From: Macrostomum lignano
Taxonomy: Eukaryota
Direction: 5' to 3'
Length of the DNA: 64,000 bases
Assembly (NCBI GenBank): GCA_002269645.1
Contig: NIVC01002286.1
Span: 122,820-186,819 of the forward strand
This document shows, piece after piece, positions 1 to 64,000 of the stretch. A model generated the notes under the pieces. The model saw nothing but the letters and a program-made list of their open reading frames with translations. It had not been told where the DNA came from and made no database searches. The number at the start of each line of letters is the position of its first letter. Positions within the stretch are counted from its first letter, which is position 1. The position numbers and the translations under genes are program-made.

Positions 1-620
1 TGTCAAACCGGGTGTTGTCTGTATTTGCCTGTAAGTATCTGTCAAACCGGCTGTTGTCTGTATTCGCCTGTAAGTATCTGTCAAACCAGCTGTTGTCTGT
101 ATTCGCCTGTAAGTATCTGTCAAACCAGCTGTTGTCTGTATTCGCCTGTAAGTATCTGTCAAACCAGCTGTTGTCTGTATTCGCCTGTAAGTATCTGTCA
201 AACCAGCTGTTGTCTGTATTCGCCTGTAAGTATCTGTCAAACCAGCTGTTGTCTGTATTCGCCTGTAAGTATCTGTCAAACCAGCTGTTGTCTGTATTCG
301 CCTGTAAGTATCTGTCAAACCGGGTGTTGTCTGTAATTTGCCTGTAAGTATCTGTCAAACCGGCTGTTGTCTGTATTCGCCTGTAAGTATCTGTCAAGCT
401 TCGTGTTGTCTGTATTCGCCTGTAAGTATCTGTCAAACCGGCTGTTGTCTGTATTCGCCTGTAAGTATCTGTCAAGCTTCGTGTTGTCTGTATTTGCCTG
501 TAAGTATCTGTCAAACCGGCTGTTGTCTGTATTCGCCTGTAAGTATCTGTCAAACCGGATGTTGTCTGTATTTGCCTGTAAGTATCTGTCAAACCGACTG
601 TTGTCTGTATTTGCCTGTAC
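1..620. repeat. 39-bp tandem minisatellite (TGTCAAACCAGCTGTTGTCTGTATTCGCCTGTAAGTATC), ~16 copies, truncated by window start
   Basis: Direct reading; the 13-aa periodic ORFs (LSVFACKYLSNQL) are by-products of the repeat. Confidence 0.95.
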
Positions 621-1147
621 GCGTGACTATCTAGTCTGTTGTTTGTAAATGTCTGTAGCTGGTCTGCAATAAGAAACGTCTTCGCATGTAGTTATACACT
701 CGCTATTAATTTTTGTAGACGATCGTTCTACATTTCTATGAATATTGGCGCATTCTCGAATCTGCACAGTTTGGCGTCATCCCGTCCGCGATCAGCCCAA
801 CGATTGTCAAAATTTTTCCTCCTTTTTCGACACTCTGTACCCAATTAACCAGCATTCAACCCTACCTGCAAAGCAGAATAAGCCCCGCAGTCAGCTTCCT
901 TGATGTAATAAAAACCGTGCTAGAAAAAAGTCACTCTTTCAATGTGCTGCTTGTCCCTCTCAATAATCTCGATACTGCAGGGACTATTACACGCAATTTC
1001 GAGCTGTTTTTTTCTGGGCAATGGGAACATCTTGAATCGACAGAATGAAGGCAACCCCACTGATGACTGCTGCTGGCTCTGCCTTGGTCAAGGACCACTA
1101 AACAGAGAATACTCGCTTTTCGTCTGCTGCTCAAAAGAGATTACATG

Positions 1148-1582
1148 TATCACTGCAGGTAATCATCACTGCAGGTAATTATCCCTGCAGGTAATTATCA
1201 TTGCAGGTAATTATCACTGCAGGTAATTATCACTGCAGGTAATTATCACTGCAGGTAATTATCACTGCAGGTAATTATCACTGCAGGTAATTATCACTGC
1301 AGGTAATTATCACTGCAGGTAATTATCACTGCAGGTAATTATCACTGCAGGTAATTATCACTGCAGGTAATTATCACTGCAGGTAATTATCACTGCAGGT
1401 AATTATCACTGCAGGTAATTATCACTGCAGGTAATTATCACTGCAGGTAATTATCACTGCAGGTAATTATCACTGCAGGTAATTATCACTGCAGGTAATT
1501 ATCACTGCAGGTAATTATCACTGCAGGTAATTATCACTGCAGGTAATTATCACTGCAGGTAATTATCACTGCAGGTAATTAT
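1148..1582. repeat. 16-bp tandem repeat (AATTATCACTGCAGGT), ~27 copies
   Basis: Direct reading; near-perfect copies. Confidence 0.95.
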
Positions 1583-1837
1583 CGCGCAACCGCTTACTTG
1601 AGGGCAAATTTACTAGCCTAAATGTTTTGGGTAAAGGGCGAAAACCGGCTGAGCCTTCCGCCCCAAATACTCTTTCTAGAACCCCCTGTCCCAGCTTGCA
1701 TCCAATTGGCTGGCTCCCGTTGATCGTATAAAACTGTTCATAGAGTCGGGCAGAAACAAAAGAGGGGCTTTGAAAAAAGAGAAAAAAGCTGTTTATTGGA
1801 AATAACAGAAGACACAAATTAGCAAAGCAGAAGACAG

Positions 1838-4800
1838 ATGGATAGAGCGATGCAGGAGCAGCGGCACAAGCAGCATCAGCAGCAGCGCCGGTCTCAGACT
1901 CAGGCCCTGCCTCCAAAACCCCCGCCAAAGACTTACCTGATTGCATTGCAGCACCGCACGGCTGCCACCAGCCCGACGCCGCAGTCACAGCCGCCTTTGT
2001 CGCCGCAGTCTTCGGCAGCAGCAACACTTGGGTGAGTCTGTCGAAACGGAATGTTTTGCTAAATGAAATAATCAAATCATCATATTTCTAAATTTAGTTA
2101 TTTTGATGTGCTTCCCTTGTCTCTGCGCCTGTCGAGCTCCGAGCCCCAACAGACGCCCTGTCTGTAGTGGAATTAGTAATTACTGGCTCAGACACCGCAT
2201 GCAGATGTTCGTTTGAATCAGCTGCAAGCTGGAATAATGAATATTCATTAATCCTACAGGTTGGTAGCTAAGGTTCTGTGCTACAATTCTGCACTATTAG
2301 TATAAGACACTACTGTGCAGTCAATGAAAAAATGACTGGCGCTGTGAGATGCGAGTGACTTGGTCTTGCGCTTGCACTGTGTAAGTAAGGCCCTGGGATC
2401 TGTCCATACAGATCCAAACAGGACTCCATACTGGCTGTCTTGCGATACATTTGCGATAACTAATGGGATATTGGGGAATGGGAGACAGTCAAAACAGGGA
2501 TGCATTGTGACTGTAAGACTGGGATGCGGTGAGACAAGAAATTACTGAGTGAGGATGGGAGACTGAGAGAGGAGAGGGAGACAGAGAGAGGAGAGGGAGA
2601 CAAGAGAGGAGAGGGAGACAAGAGAGGAGAGGGAGACAAGAGAGGAGAGGGAGACAAGAGAGGAGAGGGAGACAAGAGAGGAGAGGGAGACAAGAGAGGA
2701 GAGGGAGTCCAGAGAGGAGAGGGAGACAAGAGAGGTGAGGGATCCAGAGAGAGGAGAGGGCGACAAGAGAGGAGAGGGAGCCAGAGAGAGGAGAGGGAAC
2801 CAGAGAGAGGAGGGAGACAAGAGAGGAGAGGGAGACAAGAGAGGAGAGGGTGACAAGAGAGGAGAGGGAGACAAGAGAGGAGAGGGAGACAAGAGAGGTG
2901 AGGGATCCAGAGAGAGGAGAGGGAGCCAGAGAGAGGTGAGGGATCCAGAGAGAGGAGAGGGAGCCAGAGAGAGGAGAGGGAGCCAGAGAGAGGAGAGGGA
3001 GTCCAGAGAGGAGAGGGAGTCCAGAGAGGAGAGGGAGACAAGAGAGGAGAGGGAGACAAGAGAGGAGAGGGAGACAAGAGAGGAGAGGGAGACAAGAGAG
3101 GTGAGGGATCCAGAGAGAGGAGAGGGAGCCAGAGAGAGGAGAGGGAGTCCAGAGAGGAGAGGGAGTCCAGAGAGGGAGGGAGACAAGAGAGGAGAGGGAG
3201 ACAAGAGAGGAGAGGGAGCCAGAGAGAGGAGAGGGAGCCAGAGAGAGGAGAGGGAGTCCAGAGAGGAGAGGGAGTCCAGAGAGGAGAGGGAGACAAGAGA
3301 GGAGAGGGAGTCCAGAGAGGAGAGGGAGACAAGAGAGGAGAGGGAGACAAGAGAGGAGAGGGAGCCAGAGAGAGGAGAGGGAGCCAGAGAGAGGAGAGGG
3401 AGCCAGAGAGAGGAGAGGGAGTCCAGAGAGGAGAGGGAGTCCAGAGAGGAGAGGGAGACAAGAGAGGAGAGGGAGCCAGAGAGAGGAGAGGGAGCCAGAG
3501 AGAGGAGAGGGAGTCCAGAGAGGAGAGGGTGACAAGAGAGGAGAGGGAGACAAGAGAGGAGAGGGAGACAAGAGAGGTGAGGGATCCAGAGAGAGGAGAG
3601 GGAGCCAGAGAGAGGAGAGGGAGTCCAGAGAGGAGAGGGAGACAAGAGAGGAGAGGGAGACCAGAGAGAGGAGAGGGAGACAAGAGAGGAGAGGGATCCA
3701 GAGAGAGGAGAGGGAGCCAGAGAGAGGTGAGGGATCCAGAGAGGAGAGGGAGCCAGAGAGAGGAGAGGGAGCCAGAGAGAGGAGAGGGAACCAGAGAGAG
3801 GAGGGAGACAAGAGAGGAGAGGGAGACAAGAGAGGAGAGGGTGACAAGAGAGGAGAGGGAGACAAGAGAGGAGAGGGAGACAAGAGAGGAGAGGGAGACA
3901 AGAGAGGTGAGGGATCCAGAGAGAGGAGAGGGAGCCAGAGAGAGGAGAGGGAGTCCAGAGAGGAGAGGGAGACAAGAGAGGAGAGGGAGACAAGAGAGGT
4001 GAGGGATCCAGAGAGAGGAGAGGGAGCCAGAGAGAGGTGAGGGATCCAGAGAGAGGAGAGGGAGCCAGAGAGAGGAGAGGGAGCCAGAGAGAGGAGAGGG
4101 AGTCCAGAGAGGAGAGGGAGTCCAGAGAGGAGAGGGAGACAAGAGAGGAGAGGGAGACAAGAGAGGAGAGGGAGACAAGAGAGGTGAGGGATCCAGAGAG
4201 AGGAGAGGGAGCCAGAGAGAGGAGAGGGAGTCCAGAGAGGAGAGGGAGTCCAGAGAGGAGAGGGAGACAAGAGAGGAGAGGGAGACAAGAGAGGAGAGGG
4301 AGCCAGAGAGAGGAGAGGGAGCCAGAGAGAGGAGAGGGAGCCAGAGAGAGGAGAGGGAGTCCAGAGAGGAGAGGGAGTCCAGAGAGGAGAGGGAGACAAG
4401 AGAGGAGAGGGAGCCAGAGAGAGGAGAGGGAGCCAGAGAGAGGAGAGGGAGTCCAGAGAGGAGAGGGAGTCCAGAGAGGAGAGGGAGCCAGAGAGAGGAG
4501 AGGGAGTCCAGAGAGGAGAGGGAGTCCAGAGAGGAGAGGGAGCCAGAGAGAGGAGAGGGAGTCCAGAGAGGAGAGGGAGTCCAGAGAGGAGAGGGAGCCA
4601 GAGAGAGGAGAGGGAGCCAGAGAGAGGAGAGGGAGTCCAGAGAGGAGAGGGAGTCCAGAGAGGAGGCGGAGAGGCGGTGAGAAGAGATATACGGGGAGAA
4701 GTACAAGGGCAAAGGTAGGGAGCAGCGAACAGATGGAGATGGGCGAGATAGGCAGGAACGTTAGACAGGGGAAGATATTGTAGAAAGTCAGCCGGAGGCG

Positions 4801-7800
4801 CAGCGCAGTCCCTGTGTTTACTCCAGCTGGGCCTGATGGGATCCGAGGCAGAGCCCTTTGCGGCATCGAATTTCCCATGCCCCCCATCCGCGCAGCGCAA
4901 CAGCGTTCGACCAGTTTGTGTTCGGATTTCAAGCCAGTCGAACGTTTGATAATTTTGTTCAAGCAGCCGGAGCCATGCTGGCCATTTTGCCCAAGGCCAG
5001 GCGAACGGGACAAAGTGTCTGTTCACTTGTGATTAATAATAATATCCCTGCTACTCTTGATTATCTCCCTGATAATCCCAAATGCGAATTAGCGCATGCA
5101 AGGTGGAGATTTAAAAATTGGGAATGTTGGTGACTTATGCTGAACTTTAATGCCCCAGTTCGCAGCGATTGCATAATTGAAAAAAGTGCAAAAGGCCCGC
5201 TGGTTTTGGCTTTCAATAAATCCCTCGGGGGGGGACTAGGCTGGGGTCGGTGCTCGGTCCTTTCAATCAACCCGCTCGCAGGGGGATTATTTATGCAGCA
5301 TCCATGCAGCCCTCGGGACACTTCCCCGACCATCTGCAAAGGTTGCTTGGTGCTTCTTTCTGCTTTGGCTTTCTTTGCTGCTTGAAGCAGTTGGCTTTGG
5401 GTGGTCGCCGTGTTATCTTATAATTCTCCTTAATCCTCCTATTTATGGTCAGAGTGAGGCGGCGGGAGAATTCTAGGAATTCGGTTGTTGCGATTCGAGA
5501 CAAATGAAAAGCATATAATTCAATCAGCCGATCGATCAGTATATTCGATATGTTGAGCAGTAAACTTTCTAGACGATGTATTGACCTAGCTCAATCGGCC
5601 GATATGTTGCGCAGTAAACTTAATAAAGGATGTATTGACCTAGCTGAATCGGTCGATATGTTGAGCAGTAAATTTAATAAAGGATGTATTGACCTAGCTG
5701 AATCGGCCGATATGTTGCGCAGTAAACTTAATAAAGGATGCATTTACCTAGCTGAATCAGCCGATATGTTGAGCAGTAAATTTAATAAAGGATGTATTGA
5801 CCTAGCTAAATCAGCCGATATGTTGCGCAGTAAACTTAATAAAGGATGTATTGACCTAGCTGAATCGGCCGATATGTTGAGCAGTAAACTTAATAAAGGA
5901 TGTATTGACCTAGCTGAATCGCCCGATATGTTGCGCTGTAAACTTAATAAAGGATGTATTGACCTAGCTGAATCGGCCGATATGTTGAGCAGTAAACTTA
6001 ATAAAGGATGTATTGACCTAGCTGAATCGCCCGATATGTTGCGCTGTAAACTTAATAAAGGATGTATTGACCTAGCTGAATCGCCCGATATGTTGCGCTG
6101 TAAACTTAATAAAGGATGTATTGACCTAGCTGAATCGGCCGATATGTTGAGCAGTAAACTTAATAAAGGATGTATTGACCTAGCTGAATCAGCCGATATG
6201 TTGCGCAGTAAACTTAATAAAGGATGTATTGACCTAGCCGAATCAGCCGATATGTTGCGCAGTAAACTTAATAAAGGATGTATTGACCTAGCTGAATCGG
6301 CCGATATGTTGCGCAGTAAACTTAATAAAGGATGTATTTACCTAGCTGAATCGGCCGATATGTTGCGCAGTAAATTTAATAAAGGATGTATTGACCTAGC
6401 TGAATCGCCCGATATGTTGCGCAGTAAACTTAATAAAGGATGTATTGACCTAGCTGAATCGGCCGATATGTTGAGCAGTAAACTTAATAAAGGATGTATT
6501 GACCTAGCTGAATCGCCCGATATGTTGCGCTGTAAACTTAATAAAGGATGTATTGACCTAGCTGAATCGCCCGATATGTTGAGCAGTAAACTTAATAAAG
6601 GATGTACTGACCTAGCTGAATCAGCCGATATGTTGTGCAGTAAACTTAATAAAGGATGTATTGACCTAGCTGAATCAGCCGATATGTTGAGCAGTAAACT
6701 TAATAAAGGATGTATTGACCTAGCCGAATCAGCCGATATGTTGTGCAGTAAACTTAATAAAGGATGTATTGACCTAGCTGAATCAGCCGATATGTTGCGC
6801 AGAAATAGAAAATTTATTAAAAAAAGAGAAAATCGGCCGAGAAAATTCTGATAAATTCCAGAAACTTTCGAACCAAAAGCCATTATCTCCCAATAGATAA
6901 AATGTCTTCTTTAAAAGCAGCAATTTATTGGACAGCTGAGCGCAAAGTTCAAAGAAATGAAAGCAGAACACAAGCGGCGAGACCCAAGTCTTCAGCGGCT
7001 TTCTTTGAAGTTTAACTGCGGGTCGATTTTCCGACCCCTTTGATGTTCAAAGCTCAATTAATAATAATATAGCTACTGCTATTAATATTATCTTGATGCT
7101 CGTCTAAGCAAAGCTCGAGTCTGACTTGGCTGCGACTGCCTGTCGCTCTGCTGTGCGTTTCAAGTCTAAAGAGGGGAGAGTTCAGAGCAAGTTGGTCTTC
7201 ACCCGGTCTGCCCAGACCAGTTTGTTCCCACTCACCCACACAGTGTCTGACCCACACAGTGTTTGACCCAGAATGAATCTGGCCCACTCAGTGCCTGACC
7301 CACAGTGTCTGACCCACACAGTCTGACCCACAGTGTCTGACCCACACAGTGTCTGACCCACACAGTGTCTGACCCACAGTGTCTGACCCTCACAGTGTCT
7401 GACCCACACAGTGTCTGACCCACACAGTGTCTGACCTACTCAGTGTCTGACCCAGAATCAATCTGACCCACTCAGTGTCTGACCCACTCAGTGTCTGACC
7501 CACACAGTGTCTGACCTACTCAGTATCTGACCAAGAATCAATCTGACCCACTCAGTGTCTGACCCACTCAGTGTCTGACCCACTCCGTGTCTGACCTACT
7601 CAGTGTCTGACCCACTCAGTGTCTGACCCACTCAATGTTTGACCCACACAGTGTCTGACCCACTCAGTGTCTGACCCACACAGTGTCTGACCCAGACTGA
7701 ATCTGACCCACACAGTGTCTGACCCAGAATGAATCTGACCCACACAGTGTCTGACCCAGAATGAATCTGACCCACACAGTGTCTGACCCAGAATGAATCT

Positions 7801-10800
7801 GACCCACACAGTGTCTGACCCAGAATGAATCTGACCCACACAGTGTCTGACCCAGAATGAATCTGACCCACACAGTGTCTGACCCAGAATGAATCTGACC
7901 CACACAGTGTCTGACCCAGAATGAATCTGACCCACACAGTGTCTGACCCACACAGTGTCTGACCTACTCAGTGTCTGACCCACACAGTTTCTGACCCAGA
8001 CTGAATCTGACCCACACAGTGTCTGACCCACTCAGTGCCTGTAAGTCTGACAGGTGTTTACTTGCATTCCGTCTGTATCCCAGCAGCGCACCTCATTCTA
8101 CTGTTAAACTATTGAAGTCTGCATCTTTGGCAATGCAAAAAGTAAAGTTAGCAATAAAATCAAATTCTGCAAGCACAACTATAATTAAGTTACATCTCTT
8201 TCGCCTCTCTCCCCCCCCCACAGTTCATATTCGCCAAGCCTATCCTTGCCTCAAGGGGGGGGGGCAATTCGAGGCCCTGGCTTAAGGCGTGTCTGAATTT
8301 ATTTAAGCTTTTCCAGATTAATTAATGCCCAACGCCTCAGTTTAACTTTCTACTGACTAGTCCTAATTGCCTACGCTAGGCTGCTCTGACGAATACGAGC
8401 TGTGCACGGGCCAGAAATTCAATGAGGTAGGCTGGCTAGCTGGCTGGTGTATGGCTGGTTGGCCCTTTTCCGATACACATTAAAGGCACAGTAAAGCTTT
8501 GCAATGAGCTGCGGCTGCTGCTGCTGCTGCTGCACTTGGGGCAACTGTAGCGGTTCCGCAGTCAGGCTCTCACTGTGTCTGCAGGGGGCAGTGGGATCCA
8601 GGTCTCTGTCCCGAACTACTGCGGCTGAGTGACTCACCCCCATGGAACTGTGCTGTGCGCCACAATATCGCGAATCACTTATTCGTGAAGTCATGAGCTC
8701 ACTTATAAACTCATCATAACCTCACTCTTGAACTCAATTATAAACTCACTTTTACAAATCGTTCGTGAACCCATTCATGAACTCACTCAGGAAGTCATTC
8801 ATGAACTCACTCAGTGACTCATTCATGAACTCACTCAGTGACTCATTCATGAACTCACTCAGTGACTCAGTCATGAACTCACTCAGTGACTCATTCATGA
8901 ACTCACTCAGTGACTCATTCATGAACTCACTCAGTGACTCATTCATGAACTCACTCAGTGACTCATTCATGAACTCACTCAGTGACTCATTCATGAACTC
9001 ACTCAGTGACTCATTCATTAACTCACTCAGTGACTCATTCATGAACTCACTCAGTGACTCATTCATGAACACACTCAGTGACTCAGTCATGAACTCACTC
9101 AGTGACTCATTCATGAACTCACTCAGTGACTCATTCATGAACTCACTCAGTGACTCAGTCATGAACTCACTCAGGAACTCATTAATCTATTACAATAGAC
9201 AATGCGGCAGGTAATTCTAATTATAATTTTTCTAGATTACTATACAGAATAACTTGGCTCAGAATAGGCATAAGCCGCCTGTATCCAGTTCAGAGCGCGC
9301 CTGTCTGCATAAGCCCCCTTAATTCAGCTTTATAGCAGATCTCTGACCAACATTGATATTCTGTATCTACCACCAAGTAGCGCTCATCCATGCATTCAAT
9401 GCGTTCGCACTTGTCTGGCTTCAGTGTTTTTATAGTATCGTATGTATATAAATGTGTGTGTGTTCCCAGCCAAGCCCTAATAGCGGACTTGTTAGCTGAA
9501 TTTGGTGCAGCGGGAACGGTGGGTAGGCTAAATTCGGTTTAAATAGCGCTATAAATTTTGCCAAATCTGTTGAGGCCACGTGTCAGTCATTGCTGGTTCA
9601 TCATTTATATCTTTATGAAAAGTGTTTTTCCAATTTCTGTCGTTGCTATGTTACCCCACAAGAGCTTAAGGTAAGTTTTTTAAAAGTAAAGGCACATTAA
9701 TTTAAAAGTTTTGTGGGTACTCTGCTTGCCGTTAGGAAAATGATTGGAGCAGATTGACTGCTCAAGGATCTGTGGAATTAATTAGTCTGGCTGCCCGCTC
9801 TCTATCCACTTTCTATCATATCTCTATCCGCTCTCTATCCGCTCTCTATCCGCTCACTATCCGCTCACTATCCGCTCACTATCCGCTCACTATCCGCTCA
9901 CTATCCGCTCACTATCCGCTCACTATCCGCTCACTATCCGCTCTTTATCCGCTCACTATCCGCTCTTTATCCGCTCCCTATCCGCTCACTATCCGCTCTT
10001 TATCCGCTCACTATCCGCTCACTATCCGCTCACTATCCGCTCACTATTCGCTCTCTATCCGCTCTTTATCCGCTCACTATCCGCTCACTATCCGCTCCCT
10101 ATCCGCTCACTATCCGCTCTTTATCCGCTCACTATCCGCTCACTATCCGCTCCCTATCCGCTCACTATCCGCTCTTTATCCGCTCCCTATCCGCTCACTA
10201 TCCGCTCTTTATCCGCTCACTATCCGCTCACTATCCGCTCACTATCCGCTCACTATTCGCTCTCTATCCGCTCTTTATCAGCTCTACATCCGCTCACTAT
10301 CCGCTCACTATCCGCTCACTATCCGCTCACTATTCGCTCTCTATCCGCTCTTTATCAGCTCTACATCCGCTGTATATCGTGTCTGAATTAGAAATTCGAG
10401 CAAGCACTTGTCAATTGATCAATTTTTAATATTCAAAGCCAATTTTTAATTTCCTCAATCAGACAAAGTCCGGAAACCCCGACTCTGGGCAGCAGCCCCG
10501 TCACAACGGCCGCCCCCGCCAGTCCAACGCCGTCGTCCGCGGAGTCCCTGGCCGACCTGGACGCCCTGACCCGCGAAGCCGCCAGCAGAAACGATTCGTG
10601 GGCCAACGCCCAGGAGAAGAAGCTGCTGAAGCAGTGCGGCGAGAAGCTTGTGCGGCGATGCAACTTTGTCTACGAGCTGGTGTCCACGGAGATCAACCAC
10701 CTGCGCAACATCCGGGCGATGCAGGTGAGACTGACCGTTCAGGTTCCTTGTCTTCGTCTCTGTGCATCCGCTCTCCATCCGCTCTCTATCCGCTCTCTCC

Positions 10801-13800
10801 GCTCTCTATCCGCTCTCCATCCGCTCTCTATCCGCTCTCCATCCGCTCTCTATCCGCTCTCCATCCGCTCTCTATCCGCTCTCTATCCGCTCTCCATCCG
10901 CTCTCTATCCGCTCTCCATCCGCTCTCTATCCGCTCTCCATCCGCTCTCTATCCGCTCTCCATCCGCTCTCTATCCGCTCTCCATCCGCTCTCTATCCGC
11001 TCTCCATCCGCTCTCTATCCGCTCTCCATCCGCTCTCTATCCGCTCTCCATCCGCTCTCTATCCGCTCTCCATCCGCTCTCTATCCGCTCTCCATCCGCT
11101 CTCTATCCGCTCTCCATCCGCTCTCTATCCAACCTATTTGCTCTCTATCCGCTCACTATCCGCTCACTATCCGCTCTCTATCCTCTATCCATCCGCTCTC
11201 CATCCGCTTTCCATCCGCTCTCCATCCGCTCTCCATCCGCTCTCCATCCGCTCTCCATCCGCTCTCCATCCGCTCTCCATCCGCTCTCCATCTGCTCTCC
11301 GTCTGTTTTCTATCCGCTCTCCTTCCACTCTCGAATCTGATCTCCAACCGCTCTCCATCCGTTCACCTTGGCGTCCTCGCCGCCCGCCCGCAGGTTGTAT
11401 TCCGAGAGCCCCTTCGCCGTCTGCCGCCCAGCGCCGCCATCTCGGCCGCCGAGATCGAAGCGCTGTTCCCTCAGCTGGACCTGCTGGAGCGCCTGCACTC
11501 CGGCCTGCTGGCCGACCTGCGCCGCTGCGAGCCGCCGGCCGTCCTGACCAAAGCGACTCTGCCGCCAGCCGCCGACTGGGCCGGACTGGCCGGCCTCGGG
11601 GCCGCCCTGCGCCGCCACCTGTCCGGACCGGCCGGTACTGATTGGCTAACGGCCTATGGCGGATTCTGCTTTGAGCACACCGTCACCCTGCAGCCTGGGT
11701 TGGCCGCCCTCACAGCCAGGAGTGCCGGCTTCGCCAACGCGCTCAGAGACTGCGAGCGGAGTCCGCAGGCGGGGAGGAAAACCCTGCTGGTGGGTTCTCG
11801 GGCTGTGAGGGAGGCGGGGCGGGGAGGTTTAGTGTAAATAATCGTTTTGAGTCGGTTTTTGTTGGTTTGAATCGGTTTCAGTCGATTTGAGTCGATTTGA
11901 GTTGATTTGAGTTGGTTTGAATTGGTTTGAGTTGGTTTGAATCGGTTTGAGTCGATTTGAGTCGATTTGAGTTGATTTGAGTTGGTTTGAATTGGTTTGA
12001 GTTGGTTTGAGTCGATTTGAGTCGATTTGAGTTGGTTTGAGTCGTTTTGAATTGATTTGAGTTGGTTTGAGTCGGTTTAAATCGGTTTGAATCGGTTTGA
12101 GTGGTTTGAGTCAGCTCGGACAGTTCAAGTGGCTCCCCTGTGAAGTCCTGCACTGTCAGCCAGCCGCTGCACCCGCCGCCACTGCCACCACCAGGATCAC
12201 TACCTGACGGTCACCCAGCGGCTGTCCAAGTACAAGACGCTGCTGCCCCAGATAGCCGAGTGCTGCCAGCTGGTGGCTCCCGTAGATGCCGACATGGCGG
12301 CGGCCTGCGCCGACCTGGACTCGCTGCTGCAGGCCGTCAACGACCAGGTTGAGCGGCGGCACAATGAGCACGTGCTCGGCCAGGTGGCGGCCAACTTCCA
12401 GCCCGACCAGGGCATCTCCGCCCAGCAGCACCTGGCCGGCAGGCGGCTCATCCACAGCGGTCGGCTGCAGGTCCGCCACCAGGAGGCCAAGGTGCCCGCC
12501 GTCGCCAGCTTCGGGTTGCTGCTGAACGACTCGCTGCTGCTCCTCCAGGAGCTCGCGGGCGGCCGGTTCGCCCCGCTGTCCGGCCCCGCCATCGCCGGCT
12601 GCGCCTGCCTGCCGCTGATGCGATTCGCCGAGACCGACGCCATCGTCAGGGAGAACGAAGGCAGCAAGCCGACGTTTTTTATCGTGGTGAAGCGGCCGGA
12701 GCCCAAGCTGATCAGCGTGGCCTGCCTCAGCCAGGAGGACAGAGACAAGTGGCTGCGGCTGATTAACAAGGTGAGCTGGGAGAGGAGATACCCGGCTCGG
12801 TTTTCCACGCCATACCAGGAAACTGGGTTGATCTCGCGTGTAACCTGGCTGGTTAATCCGGGTGGTACCTGATTGATCCCGGTGATACCTGGTCTGGTTA
12901 ATCTCTAATCCCAGGTGATATCTGGTTGATCCCGGTGATACCTGAATGATCCCGGTGGTACCTGATTGATCCCGGTGGTACCTGATCTTGCTAATCCCTA
13001 ATCCCAGGTGATATCTGGTTAATCCCGGGTGATACCTGGTTTAGTTAATCGCAGATGATAACTGGTATGATTGATCCCGGTGATTCCTGGTTGATCCCGG
13101 TGATTCCTGGTTGATCCCGGTGATTCCTGGTTGATCCCGGTGATTCCTGGTTGATGCCGGTGATTCCTGGTTGATGCCGGTGATTCCTGGTTGATGCCGG
13201 TGATTCCTGGTTGATGCCGGGGATACCTGGTTGATCCCATGGGTTCAATGATCGCGGTAACACATGTTTCACCCAACTCTCTCTCTCAAAATATTAACTG
13301 CACGCGCAGGTCCGGGACTCGAATCCGCACGCGGACGAGCGCGCCCAGGAGGCGGCACGTCGGCTCCGCCAGAAGTCGGCGGCCTCGGCAGACCTCCTGG
13401 CCAGCATGGAGCGCCGGGATCGAGAGCTGCAGGCCCTGCTGAACGAGAAGACTCAACTGTGGCACCAGCTGCTCCTGCTGTGGGGCTGCCAGAAGCAGCA
13501 GCAGCAACAGGAGAACTCAGTGGCCGACGTAGCAGCCGCCGCGGACCCGGACTGCCAGCCGGAGAGGCTCTGCCGCGAGGCCCTGTCCGAGCTCGGCCGC
13601 CTGCGCCGCTTCGTGCGCAGCTGCCAGGAGGTGTCCGGCTCCTTGGAGGACGCGGACGCCGAGGCGGACTCGGCCAGCCTGAAGCGCAGCTCCAGCAGCG
13701 CCGAGGAGAAATCGGCGGCCGCAATCAGCTTGCCGAAGCGGGCGGACACCTTCAGCGGCTACGACGCCGCAATGACCCGCCGGCCGGCTAAACGGATGAC

Positions 13801-16800
13801 CAGCTCGGCCGCAGGGACTCTGCCGCCCGGCGCCGTCCTCACTGCCGAACCGGCCGGCATTGCGCTGAGGGTGAGCGGCTCATCTCTTCTCAGCACTCCT
13901 CTCTTCTCAGCACTCCTCTCTTCTCAGCACTCCTCTCTTCTCAGCACTCCTCTCTTCTCAGCACTCCTCTCTTCTCAGCACTCCTCTCTTCTCAGCACTC
14001 CTCTCTTCTCAGCACTCCTCTCTTCTCAGCACTCCTCTCTTCTCAGCACTCCTCTCTTCTCAGCACTCCTCTCTTCTCAGCACTCCTCTCTTCTCAGCAC
14101 TCCTCTCTTCTCAGCACTCCTCTCTTCTCAGCACTCCTCTCTTCTCAGCACTCCTCTCTTCTCAGCACTCCTCTCTTCTCAGCACTCCTCTCTTCTCAGC
14201 ACTCCTCTCTTCTCAGCACTCCTCTCTTCTCAGCACTCCTCTCTTCTCAGCACTCCTCTCTTCTCAGCACTCCTCTCTTCTCAGCACTCCTCTCTTCTCA
14301 GCACTCCTCTCTTCTCAGCACTCCTCTCTTCTCAGCACTCCTCTCTTCTCAGCACTCCTCTCTTCTCAGCACTCCTCTCTTCTCAGCACTCCTCTCTTCT
14401 CAGCACTCCTCTCTTCTCAGCACTCCTCTTTGCCTCTCTTCTTCCTCCTCCCTCTCTCCTCCCGTCTCTCCCTCTCTCCCTCTCCATCTCTCTATCTCTC
14501 CCCTCTCTCCCTCTCCCTCTCCTTCACTTCCTCTCCCTCTCTCCCTCTCCTCCTCTCCCCTCTCCTCCTCTCCCTCTCTTCCTCTCTCCCTTTCTCCTTC
14601 ATTCTATCCTTCTCCCTCTCTCTGCCTCTCTCCCTCTCTCTCCCTCCCTCTCTCTCTCCATCTCCCTCTCCCTTTCTCGATTTCCCTTCCTCAAATTGTC
14701 CCGGTGACTGGATTCGGTGGCTATTAGGCTCACACTTAACCTGTCACTGTGCGAGTTTACAGTGCCAACGGCGGCGCGCGCACACAGTGCATTAATAATT
14801 AGCAGAGAGTTCATCACGGAGCACAAAATCTGAAATGAATTCCAATTGCAGCGCAAGGCTCGCCAAAGTTCGATCTCGGCCTTCGTCACGCTTAGAAAGG
14901 TCTGACAGTCAGTAGGCATTTGCTGCTTATTAACTAATCAGTAACTCGGTAATGATGATTGCTTCTTGTGCCTCTGCTCGGATTGCCAATACTGGATTTC
15001 TAGTCCGGAATGTACTTTACACTTTTTTTATTAAGTGTTCGCAGCTTCAGTTCTCACATGCAGCAGCTTCATCTCTGCCATGTAAATGCTTGCCTGCTCT
15101 ATAGCTGTCGCAGAGGTAGATTAGAAAGCCTTCTACGCTCGTAAATCACTAAAGGGCCCTGGACTCGAGTCAGTTCTTCGTCCTGAGGCTCGGATTCAAT
15201 TAATTTAATTACATTTCTTTGCAGACTCCTTAAGCCTGCCTCCGGCTTCCAGCTGTTTCTGAGACTTAGTAGTAAGAGGCTTCGCTCTGATTCTCGATTA
15301 AAAAACTCATCCATCCGGCTTTCCCAGGTAAAATATCACAGAAACCCCAGTTAGCCGCAATGCAGGCCTGTGGCTTGCACCGCAATTGGCGCTCATGCGA
15401 GCCAAACCCTCCAGACACAAAGAAGGCCCAGCTCCTGTTTACTTGTCTGATAATGTACATATAGATAAGAAAATCGGGGCAGATGTACATTTATACCCCA
15501 ACCCCCCTAATATGAGTACATCCTAGGGTGAGCGGAATGGGCTTTCTTTTTTTCCAGACAGTCTCGCGTACTCAGATAACGTATTTTATCTAGACTACAT
15601 GTACATGCATTCACGCTAATTTTAACGACGTTTTTGGCACGAATTTAAACTGCTAAGCCAGGGGTTGGCAAACTCTTTATCTCCAGTAGAGAGTAGAAAA
15701 TAGAGGAGAGAGGAGTAAGGAGAGGAAAGAGGAAAAAAGAGAGGAGAGGAGAGAGGAGAGGAGAGAGGAGAGAGGAGAGGAGAGAGAAGAGGAGAGAACA
15801 TCGGAGATAAGAGAGAATAGGGCAGAGAGAAGAGGGGGGAGAGGAGATTAAACCTTGAGCGGGCCGGTTGCTATTGTGAAGTTTCAAAGGACCCGAGGGC
15901 CGGATAGAGAGCCTTGGCGCTTACCGAGTTTGCTGACCCCTGTACTAAAGCCTTTAGTAGTGAAAACTGTTTTACCCAAAAGAAAATGATTTATTCGTAC
16001 GATTGTCTCTGTTTTTTACCAATGAAAAAGAATATAAACGTCACTCAATTCTCTAGGCGAATTATCACATAAAAACGGTATAAATTCTGAAAATCTAAAA
16101 TTTCCGGCTTTAAGACTGCCTTAATTACCAATACTAATCTTTACCCTAACAATAATATACACATGCACACTGTATAAAACGACAGTTTTTAGCACGAATT
16201 CAAATCCCAAACCCTTTAGCTGATGAAAGTCACTTTTAAAGATCAAAATCGAAGAATTTTGCGATTAGCAGATAATCCGACTTTATCGCCACGGTCTTGC
16301 ATGCCTCTGACTCGAACTGATGCTTCGGCTAAAAGTTTGAAAAACTGCAGCAGGCTGAGAGACCGGAGCCTGGCTTGCTCTGCTCTGCCCCACCTCTAGT
16401 CCGTGTGAACCAATTCTTTCGTATAGCTTCGCCTCTTGCAATTTTTGGACTAACCGCGAGAGATTTCTACAGTCAAACTCCTATATTTCTACTACCAGTA
16501 GCTGATCTCTCACACTCGAATTTCCAGGAAAAGGACAAGGAGCCCAAGTCCCGCCGGCCGTCCATGTTCGAAATGTTCCGACGCCAGCGCGACCAGCCGA
16601 CGCCGCCGCCGCCTCAGCCGGTGCTCAGCGAGGACCCCGCCGACTCCGTCGTTGAGCCGGCGGCCTCCCCGATGACTCCGACGGTGCAGCTGCCCGATGC
16701 TGACGGCCTGGAGGCCATCGGCCGGCTGCAGGCTCTTGTCTCAGCCATGACCGCCGCCCTGCTGTCTGAGCGGTCCCGCCTGGCCGGCCGGGTGCAGACG

Positions 16801-17501
16801 GAGGCGGAGCTGCGCCAGGAGGTGCTCAGTCTGAAGAGCTCGCGGGAGCACGAGGCCTACCGGAGCCAGGACTGCATCTTGGAGACTGTGAGGCCTGATT
16901 TCTCCCATCTTTTATCTCCCAAGTACATTCTCTCATCTTTCAGCAGCATCTCATTTCTTCCATCTCAACATCTCACATCTCTCACACCTCCCATCTCCCT
17001 TCTCCCATTTCTCATCTACAACCTTCTATCTCTCATTATCTCATCTCCCATCATCCCACCACCTATCATCCCATCTCCCATCATCTCATCTCCCATCATC
17101 TCATCTCCCATGATCCCATCTCCCATCATCCCAGTATCCCATCTCTCCTCTCCTTGCAGCTCCCCAATCATGACTAGCCATCCCTTCCGCGCCCCCAGAT
17201 TCGGCTGCAGCGGGCCCAGCTGGATCAGGAGCGCGCCAAATTCCGCGACGAGAGGCGTCGGGAGACCGCCAAGATTGATGTCCGGCGCGAGGACGCGGAC
17301 AGGCGGGAGGAGAAGCTGCGCCTTCGCGAGGAGGAGCTCGAGCATGCGGAGGCCAGGCTCGATGAGGAGCGGCAGTTGTTGGCGCTGAAGGCGGAGCAGC
17401 TGCGGGCCCAGCAGAGTCAGCAGGAGGCAACCCAAAGCGGCGCACTTTCGCTGAAGTCTCGGGCGACTGCGGCAAAACGCAACGGGGAGACGCTGGAGTA
17501 G
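1838..17501 (+). CDS. Lbc-family (ARHGEF18/ARHGEF2/ARHGEF28/AKAP13-like) DH-PH Rho guanine nucleotide exchange factor, ~883 aa in 7 predicted exons
   Basis: Exons with GT-AG borders and compatible phases: 1838-2031 (tentative; upstream exons may exist), 10463-10724, 11394-11789, 12195-12770, 13310-13870, 16528-16887, 17199-17501 (TAG). The DH start SWANAQEKKLLKQCGEKLVRRCNFVYELVSTEINHLRNI resembles the Lbc-family SW...VIYEL.QTE.HH.RTL. Also present: the DH motif VTQRLSKYKTLL, a PH-like exon ending EDRDKWLRLINK, and a C-terminal E/R-rich coiled coil typical of this family. Confidence 0.85.
2566..4663. repeat. 2.1-kb GA-rich polypurine satellite built from 18- and 20-bp variants (GAGAGGAGAGGGAGACAA / GAGAGAGGAGAGGGAGCCA) in RhoGEF intron 1
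   Basis: Direct reading; the long L/S/P and R/E/G ORFs on both strands are repeat artefacts. Confidence 0.95.
5547..6800. repeat. 54-bp minisatellite, ~23 copies, intronic
   Basis: 18-aa periodicity (ADMLRSKLNKGCIDLAES) in ORF 5550-6851. Confidence 0.95.
7232..8037. repeat. 16/32-bp composite minisatellite (CACACAGTGTCTGACC / CAGAATGAATCTGACC), intronic
   Basis: Direct reading. Confidence 0.9.
8775..9180. repeat. 24-bp minisatellite (CATGAACTCACTCAGTGACTCATT), ~17 copies
   Basis: Direct reading; 8-aa periodic ORFs on both strands. Confidence 0.95.
9797..10371. repeat. 11-bp tandem repeat (TATCCGCTCAC) upstream of RhoGEF exon 2
   Basis: Direct reading. Confidence 0.9.
10767..11330. repeat. 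11/22-bp tandem repeat (CTATCCGCTCT/CCATCCGCTCT) in RhoGEF intron 2
   Basis: Direct reading; same ATCCGCTC core as the 9797-10371 array. Confidence 0.9.
11846..12110. repeat. 10-bp degenerate tandem repeat (TTGAGTCGAT/TTGAGTTGGT) in RhoGEF intron 3
   Basis: Direct reading. Confidence 0.85.
12855..13237. repeat. 20-bp tandem repeat (TGATTCCTGGTTGATCCCGG) in RhoGEF intron 4
   Basis: Direct reading. Confidence 0.85.
13884..14680. repeat. 17-bp tandem repeat (CAGCACTCCTCTCTTCT, ~32 copies) followed by a CT-only tract, RhoGEF intron 5
   Basis: Direct reading; begins about 13 nt after the GTGAGC donor at 13871. Confidence 0.95.
15659..15942. mobile_element. Old hAT-type MITE
   Basis: TIRs CAGGGGTTGGCAAACTC / GAGTTTGCTGACCCCTG. 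The 8-bp flanks TGCTAAGC and TACTAAAG match at only 5/8 (decayed TSD). GA-rich interior, no ORF. Confidence 0.6.
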
Positions 17502-17561
17502 GGATGTGTGCGGTTTGGGATCCCAGTGCCGCACATTAACTAGTTGGATTTCCTTTGTATT

Positions 17562-18190
17562 GAGATGGTTGGGTTTGGTAGGCGCCAAGATGGTCTGGGA
17601 AGCGCCAAGATGGTTTGGTAGGCGCCAAGATGGTCTGGGAAGCGCCAAGATGGTTTGGTAGGCGCCAAGATGGTTTGGTAGGCGCCAAGATGGTTTGGTA
17701 GGCGCCAAGATGGTTTGGTAGGCGCCAAGATGGTTTGGTAGGCGCCAAGATGGTTTGGTAGGCGCCAAGATGGTTTGGTAGGCGCCAAGATGGTTTGATA
17801 GGCGCCAAGATGGTTTGGTAGGCGCCAAGATGGTTTGGTAGGCGCCAAGATGGTTTGATAGGCGCCAAGATGGTTTGGTAGGCGCCAAGATGGTCTGGGA
17901 AGCGCCAAGATGGTTTGGTAGGCGCCAAGATGGTTTGGTAGGCGCCAAGATGGTTTGGTAGGCGCCAAGATGGTTTGGTAGGCGCCAAGATGGTTTGGTA
18001 GGCGCCAAGATGGTTTGGTAGGCGCCAAGATGGTTTGGTAGGCGCCAAGATGGTTTGATAGGCGCCAAGATGGTTTGGTAGGCGCCAAGATGGTTTGGTA
18101 GGCGCCAAGATGGTTTGATAGGCGCCAAGATGGTTTGGTAGGCGCCAAGATGGTTTGGTAGGCGCCAAGATGGTTTGGTAGGCGCCAAGA
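17562..18190. repeat. 20-bp tandem repeat (GGCGCCAAGATGGTTTGGTA), ~31 copies, just downstream of the RhoGEF stop
   Basis: Direct reading. Confidence 0.95.
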
Positions 18191-19836
18191 TAAACGCGGT
18201 ACTGGCTGGTTGGTCCCGTCTTTCCTTCAACTTTCTGATCCACAAACGAAATTGAATTGCCCAGTTTTCTCACAGCTACACTGATTTTCATCGATTCAAC
18301 TGATGCATAAATAAGCAATTGAATATTTTGTTATAATCTGAAGTACGTTTATTCATTTTAAGCATAATTTTCCCTGTATACTTACTGACCGACAACGCGG
18401 AGTAGTGGGTTACGAGAGTGTACACTAAATGTCGCGGTCTTCAGTGAATTTTATATATTGGCTGCACTTTTTCCGGAATTAAAAAATACTGTCGTTTCCC
18501 GCGACTTGCTCATCGGCCAACCGCTGTCGCTATAGATAGTCTTTATTGCTATCCGATTTGTGCTGCTGTGCCATTGTCGTCCCATGAGTTCTGGAGGACA
18601 GAGAGCTGATCATCATTCGACTTGCATAAAAATGCTTAATTCTGGAGTTATAAAAAAATAATTTTTAACGCGCACTGCATGGTGATTCGAGAGTTTTTTC
18701 CATCATAAAAGTGCTGTGCTTTGAATGCAACTTTCGCGATTAGTCGGTCTGAAAGTTCAATATTTGCAATACATGTACATATGTATGTGCATGGGCGCCA
18801 TATCTGACATTCAGAACTTTCCTAGATAACAAAAGCTCTTTGTTTATCTTCTCTTGCGTGACACGTCCGGTCGTAATGTTTTTGTTATAAATGGTTTGGG
18901 AAAATTTTCGGTTTTATCTGTCTTTTATTCGAATATTTCCCGGATATCACAATTCAGCTTCAATATTTTTCAGTTGCGCTATTTTGTCCCAATTTTTTTG
19001 TTTTGAGTGCATGCCTCATATGCAATATCAGATCTCAACTCTCTGACTGGCTATAGCTATAGTAATGACAACATTTACATTTACTATACATGAATCTGGG
19101 ACCATCTAAAAAGTAAAAGAAATACACGATGTTTCCTGGAAATTATCGAAGGCTTACGCTTTCCGAACAATTAACATACAGTAGGTTACTAAAAAAGGTT
19201 TAGAAAGGTTTGTTGTTTATTAATTTTTCTTTAGAAACATCAAAGCAGTCATGCATGTAATAACTACATGACAGGCAACTTGCATTGTGTTTCGCCCCGA
19301 AATGTGATTGCTAAACCGTAACACCGGTCTAACGCGGCGCTCTGCTGTACCAGTGTCCCAGAGGCTCGATTCCGAGTGTAGTCACCAAGGACCGTAACTT
19401 CTAGTGGTCCTTCGAAGTCACATTAATTATCTGAGGCTAAATTAGAATCTCGGCTTGGGTCTGCTCGTGTGTACATGCCTAAACGATAAGCCAGCAGGGC
19501 CTGCTATATGCAGCCTATTTTAGAATTGAGCAGCAAAGAGGAACTGTACTGTACGTAGTTGATCGAGATGGCTAAGGGCTGCGCCACCACGGGGGTATAA
19601 TTAAAATGGCATGTTAAGTCTAGCAGCCACATATGCCCATGCAAGCTAGCACAATTGCAAACATAAGATAAATCAATTCACTGTATTCTACGAGCGTTTG
19701 AATGAGTGCATGATTTGCCAGCCTTTTAACATGCATTATATTTTTACAAAGTGAATGTGCATGTACCAGTAACAGCAGTGTGGGCACCTACATATGTTCA
19801 GGTATACATATTAGGGGAGGGACAGAGTCTGACTCC

Positions 19837-20133
19837 ACTACGTAGGACGCAGATTGTTGTTGATTTTCAGATGTTTTGACGCAAAAAACGCAAATTATAC
19901 TACTATCTGAAAAATGAAGTAAGTAGTATACAAAAACGCTATCCTAAGCGTGATATGGCAATATGTAGTCGTCTCGTAATAATCCATGTGCTCATATTAA
20001 TTCCATGTACATTAATCCCTATCTATCTCAAATTGGATATGTACATTAATTCCATGTACATTAATCCCTATCCCAAATTGTCTATCCCCAATTCTATATG
20101 TACACTCACATTAATCTACAGTGTCATCCCCAG
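19837..20133 (+). repeat. Left terminal inverted repeat (297 bp core) of the pPolB element
   Basis: Reverse complement of 33384-33682; both 19955-20263 (+) and 33320-33562 (-) translate as MAICSRLVIIHVLILIPCTLIPIYLK. Confidence 0.95.
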
Positions 20134-21239
20134 CGTGCGCGCACCAAAATTACAACTCGAAACCCTACTACATGTACAATCTCATCCAAATGAGTCAACT
20201 AATTGTATAGCTCACAACGTAAATGTATATTTCCAATGTACATTCTCAGACAGATTTGAATAATACTGGTCGGAGTCTATATGTACATCGATAGCCTCTA
20301 TACTCATATCCGCTACATACCCCAAAAATTAGGTTATGTACATTTTCACCCTCGGAGACTGTAGGTTTGAATATGTTGATAATTTATTCGAAATCACTTA
20401 TAAAATACACATACTTTCATATAGAGGTGGGCCTGTACAAACTCTCGCCAAGCGATGGGGTGGAGGTTGCGTCATCCAAGCCTCTCCCCAAGTCAGACCC
20501 CCAAATGCAGGACTGTGTTAAAGCAGTGCTTTTTATTTCTATATTGACAGTGTGGATGATACAAGACCTTTAATTGGTAATTATCAACTGCTACTGCTTT
20601 ACGGTATATCCTCACCCCTCGAAGCCCCTATACTGAATGTTGAATCACCCTTTAACTCGGACCATAGTCAAATTCAACCCTGTTCGAAAACAGCCACCCC
20701 TCCGATGTTTACCAGACACAGCGCAGACCCCATAACAAATCGAGCTAAATTTTAACACTCGCCCCTGTTCTCTCTGCCCCCCCCCTTCTAAATTCCAAGG
20801 AATTTCGACCCTCTCTCCATTTTCAGTGTACAGACAGATCTTTCCACAGCACAGACCCTATATTAAACTTCAAAACCCCTCTTCTCCGATTACGTCATCC
20901 ATGCCGCCCCAGATAGCAAGAAACCAACTTTTAATGCACACATCAACCCCACGAATCTGAACAAATCCGAGTCTGCCAACCTCTACCTGCATTGACAAAC
21001 CCCAGCTGCATTTGTAAATGTACACAGCCTATGAATCAGTGTCTCCACCGCATGCAATTCTGATTTACTTGATTCTAAACTTTGTAAATTGTATAAGTCA
21101 CCCTTGCGTTATACTAGAAGTAGTGAAGTCCACATATTTAAATACGTGAGGCTATTCAATTCTGCCTCTCCGCCTCCCCTACCTTCTCACTTCAAGCTTT
21201 CAGACTTGGTCTTTGAGACGGTCGGTTTAATCTGTTAGA

Positions 21240-21960
21240 AGCAGGAATGAATCATGCACTGACCTCTCCATACAAAGTAAAGTTTGAATTTCAAACAAGA
21301 AATTTGGTTATTTGGAAAGCTAAATGACTAGAAATGTGCATTTTTTCATTAAAATACAATTTTTCACAATTTTTATGCATTTTTACGTTAAAATGCAGAC
21401 TTTGTTGATAAAAATCACTAGTTTCATCACTAGAAACCATACTTTCAACAGCTAATTTGTCCAAATGGCGCTTTCAACTTGACTTTAGACAGCTTTTAAG
21501 CAGGAATGAACCCCACACAATCATCCACAAGCCAGCCCAAAATCATCCAAAGACATGGCTATTGAAGCCTAAATTGCTAGAAATGAGCATTTTTCATAAG
21601 AAAATACAATTTTTCACCATTTTTTCTGCATTTTTACGTTAAAATGCAGACTTTATTGATCAAAATCAGTAGTTTCATCGCTGGAAACCATAATTTCAAC
21701 AGCTAATGTGTCCAATGTCGTTTTCAACTTGACCTTAGACAGCTTCGAAGCAGGAACGAATCGCACACAAACATCCACAAGCCAGCCCAGAATCAACCAA
21801 AGACGGCTATTGAAGCCTAAACTGCTATAGAAATGAGCATTTTTTCATAAGAAAATACAATTTTTCACAGTTTTTACTCTTTTTAACGTTAAAATGCAGA
21901 CTTATTGGACAAAATCAATCACTTCATAAGCAGAAACCATAATTTTTACAACTTAATCGT
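21240..21960. repeat. Degenerate ~250-bp tandem triplication inside the left arm of the element
   Basis: GCAGGAA(T/C)GAA recurs at 21241, 21500 and 21750; AAATGCAGACTT recurs with the same spacing. Confidence 0.8.
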
Positions 21961-22731
21961 CAAACTGCTGTTTCATCATTCAAATGTGTGTATTTGGTAC
22001 CCATCAAGAAGTCAGGGAAGGGATTATTCTATTGGGTAAAAACGTACAGTTTGGTATAAAACTAGCTATAATAATTTTAACATATACAGTCGGTGAAGCG
22101 GCCGGTTGATTTCAATTGACATTAAACTGTCTCCCACACCTCTCTCTCCTTCTACACCCACTGAGAAAAGTGGCTTATGAGGCAATCAGTTTGACAAGTT
22201 TACTATATACTGAAATTGGCAAAACACCCAACACCCAAGGCTTTGCACACAAGCCGTATTTTCCCTGATTATTAAATCGATACAGCTACAGCGATTTTTG
22301 ACAACCATTTTCTCACAGAGGCAGATAGGCACTGAATAACTGCAGAAGTTCTCTTTCATATTCTTCATCTCCAGTTAGCTATTATAAGTCGCCAAGATAT
22401 TGTCTTCTGAATAAACACCGCTATCTATCCGATTCAAGTCGAAAAGACATGCTGCAAGAGGAAGCGGTCATCTTTATAGTCATCTTTATATAAGAGACTG
22501 TACTCTGTAGCAATTTTCACTCCTGCAAGAGTGCTGGTTGGGTGGATCCGCTCAGATCCAATAAAAACCGCATGAGAAAGGAATTGGTGGGGTAATTTTG
22601 ACCCCAACTTTTCTATACCAAATGTGGAACCGAGTGTACAATTGTACACTAATCTAGAAAATATAGACCCGGGAAAGAAAATCACGCACACTAATTCTCG
22701 TGCCCCTACCCCACCCTCCCTCTTGCGGGGG

Positions 22732-22739
22732 TATATAAA
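22732..22739 (+). promoter_or_regulatory. TATA box (TATATAAAG) upstream of pPolB exon 1
   Basis: Consensus match about 205 nt upstream of ATG 22943; the promoter role is inferred. Confidence 0.55.
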
Positions 22740-22942
22740 GCGAGTGAGAGCTGCTGCAGCCGCATCAGCAGAAACAGCAGCACAGCTAGCAGCAGAAGAA
22801 GCAACAACCGCAGAAGTCACAACAGCAACAGCAAACGGCAGCAGCATCAGAAACCGCAAGCATCTCCAATCACAGCCGCTTCCGCAGCATCAGCAGCATC
22901 AACCACAATCACAGCAGCAGCAGCAGCATCAGCAGCATCACA

Positions 22943-23046
22943 ATGGCATCGAAGCGTTCAGCCGCTGAAGCCGCCATTTCAGCCTTGTGGGGGCAGGCCG
23001 GCCCCTCACAACAGCAGCAGCAGCAGCAACAGCAACAACAGCATCA
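22943..23046 (+). CDS. pPolB exon 1, 5' part (MASKRSAAEAAISALWGQAGPS-polyQ), interrupted by the LINE
   Basis: Removing the LINE and one TSD joins it to 27508-27539 (QPPAAKRGRQL-G), followed by a GTGAGT donor at 27540 whose phase 1 matches the acceptor at 28837. Confidence 0.7.
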
Positions 23047-23116
23047 CTCGTCCTACACTCTGGGGGCCTCTTCGCGGCGGATGAGAGTTCCTAATTTGGA
23101 TACGAACACCCGGAGT
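23047..23116 (+). ncRNA. HDV-like (double pseudoknot) self-cleaving ribozyme at the LINE 5' end
   Basis: P1 CUCGUCC/GGAUGAG; P2 ACUCUGGG/CCCGGAGU; P3 GCC/GGC with L3 UCUUCGC; P1.1 CU/AG; P4 UCC-UAAUUU-GGA; J4/2 UACGAA with the putative catalytic C at 23103. P1 starts exactly at the first base after the TSD. Confidence 0.85.
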
Positions 23117-26100
23117 AACGCGGATCACCATGTTCACCATGATAAGAGAGGGTGGAAGAGATTGGAAGGGTATGCTGTGAAACCCGCTACCAACGCGCAG
23201 GAAGACAGGAGAGGCTGGAGAACTGAGCGGCTTGACAGGGACGGCGATGTGGAACCCAACCCTGGCCCGTGCGCCAGATGTGGAAAAAACATCACTAGGG
23301 GCCAAAACCCGGTCCGCTGCGTCGGCTGCGGTAACGAAGTCCACGGCAGCTGCACAGGCTTGACTAGAGCGGGCCAGAGCAAAGCGAGAGAAGGAAAGAA
23401 GGATTGGAAGTGCGGCGGATGCTCTCAGCAGGAGGATTGGTTGGCGGAAGATGCCGCGGCGGCTGAGGAGAGAAGAAAACGCTGCATCGAGAGGATCGAG
23501 AAGGGTAGCAGATGTGCTAAGCCTGGCTGTGGAGGCAAGCTCAAGGTCACTAAGGTTATTGCGCGGTGCACTAGATGTGACGAACTGTTCCATAACAAGT
23601 GTACTGGAGCCAGCAGAGCTCAAATCGACGGTGAAATTAAAAAAGGCCTTTGGACCTGCCAGATGTGCTCAGACAAGTTGGAAAGAGCCAGAACCGATAA
23701 TATCGCCGTGGATAAGGAAGAGACCAGAAACCCGGCCGGCGAGGGCTGGTCGAGCGCCCGGAGGGAAAACCTGAGGATTCTGCAATGGAACGCCGATGGC
23801 ATTAGAAATAAGAAAGTGGAGCTTGAGCGGTTTCTGAAAGCGCATGACATTGACGTGGCTGTCATTCAGGAATCTAAACTTGACAGCGAGTCGCCAACCC
23901 CCCGCTTCGCCGGCTACACCACCGCCCGGAAGGACAGGGTGGAGATCCGCAGAAGCGATAAGTCTAAAGGGGGAGGCCTGATCACCCTGATCAAGCACAA
24001 TCTTCCTTTCAAGCGCTGGACAGGCTGGAAAGGCACTACCACGGAGGGCTGCCGCGTGATCGTGGACGTTAACAGGAAGGAAAGGTGTGTCATCACTAAT
24101 GTTTACCGCCCCCCTGTGCGCACTGTCGAAGGCAGTGACGACAGGGAGGATGATAGTGTCTGGAGCTGGCTTAAACCAGACAGAAGAGAGCTGATTCTCG
24201 GCGACTTAAACCTACACAGCAGAAGCTGGGGAAGCTGCGACGACCAAGGAAGAGACAGCAGAAGGGAGGCTTTAGAGCTGGAATCCTGGTGCGAAGAATT
24301 TGACTACAGGATCCTAAACGATGGAGCCGCGACGCGCGTGGATTGGCGTACAGGACGGACCAGCGTCCCGGACATTTCGTTGGCGGCGGGAGAGCTGGCG
24401 GAGCGCTGCGAGTGGAAAACCCTCGAAGGTCTCGGCTCAGACCATCTCCCCATCCTGGTCACCGTGGCTACCAGGAGAGAAATCCGGCAAAAGAAGACCA
24501 AGCTAAACTGGGCGTGGAAGAAAGCGGACTTCTCGGAGTTCCAACGTAATGCGGATGATCTGTTCGAGAAAGTGCCAAGGACCGAGTTAGCAGCCGAGGT
24601 CAGAGGGCTGAGTGCAGCCATGGTCAAGGCGGCGGAGTTGAGCATCCCTAAGAAGAAAGTGGGAGGAAAGTACAAACCTTTTTGGGACGATGAACTGAGC
24701 GCTCTGCAGAATGAGCGGGACAACTGCTCTAGAAGCACGACTGTCAGCAGAGAAAAGTGGTTGGAGGTAAACAGGAACCTGGAGGCTAAAATCAGGGAAA
24801 AGAAGCGGTCCTTCTGGGCCGAACATGTGGAAAGCCTTAAAGAAAACGACGACGGGAAGAAGACCTGGAGTACCATCAAATCACTGTACTCAGCTAGAGA
24901 TACTGCCCCGCCTAACCAAATTTTAGCTGACAAAGGGCGCGAAGCCAGATCGGATGTCGAAAAGGCGGCTGTGTTCGTTAGCATGTACGCTGATAACAGT
25001 AAGGTCAAGATCGGGAAGGCGGACCGGGTCAAGCGGGTGGAGGTGGCTAGAAGACTAAGAGCCTATAACGCGCACCAGGAGTTTGACACACCATTCGTTA
25101 TGGATGAGATGGATGATGCGCTCAAGCTGATGGACCCAACGAAGAAGGGGGGAGTTGACGGAGTTGAAGTTCGGCTTCTTAAAAACCTCTCCGTAGTAGG
25201 CCGTCAGAGATGGTTGGATGTTTTCAACAGAAGCTGGGCAGATGAGCTATGCCCTGGGTCCTGGAAGAAAGCGGAAATCGTTCCGTTGCTTAAACCCGGC
25301 AAAGACCCAGCGGCGAAGGAATCCTACAGACCGGTCAGCCTAACTCCGGTCTGCGCCAAGCTCATGGAAAGGATGGTCGTGAACAGGTTGTACTTCTGGC
25401 TGGAGGAGAATAACATCATTCAGCCCTGGCAAGCCGGCTTCCAGAGGGGCAGAAGCACCGAGGAACAGGTGCTCAGGCTTGTGCAGCACATTCAAGACGG
25501 CTGGGAGAGCAAAAAACCAAAAAAAACTCTGGCCGTGACATTGGACTGTTCGAAAGCGTTCGAAAAAGTTTGGAGAGTGAAACTCCTTGAGAGAATGATG
25601 GAGGAGGGCGTCCCAGCCAGGATCACAAGGTGGTTTGCTAGCTTCTTGGAAGGAAGACAAGCCAGAGTCCGTGCCGGGGACGGCAACAGCAAATACAGAC
25701 GCCTCCAGGAAGGTCTCCCGCAGGGCGCGGTGAGCTCCCCTGTTCTGTTCCTCCTGTATGTAAATGGTTGGACCGGTGTGAAAGAGGAGGGAGTGCAGTA
25801 CGGCGGCTTCGCGGATGACCTGGCAGTCTGGTGCAGCGGAGATGACACCGAGGAGATCACTAAACGCCTGCAGCGTGCGCTGGATAAGATCGGCGGCTGG
25901 GCGGATGGCCTTAAAATTGAGCTGAACCCAGGGAAGTGCGAATCCTGCCTCTTCAGCAAGTCCACGAAAGACAAAAATCGCCACCCGAAGCTCTGGATTA
26001 GCGGAAAGGAGATCGCGGGGAAAGTCTCGCTTAAGTACCTGGGAGTGCGCATCGACCGTGGCCTCAATTTCCAGGAACACACGGACGCCGTGGTCGATAA

Positions 26101-27466
26101 AATGCGCCGAAGAAGCAGGGTTCTCAAGGCGGTGGCCAATACGGAATGGGGCTGGCAGGCGGAGAGTCTAAAGAAAGTTTACTCTGCGATCGTTGAGAGC
26201 TGCGTTTGGTACGCCGCGGCAGCTTGGTTACCCTGGATTTCGAAGACCAACGTTCAAAAGATCGAGCGGGCGCAGCGTGAAGCCCTCCGTCTGACAGCTG
26301 GGCTCGTGAAATCAACGCCGGTGGAAGCGGTTCACCTGGAAACAGGAATCCCGCCCATTTCCGAAAAAGCGATCCTGCGCTGCGTTCTCGAATGGGAGAA
26401 AGCTGAGCGCGAGCCCCGACCCAGCCTCAAGCGTGATATGTGCGACATCGTCCTCCCCAGGAGACTTAAGGCAAACAAGGGATGGCGCGAGCAAGCGAGG
26501 TATGAAAGTAGATCCATCAGCGAGGCTCCCAGGGAGGAATTCATGAGGAAAAGGCACCCCCCTTGGAGAAGGCTCAGACTCGACGGGGTCGGGTTGTTTC
26601 CCGACCTATCCGGCAATGCCAAGAAGGGTGATGAAGACATCGCAGAAGACGCGGCTCGAACCATCCAGGAAAGAGGTCAGGTCGAGTTGAAAATCTTCAC
26701 GGACGGCTCTGTAGACGGAAACGGAAGGAACGGAGGAGCGGCCTGTGTCGCCTGGTGCGATGAACGTGAGTACTGCAAGTTAGCTGCAGCGGGCGAATTC
26801 TGTAGCTCCCTTATCGCGGAAAGAACGGCTTTGCACCTGGCGCTAGATCTTGTGGAAGAGCTGAGGCCAAGTAGCGCTCTCATCCTGACTGACAGCAAGT
26901 CCGCCGTCTTGGCCACCGGTACCGAGAGGGTCACTGGAAACAGGAGCCAATTTAACTTGATTGACAGGCTCAGGAGGACGAGTGTATGGTGCAGCATCAC
27001 CCTCCAGTGGATCCCAGGCCACTGCAGCATCGCTGGAAATGAGAGGGCCGACGAGCTGGCAAAGCAGGCAGCGCTCTTGCCCCAAGGGCAGACGGCCGTT
27101 GAGTTTGAGGCGTTACGCAGACACCTGAAGCACCGGTGGAGGCCCTGCATAAATGACCCCCGTCTGCGCTCGGTGTACGGTGGTGTGATTGAACGCGCGG
27201 AATGTGGCAGGAAAGTTGCTTCCATCTTAGCCCAGCTCAGGTCTGGTCACTGCAGACTCACTAAGTACTGGAGGCAGAAGATTGGTCTGGAAGCAGAAGG
27301 CGTTTGCGAGGACTGCGGTGACATAGAAGATAAAGACCACTGGTGGTCGTGCGCGCGTTGGGACGGGCTTCGGCAGCACACTGGTCTGCGTGAACTGAAG
27401 GATCTGCGCGAGGAGAACATGGTGATAGGGTTCTTGAGGGTGGCCCACCCGCAGTGGATCACCTGA
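23081..27466 (+). CDS. LINE polyprotein (1461 aa): 2A peptide - 2x PHD finger - AP endonuclease - reverse transcriptase - RNase H - C-terminal CCHC-like motif
   Basis: 2A motif DGDVEPNPGP. Two C4HC3-like fingers. APE motifs LQWNADGI, IQESKL, GDLNLH, SDHLP. RT motifs YRPVSLT, QAGF, PQGAVSSPVLF, FADD, YLGV. RNase H motifs FTDGS, TDSKS, WIPGH...GNERADELAK. No stops or frameshifts. Confidence 0.92.
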   Translation: MRVPNLDTNTRSNADHHVHHDKRGWKRLEGYAVKPATNAQEDRRGWRTERLDRDGDVEPNPGPCARCGKNITRGQNPVRCVGCGNEVHGSCTGLTRAGQSKAREGKKDWKCGGCSQQEDWLAEDAAAAEERRKRCIERIEKGSRCAKPGCGGKLKVTKVIARCTRCDELFHNKCTGASRAQIDGEIKKGLWTCQMCSDKLERARTDNIAVDKEETRNPAGEGWSSARRENLRILQWNADGIRNKKVELERFLKAHDIDVAVIQESKLDSESPTPRFAGYTTARKDRVEIRRSDKSKGGGLITLIKHNLPFKRWTGWKGTTTEGCRVIVDVNRKERCVITNVYRPPVRTVEGSDDREDDSVWSWLKPDRRELILGDLNLHSRSWGSCDDQGRDSRREALELESWCEEFDYRILNDGAATRVDWRTGRTSVPDISLAAGELAERCEWKTLEGLGSDHLPILVTVATRREIRQKKTKLNWAWKKADFSEFQRNADDLFEKVPRTELAAEVRGLSAAMVKAAELSIPKKKVGGKYKPFWDDELSALQNERDNCSRSTTVSREKWLEVNRNLEAKIREKKRSFWAEHVESLKENDDGKKTWSTIKSLYSARDTAPPNQILADKGREARSDVEKAAVFVSMYADNSKVKIGKADRVKRVEVARRLRAYNAHQEFDTPFVMDEMDDALKLMDPTKKGGVDGVEVRLLKNLSVVGRQRWLDVFNRSWADELCPGSWKKAEIVPLLKPGKDPAAKESYRPVSLTPVCAKLMERMVVNRLYFWLEENNIIQPWQAGFQRGRSTEEQVLRLVQHIQDGWESKKPKKTLAVTLDCSKAFEKVWRVKLLERMMEEGVPARITRWFASFLEGRQARVRAGDGNSKYRRLQEGLPQGAVSSPVLFLLYVNGWTGVKEEGVQYGGFADDLAVWCSGDDTEEITKRLQRALDKIGGWADGLKIELNPGKCESCLFSKSTKDKNRHPKLWISGKEIAGKVSLKYLGVRIDRGLNFQEHTDAVVDKMRRRSRVLKAVANTEWGWQAESLKKVYSAIVESCVWYAAAAWLPWISKTNVQKIERAQREALRLTAGLVKSTPVEAVHLETGIPPISEKAILRCVLEWEKAEREPRPSLKRDMCDIVLPRRLKANKGWREQARYESRSISEAPREEFMRKRHPPWRRLRLDGVGLFPDLSGNAKKGDEDIAEDAARTIQERGQVELKIFTDGSVDGNGRNGGAACVAWCDEREYCKLAAAGEFCSSLIAERTALHLALDLVEELRPSSALILTDSKSAVLATGTERVTGNRSQFNLIDRLRRTSVWCSITLQWIPGHCSIAGNERADELAKQAALLPQGQTAVEFEALRRHLKHRWRPCINDPRLRSVYGGVIERAECGRKVASILAQLRSGHCRLTKYWRQKIGLEAEGVCEDCGDIEDKDHWWSCARWDGLRQHTGLRELKDLREENMVIGFLRVAHPQWIT

Positions 27467-27507
27467 GAGCTCCGGTCCGAGGCACACACACACACACAAC
27501 AGCATCA

Positions 27508-27539
27508 GCCTCCGGCCGCAAAGAGGGGACGACAGCTAG
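27508..27539 (+). CDS. pPolB exon 1, 3' part (PPAAKRGRQL; basic NLS-like)
   Basis: Continues the exon-1 frame after LINE removal; followed by a consensus AG|GTGAGT donor. Confidence 0.65.
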
Positions 27540-27559
27540 GTGAGTCTTGCAAGTCTGTG

Positions 27560-27995
27560 TAAAAATTTCTTTTTCATCTTTATCTTTTACGAAACTCCAA
27601 ATTCGGGATTATTGAATAATATAGGGCTGTTCTCTGTAAAAACTGCTTTTTCATCTTTGGCATTCATTTGGCTTTCGCAAACTCAAAATAAGGCTTATTG
27701 AAATAATAGGAGGCCCCACTGTAAAACTGCTTTTCACCCTTCGCATTCAGAGTTGCTTTGCAAACTGTAAATTCAGCTTATTGAAATAATAGGACTCTCT
27801 GAAAAACTGCTTTTTATACATTAGCCTCAATTATTTTCATCTTTAGCATTTGCAAAATCTAAAATTAGAAAAATAGGGTTGTATAACTGCGCTTTTCAGC
27901 TTTAGCATTAGTGTGATTTGCAAACTTTTCGCTTGTTGAAATATGGGCTTTCTTTGAAAACCACTGCTGCTTTTCATCTTTAGCATTCATTTTGG
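27560..27995. repeat. Degenerate ~80-bp tandem repeats in pPolB intron 1
   Basis: Recurrent AAAACTGCTTTT..CATCTTT.GCATT and CTTATTGAAATAATAGG blocks, roughly 5-6 units. Confidence 0.65.
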
Positions 27996-28836
27996 GTTAA
28001 AATTTCTGAATTTCCTCTTGACATAGATGTTGAAGTTGGATTTCTCAAATTCAGGCCTGCTGAAATAACAGAGTTTTAGAGAATATCCGCAACAGCAGTA
28101 TAGCCAGATAATGCCTGTAGAGGATAGTCATAAAATTTCAGGGGTTATGTGACTAGAGAAGCAAAAACAGCAATCCTGTGGCGCGCGCGTGACTCAGCGG
28201 GGGGGGGGGGCGGGCAGGCGGCAGTGATAAAATCAACCCCCGATTTTTGGGCATGATGATGTAATCACCGCTGCAATTGTAGGGGTTTTGGCAGCAATAA
28301 AACTTGGCTGCTACAGTGAGGGTTATTAATCAGACAGCTTTAAAAATCCAAAAGCGGCCGCGCGGTATTGTTGCTAGGTGTCAAGGAGGCACAATGGAGG
28401 CACGTGCTGATAGGGGGTTTTCTTAAATTTTACTATGTCTGCTGCGGCAGGATCAGTGTTATCAGGGTCATCAATCAAACATTTTTGACAGCCTAAAATT
28501 CGAAGCGGGGGTCAATCAAACCCACATTTCTTTTGTTGCTACGTGTCGGAACGTGCCGAGTTGGGGTTTTTACAACTCGCCGATCTTTGTTGCTTGGGGT
28601 GGGGCGATAAAATTGCTGCTGCTGCAGGCAATCAATCAAAAATTTTTGACAGTTGTAAAATTCCAAGCGGTCAGAATTTTAGTCACCATGCGCATTTTTA
28701 TTGCAGATTTGGCTCAATTTCAACCCCCGCCCCAGCCCGACACTGTCGAAGGCGATGGTAAGGAGTTGATTTTATTTCATGAGTCATTCACCTGCCGCCT
28801 CTCGCAATTCTAATTTCAAAACCCTCCATTTTTCAG

Positions 28837-31800
28837 GCTTCATTGCGCGTCTTGGCGGGGCGAAAGCCCTGCCTAAGTTTAGAGCCAAGGGCTACGAATA
28901 TGAAGTAGCATTAGCAAATACTACCGATGTTCGCTCAACGATTGCAGAGGTTATTTCTGTACTCTGTGCGGACCTACACGCAAACGATTTTGTTTCGGCC
29001 AAACTAACGGCGGATAACATGCTGCTCACGGTTAATGTCCCGCCGGTCCGCGCCGCCCGCTTCACTGCAGATCTTGTTTTCAAGCACATCAACAAGGTTC
29101 TGCAGTCGGACTCTAGTGTCTTGGGCAACAACTTTAAATTGTTTTTGCTCAAGGCCTGGGTCCCGCGGGGCGGCTGCGGCAGCCTAGATGCAGCGGAGCG
29201 CCATATTCAGGCACGCCATGCTATGGGCTATAATTATGCTGTCATCGCCAACCGCGACAAGCGGTGCCTCATTCGGGCGCTGATTGTCGCCAAGGCCTTT
29301 GCCGACCTGGAGGCCAAGGCCATTACTAAGCAAACTTGGCGGACCATCAAGGCCGACTCCCCAATGCAGAAGAAGCTGACTGGGGAGTTACAAATTGCAG
29401 CCAAATTGTATTCGGTGAGTAAAAAATGTTCTTGCACATTTTAATTTGCATTTTTATTAATATACAAATGTTTTAGTCTTTATCAACCATTGCACAGGCC
29501 GGGCCTTTCGGGGTTGATGTGCTCCCCCAACTGCTCGCGGCCCTGAACGCCCAGTCGCCCGGCCGGGATTTCGGCGTCCGGGTATACAGTGCCGAGGAGG
29601 GCAATACATGTGTGTATGCCCTGCCCGGCCGCGAAGTGCTGAATCTGCACCTAATTGGAGAGCACTTTAACACGGTGTGCAAGGTGCCGCCATTTTTCGG
29701 TGCCCGCCGCTATTGTGACCGCTGCCAGCAACCGTACGACTGTAACTCTGGAAAGCACAAGTGCACCAACACCTGCCCTCAATGTAAAGTGCCCGGCGCC
29801 AATTGCAAGAGCCTTCAGCGTGACTATAAGCGCTGCGCTGATTGTGGCCTCAAGTGCTACAATCAGCAGTGCTTTGAGAACCACCGCCGGAAAAACCGGG
29901 CGGGGCGGTCGCGTTGCGATTCAATCCGCGTCTGCCCCAAATGCGGATATTTGGAGGAGATGAAAGCGGGCCAGAAGGAGCCGGAACACAAGTGCGGGTA
30001 TGTCAAGTGCCCACTGTGTAAACAGTACGACGAGGCCGGCTCACATTTGTGTTTCGTCAAGGCTCCCAAAGTGAAAGCTTCGACTATGCCGTACGTGTTC
30101 TACGATACGGAAACGTACACGGACGAGGAGAAGCAGCATCACGTGCATCTGGTGACTGCCGTCACGTGCTGCGAGACCTGCTCCGGCCGGGCGTTTCCGC
30201 GCGAGACTTGCCGCCTCTGCAATGGCTTGCATAGCGCCGCCAATTGTCTGACTGGCCGCGATCTGGGGGAGGAATTTTCCAATTGCGTCAGCCACTCAGA
30301 CTGCGCCTGCCAAATGGCCGATTTTGTGGCTGTGGGCCCGGCCTCGCTGATTGCGTTTTTCACCTGGCTGAGCACCACATTCCGTGGCGGCGCCATTGTT
30401 GTCGCGCACAACGCCTCAGGCTATGATGCGTTCCTACTGCTTGGCGCTCTGCTCAACGGCCTGGCCAAGAAGCGGCCCCAAGTACTGTTCCAGGGCAGCC
30501 GGCTAATGAGCATGACGGTGGATAAATTGGTATTTAAAGATTCGTTAAATTTTATACCAATCCCGCTTGCGCAATTCCCAAAAGCGCTGGGGCTCGCTGA
30601 CACAAAGCTGGCCAAGGGGACGTTTCCCCACGAGTTCAACAAGCCGGCTAATTGGAACTACGTGGGCCCCTACCCGGCTATTGAATATTATGGCGGCAAA
30701 GCAAACAAGGACTATGACTCAATCTGTGCTTGGCTAGCCTCGCGACAGGGCGAGTTGTTCAACTTTAATCGGGAGTATCTCGATTATTGTTTGAGCGACA
30801 CAGTCCTGCTTCGCGAGGGCTGCATCAAGTACAGGTCGATAATTGGAGACATTTGCGACGGCCTGGAACCGTTTGTTCAGGCCAACACGATTGCCAGTTT
30901 GGCAATGGCCGTTTTCACCACCCGATTTATGGAGCCCAACTCGGTCGGCGTGATTGCCCGGCAGGCCGACCAGCAGTCATTCAAGGCGCGCAAGTGGCTG
31001 ACCTATTTGAATGCCACCGAATTTGGCGGGCGGCTGCGCACCTGCGACTCGACTGACGGCGAGGCTGTCATTCTTGGCCGCAAGGTGGATGGTTTTGATG
31101 AGGCGAGCAACACTGTCTTGCAGTTTCATGGCTGTTTCTACCATGGCTGCGAGCAGTGCATGCCTGATCAGGATGCTGTCCACCCGCTCAAACGGCAGCC
31201 TCTGAGCCACATCCGCCACGAGACTGAGTGGTTCACTCGCGAGTTGGAGCGGCACAATTACAGTGTTCGTGTCATTTGGGAACACGAATACGACACTGTA
31301 CTGGCATCGCAGGCCGATTTTATCGCCGCAACTGCACATCTGCGCGCTCCGCTCAAGATGGAGGATGCTCTCTACGGCGGCCGCGTAGAGTGTTTTATCC
31401 CGCATGCTGTGGCCAGCGAGACTGAGACTCTCAAATATCGGGATGTGGTGAGTAGTGATACTACTAATATAGTAGAATATTTTGCAAAAATACAGTTTAT
31501 GAAAATAATGTTTTATTTCAACTGGCAGGTCTCTCTGTACCCGACGGTGCAGTCAAAGGACCCATACCCGATTGGCCACCCGGTGCAACATCCGACGCCG
31601 CAAGTGCTAGATTCTGACGCGCTGGCTAGTTACTTTGGTATTGCCAAAGTGACTGTGTTGCCGCCGTCAAATTTGCACATTCCGCTGCTGCCATACAGAG
31701 TGCAAAAGAAGCTCTTTTTTGGGCTTTGCCGCACCTGTATGGAGCAGCAGCAGTGCGGCGACGATTGTGACCACTCAGACGAGCAGCGGGCACTGACTGG

Positions 31801-32912
31801 TACCTGGGCACCGCCGGAGCTGAGGAAGGCCTTCCAGTTGGGCTACCGGCTGCAGGCGGTACACGCGCTAGCCTACTGGACAGAGAAGCGGACCGGCCTG
31901 TTCAGTGACTATGTTAGCACCTTCCTCAAGCTGAAGGCCGAATCGAGCGGCTCCCCCGGCATGTCTGATGAAGACAAGGCCGCCTACATTGCCGATTTCT
32001 TTGCAAAGGAGGGCGTCACGCTGGACAAGGTCGAGCCCAACCCAGGACTTCGCTTTGTAGCGAAAATCTTTTTGAATTCGTAAGTAATTATAAATTCTGT
32101 TTTTAAAACGATTTTCTTCTACTAACAGTAGCACTTCTTTTCACAACACACAGGCTCTGGGGCAAATTTTGTCAGCGTGACGACCTGACATCGACAGAAA
32201 TTGTATCCAGCTACGAGGACTGGCTCGCCCGGCTGACCGACCCCAACCTCAAAGTCAAGGCCTGCGAACCGATTGGCAGCGAGTTTATGCTGCTAGAGTA
32301 CCGGCACCGTTACTTTAATCAGCGGCCGTTCCGGTACTCCAATGTGCCAATCGGAGTCTTTACGACCACGCAGGCCCGGCTGCGCCTGTACGAGGCCTTG
32401 GAGGGGCTCGGCGAACGGGCCATTTACTGCGACACTGACTCGTAAGTATTGCATTGATAAATTATTTTAGAATTGAATAGTTGGCATGTGGAAGTAATTA
32501 TCTCTCTCCCCCCACACCCAGGGTCGTTTACCGGCATTCCGAGGGCCAATGGGAGCCGCCCCATGGCACGAGCCTCGGAATGTGGACCGACGAGGTGTCC
32601 GCAGGCAGCCGGATGACCGACTTTGTAAGTGGAGGGCCCAAGCTCTACACTTACATTGTCGAGGATGCGGCCGGTGTCCGGAGTCAGGTCTTGAAATGCA
32701 AGGGCATCCGCCTGACTCCGGAGATTCGGGAACGCAGCGACGAATTGCGCAATGCCCTGCTACACGGCGGCTCCCTGCAGCTGCCGCAGCTTCAGTTTAG
32801 GCGCGACAAGGCGTCTTGCACCATACACACTGTTAGTATGGACAAGACGTTTCAGCGCGTCCTGACGAAGCGCGTGTACGGGGCCGGCAGCAGGCCTTAT
32901 GGCTATAAATAA
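28837..32912 (+). CDS. Protein-primed family B DNA polymerase (pPolB), exons 2-6
   Basis: Exons 28837-29414, 29498-31447, 31529-32079, 32154-32441, 32522-32912 (TAA), all GT-AG and phase-compatible. Splicing restores motif A (YRDVVSLYP), motif B (KIFLNSLWGKF) and motif C (YCDTDS). Exo motifs FYDTET, AHNASGYD, YCLSDTVLL. Also KGTFPHEFN, LYGGRVE, GGPKLY, KCKGI. With exon 1 the CDS totals 3894 nt (1297 aa). Confidence 0.93.
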
Positions 32913-33383
32913 TGTAATCCAATTATAACTGACAATTCAATGTACATTTTGCAATATTAAATTAGTAAAATCTATTTATTGTACATAATTTGCATTGTAA
33001 TACTGCTGTATTTATCAGAATCTATTTGCTGTATATATTTCAATGTACATAGAGCATTTTTGCATTGCGTGTGGCGAAATTGCCAATGTAAAAATCTATT
33101 GTACATATTTTGCATGTCAAACCTGTTTAAAATCATTTATGAAGAGAAAATTATTGAAAAACAATGTAAAATTTTCTGTTTATTCTATTTGCTGGTGATG
33201 GTGTACATGTCTTGATTCCTGTAATATGCTACTGATTAAATGTAAATATATCTTCATTGTAAATACTTATACATGATGTGCGCTACACGGTTAGTTGACT
33301 CATTTGGTAGTAGATGAGATTAGTAATTCTCACCTCTGTGTACATGTAGCATTGTACATGTAATGTTGGTGCGCGCGGGACGT

Positions 33384-33682
33384 CTGGGGATGACACTGTA
33401 GATTAATGTGAGTGTACATATAGAATTGGGGATAGACAATTTGGGATAGGGATTAATGGACATGGAATTAATGTACATATCCATTTTGAGATAGATAGGG
33501 ATTAATGTACATGGAATTAATATGAGCACATGGATTATTACGAGACGACTACATATTGCCATATATCACGCTTAGGATAGCGTTTTTGTATACTACTTAC
33601 TTCATTTTTCAGATAGTAGTATAATTTGCGTTTTTTGCGTCAAAACATCTGAAAATCAACAACAATCTGCGTCCTACGTAGT
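33384..33682 (-). repeat. Right terminal inverted repeat (299 bp core) of the pPolB element
   Basis: Reverse complement of 19837-20133. Confidence 0.95.
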
Positions 33683-33726
33683 GACTCCCGTTTTCAATGG
33701 CTTATTGAATGTCCAAAGTTGTAGTA

Positions 33727-33950
33727 CACCTTTTCACGTTCAATTTTGAACAAAGTCCAGTTCTAAAAAAACTAGCGGAAATTCAATTCAGACAATTCAG
33801 ACTGGGGCAACAAACCCCAGTTCAAAACATTCTGCTACGGAAGCGAGGTTTAGCCATAGACAAAATTGTCCCCAGTCGGAATTGTCTGAATTGAATTTCC
33901 GCTAGTTTTTTTAGAACTGGACTTTGTTCAAAATTGAACGTGAAAAGGTG
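33727..33950. mobile_element. 224-bp MITE with ~80-bp TIRs and TA TSD (Tc1/mariner-type signature)
   Basis: TA|CACCTTTTCACGTTCAATTTTGAACAAAGTCCAGTTC ... GAACTGGACTTTGTTCAAAATTGAACGTGAAAAGGTG|TA. Confidence 0.8.
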
Positions 33951-36409
33951 TAGTTTATGGCCAAAACGCCTCCCCTCAGTAGACTTTGCTAAATCCATGT
34001 CTAGGCCTGGCTTAGCTTGATCTGTCGCCTGGCCTTAACTTGTCTATGGCGTCCCGTTTTAATTTGATTGTCCGAACTCCCATTTGCATCTTCAAAAGCG
34101 CCCGATACATGCATACATGTAAGTTTATGTTCTCGGCCCCTGCATATGTTTTAATCCATATACATGCAGTCATCGCTATAACTGTTAATGTATAAATCAT
34201 ATCCTCTAGACTGCATGCATCAACAATTATTACAACAAAAAACAACAAAAGCAAAAAACAACAACAATTATTGAAATCCTTCCCATTCTCGTGTGGCCTT
34301 CAATCCGACCTGGATTGGGCATCGACATGAATTTACATGAGCTACTTACATATATACTACAACTTTGCTTCGTAGTATCCGAGTTTGCTAATTTAGCAAA
34401 TTTCTCTAATTGATATCACTTCGATAAACACTGACAAACCATTTTTAGTATAATATTCAGACCACGCAAAGTCAAGTTAAACGAAGGTTCCTATAGGTAG
34501 GTACATAGTTTTGATTTTTAGTATATTGGATATGGATTTTTCATAGTAGACTATTCGTACGATAGTTCCTCCATATACTATATTAGTAAAAATGTATTCA
34601 CTAAAACAAAAGTTATTACAATTCAATTACATGTAGTAATCCTTGAAGCCAAGCTTGTCTGAAGGTTAGTTTGTTAAACACTAAAGGTTAACTACAGTTT
34701 TCCAAAATAATGATTAATAATTGTAAAATCGTATGCCAAAAATTGTTGCTGAAAAATTGCTGGAGTTTTTTGTCTGGACAGGGGCAGAATATGGGAGCCA
34801 AATATATGCCAGAAATCTCATTAGTTAAAACGCTGAGTTTATTAGAATAATTGTTGTGATAAAATTTAAACGGTAAAACGCATGCAAGTTTAAATAAGCT
34901 ATAATTCAAGGCAATTGCATGGTTGGTCAGGTCAGTGAATAACTATACATAGCACACTGTCGAGTGTCAACAAGCGCGACCTAATTGACTAATTGCTTGG
35001 TAGTCTAAATTTTGAATTCGCTTTTTCCTGGATTTCTTGTTGCTACCCGATTGTATTAATATTATATTCGCATTGTTGCTTTATTAGACTAGGCAGCACC
35101 GCGGCAGTTGGCTTAGTGATATTGGATTTTCTTGTTCAGATGAATTATTTGCCTGTTAGAGTTAAAGCAGCAGCGTCTCTGCAATGTTTGAACTCCCTTA
35201 GCACCTTTTTAACTTCAATATTGTTATTAGTTTTATGCCTAGTAGCAAATTCATATGGTAAGTAACTAGCCCCAGGCTTATTAATTTATTTTCCTTTTTG
35301 ACTTTAGGCTTAACATAGTCTATGTCTATGCCTCATTTTTATAACTATCTTACACATGATTAGAGCAAACTGTTGGTATAAGCAATTTATTGGTATCGAA
35401 TATAGAACATCTAGAGAGGCAAAGGAGGCAACATGCCTATTTAACTGGGAGGGAGGATTGGCAAGTTGCTCAAGAAAGAGGCTATACATGCTTGGGAGAA
35501 AGGGAAGGGGCTGCATGCCTCTAACTAGGGCCTATACAACTGCTATTAGAGAAGAATGCCTTCAAATAAAGAACAGTGATAACTAAGCTATTTTTAGAAC
35601 AAATGTAAGCAAGCAAGCAATACAAGCATGTTGCTTCTGTACCATGTATTTTTGCTTGTATATATAATATTTTCTGGCTTAATAGCATAAGTATTTAAAC
35701 AAACTTTAGTATCAAAATGTTATCTAAAAATAGACAAATAATAATCAATTATACTATATTTTTCTAAAAAAACAATTCCAAAGCCTATACAAGTATAAGT
35801 TTTACAAAAAAATTGTATTCAAATTTACAAGTTTATAAGACAATGTAATAAGGCATAGAGATAGCTACTAAAAGAAGGTAAAGCATATATATTTTATAAA
35901 AAAATTACTACAAAAATTGCTAGGCCTATTGCTTCACTTGGCCTTCCTATACAAAAAATGACTAAATAAAATGAGAACAGATTAATAAATTGTTTTTGTA
36001 CTCAAATACAAATTTTAAACAAAATAAAACAAGAAACTATAAGAACTATAGCTAGCTAGGTAATTATAGCAATAACTTGATTACTTGATTAATGCCTTAT
36101 CAAGAATACTATCTTAATCATATAAAGCTGTTTTAGTAAGGTCATTTCTTTGGTTTGTCTTTTTGCTATAAAGGGTTGGATTGATCTTTTCTACGCTTGG
36201 CTTTAGCTTTGACTTTATCTAGCAAAATAGTACTGTGTTCATTTTTTTCATTGATTGTAGATTAGGACTCTTTATCCTCACATAGTCACTTAGTAACAAT
36301 GATTCTTACCTAGGTTATTCAGCATTTTTCTTAAAGTTGCCACTCAATATTGGCAATGGCTTGCTTGCTTGTTCTGTTTGAATTTGGCATCAAGCAGAGA
36401 GATAGGCTG

Positions 36410-39107
36410 ATGGCCCATTTGTTGTGGCTGTATCTATTAGCCATGCTTTGGTTAATGCAAGGTAAAATGTAATAGTTAATTGCACTGCTTTGTGAGTCAG
36501 GCTTGCCAAATTAGAAGTATTTATTTTTATATACCAAAAGTTCAAGAAGTCAATATCAGCTCATTGACTTTTACTGACTTATTTTGTGTACATAATATTT
36601 ACTCATTGCCAATGTATGTAGTGTCTAGTATGCATGCAGCATGTGCTTAGGCTAAAGTTGGAAATTTTTATTGCACTTTATTGTTAAGTGGCATGTGCTA
36701 TTGGTGGTTTCTCAATAATATTTTTAAAGGCTCATTCCATATAAGCATGGTCGTAACATGACAGGTTATTTTTACTTATAAAATGAAATCTAATAATAGA
36801 ATATACTAAACCAATATTTTAAATGAAAGATTATTTTGTCTAGAATATATTTATAGAGTTTCATATAGATATCATCATTAGTATAGATGCTATCAAACCT
36901 TAAATGACACTTATGGTCGTAACGACAGGATTTTTGACATATAGAAACTAAAAGGTAAAAGTCTTATAACATTTTTCATTTTTGATATTTTGCAATACAT
37001 TTTTAAAATTTGACTAAGAACATCTTTAGAAATCATACTCTTTTATTAGAATATATAAACTCAAAAGGCAACAAAGATACAAAAGAAAAGGCAGCCTTAT
37101 GGTCGTAACATTATGGTCGTAACATATTTTTTTCTGTCAATTCAGTAACTTTGAGGTACTAATACATTAAAAATATAATAGATTATTTGGTCACCAATGC
37201 TTTTATCTGATGATGCAAGTACTATACTTTTATCTATAGTTTGTTTCAACCTTCAAAAGCTTTCTATTTGTTTTTAAAAGGTACAAAATCTTAATGATGT
37301 CTTTTGCTTCGAAAAATGTCCAAATTTTTACAAAAATGACTTTTTGCCAATTGATAACATACTAATCCAACATTTTACCATTCCTTTATTCTTAGATTGT
37401 ATATATTGCACAATATAAACATTTGGTAAAAAAATAGGCTAATTAGGCAATGGCAAGCAAAAATATTGACTTTTTTCTATTTTCCAAATATGTCCATCTT
37501 ATATGGAATGAGCCTAAAGGCCAATTTGGCTATCACTTGGAGTCACATTTTCTTGTGCTCAGCCAAGCACTCTTTTATAATAAAGATTCCTTACTGCTAC
37601 AGCACAATATTTATGCCAATTAGGTGTTATTGGATTATTATCTAAAAATATAATATAAAAATACTATATATGGAATAATGTTATCAAGTCTCTCTGAACT
37701 TTGATTTTGGCCTTAACTTTGAAGTTAAGTACTTGATCAAATACTGTAGTAAACAGAAGTTTGTGCATAAGCATTGAAATTTTTAAAGTAAGGGGGGCAT
37801 CAATAGTACCCTAGCCCCCTCCCACTCTTTAGGAACTGTTAATATATTTTTCTCCAAATCCTATATACCAAAAATGAGTTGTTTGTAGTTATGCAAAATA
37901 GAATGCTAAAAATGTTATAATTTTTAATCCATATATAGTATTTCCTACTGGTGTTACTTATGACAGGTGGAGACTAAAATATGTATCATATAAGGTCAGA
38001 TCCAGGATCTGAGTTCCATTAGATCAGCAATTGATTGATTATAACAAATGAGCAATAATCATATGCATCAGAATCCAGGGGCATCAATGGTACTTGCCCC
38101 CCCCCACCCCCCTACTGCCTATGGTTTTGTGGCTTAATACCTCATTTCTAGCCATAAAGGAAAAATATTTAAAAGACAAATATATATTTTATAGTTGGAA
38201 TTTTGTGTAAACTGGCCAAATTGCAAAAGCAAGATCATGACCTTTAACTTTCTGTCCAACACAGGCAAAGTGGAGAGCAACATTATTGTGAAAACTTGGC
38301 AGGCCAGCGCCAGCGAACATATCTACTGCGAAGTCCTCGAGCCCCAGGCGGTGGCCTACTTTTATCGATTGTCGCCTGCCAAGGATTTTGGCACCCAGTT
38401 TGTGAGTCTATGCTTATAAATAAGCTTTTAATAAGCTGATTATGGGCTATAATAATAGAGTTTCATAAATCTGGCCTTACTTGAGAGCCAACCCCCCAAG
38501 GCACGAATACAGGCACTGTTCAGTGTACACCTGCTGTACACCCCGTGCCTGCCAGAGGTCAACAGAATAGGATAAATTGCAGCCCTCATGTCAACTGTGG
38601 TAGTAATCCAAGTGTGCATTGACTGAACCCGTTCTCAGAACTTCACATTCTACTCAGCCAAGCTGGTGTTCAGCCACCCGGCCCACGGATGCAGCCAGCT
38701 GAGTAACGCCTATCAAGTCGGCAGCCGCATTGTGGCCATCGAGCGGGGCGGCTGCAGCTTCATGACCAAGGTGCTGGTTGCGCAGGAGGCTGGCGCACTG
38801 GCCGTGATCGTCTACGACAACGATGCAGAGTCGGACGTGCACGTGTCCATGGTAGATGATGGCACCCATAGGGAAGTGGCACTTCCGGCCATGTTCATGT
38901 CCGGGAAGGATGGGTAAGTGTCTGGGTCACCACATCAGTGCCTCAAGAGTCAAGAATCCAGTCAGTAAGCTATCCTACTCCCGCAGACACACAATCAAGC
39001 ACACCCTGGAGTCGCTCGGATATGGCTACGCTCTGGTGAACTTGCCAATGAATTTGACTACCAATCAGATGTACATGATGAAGCAGGCGCCTTGGAATGT
39101 GTGGTAG
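36410..39107 (+). CDS. PRADC1: Protease-associated (PA) domain-containing protein 1-like, ~194 aa, 4 exons
   Basis: Exons 36410-36461 (signal-peptide-like MAHLLWLYLLAMLWLMQ), 38265-38401, 38639-38913, 38987-39107; phases are compatible. Motifs PAKDFG, IERGGCSFMTK, AGALAVIVYDN, SGKDG and C-terminal PWNVW match the PRADC1 family. Confidence 0.88.
36729..37514. mobile_element. Non-autonomous DNA transposon (786 bp) in PRADC1 intron 1
   Basis: TIR GGCTCATTCCATATAAG / CTTATATGGAATGAGCC flanked by TAAA on both sides; internal repeats of (T)ATGGTCGTAAC. Superfamily not assigned. Confidence 0.7.
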
Positions 39108-40068
39108 CGCTGGCACAAGCGTTCCTTATTGATTTTGTGCCAACCATCGATTAACCATTTTCTTCTGCCTGCACAAATTGTAAATGAGTTGGTTCTGTTC
39201 ATTGGAACAGTTTTAATTATAATTATTTTTCTTGCCTTTCCGACAACTTTTGTCTCTCTTTGATTTTTAAAGGCCCAAGGGTTTTTGGTGGTCTTCCTTG
39301 AGACGTTTTCAAATCATAGTCTAGTCCGTAGACTTGCTTGCTCACTCTGCTGTCACGAAAAATGGATTCGGTTAAATTGGACAATTTAACGATTGATTAC
39401 AACGGTTGCTAAAATGTTTGCCGTGATTCCTTTTGTCTAAGAGTATACAGTGTATATGTATCTGAACTCGTATCTTTATTTCCTGGTTTGTCTCACTCAA
39501 TTTTATCCCGCCATTATTTTTATTTTCTATCCGCAAATAAACAACTGAGTCACGGATGTCCAAATGAGAAGGATTAGCGAGTCGATTTAAGACACGCTAT
39601 AAGAGTGGCTTGGCAAAATGACGGCGGCACAGTGGCTTTGTTTTATTTGTAACTTTTTTTGAGTGCTAAGGAAGCATTTCATTTAATCAGAGACGTGCCA
39701 CACAAATGCAGCGGCGTGCGCGTGTAAAAACTGAATTATTAATGACTGAATGACTGCTGGCAATGGCACTAACTCTACAGTGCAAGCTCTACTTCCAAAA
39801 ATAAGACTAACGTGTTATCGATATCGATACCTTGTTATACTGTGCTGTTAGTTGACACTTTCGAAAAATTTCTAGGACGATTGCAGTTACCAGTTACCGC
39901 CGTATCTGTATTCTGTAGTAATCTCTTATGTACTGTACAGTCCCCTAGGGGGGGGGGGCAGTTAGCTAGTCTACATCCACTAAAACTGAAAATCCAAAAT
40001 CAACAGCACAAGCTAATGCCGACTAGCTGCATTCAATAAAAGAAAGTAAAGTTTTAATAGTTCGATCA

Positions 40069-43000
40069 TCAGAGTCTCAGTCTAGGCTTATTGAGAGCTG
40101 AATCGAACAGGCCCATGGATTCCAGCACAATATTTCGGAGATCGTGAGGCTTAGTGGGAAAGTACAAGTTCATGAATATGGTATTGACGTGGCCGCCGTT
40201 AACAACGCGACAGTGCATATCGGGCCAAAGCTCGGTGAGGGGAAACACGCCGTCCCTGGGAATGTATCCGTCGCCCAGGGCTTGCAGGCTGTAGATCGGG
40301 CCAACCGGGGGCTCGAAGTTGCCCATATGGGTGAAGTAGTCCAGCAGACAGGTCACGAACTCGCGCACATCTTTCTCTTCGGCAGTGTCTGGTTGGTGCC
40401 GCTGCTGCCGGTGCTTGTTCTCCATGGCGTTCATCATCTGGATGTCGTCTTGAGTAGGGGTCTGATCATCCCGACTGCGCTGTCCAGACGCGAACAGGCC
40501 CACGCCGTAGTCGGAGATGGAGGTGTACACCGACCGGAGGCGTTCCAGACTGCCCAGTGAGCGAATGGAATCCGTGAGCCAGGCCGGGTTGGGGTCCACC
40601 TGATGGCGGGCGGAGTAACGGCTCAGATTGGTTGAGACTAAATCGTTTCATTGGACCCCCCAAAACGAATCAAATCGACAAGATAAAATCAATCGATCAC
40701 AATAGTCAATGATCAGCTACCACCATGATCACCAGCTGCATTTTTTATCATAGCTACTTTTATGATTATGGTCATGGCTACTGTTATGATTATGGTCATA
40801 GCTACTGTTATGATAATGGTCATAGCTACTGTTATGATTATGGTCATAGCTACTGTTATGATTGTGGTCGTAGCTACTGTTATGATTATGGTCATAGCTA
40901 CTGTTATGATTATGGTCATAGCTACTGTTATGATTGTGGTCGTAGCTACTGTTATGATTATGGTCATAGCTACTGTTATGATTGTGGTCGTAGCTACTGT
41001 TATGATTATGGTCATAGCTACTGTTATGATTGTGGTCATAGCTACTGTTATGATTATGGTCATAGCTACTGTTATGATTATGGTCATAAGCTACGAGCTA
41101 AAGCTACAGTCATAGCCAGTCAAAGCGCCACAAACCCCATTGTCTCCCTTAGCAGCGGCCTGCAGCGGGTCGGCGAACGTGGCCGGCACCCGGTAGCGCG
41201 GCGGACAGCCCGAGTCGCGAATCAGCGGCCAGATCCTCTCGCGGAAGGCGGCGTCTCCGGCCAGCTGCTGACGGATCACCTCCCAGTCCAGCGAGTCGGA
41301 GAGGCTGCCGCGCACGTAGCACGGGCTGCTGGAGGTCCAGGACAGGCAGGGCACCAGCGGCAGAGGCCGATTGTAGACGCTGGCAGCCAGGGAGGCCATG
41401 AAGCCACCCAAGGAGACGCCGTGAAGGGCCAGCGGGCTGTAGCCGCGGTCCTCGAGCCAGCGCAGCAACAGCCAGCACTCCAGTATGAGCGAGCCGCCCA
41501 TTAGAAACAGGTCGGACAGGTGCGGCAATGATGAGTACTTCTGACTTGCTGGCCGGCGCGGCTTATAGAACGGATTGACAAGCAGCAGGGAGCCGACGCC
41601 AAGGTAGGCCAGCCGCTGGGCGTGCAGCTGCTGCAGGGTGACGCTGTAATCTCCGGTGCCGGCCAGGTGCAGCACCACCGGCGGCTGGCACGCCGGATCG
41701 CGCGATGCGGCGGTTCGCGGCAACCACATGGTGAAGCTGGGTGGGGGTGCGAAAGACGGGGAAATTGTTCGGATTGTCAATGACAACAGGGTAATGACCC
41801 CAATGACCAGGGACAACAGGGTAATGACCCCAATGACCAGGGACAACAGGGTAATGACCCCAATGACCAGGGACAACAGGGTAATGACCCAATGACCAGT
41901 GACAACAGATTAATGATCCTAATGGTTAAGGACAACATAGTAATGATCCTAATGGTTAAGGACAACAGGTTAATTTAATGACCTCAATGGTTAAGGACAA
42001 CAGGGTAATGACTCCAATGACCAGGGACAACAGGGTAATGGCCCCAATGACCAGGGACAACAGGGTAATGACCCCAATGGTCAAGGACAACAGGGTAATG
42101 ATTCCAATGACCAGGGACAACAGGTTAATGACCCCAATGACCAGGGACAACAGGATAATGACCCCAATGACCCCAATGACCAGGGACAACAGGATAATGA
42201 CCCCAATGACCCCAATGACCAGGGACAACAGATTAATTATCCTAATGGTTAAGGACAACAGAGTAATGACTCCAATGGTTAAGGACAACAGGATAATGAC
42301 CCCAATGGCCAAGGACAACAGGGTAATTATCCAATGGTCAAGAACAACAGGGTAATGACCCCAATGGTCAAGGACAACAGGATAATGACCCCAATGGTTG
42401 AGGACAACAGGGTAATGACCCATGCATGGCCAAGGACAACATGGTAATGACCCCAATGGCCAAGGACAACAGGGTAATGACCCCAATGGCCAAGGACATG
42501 GTAATGACCCCAATGGCCAAGGACAACAGGATAATGACCCCAATGGCCAAGGACAACAGGATAATGACCCCAATGGCCAAGGACAACAGGATAATGACCC
42601 CAATGGCCAAGGACAACAGGGTAATTATCCAATGGTCAAGAACAACAGGGTAATGACCCCAATGGTCAAGGACAACAGGATAATGACCCCAATGGTTGAG
42701 GACAACAGGATAATGACCCCAATGGCTAAGGACAACAGGATAATGACCCCAATGGCCAAGGACAACAGGGTAATGACCCCAATGGCCAAGGACATGGTAA
42801 TGACCCCAATGGCCAAGGACAACAGGATAATGACCCCAATGGCCAAGGACAACAGGATAATGACCCCAATGGCCAAGGACAACAGGATAATGACCCCAAT
42901 GGCCAAGGACAACAGGATAATGACCCCAATGGCCAAGGACAACAGGATAATGACCCCAATGGCTAAGGACAACAGGATAATGACCCCAATGGCTAAGGAC

Positions 43001-43514
43001 AACAGGATAATGACCCCAGTGGCCAAGGCTGAATCAAGGTGAATTTCCCGAACTCTATCTACTCACTGGGCAGTTCGAGTCTCCACTGGCATGCAGCCGG
43101 GCATCATCTCGTCAAAGGGCGACTGAAAGCTGCCCTCTAACACGTTGAGCTTCTTGTCGTCGCTGACGTATTTCTGCAGTTGGCGGCAAAGTGATTCATT
43201 TATAAGCAGCCAGAACTCTCAGAGTCGGCCCGCCCCGCACTCACCCTGTTAATCTGAATGGGGTGGTGCCGGCCGTATTTATCAAGCAGCGATTTTCTGA
43301 CAAAGTCCGGATCGCGAAAATATGGGAAATTGTTCACGAGGCTGAAACAGACAGACGGGACATTGTTCAAGGAAATTATTAAAAAAGAATATTCTAAAAG
43401 CAACTGGTTCAAAAAATTATATTACCGCTCCAACAGTTGCGGACTTCCCAGACCGTTAGAAAAAATTTTGGGCAGACGCGTCATTTTAATAACCTGCCGA
43501 TAAATCTTGTCCAT
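40069..43514 (-). CDS. ABHD18: Alpha/beta hydrolase ABHD18 (C4orf29/DUF2048)-like, ~474 aa, 5 exons
   Basis: Exons 43514-43426, 43341-43245, 43173-43067, 41736-41136 (donor tentative), 40599-40069. Motifs HLAGTGD, LLLVNPFY, SDLFLMGG, GVSLGG (nucleophile), LVPCLSW, DGYIPR, GGHV match the ABHD18 family. Confidence 0.88.
40757..41090. repeat. 24-bp minisatellite (TATGATTATGGTCATAGCTACTGT) in ABHD18 intron 4
   Basis: Direct reading. Confidence 0.9.
41779..43028. repeat. 30-bp minisatellite (GGACAACAGGATAATGACCCCAATGGCCAA) filling ABHD18 intron 3
   Basis: Direct reading. Confidence 0.93.
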
Positions 43515-44024
43515 TCTTTTCCCGGCCATTTCCCAATCGCCGGTGGCCGGAAGCGGCGGCGTTCTAATTGTTCTGCAATTTGGTGATTGAGTCGGCGAAT
43601 TACTCTACTGATAGTAGAAATTAGTGTTTTTTGTGCTAATTCTTTGTCCCAGACTGAAGTTGCAGCTACTAACAGTAGAAATGCAAGTAAACGACGCGCG
43701 AAATACGCTCTGAAGAGAGATTATTTAACTGAAAAGATTAGGCAGAAAGCTTGTAGATTAAGCGCCATCTGCACTGCTAATAAATGTATTTGAACTTTAA
43801 CCTGTTGAACAGGGCACCAAAAATGCAACAAAACAAAAACACAGCGGAAAAACTTTTGTGACGGATCAAAAAGGATCCAAAAATTGGGTCTACTCTTAAC
43901 TCTCTTAAAGACAAAACTGGAAACTGGAAACAATAAAGAAAACTCTTGAAACAGAACAACACGCCAGCACCAGAGACTGAATAGAATTAACAGTGTTGAG
44001 AAGATTCGATCTCTCAAGTCAGCG

Positions 44025-45674
44025 TCAGTGCAACGAGCGCTGGATCACGGCAGCCCGAATGAACTCCCGCATCTCCGGCTTGCCGCTCGCCCCACCCACC
44101 GCAGAGGTGGCGGCGGCTCCGCCCTCCGGCTCCGGCACATTCATCCGCCTGGCTAGCGCCTCCAGCCGCGTCACCCGCTCAGCCAGCCGCTCCTGTTCGC
44201 CTTTGCTGGTCTCCTGATGCACCCGAAGGCGCTCCGTCATCTGCGGGGTTTGAATAACAGCTACTTCAGTGCCCACAGCTACCTTCCCAGTGCCTTCAGT
44301 CCCCACAGCTACCTTCCCAGTGCCTTCAGTCCCCACAGCTACCTTCCCAGTGCCTTCAGTGCCCACAGCTACCTTCCCAGTGCCTTCAGTGCCCACAGCT
44401 ACCTTCCCAGTGCCTTCAGTGCCCACAGCTGCCCTCCCAGTGCCTTCAGTGCCCACAGCTACCTTCCCAGTGCCTTCAGTGCCCACAGCTACCTTCCCAG
44501 TGCCTTCAGTGCCCACAGCTACCTTCCCAGTGCCTTCAGTGCCCACAGCTACCTTCCCAGTGCCTTCAGTGCCCACAGCTACCTTCCCAGTGCCTTCAGT
44601 GCCCACAGCTGCCCTCCCAGTGCCTTCAGTGCCCACAGCTACCCTCCCAGTGCCTTCAGTCCCCACAGCTACCCTCCCAGTGCCTTCAGTCCCCACAGCT
44701 ACCTTCCCAGTGCCTTCAGTGCCCACAGCAGCCCTCCCAGTGCCTACAGTGCCCACAGCAGCCCTCCCAGTGCCTTCAGTGCCCACAGCAGCCCTCCCAG
44801 TGCCTACAGTGCCCACAGCAGCCCTCCCAGTGCCTTCAGTGCCCACAGCTACCTTCCCAGTGCCTTCAGTGCCCACAGCTGCCCTCCCAGTGCCTTCAGT
44901 GCCCACAGCTACCCTCCCAGTGCCTACAGTGCCCACAGCAGCCCTCCCAGTGCCTTCAGTGCCCACAGCTGCCCTCCCAGTGCCTACAGTGCCCACAGCA
45001 GCCCTCCCAGTGCCTTCAGTGCCCACAGCTACCCTCCCAGTGCCTACAGTGCCCACAGCTGCCCTCCCAGTGCCTACAGTGCCCACAGAAGCCCTCCCAG
45101 TGCCTTCAGTGCCCACAGCAGCCCTCCCAGTGCCTTCAGTGCCCACAGCTACCTTCCCAGTGCCTTCAGTGCCCACAGCTGCCCTCCCAGTGCCTTCAGT
45201 GCCCACAGCTACCTTCCCAGTGCCTTCAGTGCCCACAGCTGCCCTCCCAGTGCCTTCAGTGCCCACAGCTACCCTCCCAGTGCCTTCAGTCCCCACAGCT
45301 ACCTTCCCAGTGCCTTCAGTGCCCACAGCTGCCCTCCCAGTACCTACAGCTCCCAGCTCCCTCCCAGTCCAAGCGGTCACCTGACCCGCGTGCTGCTTGG
45401 CCATCTCGGTGGACCGCACCGCCAACTCGGTAGCCCGCTCAAGCCTGGAAAGCTCGATGTCCGCCTTGCGAACGGCCTCCTCTAGCAGGTCGGCCTGGGC
45501 GCTGGCGGACGTGGCCCTGGCTCGGGCCTGACTGAGCTTCTGCTCCAAGGCGGAGACGAATTTCAGCTCGGTCTCTAAGCCGCGCTGGTATTTCTCCAGC
45601 TCGGCGCCCAGGCTGCCGATGGTGTCGATGAGGCCGTCCTCCAGATTTTGCTTGCTATTGCTGCTGCTGTCCAT
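44025..45674 (-). CDS. Small predicted coiled-coil protein (~169 aa spliced; exons 45674-45381 and 44240-44025)
   Basis: Heptad-rich non-repetitive ends (LEKYQRGLETELKFVSALEQKLSQ; ERLAERVTRLEAL). A CAG|GTGACC donor at 45380 and a CAG acceptor at 44241 flank a 30-bp array. No family recognised. Confidence 0.6.
   Translation of the reverse strand: MDSSSNSKQNLEDGLIDTIGSLGAELEKYQRGLETELKFVSALEQKLSQARARATSASAQADLLEEAVRKADIELSRLERATELAVRSTEMAKQHAGQVTAWTGRELGAVGTGRAAVGTEGTGKVAVGTEGTGRVAVGTEGTGRAAVGTEGTGKVAVGTEGTGRAAVGTEGTGKVAVGTEGTGRAAVGTEGTGRASVGTVGTGRAAVGTVGTGRVAVGTEGTGRAAVGTVGTGRAAVGTEGTGRAAVGTVGTGRVAVGTEGTGRAAVGTEGTGKVAVGTEGTGRAAVGTVGTGRAAVGTEGTGRAAVGTVGTGRAAVGTEGTGKVAVGTEGTGRVAVGTEGTGRVAVGTEGTGRAAVGTEGTGKVAVGTEGTGKVAVGTEGTGKVAVGTEGTGKVAVGTEGTGKVAVGTEGTGRAAVGTEGTGKVAVGTEGTGKVAVGTEGTGKVAVGTEGTGKVAVGTEGTGKVAVGTEVAVIQTPQMTERLRVHQETSKGEQERLAERVTRLEALARRMNVPEPEGGAAATSAVGGASGKPEMREFIRAAVIQRSLH
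44273..45345. repeat. 30-bp minisatellite (AGTGCCTTCAGTGCCCACAGCTACCTTCCC), ~36 copies
   Basis: Direct reading. Confidence 0.95.
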
Positions 45675-45739
45675 GATGGCTGATTTGCTGCCGGTTTCTG
45701 GCAATTCAGCAATTATCGAGTGAGTATTGCTATACTAAC

Positions 45740-45975
45740 GTGCTAAAGTACTAGCGTGCTAAAGTACTAGCGTACTAAATTACTAGCGTACTAAAGTACT
45801 AGCGTACTAAAGTACTAGCGTACTAAAGTAGTAGGGTACTAAAGTACTAGCGTACTAAAGTACTAGCGTACTAAAGTACTAGCGTACTAAAGTAGTAGGG
45901 TACTAAAGTACTAGCGTACTAGAGTACTACCATACTAAAGTACTACCGGACTAAAGTACTACCGTATAAAAGTAC
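45740..45975. repeat. 16-bp tandem repeat (CTAAAGTACTAGCGTA)
   Basis: Direct reading. Confidence 0.85.
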
Positions 45976-47350
45976 TGCGCGGTACGACTACAATTAAGCA
46001 CTATCGAACTAAAGTAATAAAGTAATACAAAATTACTGCTTACTCGATAATTTAAAAAATGTGATGCGCACTAGTTGGTATGCTTTTATCCCATTTCTAC
46101 TACGGATTTGAATCAATACATAATACAATTAATCAAATACAGAAGCGAATAAAAATTAGGAAACAAAACTCATTCTGCTCTGTGATAGTTTTTAAGCAGT
46201 GTGCAGTTCTTTATAAATAATATAATTGGTAACAAGGAATATCAACTCGGCAATGTATAATAAGTTTGTAATGGAATACAGCGCGTACATACACAGAAAA
46301 CGCACACATTATTAAAGAGTAGAGTACGTATATGGCCACAAGCGCGTCAAGAGCTTGAGTTGCGGGTATAAATATACATAAACTAAATTATCAAATAAAA
46401 ACTCTAGCAAGCACTGCAGGCAATGCGTAACCAGTAATAAAGGCTGCAATTCCGTTTGAGATCAAGAACTAGATTTTGTTATAAATTTAAGGCAAGCGGG
46501 AGATTACACTGCGGTTACAGTCAGACACAGAGACATGGACACCTGCTGGTGCATCAACAGACAGACAGAAACCCAGATACTAAATTAGCCAGTCAGAGTC
46601 ACCATAGCAACACACCATAAATAAAAATATTGAAGACAAATATAAAAATTTAGATTGCAACTTTGCTATATGCATAAATTTGATAACAAAAAGATACTAA
46701 ATGACATAGAATTAGTTTTAGAAAGATTGCATTAGGTTTAAACACTGACTTGTGCTTGGAATTCCTAGCCAGATAAATTATTGGAATGCCTGCTTCAATA
46801 AAATGAACTGCAAAAAGCATCAGATTATAAAATAGCGATGAGTCTGTCTGAAGTAGCCAGTTTTATTAAATATTAAACTGTGTATTTTATTTTGAAAAAT
46901 ATGTATTTAATAGATTTAAAGCACATCGTGTACTTATTAAATAACGTTAACGGAAAATTTGTACTCACTAAATGAAGCGACGAGAAGCCACGGACAAAAA
47001 AGAAATATTAAGACAGGAATGCAGCAGGAGAAGAAACGCAAAGCCAAATAAAAGCAAACGATGGCTGTTAGGGAAAAAAATGTGTGCGCATTGCGGAATC
47101 AGACAGACAGTTTTATGAGCAGACAGGTGAGAGAGAGAGACCGGCCATAAATTGCAATGAGTAACCATTTAACGGTAAAGCCAGTCCGTACCAGCTATTT
47201 AGATAGAAACAGCCAACAAGGAGTCAGGACAGGAAAAACACAACTGTAGCACAAATAAGATGACGAGGCATCGCAACGGTACGGCTCGGTAACTCCTTGG
47301 CGCGATTACCCCCCCCCCCTGATGTGAATTCAGTGGGATTTGAAAGCGGG

Positions 47351-49180
47351 TCACTGCTCCTGCTGCATCTTGCGCACCATGTCCAGCACCCGAGACTGCC
47401 GCATAGAGGGCGCCCTGGCCGGCGGCGCTGCTGTCTTGGAAGCTGACGCCGGAGCCGCAGCCGGGGCCCGCGAGGACTCGGCAGTGGCGGCTGGAGCAGC
47501 AGCAGCGGGGGATTTCAGAGACACCGGCCGGAGACCGCCCAGCTGAGCGGACAGGTCTGGCGATGAGCGACTCATGCTGCTGTTGCTGCTACTGCTGCTT
47601 TTAGAAGCATCTGAGCCAACAGCGGCTGGCGAGGCGGAGGTTTTTGCAGCAGTGCCAGCGGCAGCCGAGGAGTCGCCAGAGCCGCGCGGCACCGGCCGGA
47701 GACGTCGGCGAAGGAATTCGGCAACCGGAGGTGCCGTTGCCGAGTCGTCTGCAGCGGCAGTTGAGGCGGTGGAGGCGCCGACCTTCAATGCCGAAGCAGC
47801 GTTGCTTGGCGACTCAGAGCGGTCGTTGCTGCCCCTAGAAGCGGCGGTAGGGGCCGGGCGTACGGCGGCAATCTGGTCGGAGGAGCGGGAGGCCGGCACT
47901 GTTGAGACCGGACGGGGCGCCACGCGCGGCTTCGGGCCCAGCGGCGCGGGTTTGGTTGGAGCCGCTGCCGGCGCGGTGGCGTTAGCTGGCGAGGGCTTCG
48001 CAACAACTGGAGGCGGAGGCGTCGGTTTTGCTGCTGCCGAGCGGTTGGCCAGCGAGGCCCGCGCGGCCGCGATAGGGTTGTCCGCCGCTCCGCTGCTCGG
48101 TGGGGAGCCGGAGGCGGCGGCGGCGATCGCGGCGCCGGGAGATGTGGCGTGCCTGGCGGAGGCGAACACGCTGGCCGGCCGGCTTGCGACCGCCGCTGAC
48201 GACTTGGAAGCCGCCGCTGGCATGGTCGGCGTGGTCGCATCGACCGCGGCGAAATCTGTAGCCGCCATGGTTCGAGTTTTGCGCAGTTGAACGCCGACAA
48301 ATTCCGCTTTCGGCTGTGACGTTGTTGACGAGTCGTCGGCGGCAGTCGCAGGCGGGTTTGCCGGCTTCCGGCGCAGCTGCGGCACCGGCGCGCCGTCCCG
48401 ACCGGCGCCGGCGCCACCGCCTAGCAGGGCCGCAAACGGCGTCGCCTGACCGATGATTCGCTTCGGCGACTCTTTTGTCGGCTGCTGCTGCTGCTGGGAT
48501 GGCGGAGCCGCCGGCTGCTGCCAGCGGGCAGGCCGCAGCTCGTCTTCGACAATCGGCAGCGCCGCCTTGGCCGTCTGGACCGCCGTCTCCTCCCGGATAA
48601 AACCGAGGCCGGGGGCAGAGCTGGCCGCTGCTGTCGACGAACCCGAAGCTGTTCCGCAGGCGCCGGTAGAGACACCGCCGCTGCCGCCACTGCCACCGCC
48701 GGCGCTTTGCCGATGCTGCGACGTCGGTCGTCGGGCGGGCCGCCTGACCGACATTTTGTGTTGCGCGGCAGAGTGGTCCAGCGGGTCGGCCGATGCCGCC
48801 GCCCCCGCTGCCGCAGCTGCTGCGGCGCCAGCTGCCGCGTCAGACACGTCGTCAGTGGAAGATCCATAGGAGAGCAGCGACCTGGTGGAGGCCGACCGGC
48901 TGTGATGAAGCCGAGGCTCTTCGTCAGCTCCGGGGGTCGGGCTGCGGGGAAGTCCCTCATCGTCGGACGTGAGGCTGGCCTGCTGCGGCCGGTTGTTGTT
49001 CTGGACTGGCAAATTCGGCTGCTGGGGCCGCTCGACGCCGCGCGGAATGGGGATCGGCCTGGCTGGGGCGGCGGCAGCGGCTGGTTGCGGAGGTCCCGAC
49101 GAAGGGGCGGCAGCGGCAGCTGCTGATGCTGATGAAGAGGATGACTGCTGCTGAGCTGCAGCCGACGCCCCAGCTGGAAC
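47351..49180 (-). CDS. Terminal exon of a Pro/Ser/Ala-rich low-complexity protein with a CRACD/KIAA1211-like LDHSAAQHKMSVR motif
   Basis: 610-codon open GC-rich frame after a polypyrimidine-CAG acceptor at 49181, ending VLDMVRKMQQEQ*. The family resemblance is from memory of the DUF4592 motif LDNSAAKHKLSVK. Confidence 0.65.
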   Translation of the reverse strand, partial: VPAGASAAAQQQSSSSSASAAAAAAPSSGPPQPAAAAAPARPIPIPRGVERPQQPNLPVQNNNRPQQASLTSDDEGLPRSPTPGADEEPRLHHSRSASTRSLLSYGSSTDDVSDAAAGAAAAAAAGAAASADPLDHSAAQHKMSVRRPARRPTSQHRQSAGGGSGGSGGVSTGACGTASGSSTAAASSAPGLGFIREETAVQTAKAALPIVEDELRPARWQQPAAPPSQQQQQPTKESPKRIIGQATPFAALLGGGAGAGRDGAPVPQLRRKPANPPATAADDSSTTSQPKAEFVGVQLRKTRTMAATDFAAVDATTPTMPAAASKSSAAVASRPASVFASARHATSPGAAIAAAASGSPPSSGAADNPIAAARASLANRSAAAKPTPPPPVVAKPSPANATAPAAAPTKPAPLGPKPRVAPRPVSTVPASRSSDQIAAVRPAPTAASRGSNDRSESPSNAASALKVGASTASTAAADDSATAPPVAEFLRRRLRPVPRGSGDSSAAAGTAAKTSASPAAVGSDASKSSSSSNSSMSRSSPDLSAQLGGLRPVSLKSPAAAAPAATAESSRAPAAAPASASKTAAPPARAPSMRQSRVLDMVRKMQQEQ

Positions 49181-49865
49181 CTGGATCGGATGAGAGAGAG
49201 AACAGCCGAGAGGTTATATACAAAGTACATCTGGGACAATTATGCCTAACAGTGGACTAACAGCTGCTCGAACAGACAGCTCCCACCCCCTCCCTTCCTT
49301 AATTCCGACAGCGAATAGTGGGATTATGGAAGAAAATGCAATTACTGATTGGGCACGAAAGTGAACGACTGTTAACTGTGGATTTCTGACTCGGGCCTCT
49401 GCGACTAACTGTTTATTCAACTGTCACCGCCTGGGAGTCAGAGTGTGTTTACAGGACAGACAAGCCCGCCCTTGTTGCAGTTGCTATGTAGCTAGTCAGA
49501 GTTAATAAGTGTAAGCTCTCATGTCAGCCCTGTGCCGATATTTATATGCAAACTAGAACTGCCTGGCTGGCGGGTGCCAGTTCAAACTGACAGCTCTGAC
49601 AAGAAAGAAATATTGTATATTGCCGCAGGGCCCGCAGAATAAACACTTGCTTTCAGGCAAATAAGATTTACCGCGTTGAAGTATGAAATTCTATCACAGA
49701 TGATATATTTGGGCACAGTGCGAACTTAAATAGACAGATAATACAGCATATACACAGAAAAGGAAAAAAATCAGGACAAGTGACAAGAGAGAGTCAAGTG
49801 GGGCAGAGTAAAGCAACCGGGTTCCATTCCGTGGCTCAAGGAGAGACTTTTGAGAGGCTCAATGG

Positions 49866-50767
49866 GAGTTGCTGAGATGCCAAGGCTCATGAGGGGGGGG
49901 GGTGCTGAGATGCCAAGGCTCATGAAGGGGAGTTGCTGAGATGCCAAGGCTCATGAGGGGGGGGTTGCTGAGATGCCATGGCTCATGAGGGGGGGGGGGT
50001 TGCTCAGATGCCAAGGCTCATGAGGGGGAGTTGCTGAGATGCCAAGGCTCATGAGGGGGGGGGGTTGCTGAGATGCAAAGGCTCATGAGATGGGGTTGCT
50101 GAGATGTCAAGGCTCATGAGATGGGGTTGCTGAGATGTCAAGGCTCATGAGATGGGGTTGCTGAGATGTCAAGGCTCATGAGATGGGGTTGCTGAGATGT
50201 CAAGGCTCATGAGATGGGGTTGCTGAGATGCCAAGGCTCATGAGGGGGAGTTGCTGAGATGCCAAGGCTCATGAGATGGGGTTGCTGAGATGCCATGGCT
50301 CATGAGATGGGGTTGCTGAGATGCCAAGGCTCATGAGGGGGAGTTGCTGAGATGCCAAGGCTCATGAGGGGGAGTTGCTGAGATGCCAAGGCTCATGAGA
50401 TGGGGTTGCTGAGATGCCATGGCTCATGAGATGGGGTTGCTGAGATGCCAAGGCTCATGAGATGGGGTTGCTGAGATGTCAAGGCTCATGAGATGGGGTT
50501 GCTGAGATGTCAAGGCTCATGAGATGGGGTTGCTGAGATGTCAAGGCTCATGAGATGGGGTTGCTGAGATGCCAAGGCTCATGAGATGGGGTTGCTGAGA
50601 TGCCATGGCTCATGAGATGGGGTTGCTGAGATGCCAAGGCTCATGAGGGGGAGTTGCTGAGATGCCAAGGCTCATGAGGGGGAGTTGCTGAGATGCCATG
50701 GCTCATAAGATGGGGTTGCTGAGATGCCAAGGCTCATGAGATGGGGTTGCTGAGATGCCATGGCTCA
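49866..50767. repeat. 31-bp minisatellite (TTGCTGAGATGCCAAGGCTCATGAGATGGGG), ~29 copies
   Basis: Direct reading. Confidence 0.93.
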
Positions 50768-51759
50768 AAGGGTCTGATGCTTTTCGCTTTAAGCATCATT
50801 TTCCTTAAGAAACTAGCAGTAGTGAGTACTTAAGGCCTTCTACATGTACTGTTCAAAGGAATCTATTCAACGGGAGGGCGGACAGCAAACTCCGCAGACT
50901 CTCACAATTCGCACAGTATTCGAGCTGGCAAGTCCCCGCCTCGCTCCGCCAAGCAGCAGGGAGTCGCGCAAAGCAGCAGTGCGAGCTGCCGGCCGACTGC
51001 TGGAAGCCAGCGGCGAGGTCGGATTAGCAAAATTCGAATTCGAGGCGGAATGACCGATGGAGGAGGAAGGCCGAGATGCTGTAGCAACATAAGCCGACTG
51101 ACGCATAGCGATGGATGAATGATTATCTGGATAAAATTGCTGCTAGGCTGTCTGAGCGGCCAGTACTTATCCAGTACTATTATTATTAACATGGAGCAAG
51201 GCTCGGCTTATAAAATCCAGCGCTTGCTCTCGGCGCACCCATACAGGCCAATAAGAGTCCAGTGTGCAATGCAGAAATATCTCTGTCAACTGCCGGCCAA
51301 AACCAGTAGCGAGCGGGCGCAAGAGAGACAAATAGAGCTGGCCAGTGCAGAAGTGTAGACCCCAGACAGGCAAGCGCAGTAGGCATAAGCCTGCATCGTC
51401 TATCCACCGCTCTGCACAGTAAGATTCAATTCATGCAGCAATTTGAGAACTGATAAGCCCCCCCCCCCCGACCAAGCTAATAAATATCTACCCGCCGCAT
51501 CAAGTGTGAGAACCTTTCAAGATAAAATGCGAACCCCACAGAGAGAGGTGGATAAATTCTGGTGAAAGCACCCCCCCCCCTGAAAACCGATGTTTAGCAT
51601 TGTTCTGGGTGTTGTATTACAGATTCTTGTTAAGCAGGTGAAAAGAGACAGCATTTTAGCAGAGAGATTCGCTACTTATTAGTCTTTCTAGTAGGCCCAG
51701 ATTTCGCCTGGGTTATAGTGCAGATAATTGTGTAGGGGGGTAGCTTCAGCCCTGCAGGT

Positions 51760-52034
51760 CTGACTGACTGACTGACTGACTGACTGACTGACTGACTGAC
51801 TGACTGACTGACTGACTGACTGACTGACTGACTGACTGACTGACTGACTGACTGACTGACTGACTGACTGACTGACTGACTGACTGACTGACTGACTGAC
51901 TGACTGACTGACTGACTGACTGACTGACTGACTGACTGACTGACTGACTGACTGACTGACTGACTGACTGACTGACTGACTGACTGACTGACTGACTGAC
52001 TGACTGACTGACTGACTGACTGACTGACTGACTG
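51760..52034. repeat. (ACTG)n microsatellite, ~68 units
   Basis: Direct reading. Confidence 0.98.
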
Positions 52035-52384
52035 AGAAATGAGCAATTTTTTAATGCGAGCAGCGGAATCCAAGCACAGATATCAGAATTCGACACGCTG
52101 GCAGACTGAAGCGCAATAAAAACAGACGCCCTGCCGCTACATCACCAATAGAACACTGCAGAAGCGCTGGCCGCTGAATTGTGTTGTAAGGAATCGCAGG
52201 CAGCGGCAGCCTCATTCAAGCGGAATGATGAAGAGGTGCTACTTCTGTGTGCACTTCTGCCAGTGCAGTCAGCAATCAGTGCGATAGCTGCCTTGCGCAG
52301 ATAGATTGAGAGCAGACCTTCTAGCCAGCACAGCTCATGACACAGCACCCAGTGAATTCAGCGCGTGTTTCTGCATAGCACGGC

Positions 52385-52790
52385 ATCTAACACATTATCT
52401 AACACAGGATATTAACACACGATATCTAACACACTATACGCTCGTATTTAACACATTATCTAACACACGATGTCTAACACACGATATTCAACACACAATA
52501 TCTAACACCTGATATCTAACACACACCTAACACCTGATATCTAACACACACCTAACACACGATATCTAAAACACAATATCTAACACATGATATTAACACA
52601 CGATATCTAACACATGATATCTAACACATGATATCTAGCACACCATTGCTAACACATGATATCTAGCACACGATATCTAACGCACAATATCTAACACATT
52701 ATGTTTAACACATGATATCTAACACACGATATCTAATACGATATCTAACACACGATATATAACACACAAAATCTAACACCATGTCTAACA
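52385..52790. repeat. Degenerate ~14-bp repeat (ATATCTAACACACG)
   Basis: Direct reading. Confidence 0.75.
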
Positions 52791-52810
52791 ACCCATCTTT
52801 TATTACTCAC

Positions 52811-53197
52811 CGCATCAGCCTCTGAATCGCAGTTGCTGCCTCTTTTATAATCTTCTTTGTCGTCGCCAGAACCGCCTGATTGCGCTGCCGCCTGGGCTGC
52901 ACCGACAGCCAGCAGGTCCGGCTCCGAAAACCATCGATCGGACTTCTGCTTAGCCTTATCCGCGGCCTCATCCAGGCCCGCCTTCAGCCGTCTCTGCAGC
53001 CGGGACTTGGACACCCGATCGGCGCCAGTCGCCACGCTGCTAGCCGGAATGCAGCCGACTGAACCGCCGCCTGCAGCGGCCGATTTCAAGCTGCTCCGCT
53101 TACCGCCGTCGGCAGCCAGCCCGACCTTCCCCCGATCGACGCTGCCGCCGCTGGCCAGCCGAGAGCCGGGCTGCTTATTGAATTGATCGTCTGTCAT
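52811..53197 (-). CDS. Probable upstream coding exon (MTDDQFNK...SDRWFSEPDLL...EADA) of the gene ending at 47351
   Basis: ATG in GC-rich open frame ending at a GCG|GTGAGT donor (52810). Linkage to 49180 through intermediate exons (e.g. ~50915-51080) is not resolved. Confidence 0.5.
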
Positions 53198-54521
53198 GGC
53201 GGCTGGCTGGCTGGCCGGGTTGCATCAGTGCCATAGCGGATTGGCGCATTTAATTGTATTATTGCGCATATGTTCCAACTGCACTACTTATTATAGTAAT
53301 CCAGTAGCATTGAAAGAGTTTTTTCAAGTCTATATACTGCCGCCTACTTTTATTACTAGAGGCAGGGGACATCCTGTGACGCACTTTAAGCGACATTGTC
53401 ACACAAGCGCGCGGATACGTACGCAGTCATACGCACAGGCGCACACTCCCACAGGAGTCGAGTGGAATCGAGCCTGGGCCGCTAGCACATCAGAGGGCCG
53501 CGCTAGACCACTATGCTACTACTGTCTCCTACAGAACTGTATTATTATAAAATGAAATGCAGAAAAGCAACAGATTACAATATTATCATACAGACAAAAA
53601 ATATGTAGTTCTATTTTTTACACCAGCCAACAAGCGGTAAGGCCTGGTCGCTTGTGGAACTCATATTTGCTAAACTTTGGAACCCTAGCAAAACAAAGGA
53701 TTTACAGGATATTACAACAGGATATTACAAAACCAAGCTGATAGAAGTCTCCCAGAAGACAGCTAAAAGGCTAAAAAATGGTTGCTATTTAAAAATTTGT
53801 GCAGAATGAGAAAAAGTCAAACCTGCCCATACAGTAAGTTCAGAACTTCAGCAACAAACTTAAACTTTTCAAGCAAAAAAAACAAAAAAGCAAAAACAAC
53901 AAAAAGCTGCCAAGAAACAAACAAAATAAGCAGATAGGATAAACAAAGTAGGACACTGGGAACTTTTATAAGGCCGATGTAAAAACTTTACTGTATTACT
54001 GATCGAACAATAATGATACTACTGAGATTGTAACTGACAGTCAGTAGTAAGACAGTAGCTATTGATCGTAAAGTTGTGCAATTCGTTAAATAATGCTATT
54101 AAAATTATGAAAATGAATACACAAACTAAAGGTGCAGTCTAATTAATTAAAATTATAATTATATTACACAGGACGTAATGAGCCAAACTAATTAATGTTT
54201 CAAGCGCTGTAAATGCTTCATATAGTAGTAAGCCCTTTCTATAGTTAAAAAGGAGCATAAAATACCAAGCATGTTTAGCAGCCCTGGATAGCACGTGACA
54301 GCAGAGTTTGCTGTGTGTCATATGAACCGGTGTGATGGCTTTTTCACGAAAATATGATTTACAAAGAATGCTTCTGTACTCCTGATGCATTCGAATTGTC
54401 GGGATAATAATATTAGATTAAAGTTGACTAAACTTGTGATTAATTTGTATGCAACGCATTTAAAATTACAATAGTCACTCTGTACCTTGTAAATAAAACA
54501 ATATTATAAAGCATAAAAATG

Positions 54522-55260
54522 GGGTGGGTGTTGGGTGCCTGGGAGCGGGTGTACATTGAGGTGGTGGGTGTTGGATGCCTGGGAGCGGGTGTACATTGAG
54601 GTGGTGGGTGTTGGATGCCTGGGAGCGGGTGTACATTGAGGTGGTGGGTGTTGGCTGCCTGGGAGCGGGTGTACATTGAGGTGGTGGGTGTTGGCTGCAT
54701 GGGAGCGGGTGTACATTGAGGTGGTGGGTGTTGGATGCCTGGGAGCGGATGTACATTGAGGTGGTGGGTGTTGGATGCCTGGGGGCGGATGTACATTGAG
54801 GTGGTGGGTGTTGGATGCCTGGGAGCGGGTGAACATTGGGGTGGTGGGTGTTGGCTGCCTGGGAGCGAGTGAACATTGGGGTGGTGGGTGTTGGCTGCCT
54901 GGGAGCGGGTGTACATTGAGGTGGTGGGTGTTGGGTGCCTGGGAGCGGGTGTACATTGAGGTGGTGGGTGTTGGATGCCTGGGAGCGGGTGTACATTGAG
55001 GTGGTGGGTGTTGGCTGCCTGGGAGCTGGTGTACATTGAGGTGGTGGGTGTTGGCTGTCGGGGAGCGGGTGAACATTGAGGTGGTGGGTGTTGGCTATCT
55101 GGGAGCGGGTGTACATTGGGGTAGTGGGTGTTGGCTGCCTGGGAGCGGGTGAACATTGGATTGGTGGGTGTTGGATGCCTGGGAGTGGGTGAACATTGGA
55201 TTGGTGGGTGTTGGATGCCTGGAAGCGGGTGTACATTGGGGTGGTGTTGGCTGCCTTGGA
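54522..55260. repeat. 40-bp G-rich minisatellite (GGGAGCGGGTGTACATTGAGGTGGTGGGTGTTGGATGCCT), ~18 copies
   Basis: Direct reading. Confidence 0.93.
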
Positions 55261-55466
55261 GCGAATGTATATTGGGGTGGAGGGGTGGGGACTATTTCAA
55301 CTAAGATGTTTACATATTATGTCTTCTAAAACCAAAAAACATACACAGCTATTATTAGTCAAGACCAGTTCGGCAATGCTCATATGAGCTCCTAGCAACA
55401 AAAGTACAAAATCAAATAAACTCGCGCGAATCAAAATGACAAAGCACAAGTTGTAGTTCTATAAAG

Positions 55467-56642
55467 TCAAACTGGATCCTCGTCAAGAGGGAAACGGCGC
55501 GGTTTGTAGCCGGGATTTCGCCGGGCGGGCGGACAAGCGGAGGCCCCGGATGCCGCAGTAGCGGCAGAGGGATTCGGCAACGACCGACGCAGGCCTGTAG
55601 TCGAGGATGACGATGAGCCGCTGGAGTTGGAGCTCGCAGTCGATACGGCGCTGATAGAGGACCGGCGGCCTCTGAGGTGCCCGGCGGCTGCAGTCGGGAT
55701 GGCGATAACTATCCGACGCTCCGCAGCTTCCTTGCGCCGGTGTCGCTTTGCGTAGGCGGCGTTGGACAGGTCTTCGACGTCGGCCCAATCACTGCTGTCG
55801 ACCTCGCCTTTGCCGGGCGTTGGCGAGTCCAGCACTTTCCAGCTTGGCGTGCTGATCTCGCGACGGGCGGCAAGCCTCGGCAACGAAGGCTTTGCTGACG
55901 AACTCGATCCCGAAGCTATCGATGACGACTGCGATAGGGACCTGTTGCGGAGTCGCTGCTTGCCCTCGTGCGGTCGGGACCTTCGCTGCCGGCGCCGGTG
56001 GCTGCTGGGGCACCAGCTGTGCCGTTTTCGTTTCTTCTTGAGCAGCTGGCACTCCTTAGCGGCCTTGGCGTCGGCAACGACAGAGTTGGAGGCCGACAGA
56101 CCGTCAGCGCTGAATGCTGTCAAGGAGACGGCCGATTCAGCGGGTCGTTGAGCGAGAGGCACCCGGCCGCTGGATGACACCAGCTGCTGCTGTTGCTCAC
56201 ATTGCTCAGATTCTAACAGAGACTTTGCCAGCCTCTCTAAATTGTTAATCTGCCTACTGCAGTGATGATAGCTGGACCAGGCTTGCAACAGGACAGCAGA
56301 ATTGTCTGATTCTGGATCAGCTGCCTCTTCCACTTGTTGAACTGCCTGATGACTGTCTTCGCTGATATCCGGGGACATGCTGGTGACAGCTTCCACTGTC
56401 ATGGAGCCAGTTGAGGCTTCAACCATCTCGCCGTCCCAATAGTCCGAATCGGTGGAAATCGGAGGTTCAGGCGTTGCTATGGCGGTCTCCATCATGGATG
56501 CCACTTCCTTTGCAGTTGGCGATGCCAATGTTGGCTGGCTGAGGAACTGCGCCTTGACAACCAGCGCCATTCGCGTCAGCAGGCTGTCAGGCTTGGCCAG
56601 CACCAGTGCCTGTAGCTGTGGATGCCAAAATGTACTTTCCAT
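55467..56642 (-). CDS. PEHE-domain protein, KANSL1/NSL1 (or MSL1)-like, ~390 aa open frame
   Basis: REISTPSWKVLD...VEDLSNAAYAKRHRRKEAAERR...RRFPL matches the KANSL1-type PEHE pattern (EILTPSWR...EDLSDAAF...H...E..ER...RTFPL). The start codon, or an upstream acceptor, is uncertain. Confidence 0.72.
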   Translation of the reverse strand: MESTFWHPQLQALVLAKPDSLLTRMALVVKAQFLSQPTLASPTAKEVASMMETAIATPEPPISTDSDYWDGEMVEASTGSMTVEAVTSMSPDISEDSHQAVQQVEEAADPESDNSAVLLQAWSSYHHCSRQINNLERLAKSLLESEQCEQQQQLVSSSGRVPLAQRPAESAVSLTAFSADGLSASNSVVADAKAAKECQLLKKKRKRHSWCPSSHRRRQRRSRPHEGKQRLRNRSLSQSSSIASGSSSSAKPSLPRLAARREISTPSWKVLDSPTPGKGEVDSSDWADVEDLSNAAYAKRHRRKEAAERRIVIAIPTAAAGHLRGRRSSISAVSTASSNSSGSSSSSTTGLRRSLPNPSAATAASGASACPPARRNPGYKPRRFPLDEDPV

Positions 56643-57094
56643 GTTCAAATGCATATAGATTGATGATGTTTCTAAACAGATAAGCAAATTGCTTAAAAAA
56701 ATTGACTATTGTGAGTCTAAAATGAAATTCTATGTTTTTAAATATTGTAGCTCTTGGGTCATAGTTGAGGTGATTTTTCTTGAAAGCTAATAAGTAACAA
56801 CAAGCACTTTTTGGTTTTTGATTCTTTAAGATTTTTTTAAATTAAAAAGCATTTTAAAGGATACCATTATATACTTATTTTTAATTGCTTAGAATAGCTA
56901 TAATTTTTTTGCAGAATTTAAGAATAATAATTAAAAATATTTAATTGTTTAAATATTTAATTGATTGTTAATTGTTGGTTGATTTGATTTATCCTAATCC
57001 TACTAAGATAAACAATTAGAATAAATAAAAACAAGCCACCATGCAATCTGAACTTTATCATTTTACATACATTCACCCGTTGGAAAAGTTATGC

Positions 57095-58190
57095 ACCTGC
57101 AGAGGCATAAAAGGTGAGCGAGGTGCACAAAAGAGGGGCCTATTTCGTGCATGTTTTGGAAATGCACCTGAGTGCACCTTTTATGCCTAAATGTCACCAA
57201 TATTTTTGAAAAGGGGCATAAAAGGTGTAAAATCGGTGAAGTGGTCAGGCAGTAGGTGAATTCTCAATTTTGATTGGTTGCAGCGGTAGGGGCAGTAAAG
57301 GTGCGTAAGGGGCACTGTAGGTGCGCAAAAGGTGAACAGTAGGCTCACAAGTGAGGCACAGCAGGTGTAGGAAAGGTGCTGAAGGGGCGCAGAAAGTGCA
57401 CAAAAGGTGAATCAGAGGTGTATAAGGTGTACATGTGCGGCGTAAATATGTATACAGGTTTATTTCCAAAACACGCTCGAAATATACCCCTAAAGTGCCT
57501 CTTCTGTGCACCTCGCTCACCTTTTATGCCTATGCACAAATTAACGCATTAAGAATTCGAAAAAAAATTAACTGAGAGTTACATACTCATACACTGCACG
57601 CACAGATTGAACATAGAAAAGTTTTATTTACACCTTTACTAATCGCTGCTATCCCCTTCCTGATCCTGACAAACCACGAAACTAAACATTTCCTATACTG
57701 ATAAGTTTTAATAAATTTCAACTCAGGAAAAGTTCCAAAAAGTGATGAAAAGGTTTGCATTAGTGAGGAAAAATTTCGAATAGTGAGAAAAGGTAGCAAA
57801 GAACTTCGCCATTTGAAACTTTAATGCCCCTTGCATTGCCTCTACGCCTAAAGTGCCCACTGTGCACCTTTTATTCACCTTTCGTGCCTCCAGTGCACAC
57901 TGTACACTTTTTATGCACCTCTACCGCAGCGCACCTTTTTTCACCTTTCACTCCACCAATGCCCCCAATTCCTACTTTGTTCACCTTTTGTGCCTCAATG
58001 CACACTGTGCACCTTTAATGCACCTAAATCCCCTACGACACCTGTGCCCCTACCGCCTAGTTCGTGCCTTAAATTCACCTTCTGACCTTGCAGAGGCACT
58101 CAGGTGAACAAAAGGTGCACAAGTGGCACAAAATAGGCATAAGAGAGGCGAAAGTCAGGCAGAAGGTGCAAAACTCTTCACCCTTCATGC
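57095..58190. repeat. Degenerate nested inverted repeats rich in AAAAGGTG/CACCTTTT motifs; probable foldback transposon relic
   Basis: AGGCATAAAAGGTGAGCGAGGTGCACA (~57102) is inverted at ~57505-57531; the 57240-57440 block is inversely similar to 57850-58090. Confidence 0.55.
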
Positions 58191-58251
58191 CTACTTTAAA
58201 AACTCAAAATCCAACAGGTCAGTTACATATAAGTCAAGAAATTGAACTAGT

Positions 58252-59428
58252 TAGTGATGGATCGAAATTTGATTTTGATTTTGATATTCAGAATTTCAAA
58301 CCTTATTTTGCATTGAAATAATTTCGATTTTGATTTCAAATTTCAACACAATTCATCGAAAGTCATTTCAAAATTTTGTTATATCAAGCAAGGCAGTTCA
58401 TGTTAAGCTACATGCCATTGCTAAAGATTTGTAATAAAATACAATTAAATATTGTATTCTGCATGTTCTTTGTTTCAGGTAAATTTTGATTTCCATCCCT
58501 CACTTTGTTATACTGTCATTGCATACGATGCGTGTAATAATTTTCTCAATATTGATCACACACAGTAGGACTAGAGTGGATTGAAATTTGGAAAGCTAAT
58601 TATGTATATGCATGCCAAGATTGCATTGCTCACAACAGATTCTAAGGCTGCTGTTAATTCTTCTCAGTCAAAATTTGTGGACATTGCAATGTGATATTCG
58701 CTTTGAAGATTTTCAAGGATATTTGCTCATTTGTATATGAGCTTTATAAAATGTGCTAAGTCTACAATGAACTGATTCTTATGCCAACTCCCTGCCTTGA
58801 AATATGTAAATATGAAGTCACCAATATGCTAGATTTTAAGGAAATGTGCTAACTTTTAGGCAATGTGCTATAGTTAAGCTACCTCTGCAATGGGTTCATA
58901 GACGTTTATAGCTAGGGTACAGTTGTGTAAATTGGGCATTTACATCTATAAATTCAAAGTAAAACAAAGTGCAATTCAAAGACTTAGTAGGGAGGTGAGA
59001 ATCACCTTTCTCCAAGAAAATATTGTGGGCACGCTCATTGTTTCAGGGCTTGTGTGCTACATTCACCTCACCTCAACCTCTATTGGAAGCCCATTGGCTG
59101 GACTCATCTACATAGATTTTAATTGGCTAAAGACTTTTGAGACCTTAATTTAAAACTATTATGCATTACAATATTGCTAGCCGCCTTTTCCATTTCATAA
59201 CTTTCCTGTCCTATAATTAACAAATTATGTATTTTAGTTAAAATGCAAAATATGGTGTATATAATACGTAAGATTGCATATTCAATGTGTTAAATTTTTT
59301 TCATTGTTAGCTAAACTCATCAAAATTTGTTTAACTCAAACATTTTGATTTTGGTTTTGATTTTGATTTCAAAGTACTGAAAATTTTTATTTTTATTTTG
59401 ATATAAAAAATATTTCAATCTATCACTA
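58252..59428. mobile_element. Non-autonomous hAT-type element (1177 bp)
   Basis: TIRs TAGTGATGGATCGAAAT / ATTTCAATCTATCACTA; 8-bp flanks GAACTAGT / GAACTAGC (7/8 match); subterminal TTTTGA repeats at both ends. Confidence 0.75.
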
Positions 59429-59926
59429 GAACTAGCATGAAATTTAAAACAATATTTATTCTATTTTTAAAATATTTTTAAATGAAAGCTATTTTTATTA
59501 CAAATGGAAAACTTATATTTAACTTAAGGAAATACTAAAACTTTTAATTAACAATATTTTTTTAAAATAGATTAAATTGGTGATTACTTTAGAAATATGA
59601 TAGTTTAATCTTATAGTGAGATATGCTTTGGGATTGCAAAAATTAACATTTTTATGCCAAGTTGAATTTATACAAAAAATGGTAAATCCTTTTTTTGTTT
59701 TACTACATCAAATAAATCAAGGAAATGTGTCTTGATATAAATTACATAGGTGGAATGATTATATACCATAGTCAGGAAGGTGGCCTCTGAGGGAGAAAAT
59801 TCCCACATATACAAAGGGTCTCGGCGCACATTGAAGACAATTTGGAGAAACTTACTAAGAGAATAGATTGGGGAACTATACAAAGGGAATTTAGAAAGAA
59901 GTGCTATGACCTCTTTTAGCACTGTA

Positions 59927-60020
59927 ATGGAGCTCAACTGTGAACACTTGTGTACCATGATTTACTATAATTTTAAGAGTGGCTTGACATTTCACCAATG
60001 CCATAAGCAGCTGTCTGCAG
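59927..60020 (+). pseudogene. Decayed mariner transposase N-terminal fragment
   Basis: MELNCEHLCTMIYYNFKSGLTFHQCHKQL resembles the mariner N-terminal HTH (ME..REHFRAMI.Y.F..GL....C...L); nothing further is recognisable. Confidence 0.5.
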
Positions 60021-61954
60021 TGTCTGTCACCTTTCCTAACCTAAAAACTTATCTAGTGCCCCTGCCCTTGTATAACACTTTTATTACATTTACAAAATCT
60101 TTTTTTGAAATTGGCAACTGGTATATAGGGAAAATAACGTTGCCAGATTGGCCTTTGATGCCAAAAATCCAGTTGCCAATGAGATTTTCAAGGGGCCAAA
60201 AAACCCTGTATAGCCCAAAAAACCTAGATAGTAGGCCCTAACTAACTAAATATTAAGCCATTTTACTTATAACTCATGACAATAGAAAGCTATACTCGGT
60301 TTGACAAAAAACAACAAGAATTGGACTTGGAATTTGAAAGAACAAGCAAGGAAAATAATTAGATTATTTTATCAACTTTAGCTCAAAAGTAGATTTTTTA
60401 ATTATGTTTGCTTGTTTTTTCAAGGGGGGCTAGGCTATTTATGCAATATGGATATTATAAAATATCCTGACTGTCTAAATTGCATCTTATAATTGGACCT
60501 TAGATGCGATATCGCATCTTCGCGCCCACGAAAAAACCCATTCTCTACCATCCCATAATGGCATAAATTTCAAAAACGTCTAACTATGCGTCTATGCAGA
60601 GTAGAATTTGTAATTGTTCGATTTTTTTTGTGTTGCAGTTGCTTGGTATTGCTTGCACCCCCTAAAACTTTTTCTGTCTGCCGTCTTAATTCCATGGATT
60701 CCTAAACTCAATTTATTACTTATTAGTCCTTATGACATTTTGTCATTATTCAATTCCAATACTTTATCTTTTTCGTTCGGTACGCGTTTCAACGAATGAG
60801 TAATTTATCAAAATTGAATGACTGCCAAACGTTAAACAAACTTTTTGTAATTTAAACTCTTGAGCAGAGAGAACTTAATGTATATTGTTTTTTTAAGTAA
60901 AAAAAATAGAGCAATAAAGCAAAAAAGAAATATTTTTTCCTGGCGCTATGATGATTAACGAAAGCTAATAAAATTTACTGCCCTTGTTTTTACATTTTAT
61001 ATATATTATTTAAAGACAGACACTAAGTTTATTGCTAAGCGATCTGTTCTTACATTTTTTTGTATAAAATTACAGTCCCTTGCTACATGCACGTATACTG
61101 TAAATCTCTGTTCAGCAGGAGCAAAAATTTTTTACTAACTACTTTTACTAAAGGTATAGTAGCAGTGAAAGCACGCAATTAAGATCCCCCACTAAAATAG
61201 TAAAGCAACGCCACGATAGATCCAACCCTAGCACGATCACGTGTTTTTGGCTGTCTCTGGAAAAAGAAATTATATAGAATCTCATTTCTCCACGTACCAT
61301 TATATAGCATTCCATGATCTGAGCTCTGTATGGTGTGTGAAAATCGAGCATGACACCTCTTTCAGTCTCCAGCTGGCATAGCCTGCAGCATCGTCATCTT
61401 CATTAACGCTCTTCATCCCCAACGGGATCAATGGAGTCGGCGGTGAATGCCTTCAAGGCGCATTCGTGCATTGGGGATCGGACTGCTGGCTTTTTCGCGC
61501 TAAGAACAGCCTCAGGCAGCTGAGAATGTGTTTATCTCGTCGATGGGGATGGTACGTGCCCTTGAAATTTGCAGCATTGGCTCTGCAGCCCGCATTCGAA
61601 ATTCTTTCCAAAAATGGCCAACTCGCTCTCGAGAGGATGAAATTGCTCGAAAATAGCCAGTCACAATTATGCGACCCGCATCAGCTAAACGGAGGATGAA
61701 ATTTCCTGCTCCTTGATTGCATATGCGTTCCCCAGTAGGCTTCAATTCCTGATGAAGAAATTTGTTTACGAATAGCACGTTAAACAGCTTTTTTCTTAGT
61801 AAATGAGTATAAGGACTCTAACTTGCAAGTTACTGGTACATTGAATTAAATGGGCCCTAGAACATCAATAAACAGCCCTCTTTTATAATCATCATCAATA
61901 AGTTTTATTACCCAACCAATACATACCTTTCTTTCATTGTCGATAGACATGTAG

Positions 61955-63101
61955 GCTGGATTAGTAATCCATTCTATTCCTTCATCCATGATGTTGGCTA
62001 GATTAGCAATCCATTCTATTCCTTCATGCGTGATGTTGAATAGATTAGCAATCCATTCTATTCCTTCATCCGTGATGTTGAATAGATTAGCAATCCATTC
62101 TATTCCTTTATGCGTGATGTTGAATAGATTAGCAATCCATTCTATTCCTTCATCCGTGATGTTGAATAGATTAGCAATCCATTCTATTCCTTCATCCATG
62201 ATGTTGGCTAGATTAGCAATCCATTCTATTCCTTCATCCATGATGATGGCTAGATTAGCAATCCATTCTATTCCTTCATCCATGATGTTGAATAGATTAG
62301 CAATCCATTCTATTCCTTTATCCGTGATGTTGGCTAGATTAGCAATCCATTCTATTCCTTCATCCGTGATGTTAAATAGATTAGCAATCCATTCTATTCC
62401 TTTATGCGTGATGTTGAATAGATTAGCAATCCATTCTATTCCTTCATCCGTGATGTTGAATAGATTAGCAATCCATTCTATTCCTTCATCCATGATGTTG
62501 GCTAGATTAGCAATCCATTCTATTCCTTCATCCATGATGTTGGCTGGATTAGCAATCCATTCTATTCCTTCATCCATGATGTTGAATAGATTAGCAATCC
62601 ATTCTATTCCTTTATCCGTGATGTTGGCTAGATTAGCAATCCATTCTATTCCTTTATCCGTGATGTTGGCTAGATTAGCAATCCATTCTATTCCTTCATC
62701 CATGATGTTGGCTGGATTAGCAATCCATTCTATTCCTTCATCCGTGATGTTGAATAGATTAGCAATCCATTCTATTCCTTCATCCATGATGTTGGCTAGA
62801 TTAGCAATCCATTCTATTCCTTCATCCATGATGTTGGCTAGATTAGCAATCCATTCTATTCCTTCATCCATGATGTTGAATAGATTAGCAATCCATTCTA
62901 TTCCTTTATCCGTGATGTTGGCTAGATTAGCAATCCATTCTATTCCTTTATCCGTGATGTTGGCTAGATTAGCAATCCATTCTATTCCTTCATCCATGAT
63001 GTTGGCTGGATTAGCAATCCATTCTATTCCTTCATCCATGATGTTGGCTAGATTAGCAATCCATTCTATTCCTTCATCCATGATGTTGGCTAGATTAGCA
63101 A
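61955..63101. repeat. 42-bp minisatellite, ~27 copies
   Basis: 14-aa periodicity (EGIEWIANLANIMD) on both strands. Confidence 0.95.
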
Positions 63102-63817
63102 GCCATTGCAAGAAGTGCGCCATCCCCTCCACTCAGTCGCATATAATTTATGCCCAATGCACGGGAATAAAAAATCATGCACAAGTTGGAATTATAAAAA
63201 CCCAGGTGTGAATAATTGAGCAGTGCAGCCACTCTCTGGCACTCGCGCAGCTTGACTTATAGCAAGGCCGTGGCATAGGGCTGCATGGCAACTAATGTAT
63301 TCACACTTCAGTCGCTGAGCTGGATTATTCCCTTCGCTCATCCTCCTCAGAATCTCGGCTCAGAAGCCAAACACGCGAGACGGGAACTTCTTTTCTGCTG
63401 TTCCCGAAAAAAACTTCTCCATCATGAAACCAGAGACAACGCAAAAAGTTCCCACGCCGCTAAGGCCCAGGCTGCCTGGGCTGCGGATCCCCTCAGAACC
63501 AAAGCGGATTGCCCGAGGCCTGCAGAAATAAAAGTAGAATTGAAAAAAAAACTCAATAGGAAATTTTGCACTATTATTGAATTTTCTTGTTTGAACCTCT
63601 TTTGAAGAGTCTTTGACCATCGCCTTTAATTAAGAACCCGGCTCGGTGCGCACCCCCCCCTGCAGGCTCGCTTTTGTCTGATCAAAAGAATCTTTTCTTT
63701 TCTGATAAAAACATTGCGGGTTCTGCTTTGTTGCCGTCGTCCAACACTGATGAACTATTGAGAATTTTGCTTTGAATTATGTTCTGAATGCCCAATATAA
63801 TTCCTGATTAATTTTAG

Positions 63818-64000
63818 GATCCTTCCCGCCCCACCTGTCACCCGAAAGCAGAACCCTTCCCGCCCATCTGTTACCGGAAGCAGATCCTTCCCGCCCCACT
63901 TGTCACCGGAAGCAGATCCTTCCCGCCCCACCTGTCACCGGAAGCAGATCCTTCCCGCCCCACTTGTCACCGGAAGCAGATCCTTCCCGCCCCACTTGTC
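63818..64000. repeat. 32-bp tandem repeat (GATCCTTCCCGCCCCACCTGTCACCGGAAGCA), truncated by window end
   Basis: Direct reading. Confidence 0.9.

What the first reader, a model, noticed from the sequence alone, without database searches (positions are those of the whole stretch)
19837..33682. Minimal 'pPolB-only' Polinton-like element whose polymerase has five spliceosomal introns
Seen in sequence: ~297-bp near-identical TIRs, a perfect 6-bp TSD (GACTCC) and one six-exon pPolB whose A/B/C and Exo motifs are intact once spliced. Without the nested LINE and one TSD copy the element is 9385 bp. The ORF track shows nothing integrase-, capsid-, packaging-ATPase- or adenain-like in the 2.8-kb left arm or in the 1.3-kb intron 1. 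Established knowledge: canonical Polintons/Mavericks are ~15-25 kb, usually compact and intron-poor, carry a retroviral-like integrase plus virion genes, and make 6-bp TSDs. Inference: this may be a self-replicating but integration-dependent satellite of Polintons (it supplies its own polymerase/terminal protein and borrows integrase in trans), adapted to Pol II expression with TATA box, introns and an NLS. I do not know of a described class with exactly this layout; novelty must be checked.
Basis: partly seen in the sequence, partly recalled or inferred. Interest (0 to 1): 0.9.

Follow-up and report, generated by a model that had tools for sequence, protein, structure and literature searches.

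The report
Integrase-less transposon with spliced polymerase
A flatworm genome holds dozens of copies of a virus-derived jumping element that keeps an intron-containing DNA polymerase gene but shows no gene for inserting itself or for a virus coat, so it probably copies itself and borrows the insertion enzyme from complete relatives.

Summary
The 297-bp TIRs (295/297 identical), the GACTCC TSD and the GT-AG introns are real. Two corrections: there is probably a sixth intron (a 51-nt micro-exon was missed), and the LINE splits exon 1, so this copy is broken.

It belongs to a multi-copy family (162 TIR-motif sites); 32 of 33 two-ended copies have perfect 6-bp TSDs. A sister family (215 sites, synonymous sites saturated) has the same intron positions. 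Neither shows integrase or capsid genes. The polymerase is under purifying selection between copies (dN/dS about 0.1). 'pPolB-only' is too narrow: the shared core is pPolB plus a PC4-like ssDNA-binding gene, which this copy's subtype lacks. Gene-less palindromes, and ends that vary between copies but match within a copy, fit protein-primed strand-displacement replication.

The genome (probably Macrostomum lignano) has at least 235 Polinton-type integrase matches, the likely helpers. But all sampled helpers begin AGTAGTA and these elements begin ACTAC, so the helper is not identified. Ten literature searches found no such element. The scan noted capsid-less and polymerase-less Polinton derivatives in other genomes, not this kind. 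Verdict: new variant of Polintons.

The parts
19831..19836 (.). left 6-bp target-site duplication GACTCC
   Evidence: 32 of 33 two-ended family copies have a perfect 6-bp TSD
19837..20133 (+). left terminal inverted repeat; starts ACTACGTA; nt 9-40 vary in short modules between copies
20134..22731 (.). non-coding left arm with a 250-bp tandem repeat (21320-21945); this arm also forms gene-less palindromic copies elsewhere in the genome
22732..22738 (+). TATA-like box; similar box upstream of the ATG in L067 and in family 2; function not shown
22943..23046 (+). pPolB exon 1, 5' part (ATG, basic patch read as a possible NLS by inference, Q-rich tract)
23047..27495 (+). nested LINE (PHD-like, AP endonuclease, RT, RNase H) inside exon 1; 12-bp TSD at 23035-23046 and 27496-27507; not part of the family
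   Evidence: absent from copies L035, L045, L050
27508..27539 (+). pPolB exon 1, 3' part, ending at a GTGAGT donor
27540..28706 (+). intron 1 (1167 nt; includes an 83-bp tandem repeat)
   Evidence: AG/GT borders in 15 of 16 family-1 copies; 45-nt counterpart in 10 of 10 family-2 copies; no RNA junction seen
28758..28836 (+). intron 2 (79 nt)
28837..29414 (+). exon encoding a terminal-protein-like domain and the Cys half of the vOTU-like protease
29415..29476 (+). intron 3 (62 nt)
29477..31447 (+). largest exon: vOTU His, Cys-rich region, exonuclease motifs, VSR-like nuclease insert, start of motif A
31448..31528 (+). intron 4 (81 nt), splits motif A
31529..32079 (+). polymerase exon, motif A to motif B
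32080..32153 (+). intron 5 (74 nt), splits motif B
32154..32441 (+). polymerase exon, motif B to motif C
32442..32521 (+). intron 6 (80 nt), splits motif C; the matching intron of copy L065 is skipped in contigs of three RNA-guess runs
32522..32912 (+). last exon to the TAA stop
33384..33682 (-). right terminal inverted repeat
33683..33688 (.). right 6-bp target-site duplication GACTCC

Best explanation
A long-lived lineage of Polinton-derived elements that lost the virion and integrase module and kept the replication module: a spliced VSR-type pPolB (terminal protein, vOTU, exonuclease, polymerase), usually with a PC4-like ssDNA-binding protein and sometimes a dUTPase. Inferred cycle: the host spliceosome makes the pPolB mRNA; pPolB copies a linear form from both ends by protein-primed strand displacement; displaced strands pair through the TIRs, which keeps the two ends of a copy alike and yields palindromic copy-back molecules; an integrase supplied in trans by the abundant complete Polintons inserts the products with a 6-bp TSD. 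Shown: structure, copy number, TSDs, lack of integrase in cis, purifying selection, splicing of one intron. Inferred: the linear intermediate, protein priming, and the helper's identity. The window copy is a PC4-less subtype later broken by a LINE.
For: TSDs: 32 of 33 family-1 two-ended copies and 6 of 6 family-2 coding copies read by eye. No hit from 14 integrase-, capsid-, ATPase- and protease-like probes in 28 family stretches. Integrase within 15 kb for 2 of 96 loci, both one nested insertion, against 37 of 60 in the control. Exon dN/dS 0.07-0.12 over 36 family-1 pairs and 0.06-0.17 over 14 of 15 family-2 pairs. The two families share all intron positions with dS above 2.6 and form one clade, SH-aLRT 100, stem 1.6 (quick tree). 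The last intron is skipped in contigs of three RNA-guess runs from three studies and not in X13. The first 26 nt differ by 7.7 bases on average between copies but by 0.2 between the two ends of a copy. Among the 33 two-ended copies, 20 are palindrome-like; in the 16 measured, arm identity is 92-99.96%. A canonical Polinton makes the same kind of palindrome. 235 distinct Polinton-type integrase positions are listed in the genome.
Against: All six canonical resident families whose ends were read start AGTAGTA, whereas both spliced families start ACTAC, so no matching helper was found. TIR similarity to the best candidate helper (9 of 1000 shuffles, one of 12 tests) does not survive correction. 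The integrase searches scored only about 150 of 2300-2400 candidates each. About 65 of the 96 pPolB loci and most TIR sites were not read in full. Only one of six introns has RNA support, and those runs are only guessed to be RNA. No extrachromosomal form was looked for.
Confidence: 0.7

Rival explanations
1. These are deletion derivatives of a complete, intron-containing Polinton or virus with ACTAC ends and its own integrase, which is missing from this assembly (other strains, episomal, or extinct).
For: It would explain the ACTAC versus AGTAG mismatch. Gene content already varies by loss (4-gene, 2-gene, 1-gene and gene-less forms). Many TIR sites were not read.
Against: The same modules would have to be lost in two families with saturated dS. 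The exon probe scored all 132 candidates and found no close relative outside the two families. Purifying selection persists among copies that lack integrase. The divergent PC4/pPolB layout fills the ~9-10 kb elements from TIR to TIR.
Confidence: 0.17
2. Insertion is done by something other than a Polinton integrase: another DDE transposase, or the element's own VSR-like nuclease domain.
For: The terminal dinucleotide differs from resident Polintons. A VSR motif lies inside the polymerase.
Against: A fixed 6-bp TSD with precise ends is the Polinton signature (PMC8097293, passages) and is seen in resident Polintons. VSR-type pPolB also occurs in elements described as Polintons in molluscs and a marine nematode (10.1101/2023.08.22.554363, section 9). 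One strand-nicking domain would not readily give concerted two-end insertion (inference).
Confidence: 0.08
3. De facto split Polinton: the spliced-pPolB elements supply polymerase to the polymerase-deleted Polinton family (H), which supplies integrase and capsid in return.
For: 30 of 39 exact junction matches of family H carry one internal pPolB deletion, and the copies read keep integrase and capsid-like ORFs at about 99.7% identity. A family-2 element is inserted in one H copy. Weak TIR likeness between H and family 1.
Against: H has its own undeleted junction in 9 matches, with a full 1414-codon pPolB at C1136. Its polymerase is of the EndoVII type, with no blastp match to the spliced one at E up to 1. 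The ends differ. The nested composite is one locus present twice.
Confidence: 0.05

Closest known systems
Polintons / Mavericks with VSR-type pPolB2 (molluscs, marine nematode Trissonchulus)
   Same: TIRs, 6-bp TSD, TP-vOTU-Exo-Pol polymerase with a VSR insert; PC4 also occurs in a resident complete Polinton
   Different: No integrase, capsid, ATPase or protease; about 9-10 kb; six probable spliceosomal introns (vertebrate Mavericks are described as intronless, PMC8097293 passages); ends ACTAC rather than AG(T)
Non-autonomous or deleted Polinton copies
   Same: Depend on an integrase in trans; TIRs and 6-bp TSD; C. elegans has pPolB-plus-TIR loci without integrase (10.1101/2024.01.15.575659, passages)
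   Different: Those are described as remnants of a complete family. Here the polymerase stays under purifying selection in two old sister families with no complete parent found. Gene-less non-autonomous Polintons are recalled, not checked.
Cytoplasmic and mitochondrial linear plasmids; transpovirons
   Same: Capsid-less linear replicons; plasmids carry pPolB, and cytoplasmic ones share the TP-vOTU-Exo-Palm layout (PMC11161782, passages)
   Different: These elements are nuclear, intron-containing and inserted in chromosomes with exact 6-bp TSDs; transpovirons use a pPolB-helicase fusion and depend on giant viruses
Introner-containing polinton-like elements of dinoflagellates
   Same: Spliceosomal introns inside Polinton-like elements (PMC12166617, passages)
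   Different: There the introns are introner transposons in full-length elements; here intron positions are shared by two diverged families of an animal, and the elements lack the virion module

Membership tests
Polinton/Maverick | protein-primed family B polymerase | tested here: met
   PF03175; motifs intact across splice sites; TP-like fold (weak)
Polinton/Maverick | terminal inverted repeats of several hundred bp | tested here: met
   297/299 bp; about 1.2-1.35 kb in family 2
Polinton/Maverick | 6-bp target-site duplication | tested here: met
   32 of 33
Polinton/Maverick | retroviral-like (rve) integrase gene | tested here: not met
Polinton/Maverick | capsid proteins, packaging ATPase, protease | tested here: not met
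   no tblastn hit with probes from three resident Polintons; the probes were named by position and motif, not by a Pfam hit; flanking arms are non-coding
Polinton/Maverick | 5'-AG...CT-3' termini | tested here: not met
   5'-AC...GT-3' in all 33 two-ended copies, which were located by that motif, and in all 30 ends read
Polinton/Maverick | intronless ORFs | tested here: not met
pPolB2 subgroup with VSR nuclease | VSR domain inserted in the polymerase | tested here: met
   motif pattern (my own regular expression, recalled) in both families and in 10 of 17 outside homologues; absent from five resident intronless polymerases
Eukaryotic linear plasmids | free linear DNA with 5'-bound terminal protein | not testable with these tools
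   only integrated copies and contigs were available
Eukaryotic linear plasmids | cytoplasmic or mitochondrial location, no spliceosomal introns | tested here: not met
   chromosomal copies with TSDs and GT-AG introns
Bipartite pPolB elements (bidnavirus-like segments with matching termini) | a second segment with the same ends carrying other functions | tested here: inconclusive
   same-TIR elements without pPolB that were read are gene-less, dUTPase-arm or nested-transposon palindromes; only one pPolB-less family-2 element was read

The most novel reading that the evidence does not exclude
A distinct class of nuclear, capsid-less, integrase-less protein-primed replicon. It behaves like a linear plasmid stored in chromosomes, has lived inside the host lineage long enough to gain six introns and split into two families, uses Polinton integrases in trans, and is itself exploited by gene-less palindromes. 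The shuffled terminal modules and the mosaic terminal-protein region would record that conflict. A further extension, that it lends polymerase to polymerase-deleted Polintons as a split genome, is not excluded but is much less likely (about 0.05).
Probability: 0.4. Interest if true: 0.88.

Novelty: new variant of a known kind. Interest (0 to 1): 0.78.

Why it matters
Polintons are treated as endogenous viruses, and how they replicate and integrate is largely inferred. These elements separate the two steps: they keep a polymerase under selection but have no integrase. That would be direct evidence that Polinton-type integration works in trans and that a Polinton can survive as a purely intragenomic replicon after losing its virion. 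The palindromes and matched ends are footprints of the proposed protein-primed linear intermediate. The probable host is a laboratory flatworm, so the intermediate can be looked for. Searches that require pPolB next to an integrase, or intronless ORFs, would miss such elements, so they may be overlooked elsewhere.

Tried and rejected
Simple internal deletion of this one copy: rejected, since many copies share the layout.

CACTA reading of the ends (CACTAC...): rejected. The flanking base varies and the TSD is 6 bp.

Derivation from a resident complete Polinton: not supported. Five resident intronless polymerases give no significant blastp match to the large exon (best E 0.05). The only intronless VSR-clade-like relic read, C234, is decayed, 30-46% identical over the two large exons and not the sister group.

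Pfam Pox_A32 search: no match in the whole genome. It also missed the ATPase-like ORFs of complete Polintons, so it is uninformative.

Viral-contig search with alignment A1: could not be run, so no genomic context for outside relatives was obtained.

ORF X: no Pfam family over cut-off and no Atlas hit; function unknown, and it is low-complexity.

PC4 fold search: no match at E 0.001; PC4 structures ranked 3, 4 and 6 (probability 0.98-0.99).

TP fold search: Z 6.0-6.5 to little-finger/PAD domains, below the tool's caution line of 8, with an unrelated chain on top.

TIR likeness to candidate helpers: 1 of 12 tests at 9/1000, not accepted.

Terminal module versus TP allele co-variation: no consistent pattern by eye in eight copies.

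RNA: no RNA holder is listed on record. Five of six introns were not among the 15 joints shown; 30 more were not displayed. This is no evidence either way.

The careful tree did not finish; the quick tree is quoted.

Kapitonov and Jurka 2006 and the 2024 review of polinton-like viruses were not held. Repbase could not be checked. No supplements were read; those of the nematode and adintovirus papers could list such elements.
Full report
Observation. The element spans 19837-33682. Its TIRs match at 295 of 297 bases with one 2-nt gap, and GACTCC flanks both ends. The exons downstream of the LINE read 1278 codons without a stop, and polymerase motifs A, B and C are each cut by an intron. In 13 other copies, 55 of 56 locatable donors are GT. 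Two things were missed. A 51-nt in-frame exon at 28707-28757 has AG/GT borders in 15 of 16 family copies and a 45-nt counterpart at the same place in 10 of 10 copies of a sister family, so six introns are likely. The LINE (RT, AP endonuclease, RNase H) sits inside coding exon 1 with a 12-bp TSD. Exon 1 is continuous in copy L067, so the window copy is interrupted. The left arm and intron 1 look non-coding.

Host. The closest proteins in the three searches are Macrostomum lignano gene models, up to 94-96% identical. Outside that species identity falls to about 24-40%. The host is therefore probably this flatworm. The assembly holds some loci twice (for example C4072/C2932), so all counts overstate insertions somewhat.

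Family 1. A 20-nt TIR motif has 162 exact sites (control 0). Of 33 copies read at both ends, 32 have a perfect 6-bp TSD; two pairs are probably duplicate loci. By my sorting they fall into three layouts. Ten are pPolB plus a non-coding arm, like the window. Three carry four genes: pPolB, a divergently oriented PC4-like gene (PF02229, E 6e-6 and 1e-5), an unknown ORF and a dUTPase. Twenty are palindrome-like copies made of one arm: 17 of the non-coding arm, one of the dUTPase arm, two of the polymerase 3' end.

Family 2. A second family has 215 TIR-motif sites, ends ACTACTA and TIRs of about 1.2-1.35 kb. The six coding copies read at both ends have 6-bp TSDs. PC4 lies beside pPolB in 8 of 10 stretches. 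One pPolB-less copy was read and is a gene-less palindrome. Its polymerase exons are 54-74% identical to family 1 and carry introns at the same codon positions, while synonymous sites are saturated (dS above 2.6). The two families form one clade on a long stem (quick tree, SH-aLRT 100). The shared core is thus spliced pPolB plus PC4, and the window subtype lacks PC4.

No integrase in cis. Fourteen probes from three resident Polintons (two Pfam-confirmed integrases; capsid-, ATPase- and protease-like ORFs named by position and motif) found nothing in 28 family stretches. Genome-wide, the exon probe scored all 132 candidates. Of the 96 family loci I entered, 2 have an integrase match within 15 kb; both are one family-2 insertion into another Polinton's capsid-like ORF. 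The control gave 37 of the first 60 canonical polymerases. The integrase list (235 positions) came from searches that scored only about 150 of 2300-2400 candidates each, so distant integrases could be missed.

The polymerase is maintained. dN/dS on the large exon is 0.07-0.12 over 36 family-1 pairs (dS 0.07-0.29) and 0.06-0.17 over 14 of 15 family-2 pairs. The last intron is skipped, with CT..AC ends on the opposite strand, in contigs of three runs guessed to be RNA from three studies, and not in run X13 (laid on copy L065). The other introns were not among the joints displayed. The N-terminal exon folds (pLDDT 84) like the little-finger/PAD domain (Z 6.0-6.5), and its top viral matches are adintovirus and mavirus pPolB (E 3e-3, 7e-3). 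Both are weak alone but agree with the terminal-protein assignment in PMC11161782 (passages). The Cys and His I read as the vOTU pair are present. A VSR motif places it with the pPolB2 subgroup described from molluscs and a marine nematode (10.1101/2023.08.22.554363, section 9). Four of five resident intronless polymerases have an EndoVII motif instead, and none matches significantly.

Mechanism. Shown: exact ends, 6-bp TSDs, a conserved spliced polymerase, no integrase. Inferred: replication of a linear form by protein-primed strand displacement. Two patterns fit this. The first 26 nt differ between copies by 7.7 bases on average (28 variants in 33) but by 0.2 between the two ends of one copy, as expected if displaced strands pair through their TIRs and recopy one end from the other. 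Palindromes with near-identical arms are what copy-back replication would give, and a canonical Polinton here makes them too. Integration is most simply done by Polinton integrases in trans, because the TSD length matches and helpers are plentiful. Against this, all six canonical families whose ends I read start AGTAGTA, not ACTAC, and TIR likeness to a candidate helper was not significant after 12 tests. I put this reading at 0.7, an unseen complete parent at 0.17, another insertion enzyme at 0.08 and a reciprocal split genome at 0.05.

Known systems. It works like the replication half of a Polinton but fails membership on integrase, virion genes, terminal dinucleotide and lack of introns. 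Vertebrate Mavericks are described as intronless with AG or AGT ends and 6-bp TSDs (PMC8097293, passages). Reviews give pPolB and integrase as core genes (PMC5718144, PMC6431247, passages). Nearest precedents seen: C. elegans loci with pPolB and TIR but no integrase (10.1101/2024.01.15.575659, passages), Entamoeba histolytica pPolBs without linked Polinton genes (PMC3511435, passages), introners in dinoflagellate polinton-like elements (PMC12166617, passages) and capsid-less transpovirons (PMC11161782, passages). PMC8502044 (passages) showed nothing similar. Ten searches (listings and abstract starts) found no description of a multi-copy, integrase-less element with a spliced pPolB, nor of Macrostomum Polintons. 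The library lacks most subscription papers, two key papers were not held, supplements were not read, and Repbase could not be checked. The scan's own notes hold two other reduced Polinton derivatives in other genomes and nothing like this sequence.

Verdict. Real and not a one-off deletion: a new variant of Polintons, interest 0.78. The open question is which enzyme inserts it.

Noticed in passing
G000 C593, C724, C753, C2693, C4072 (L090-L092, L099-L108); full form at C1136 (L109-L110): A Polinton family with integrase, dUTPase, TBP-like and capsid-like ORFs in which 30 of 39 exact junction matches share one internal pPolB deletion that keeps only about 300 N-terminal codons; copies about 99.7% identical, so a recent burst of polymerase-less copies.
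   Followed up: partly
window 19845-19876 and the ends of all family copies: Nt 9-40 of the TIR are a mosaic of short modules with several variants that assort across copies (column diversity 0.42 at nt 9-26 against 0.05 further in). A 14-nt module at nt 18-31 is identical in several family-1 copies and in family-2 copy L134.
   Followed up: partly
window 28837-29414: The terminal-protein exon is far more diverged and mosaic between copies (dS mostly 0.2-0.9, saturated over codons 14-60 in several pairs) than the large exon (dS about 0.2). Extra fragments of this exon lie in the arm of four-gene copies (L044, L063, L065).
   Followed up: partly
window 22943-27466: The LINE ORF is in frame with the element's exon-1 ATG, so the element's promoter could express a fusion to the LINE protein.
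   Followed up: no
L132:6058-9501 and L133:7-3452 (G000 C592): Palindromic copy of a canonical Polinton (AGTAGTAG ends, TSD TCTATG) with an integrase and a short ORF resembling a polymerase N-terminus on both arms.
   Followed up: partly
L035 within L036/L037 (G000 C1485): A pPolB-coding family-1 element is inserted, with its own TSD, inside a gene-less palindrome of the same family.
   Followed up: no
L112-L113 (G000 C234, about 57200-59400): Decayed AT-rich intronless pPolB distantly related to the spliced one, near protease-like and penton-like remnants.
   Followed up: partly
whole genome G000: At least six canonical Polinton families, with 235 listed integrase and 172 polymerase matches; no paper on them was found.
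   Followed up: partly
window 33725-33952 and 57098-57536: Short inverted-repeat elements (83-nt arms, 99%; 39-nt arms, 95%), MITE-like.
   Followed up: no
window 1-18300 and 40600-63300: Many minisatellite arrays with units of about 10-54 bp.
   Followed up: no
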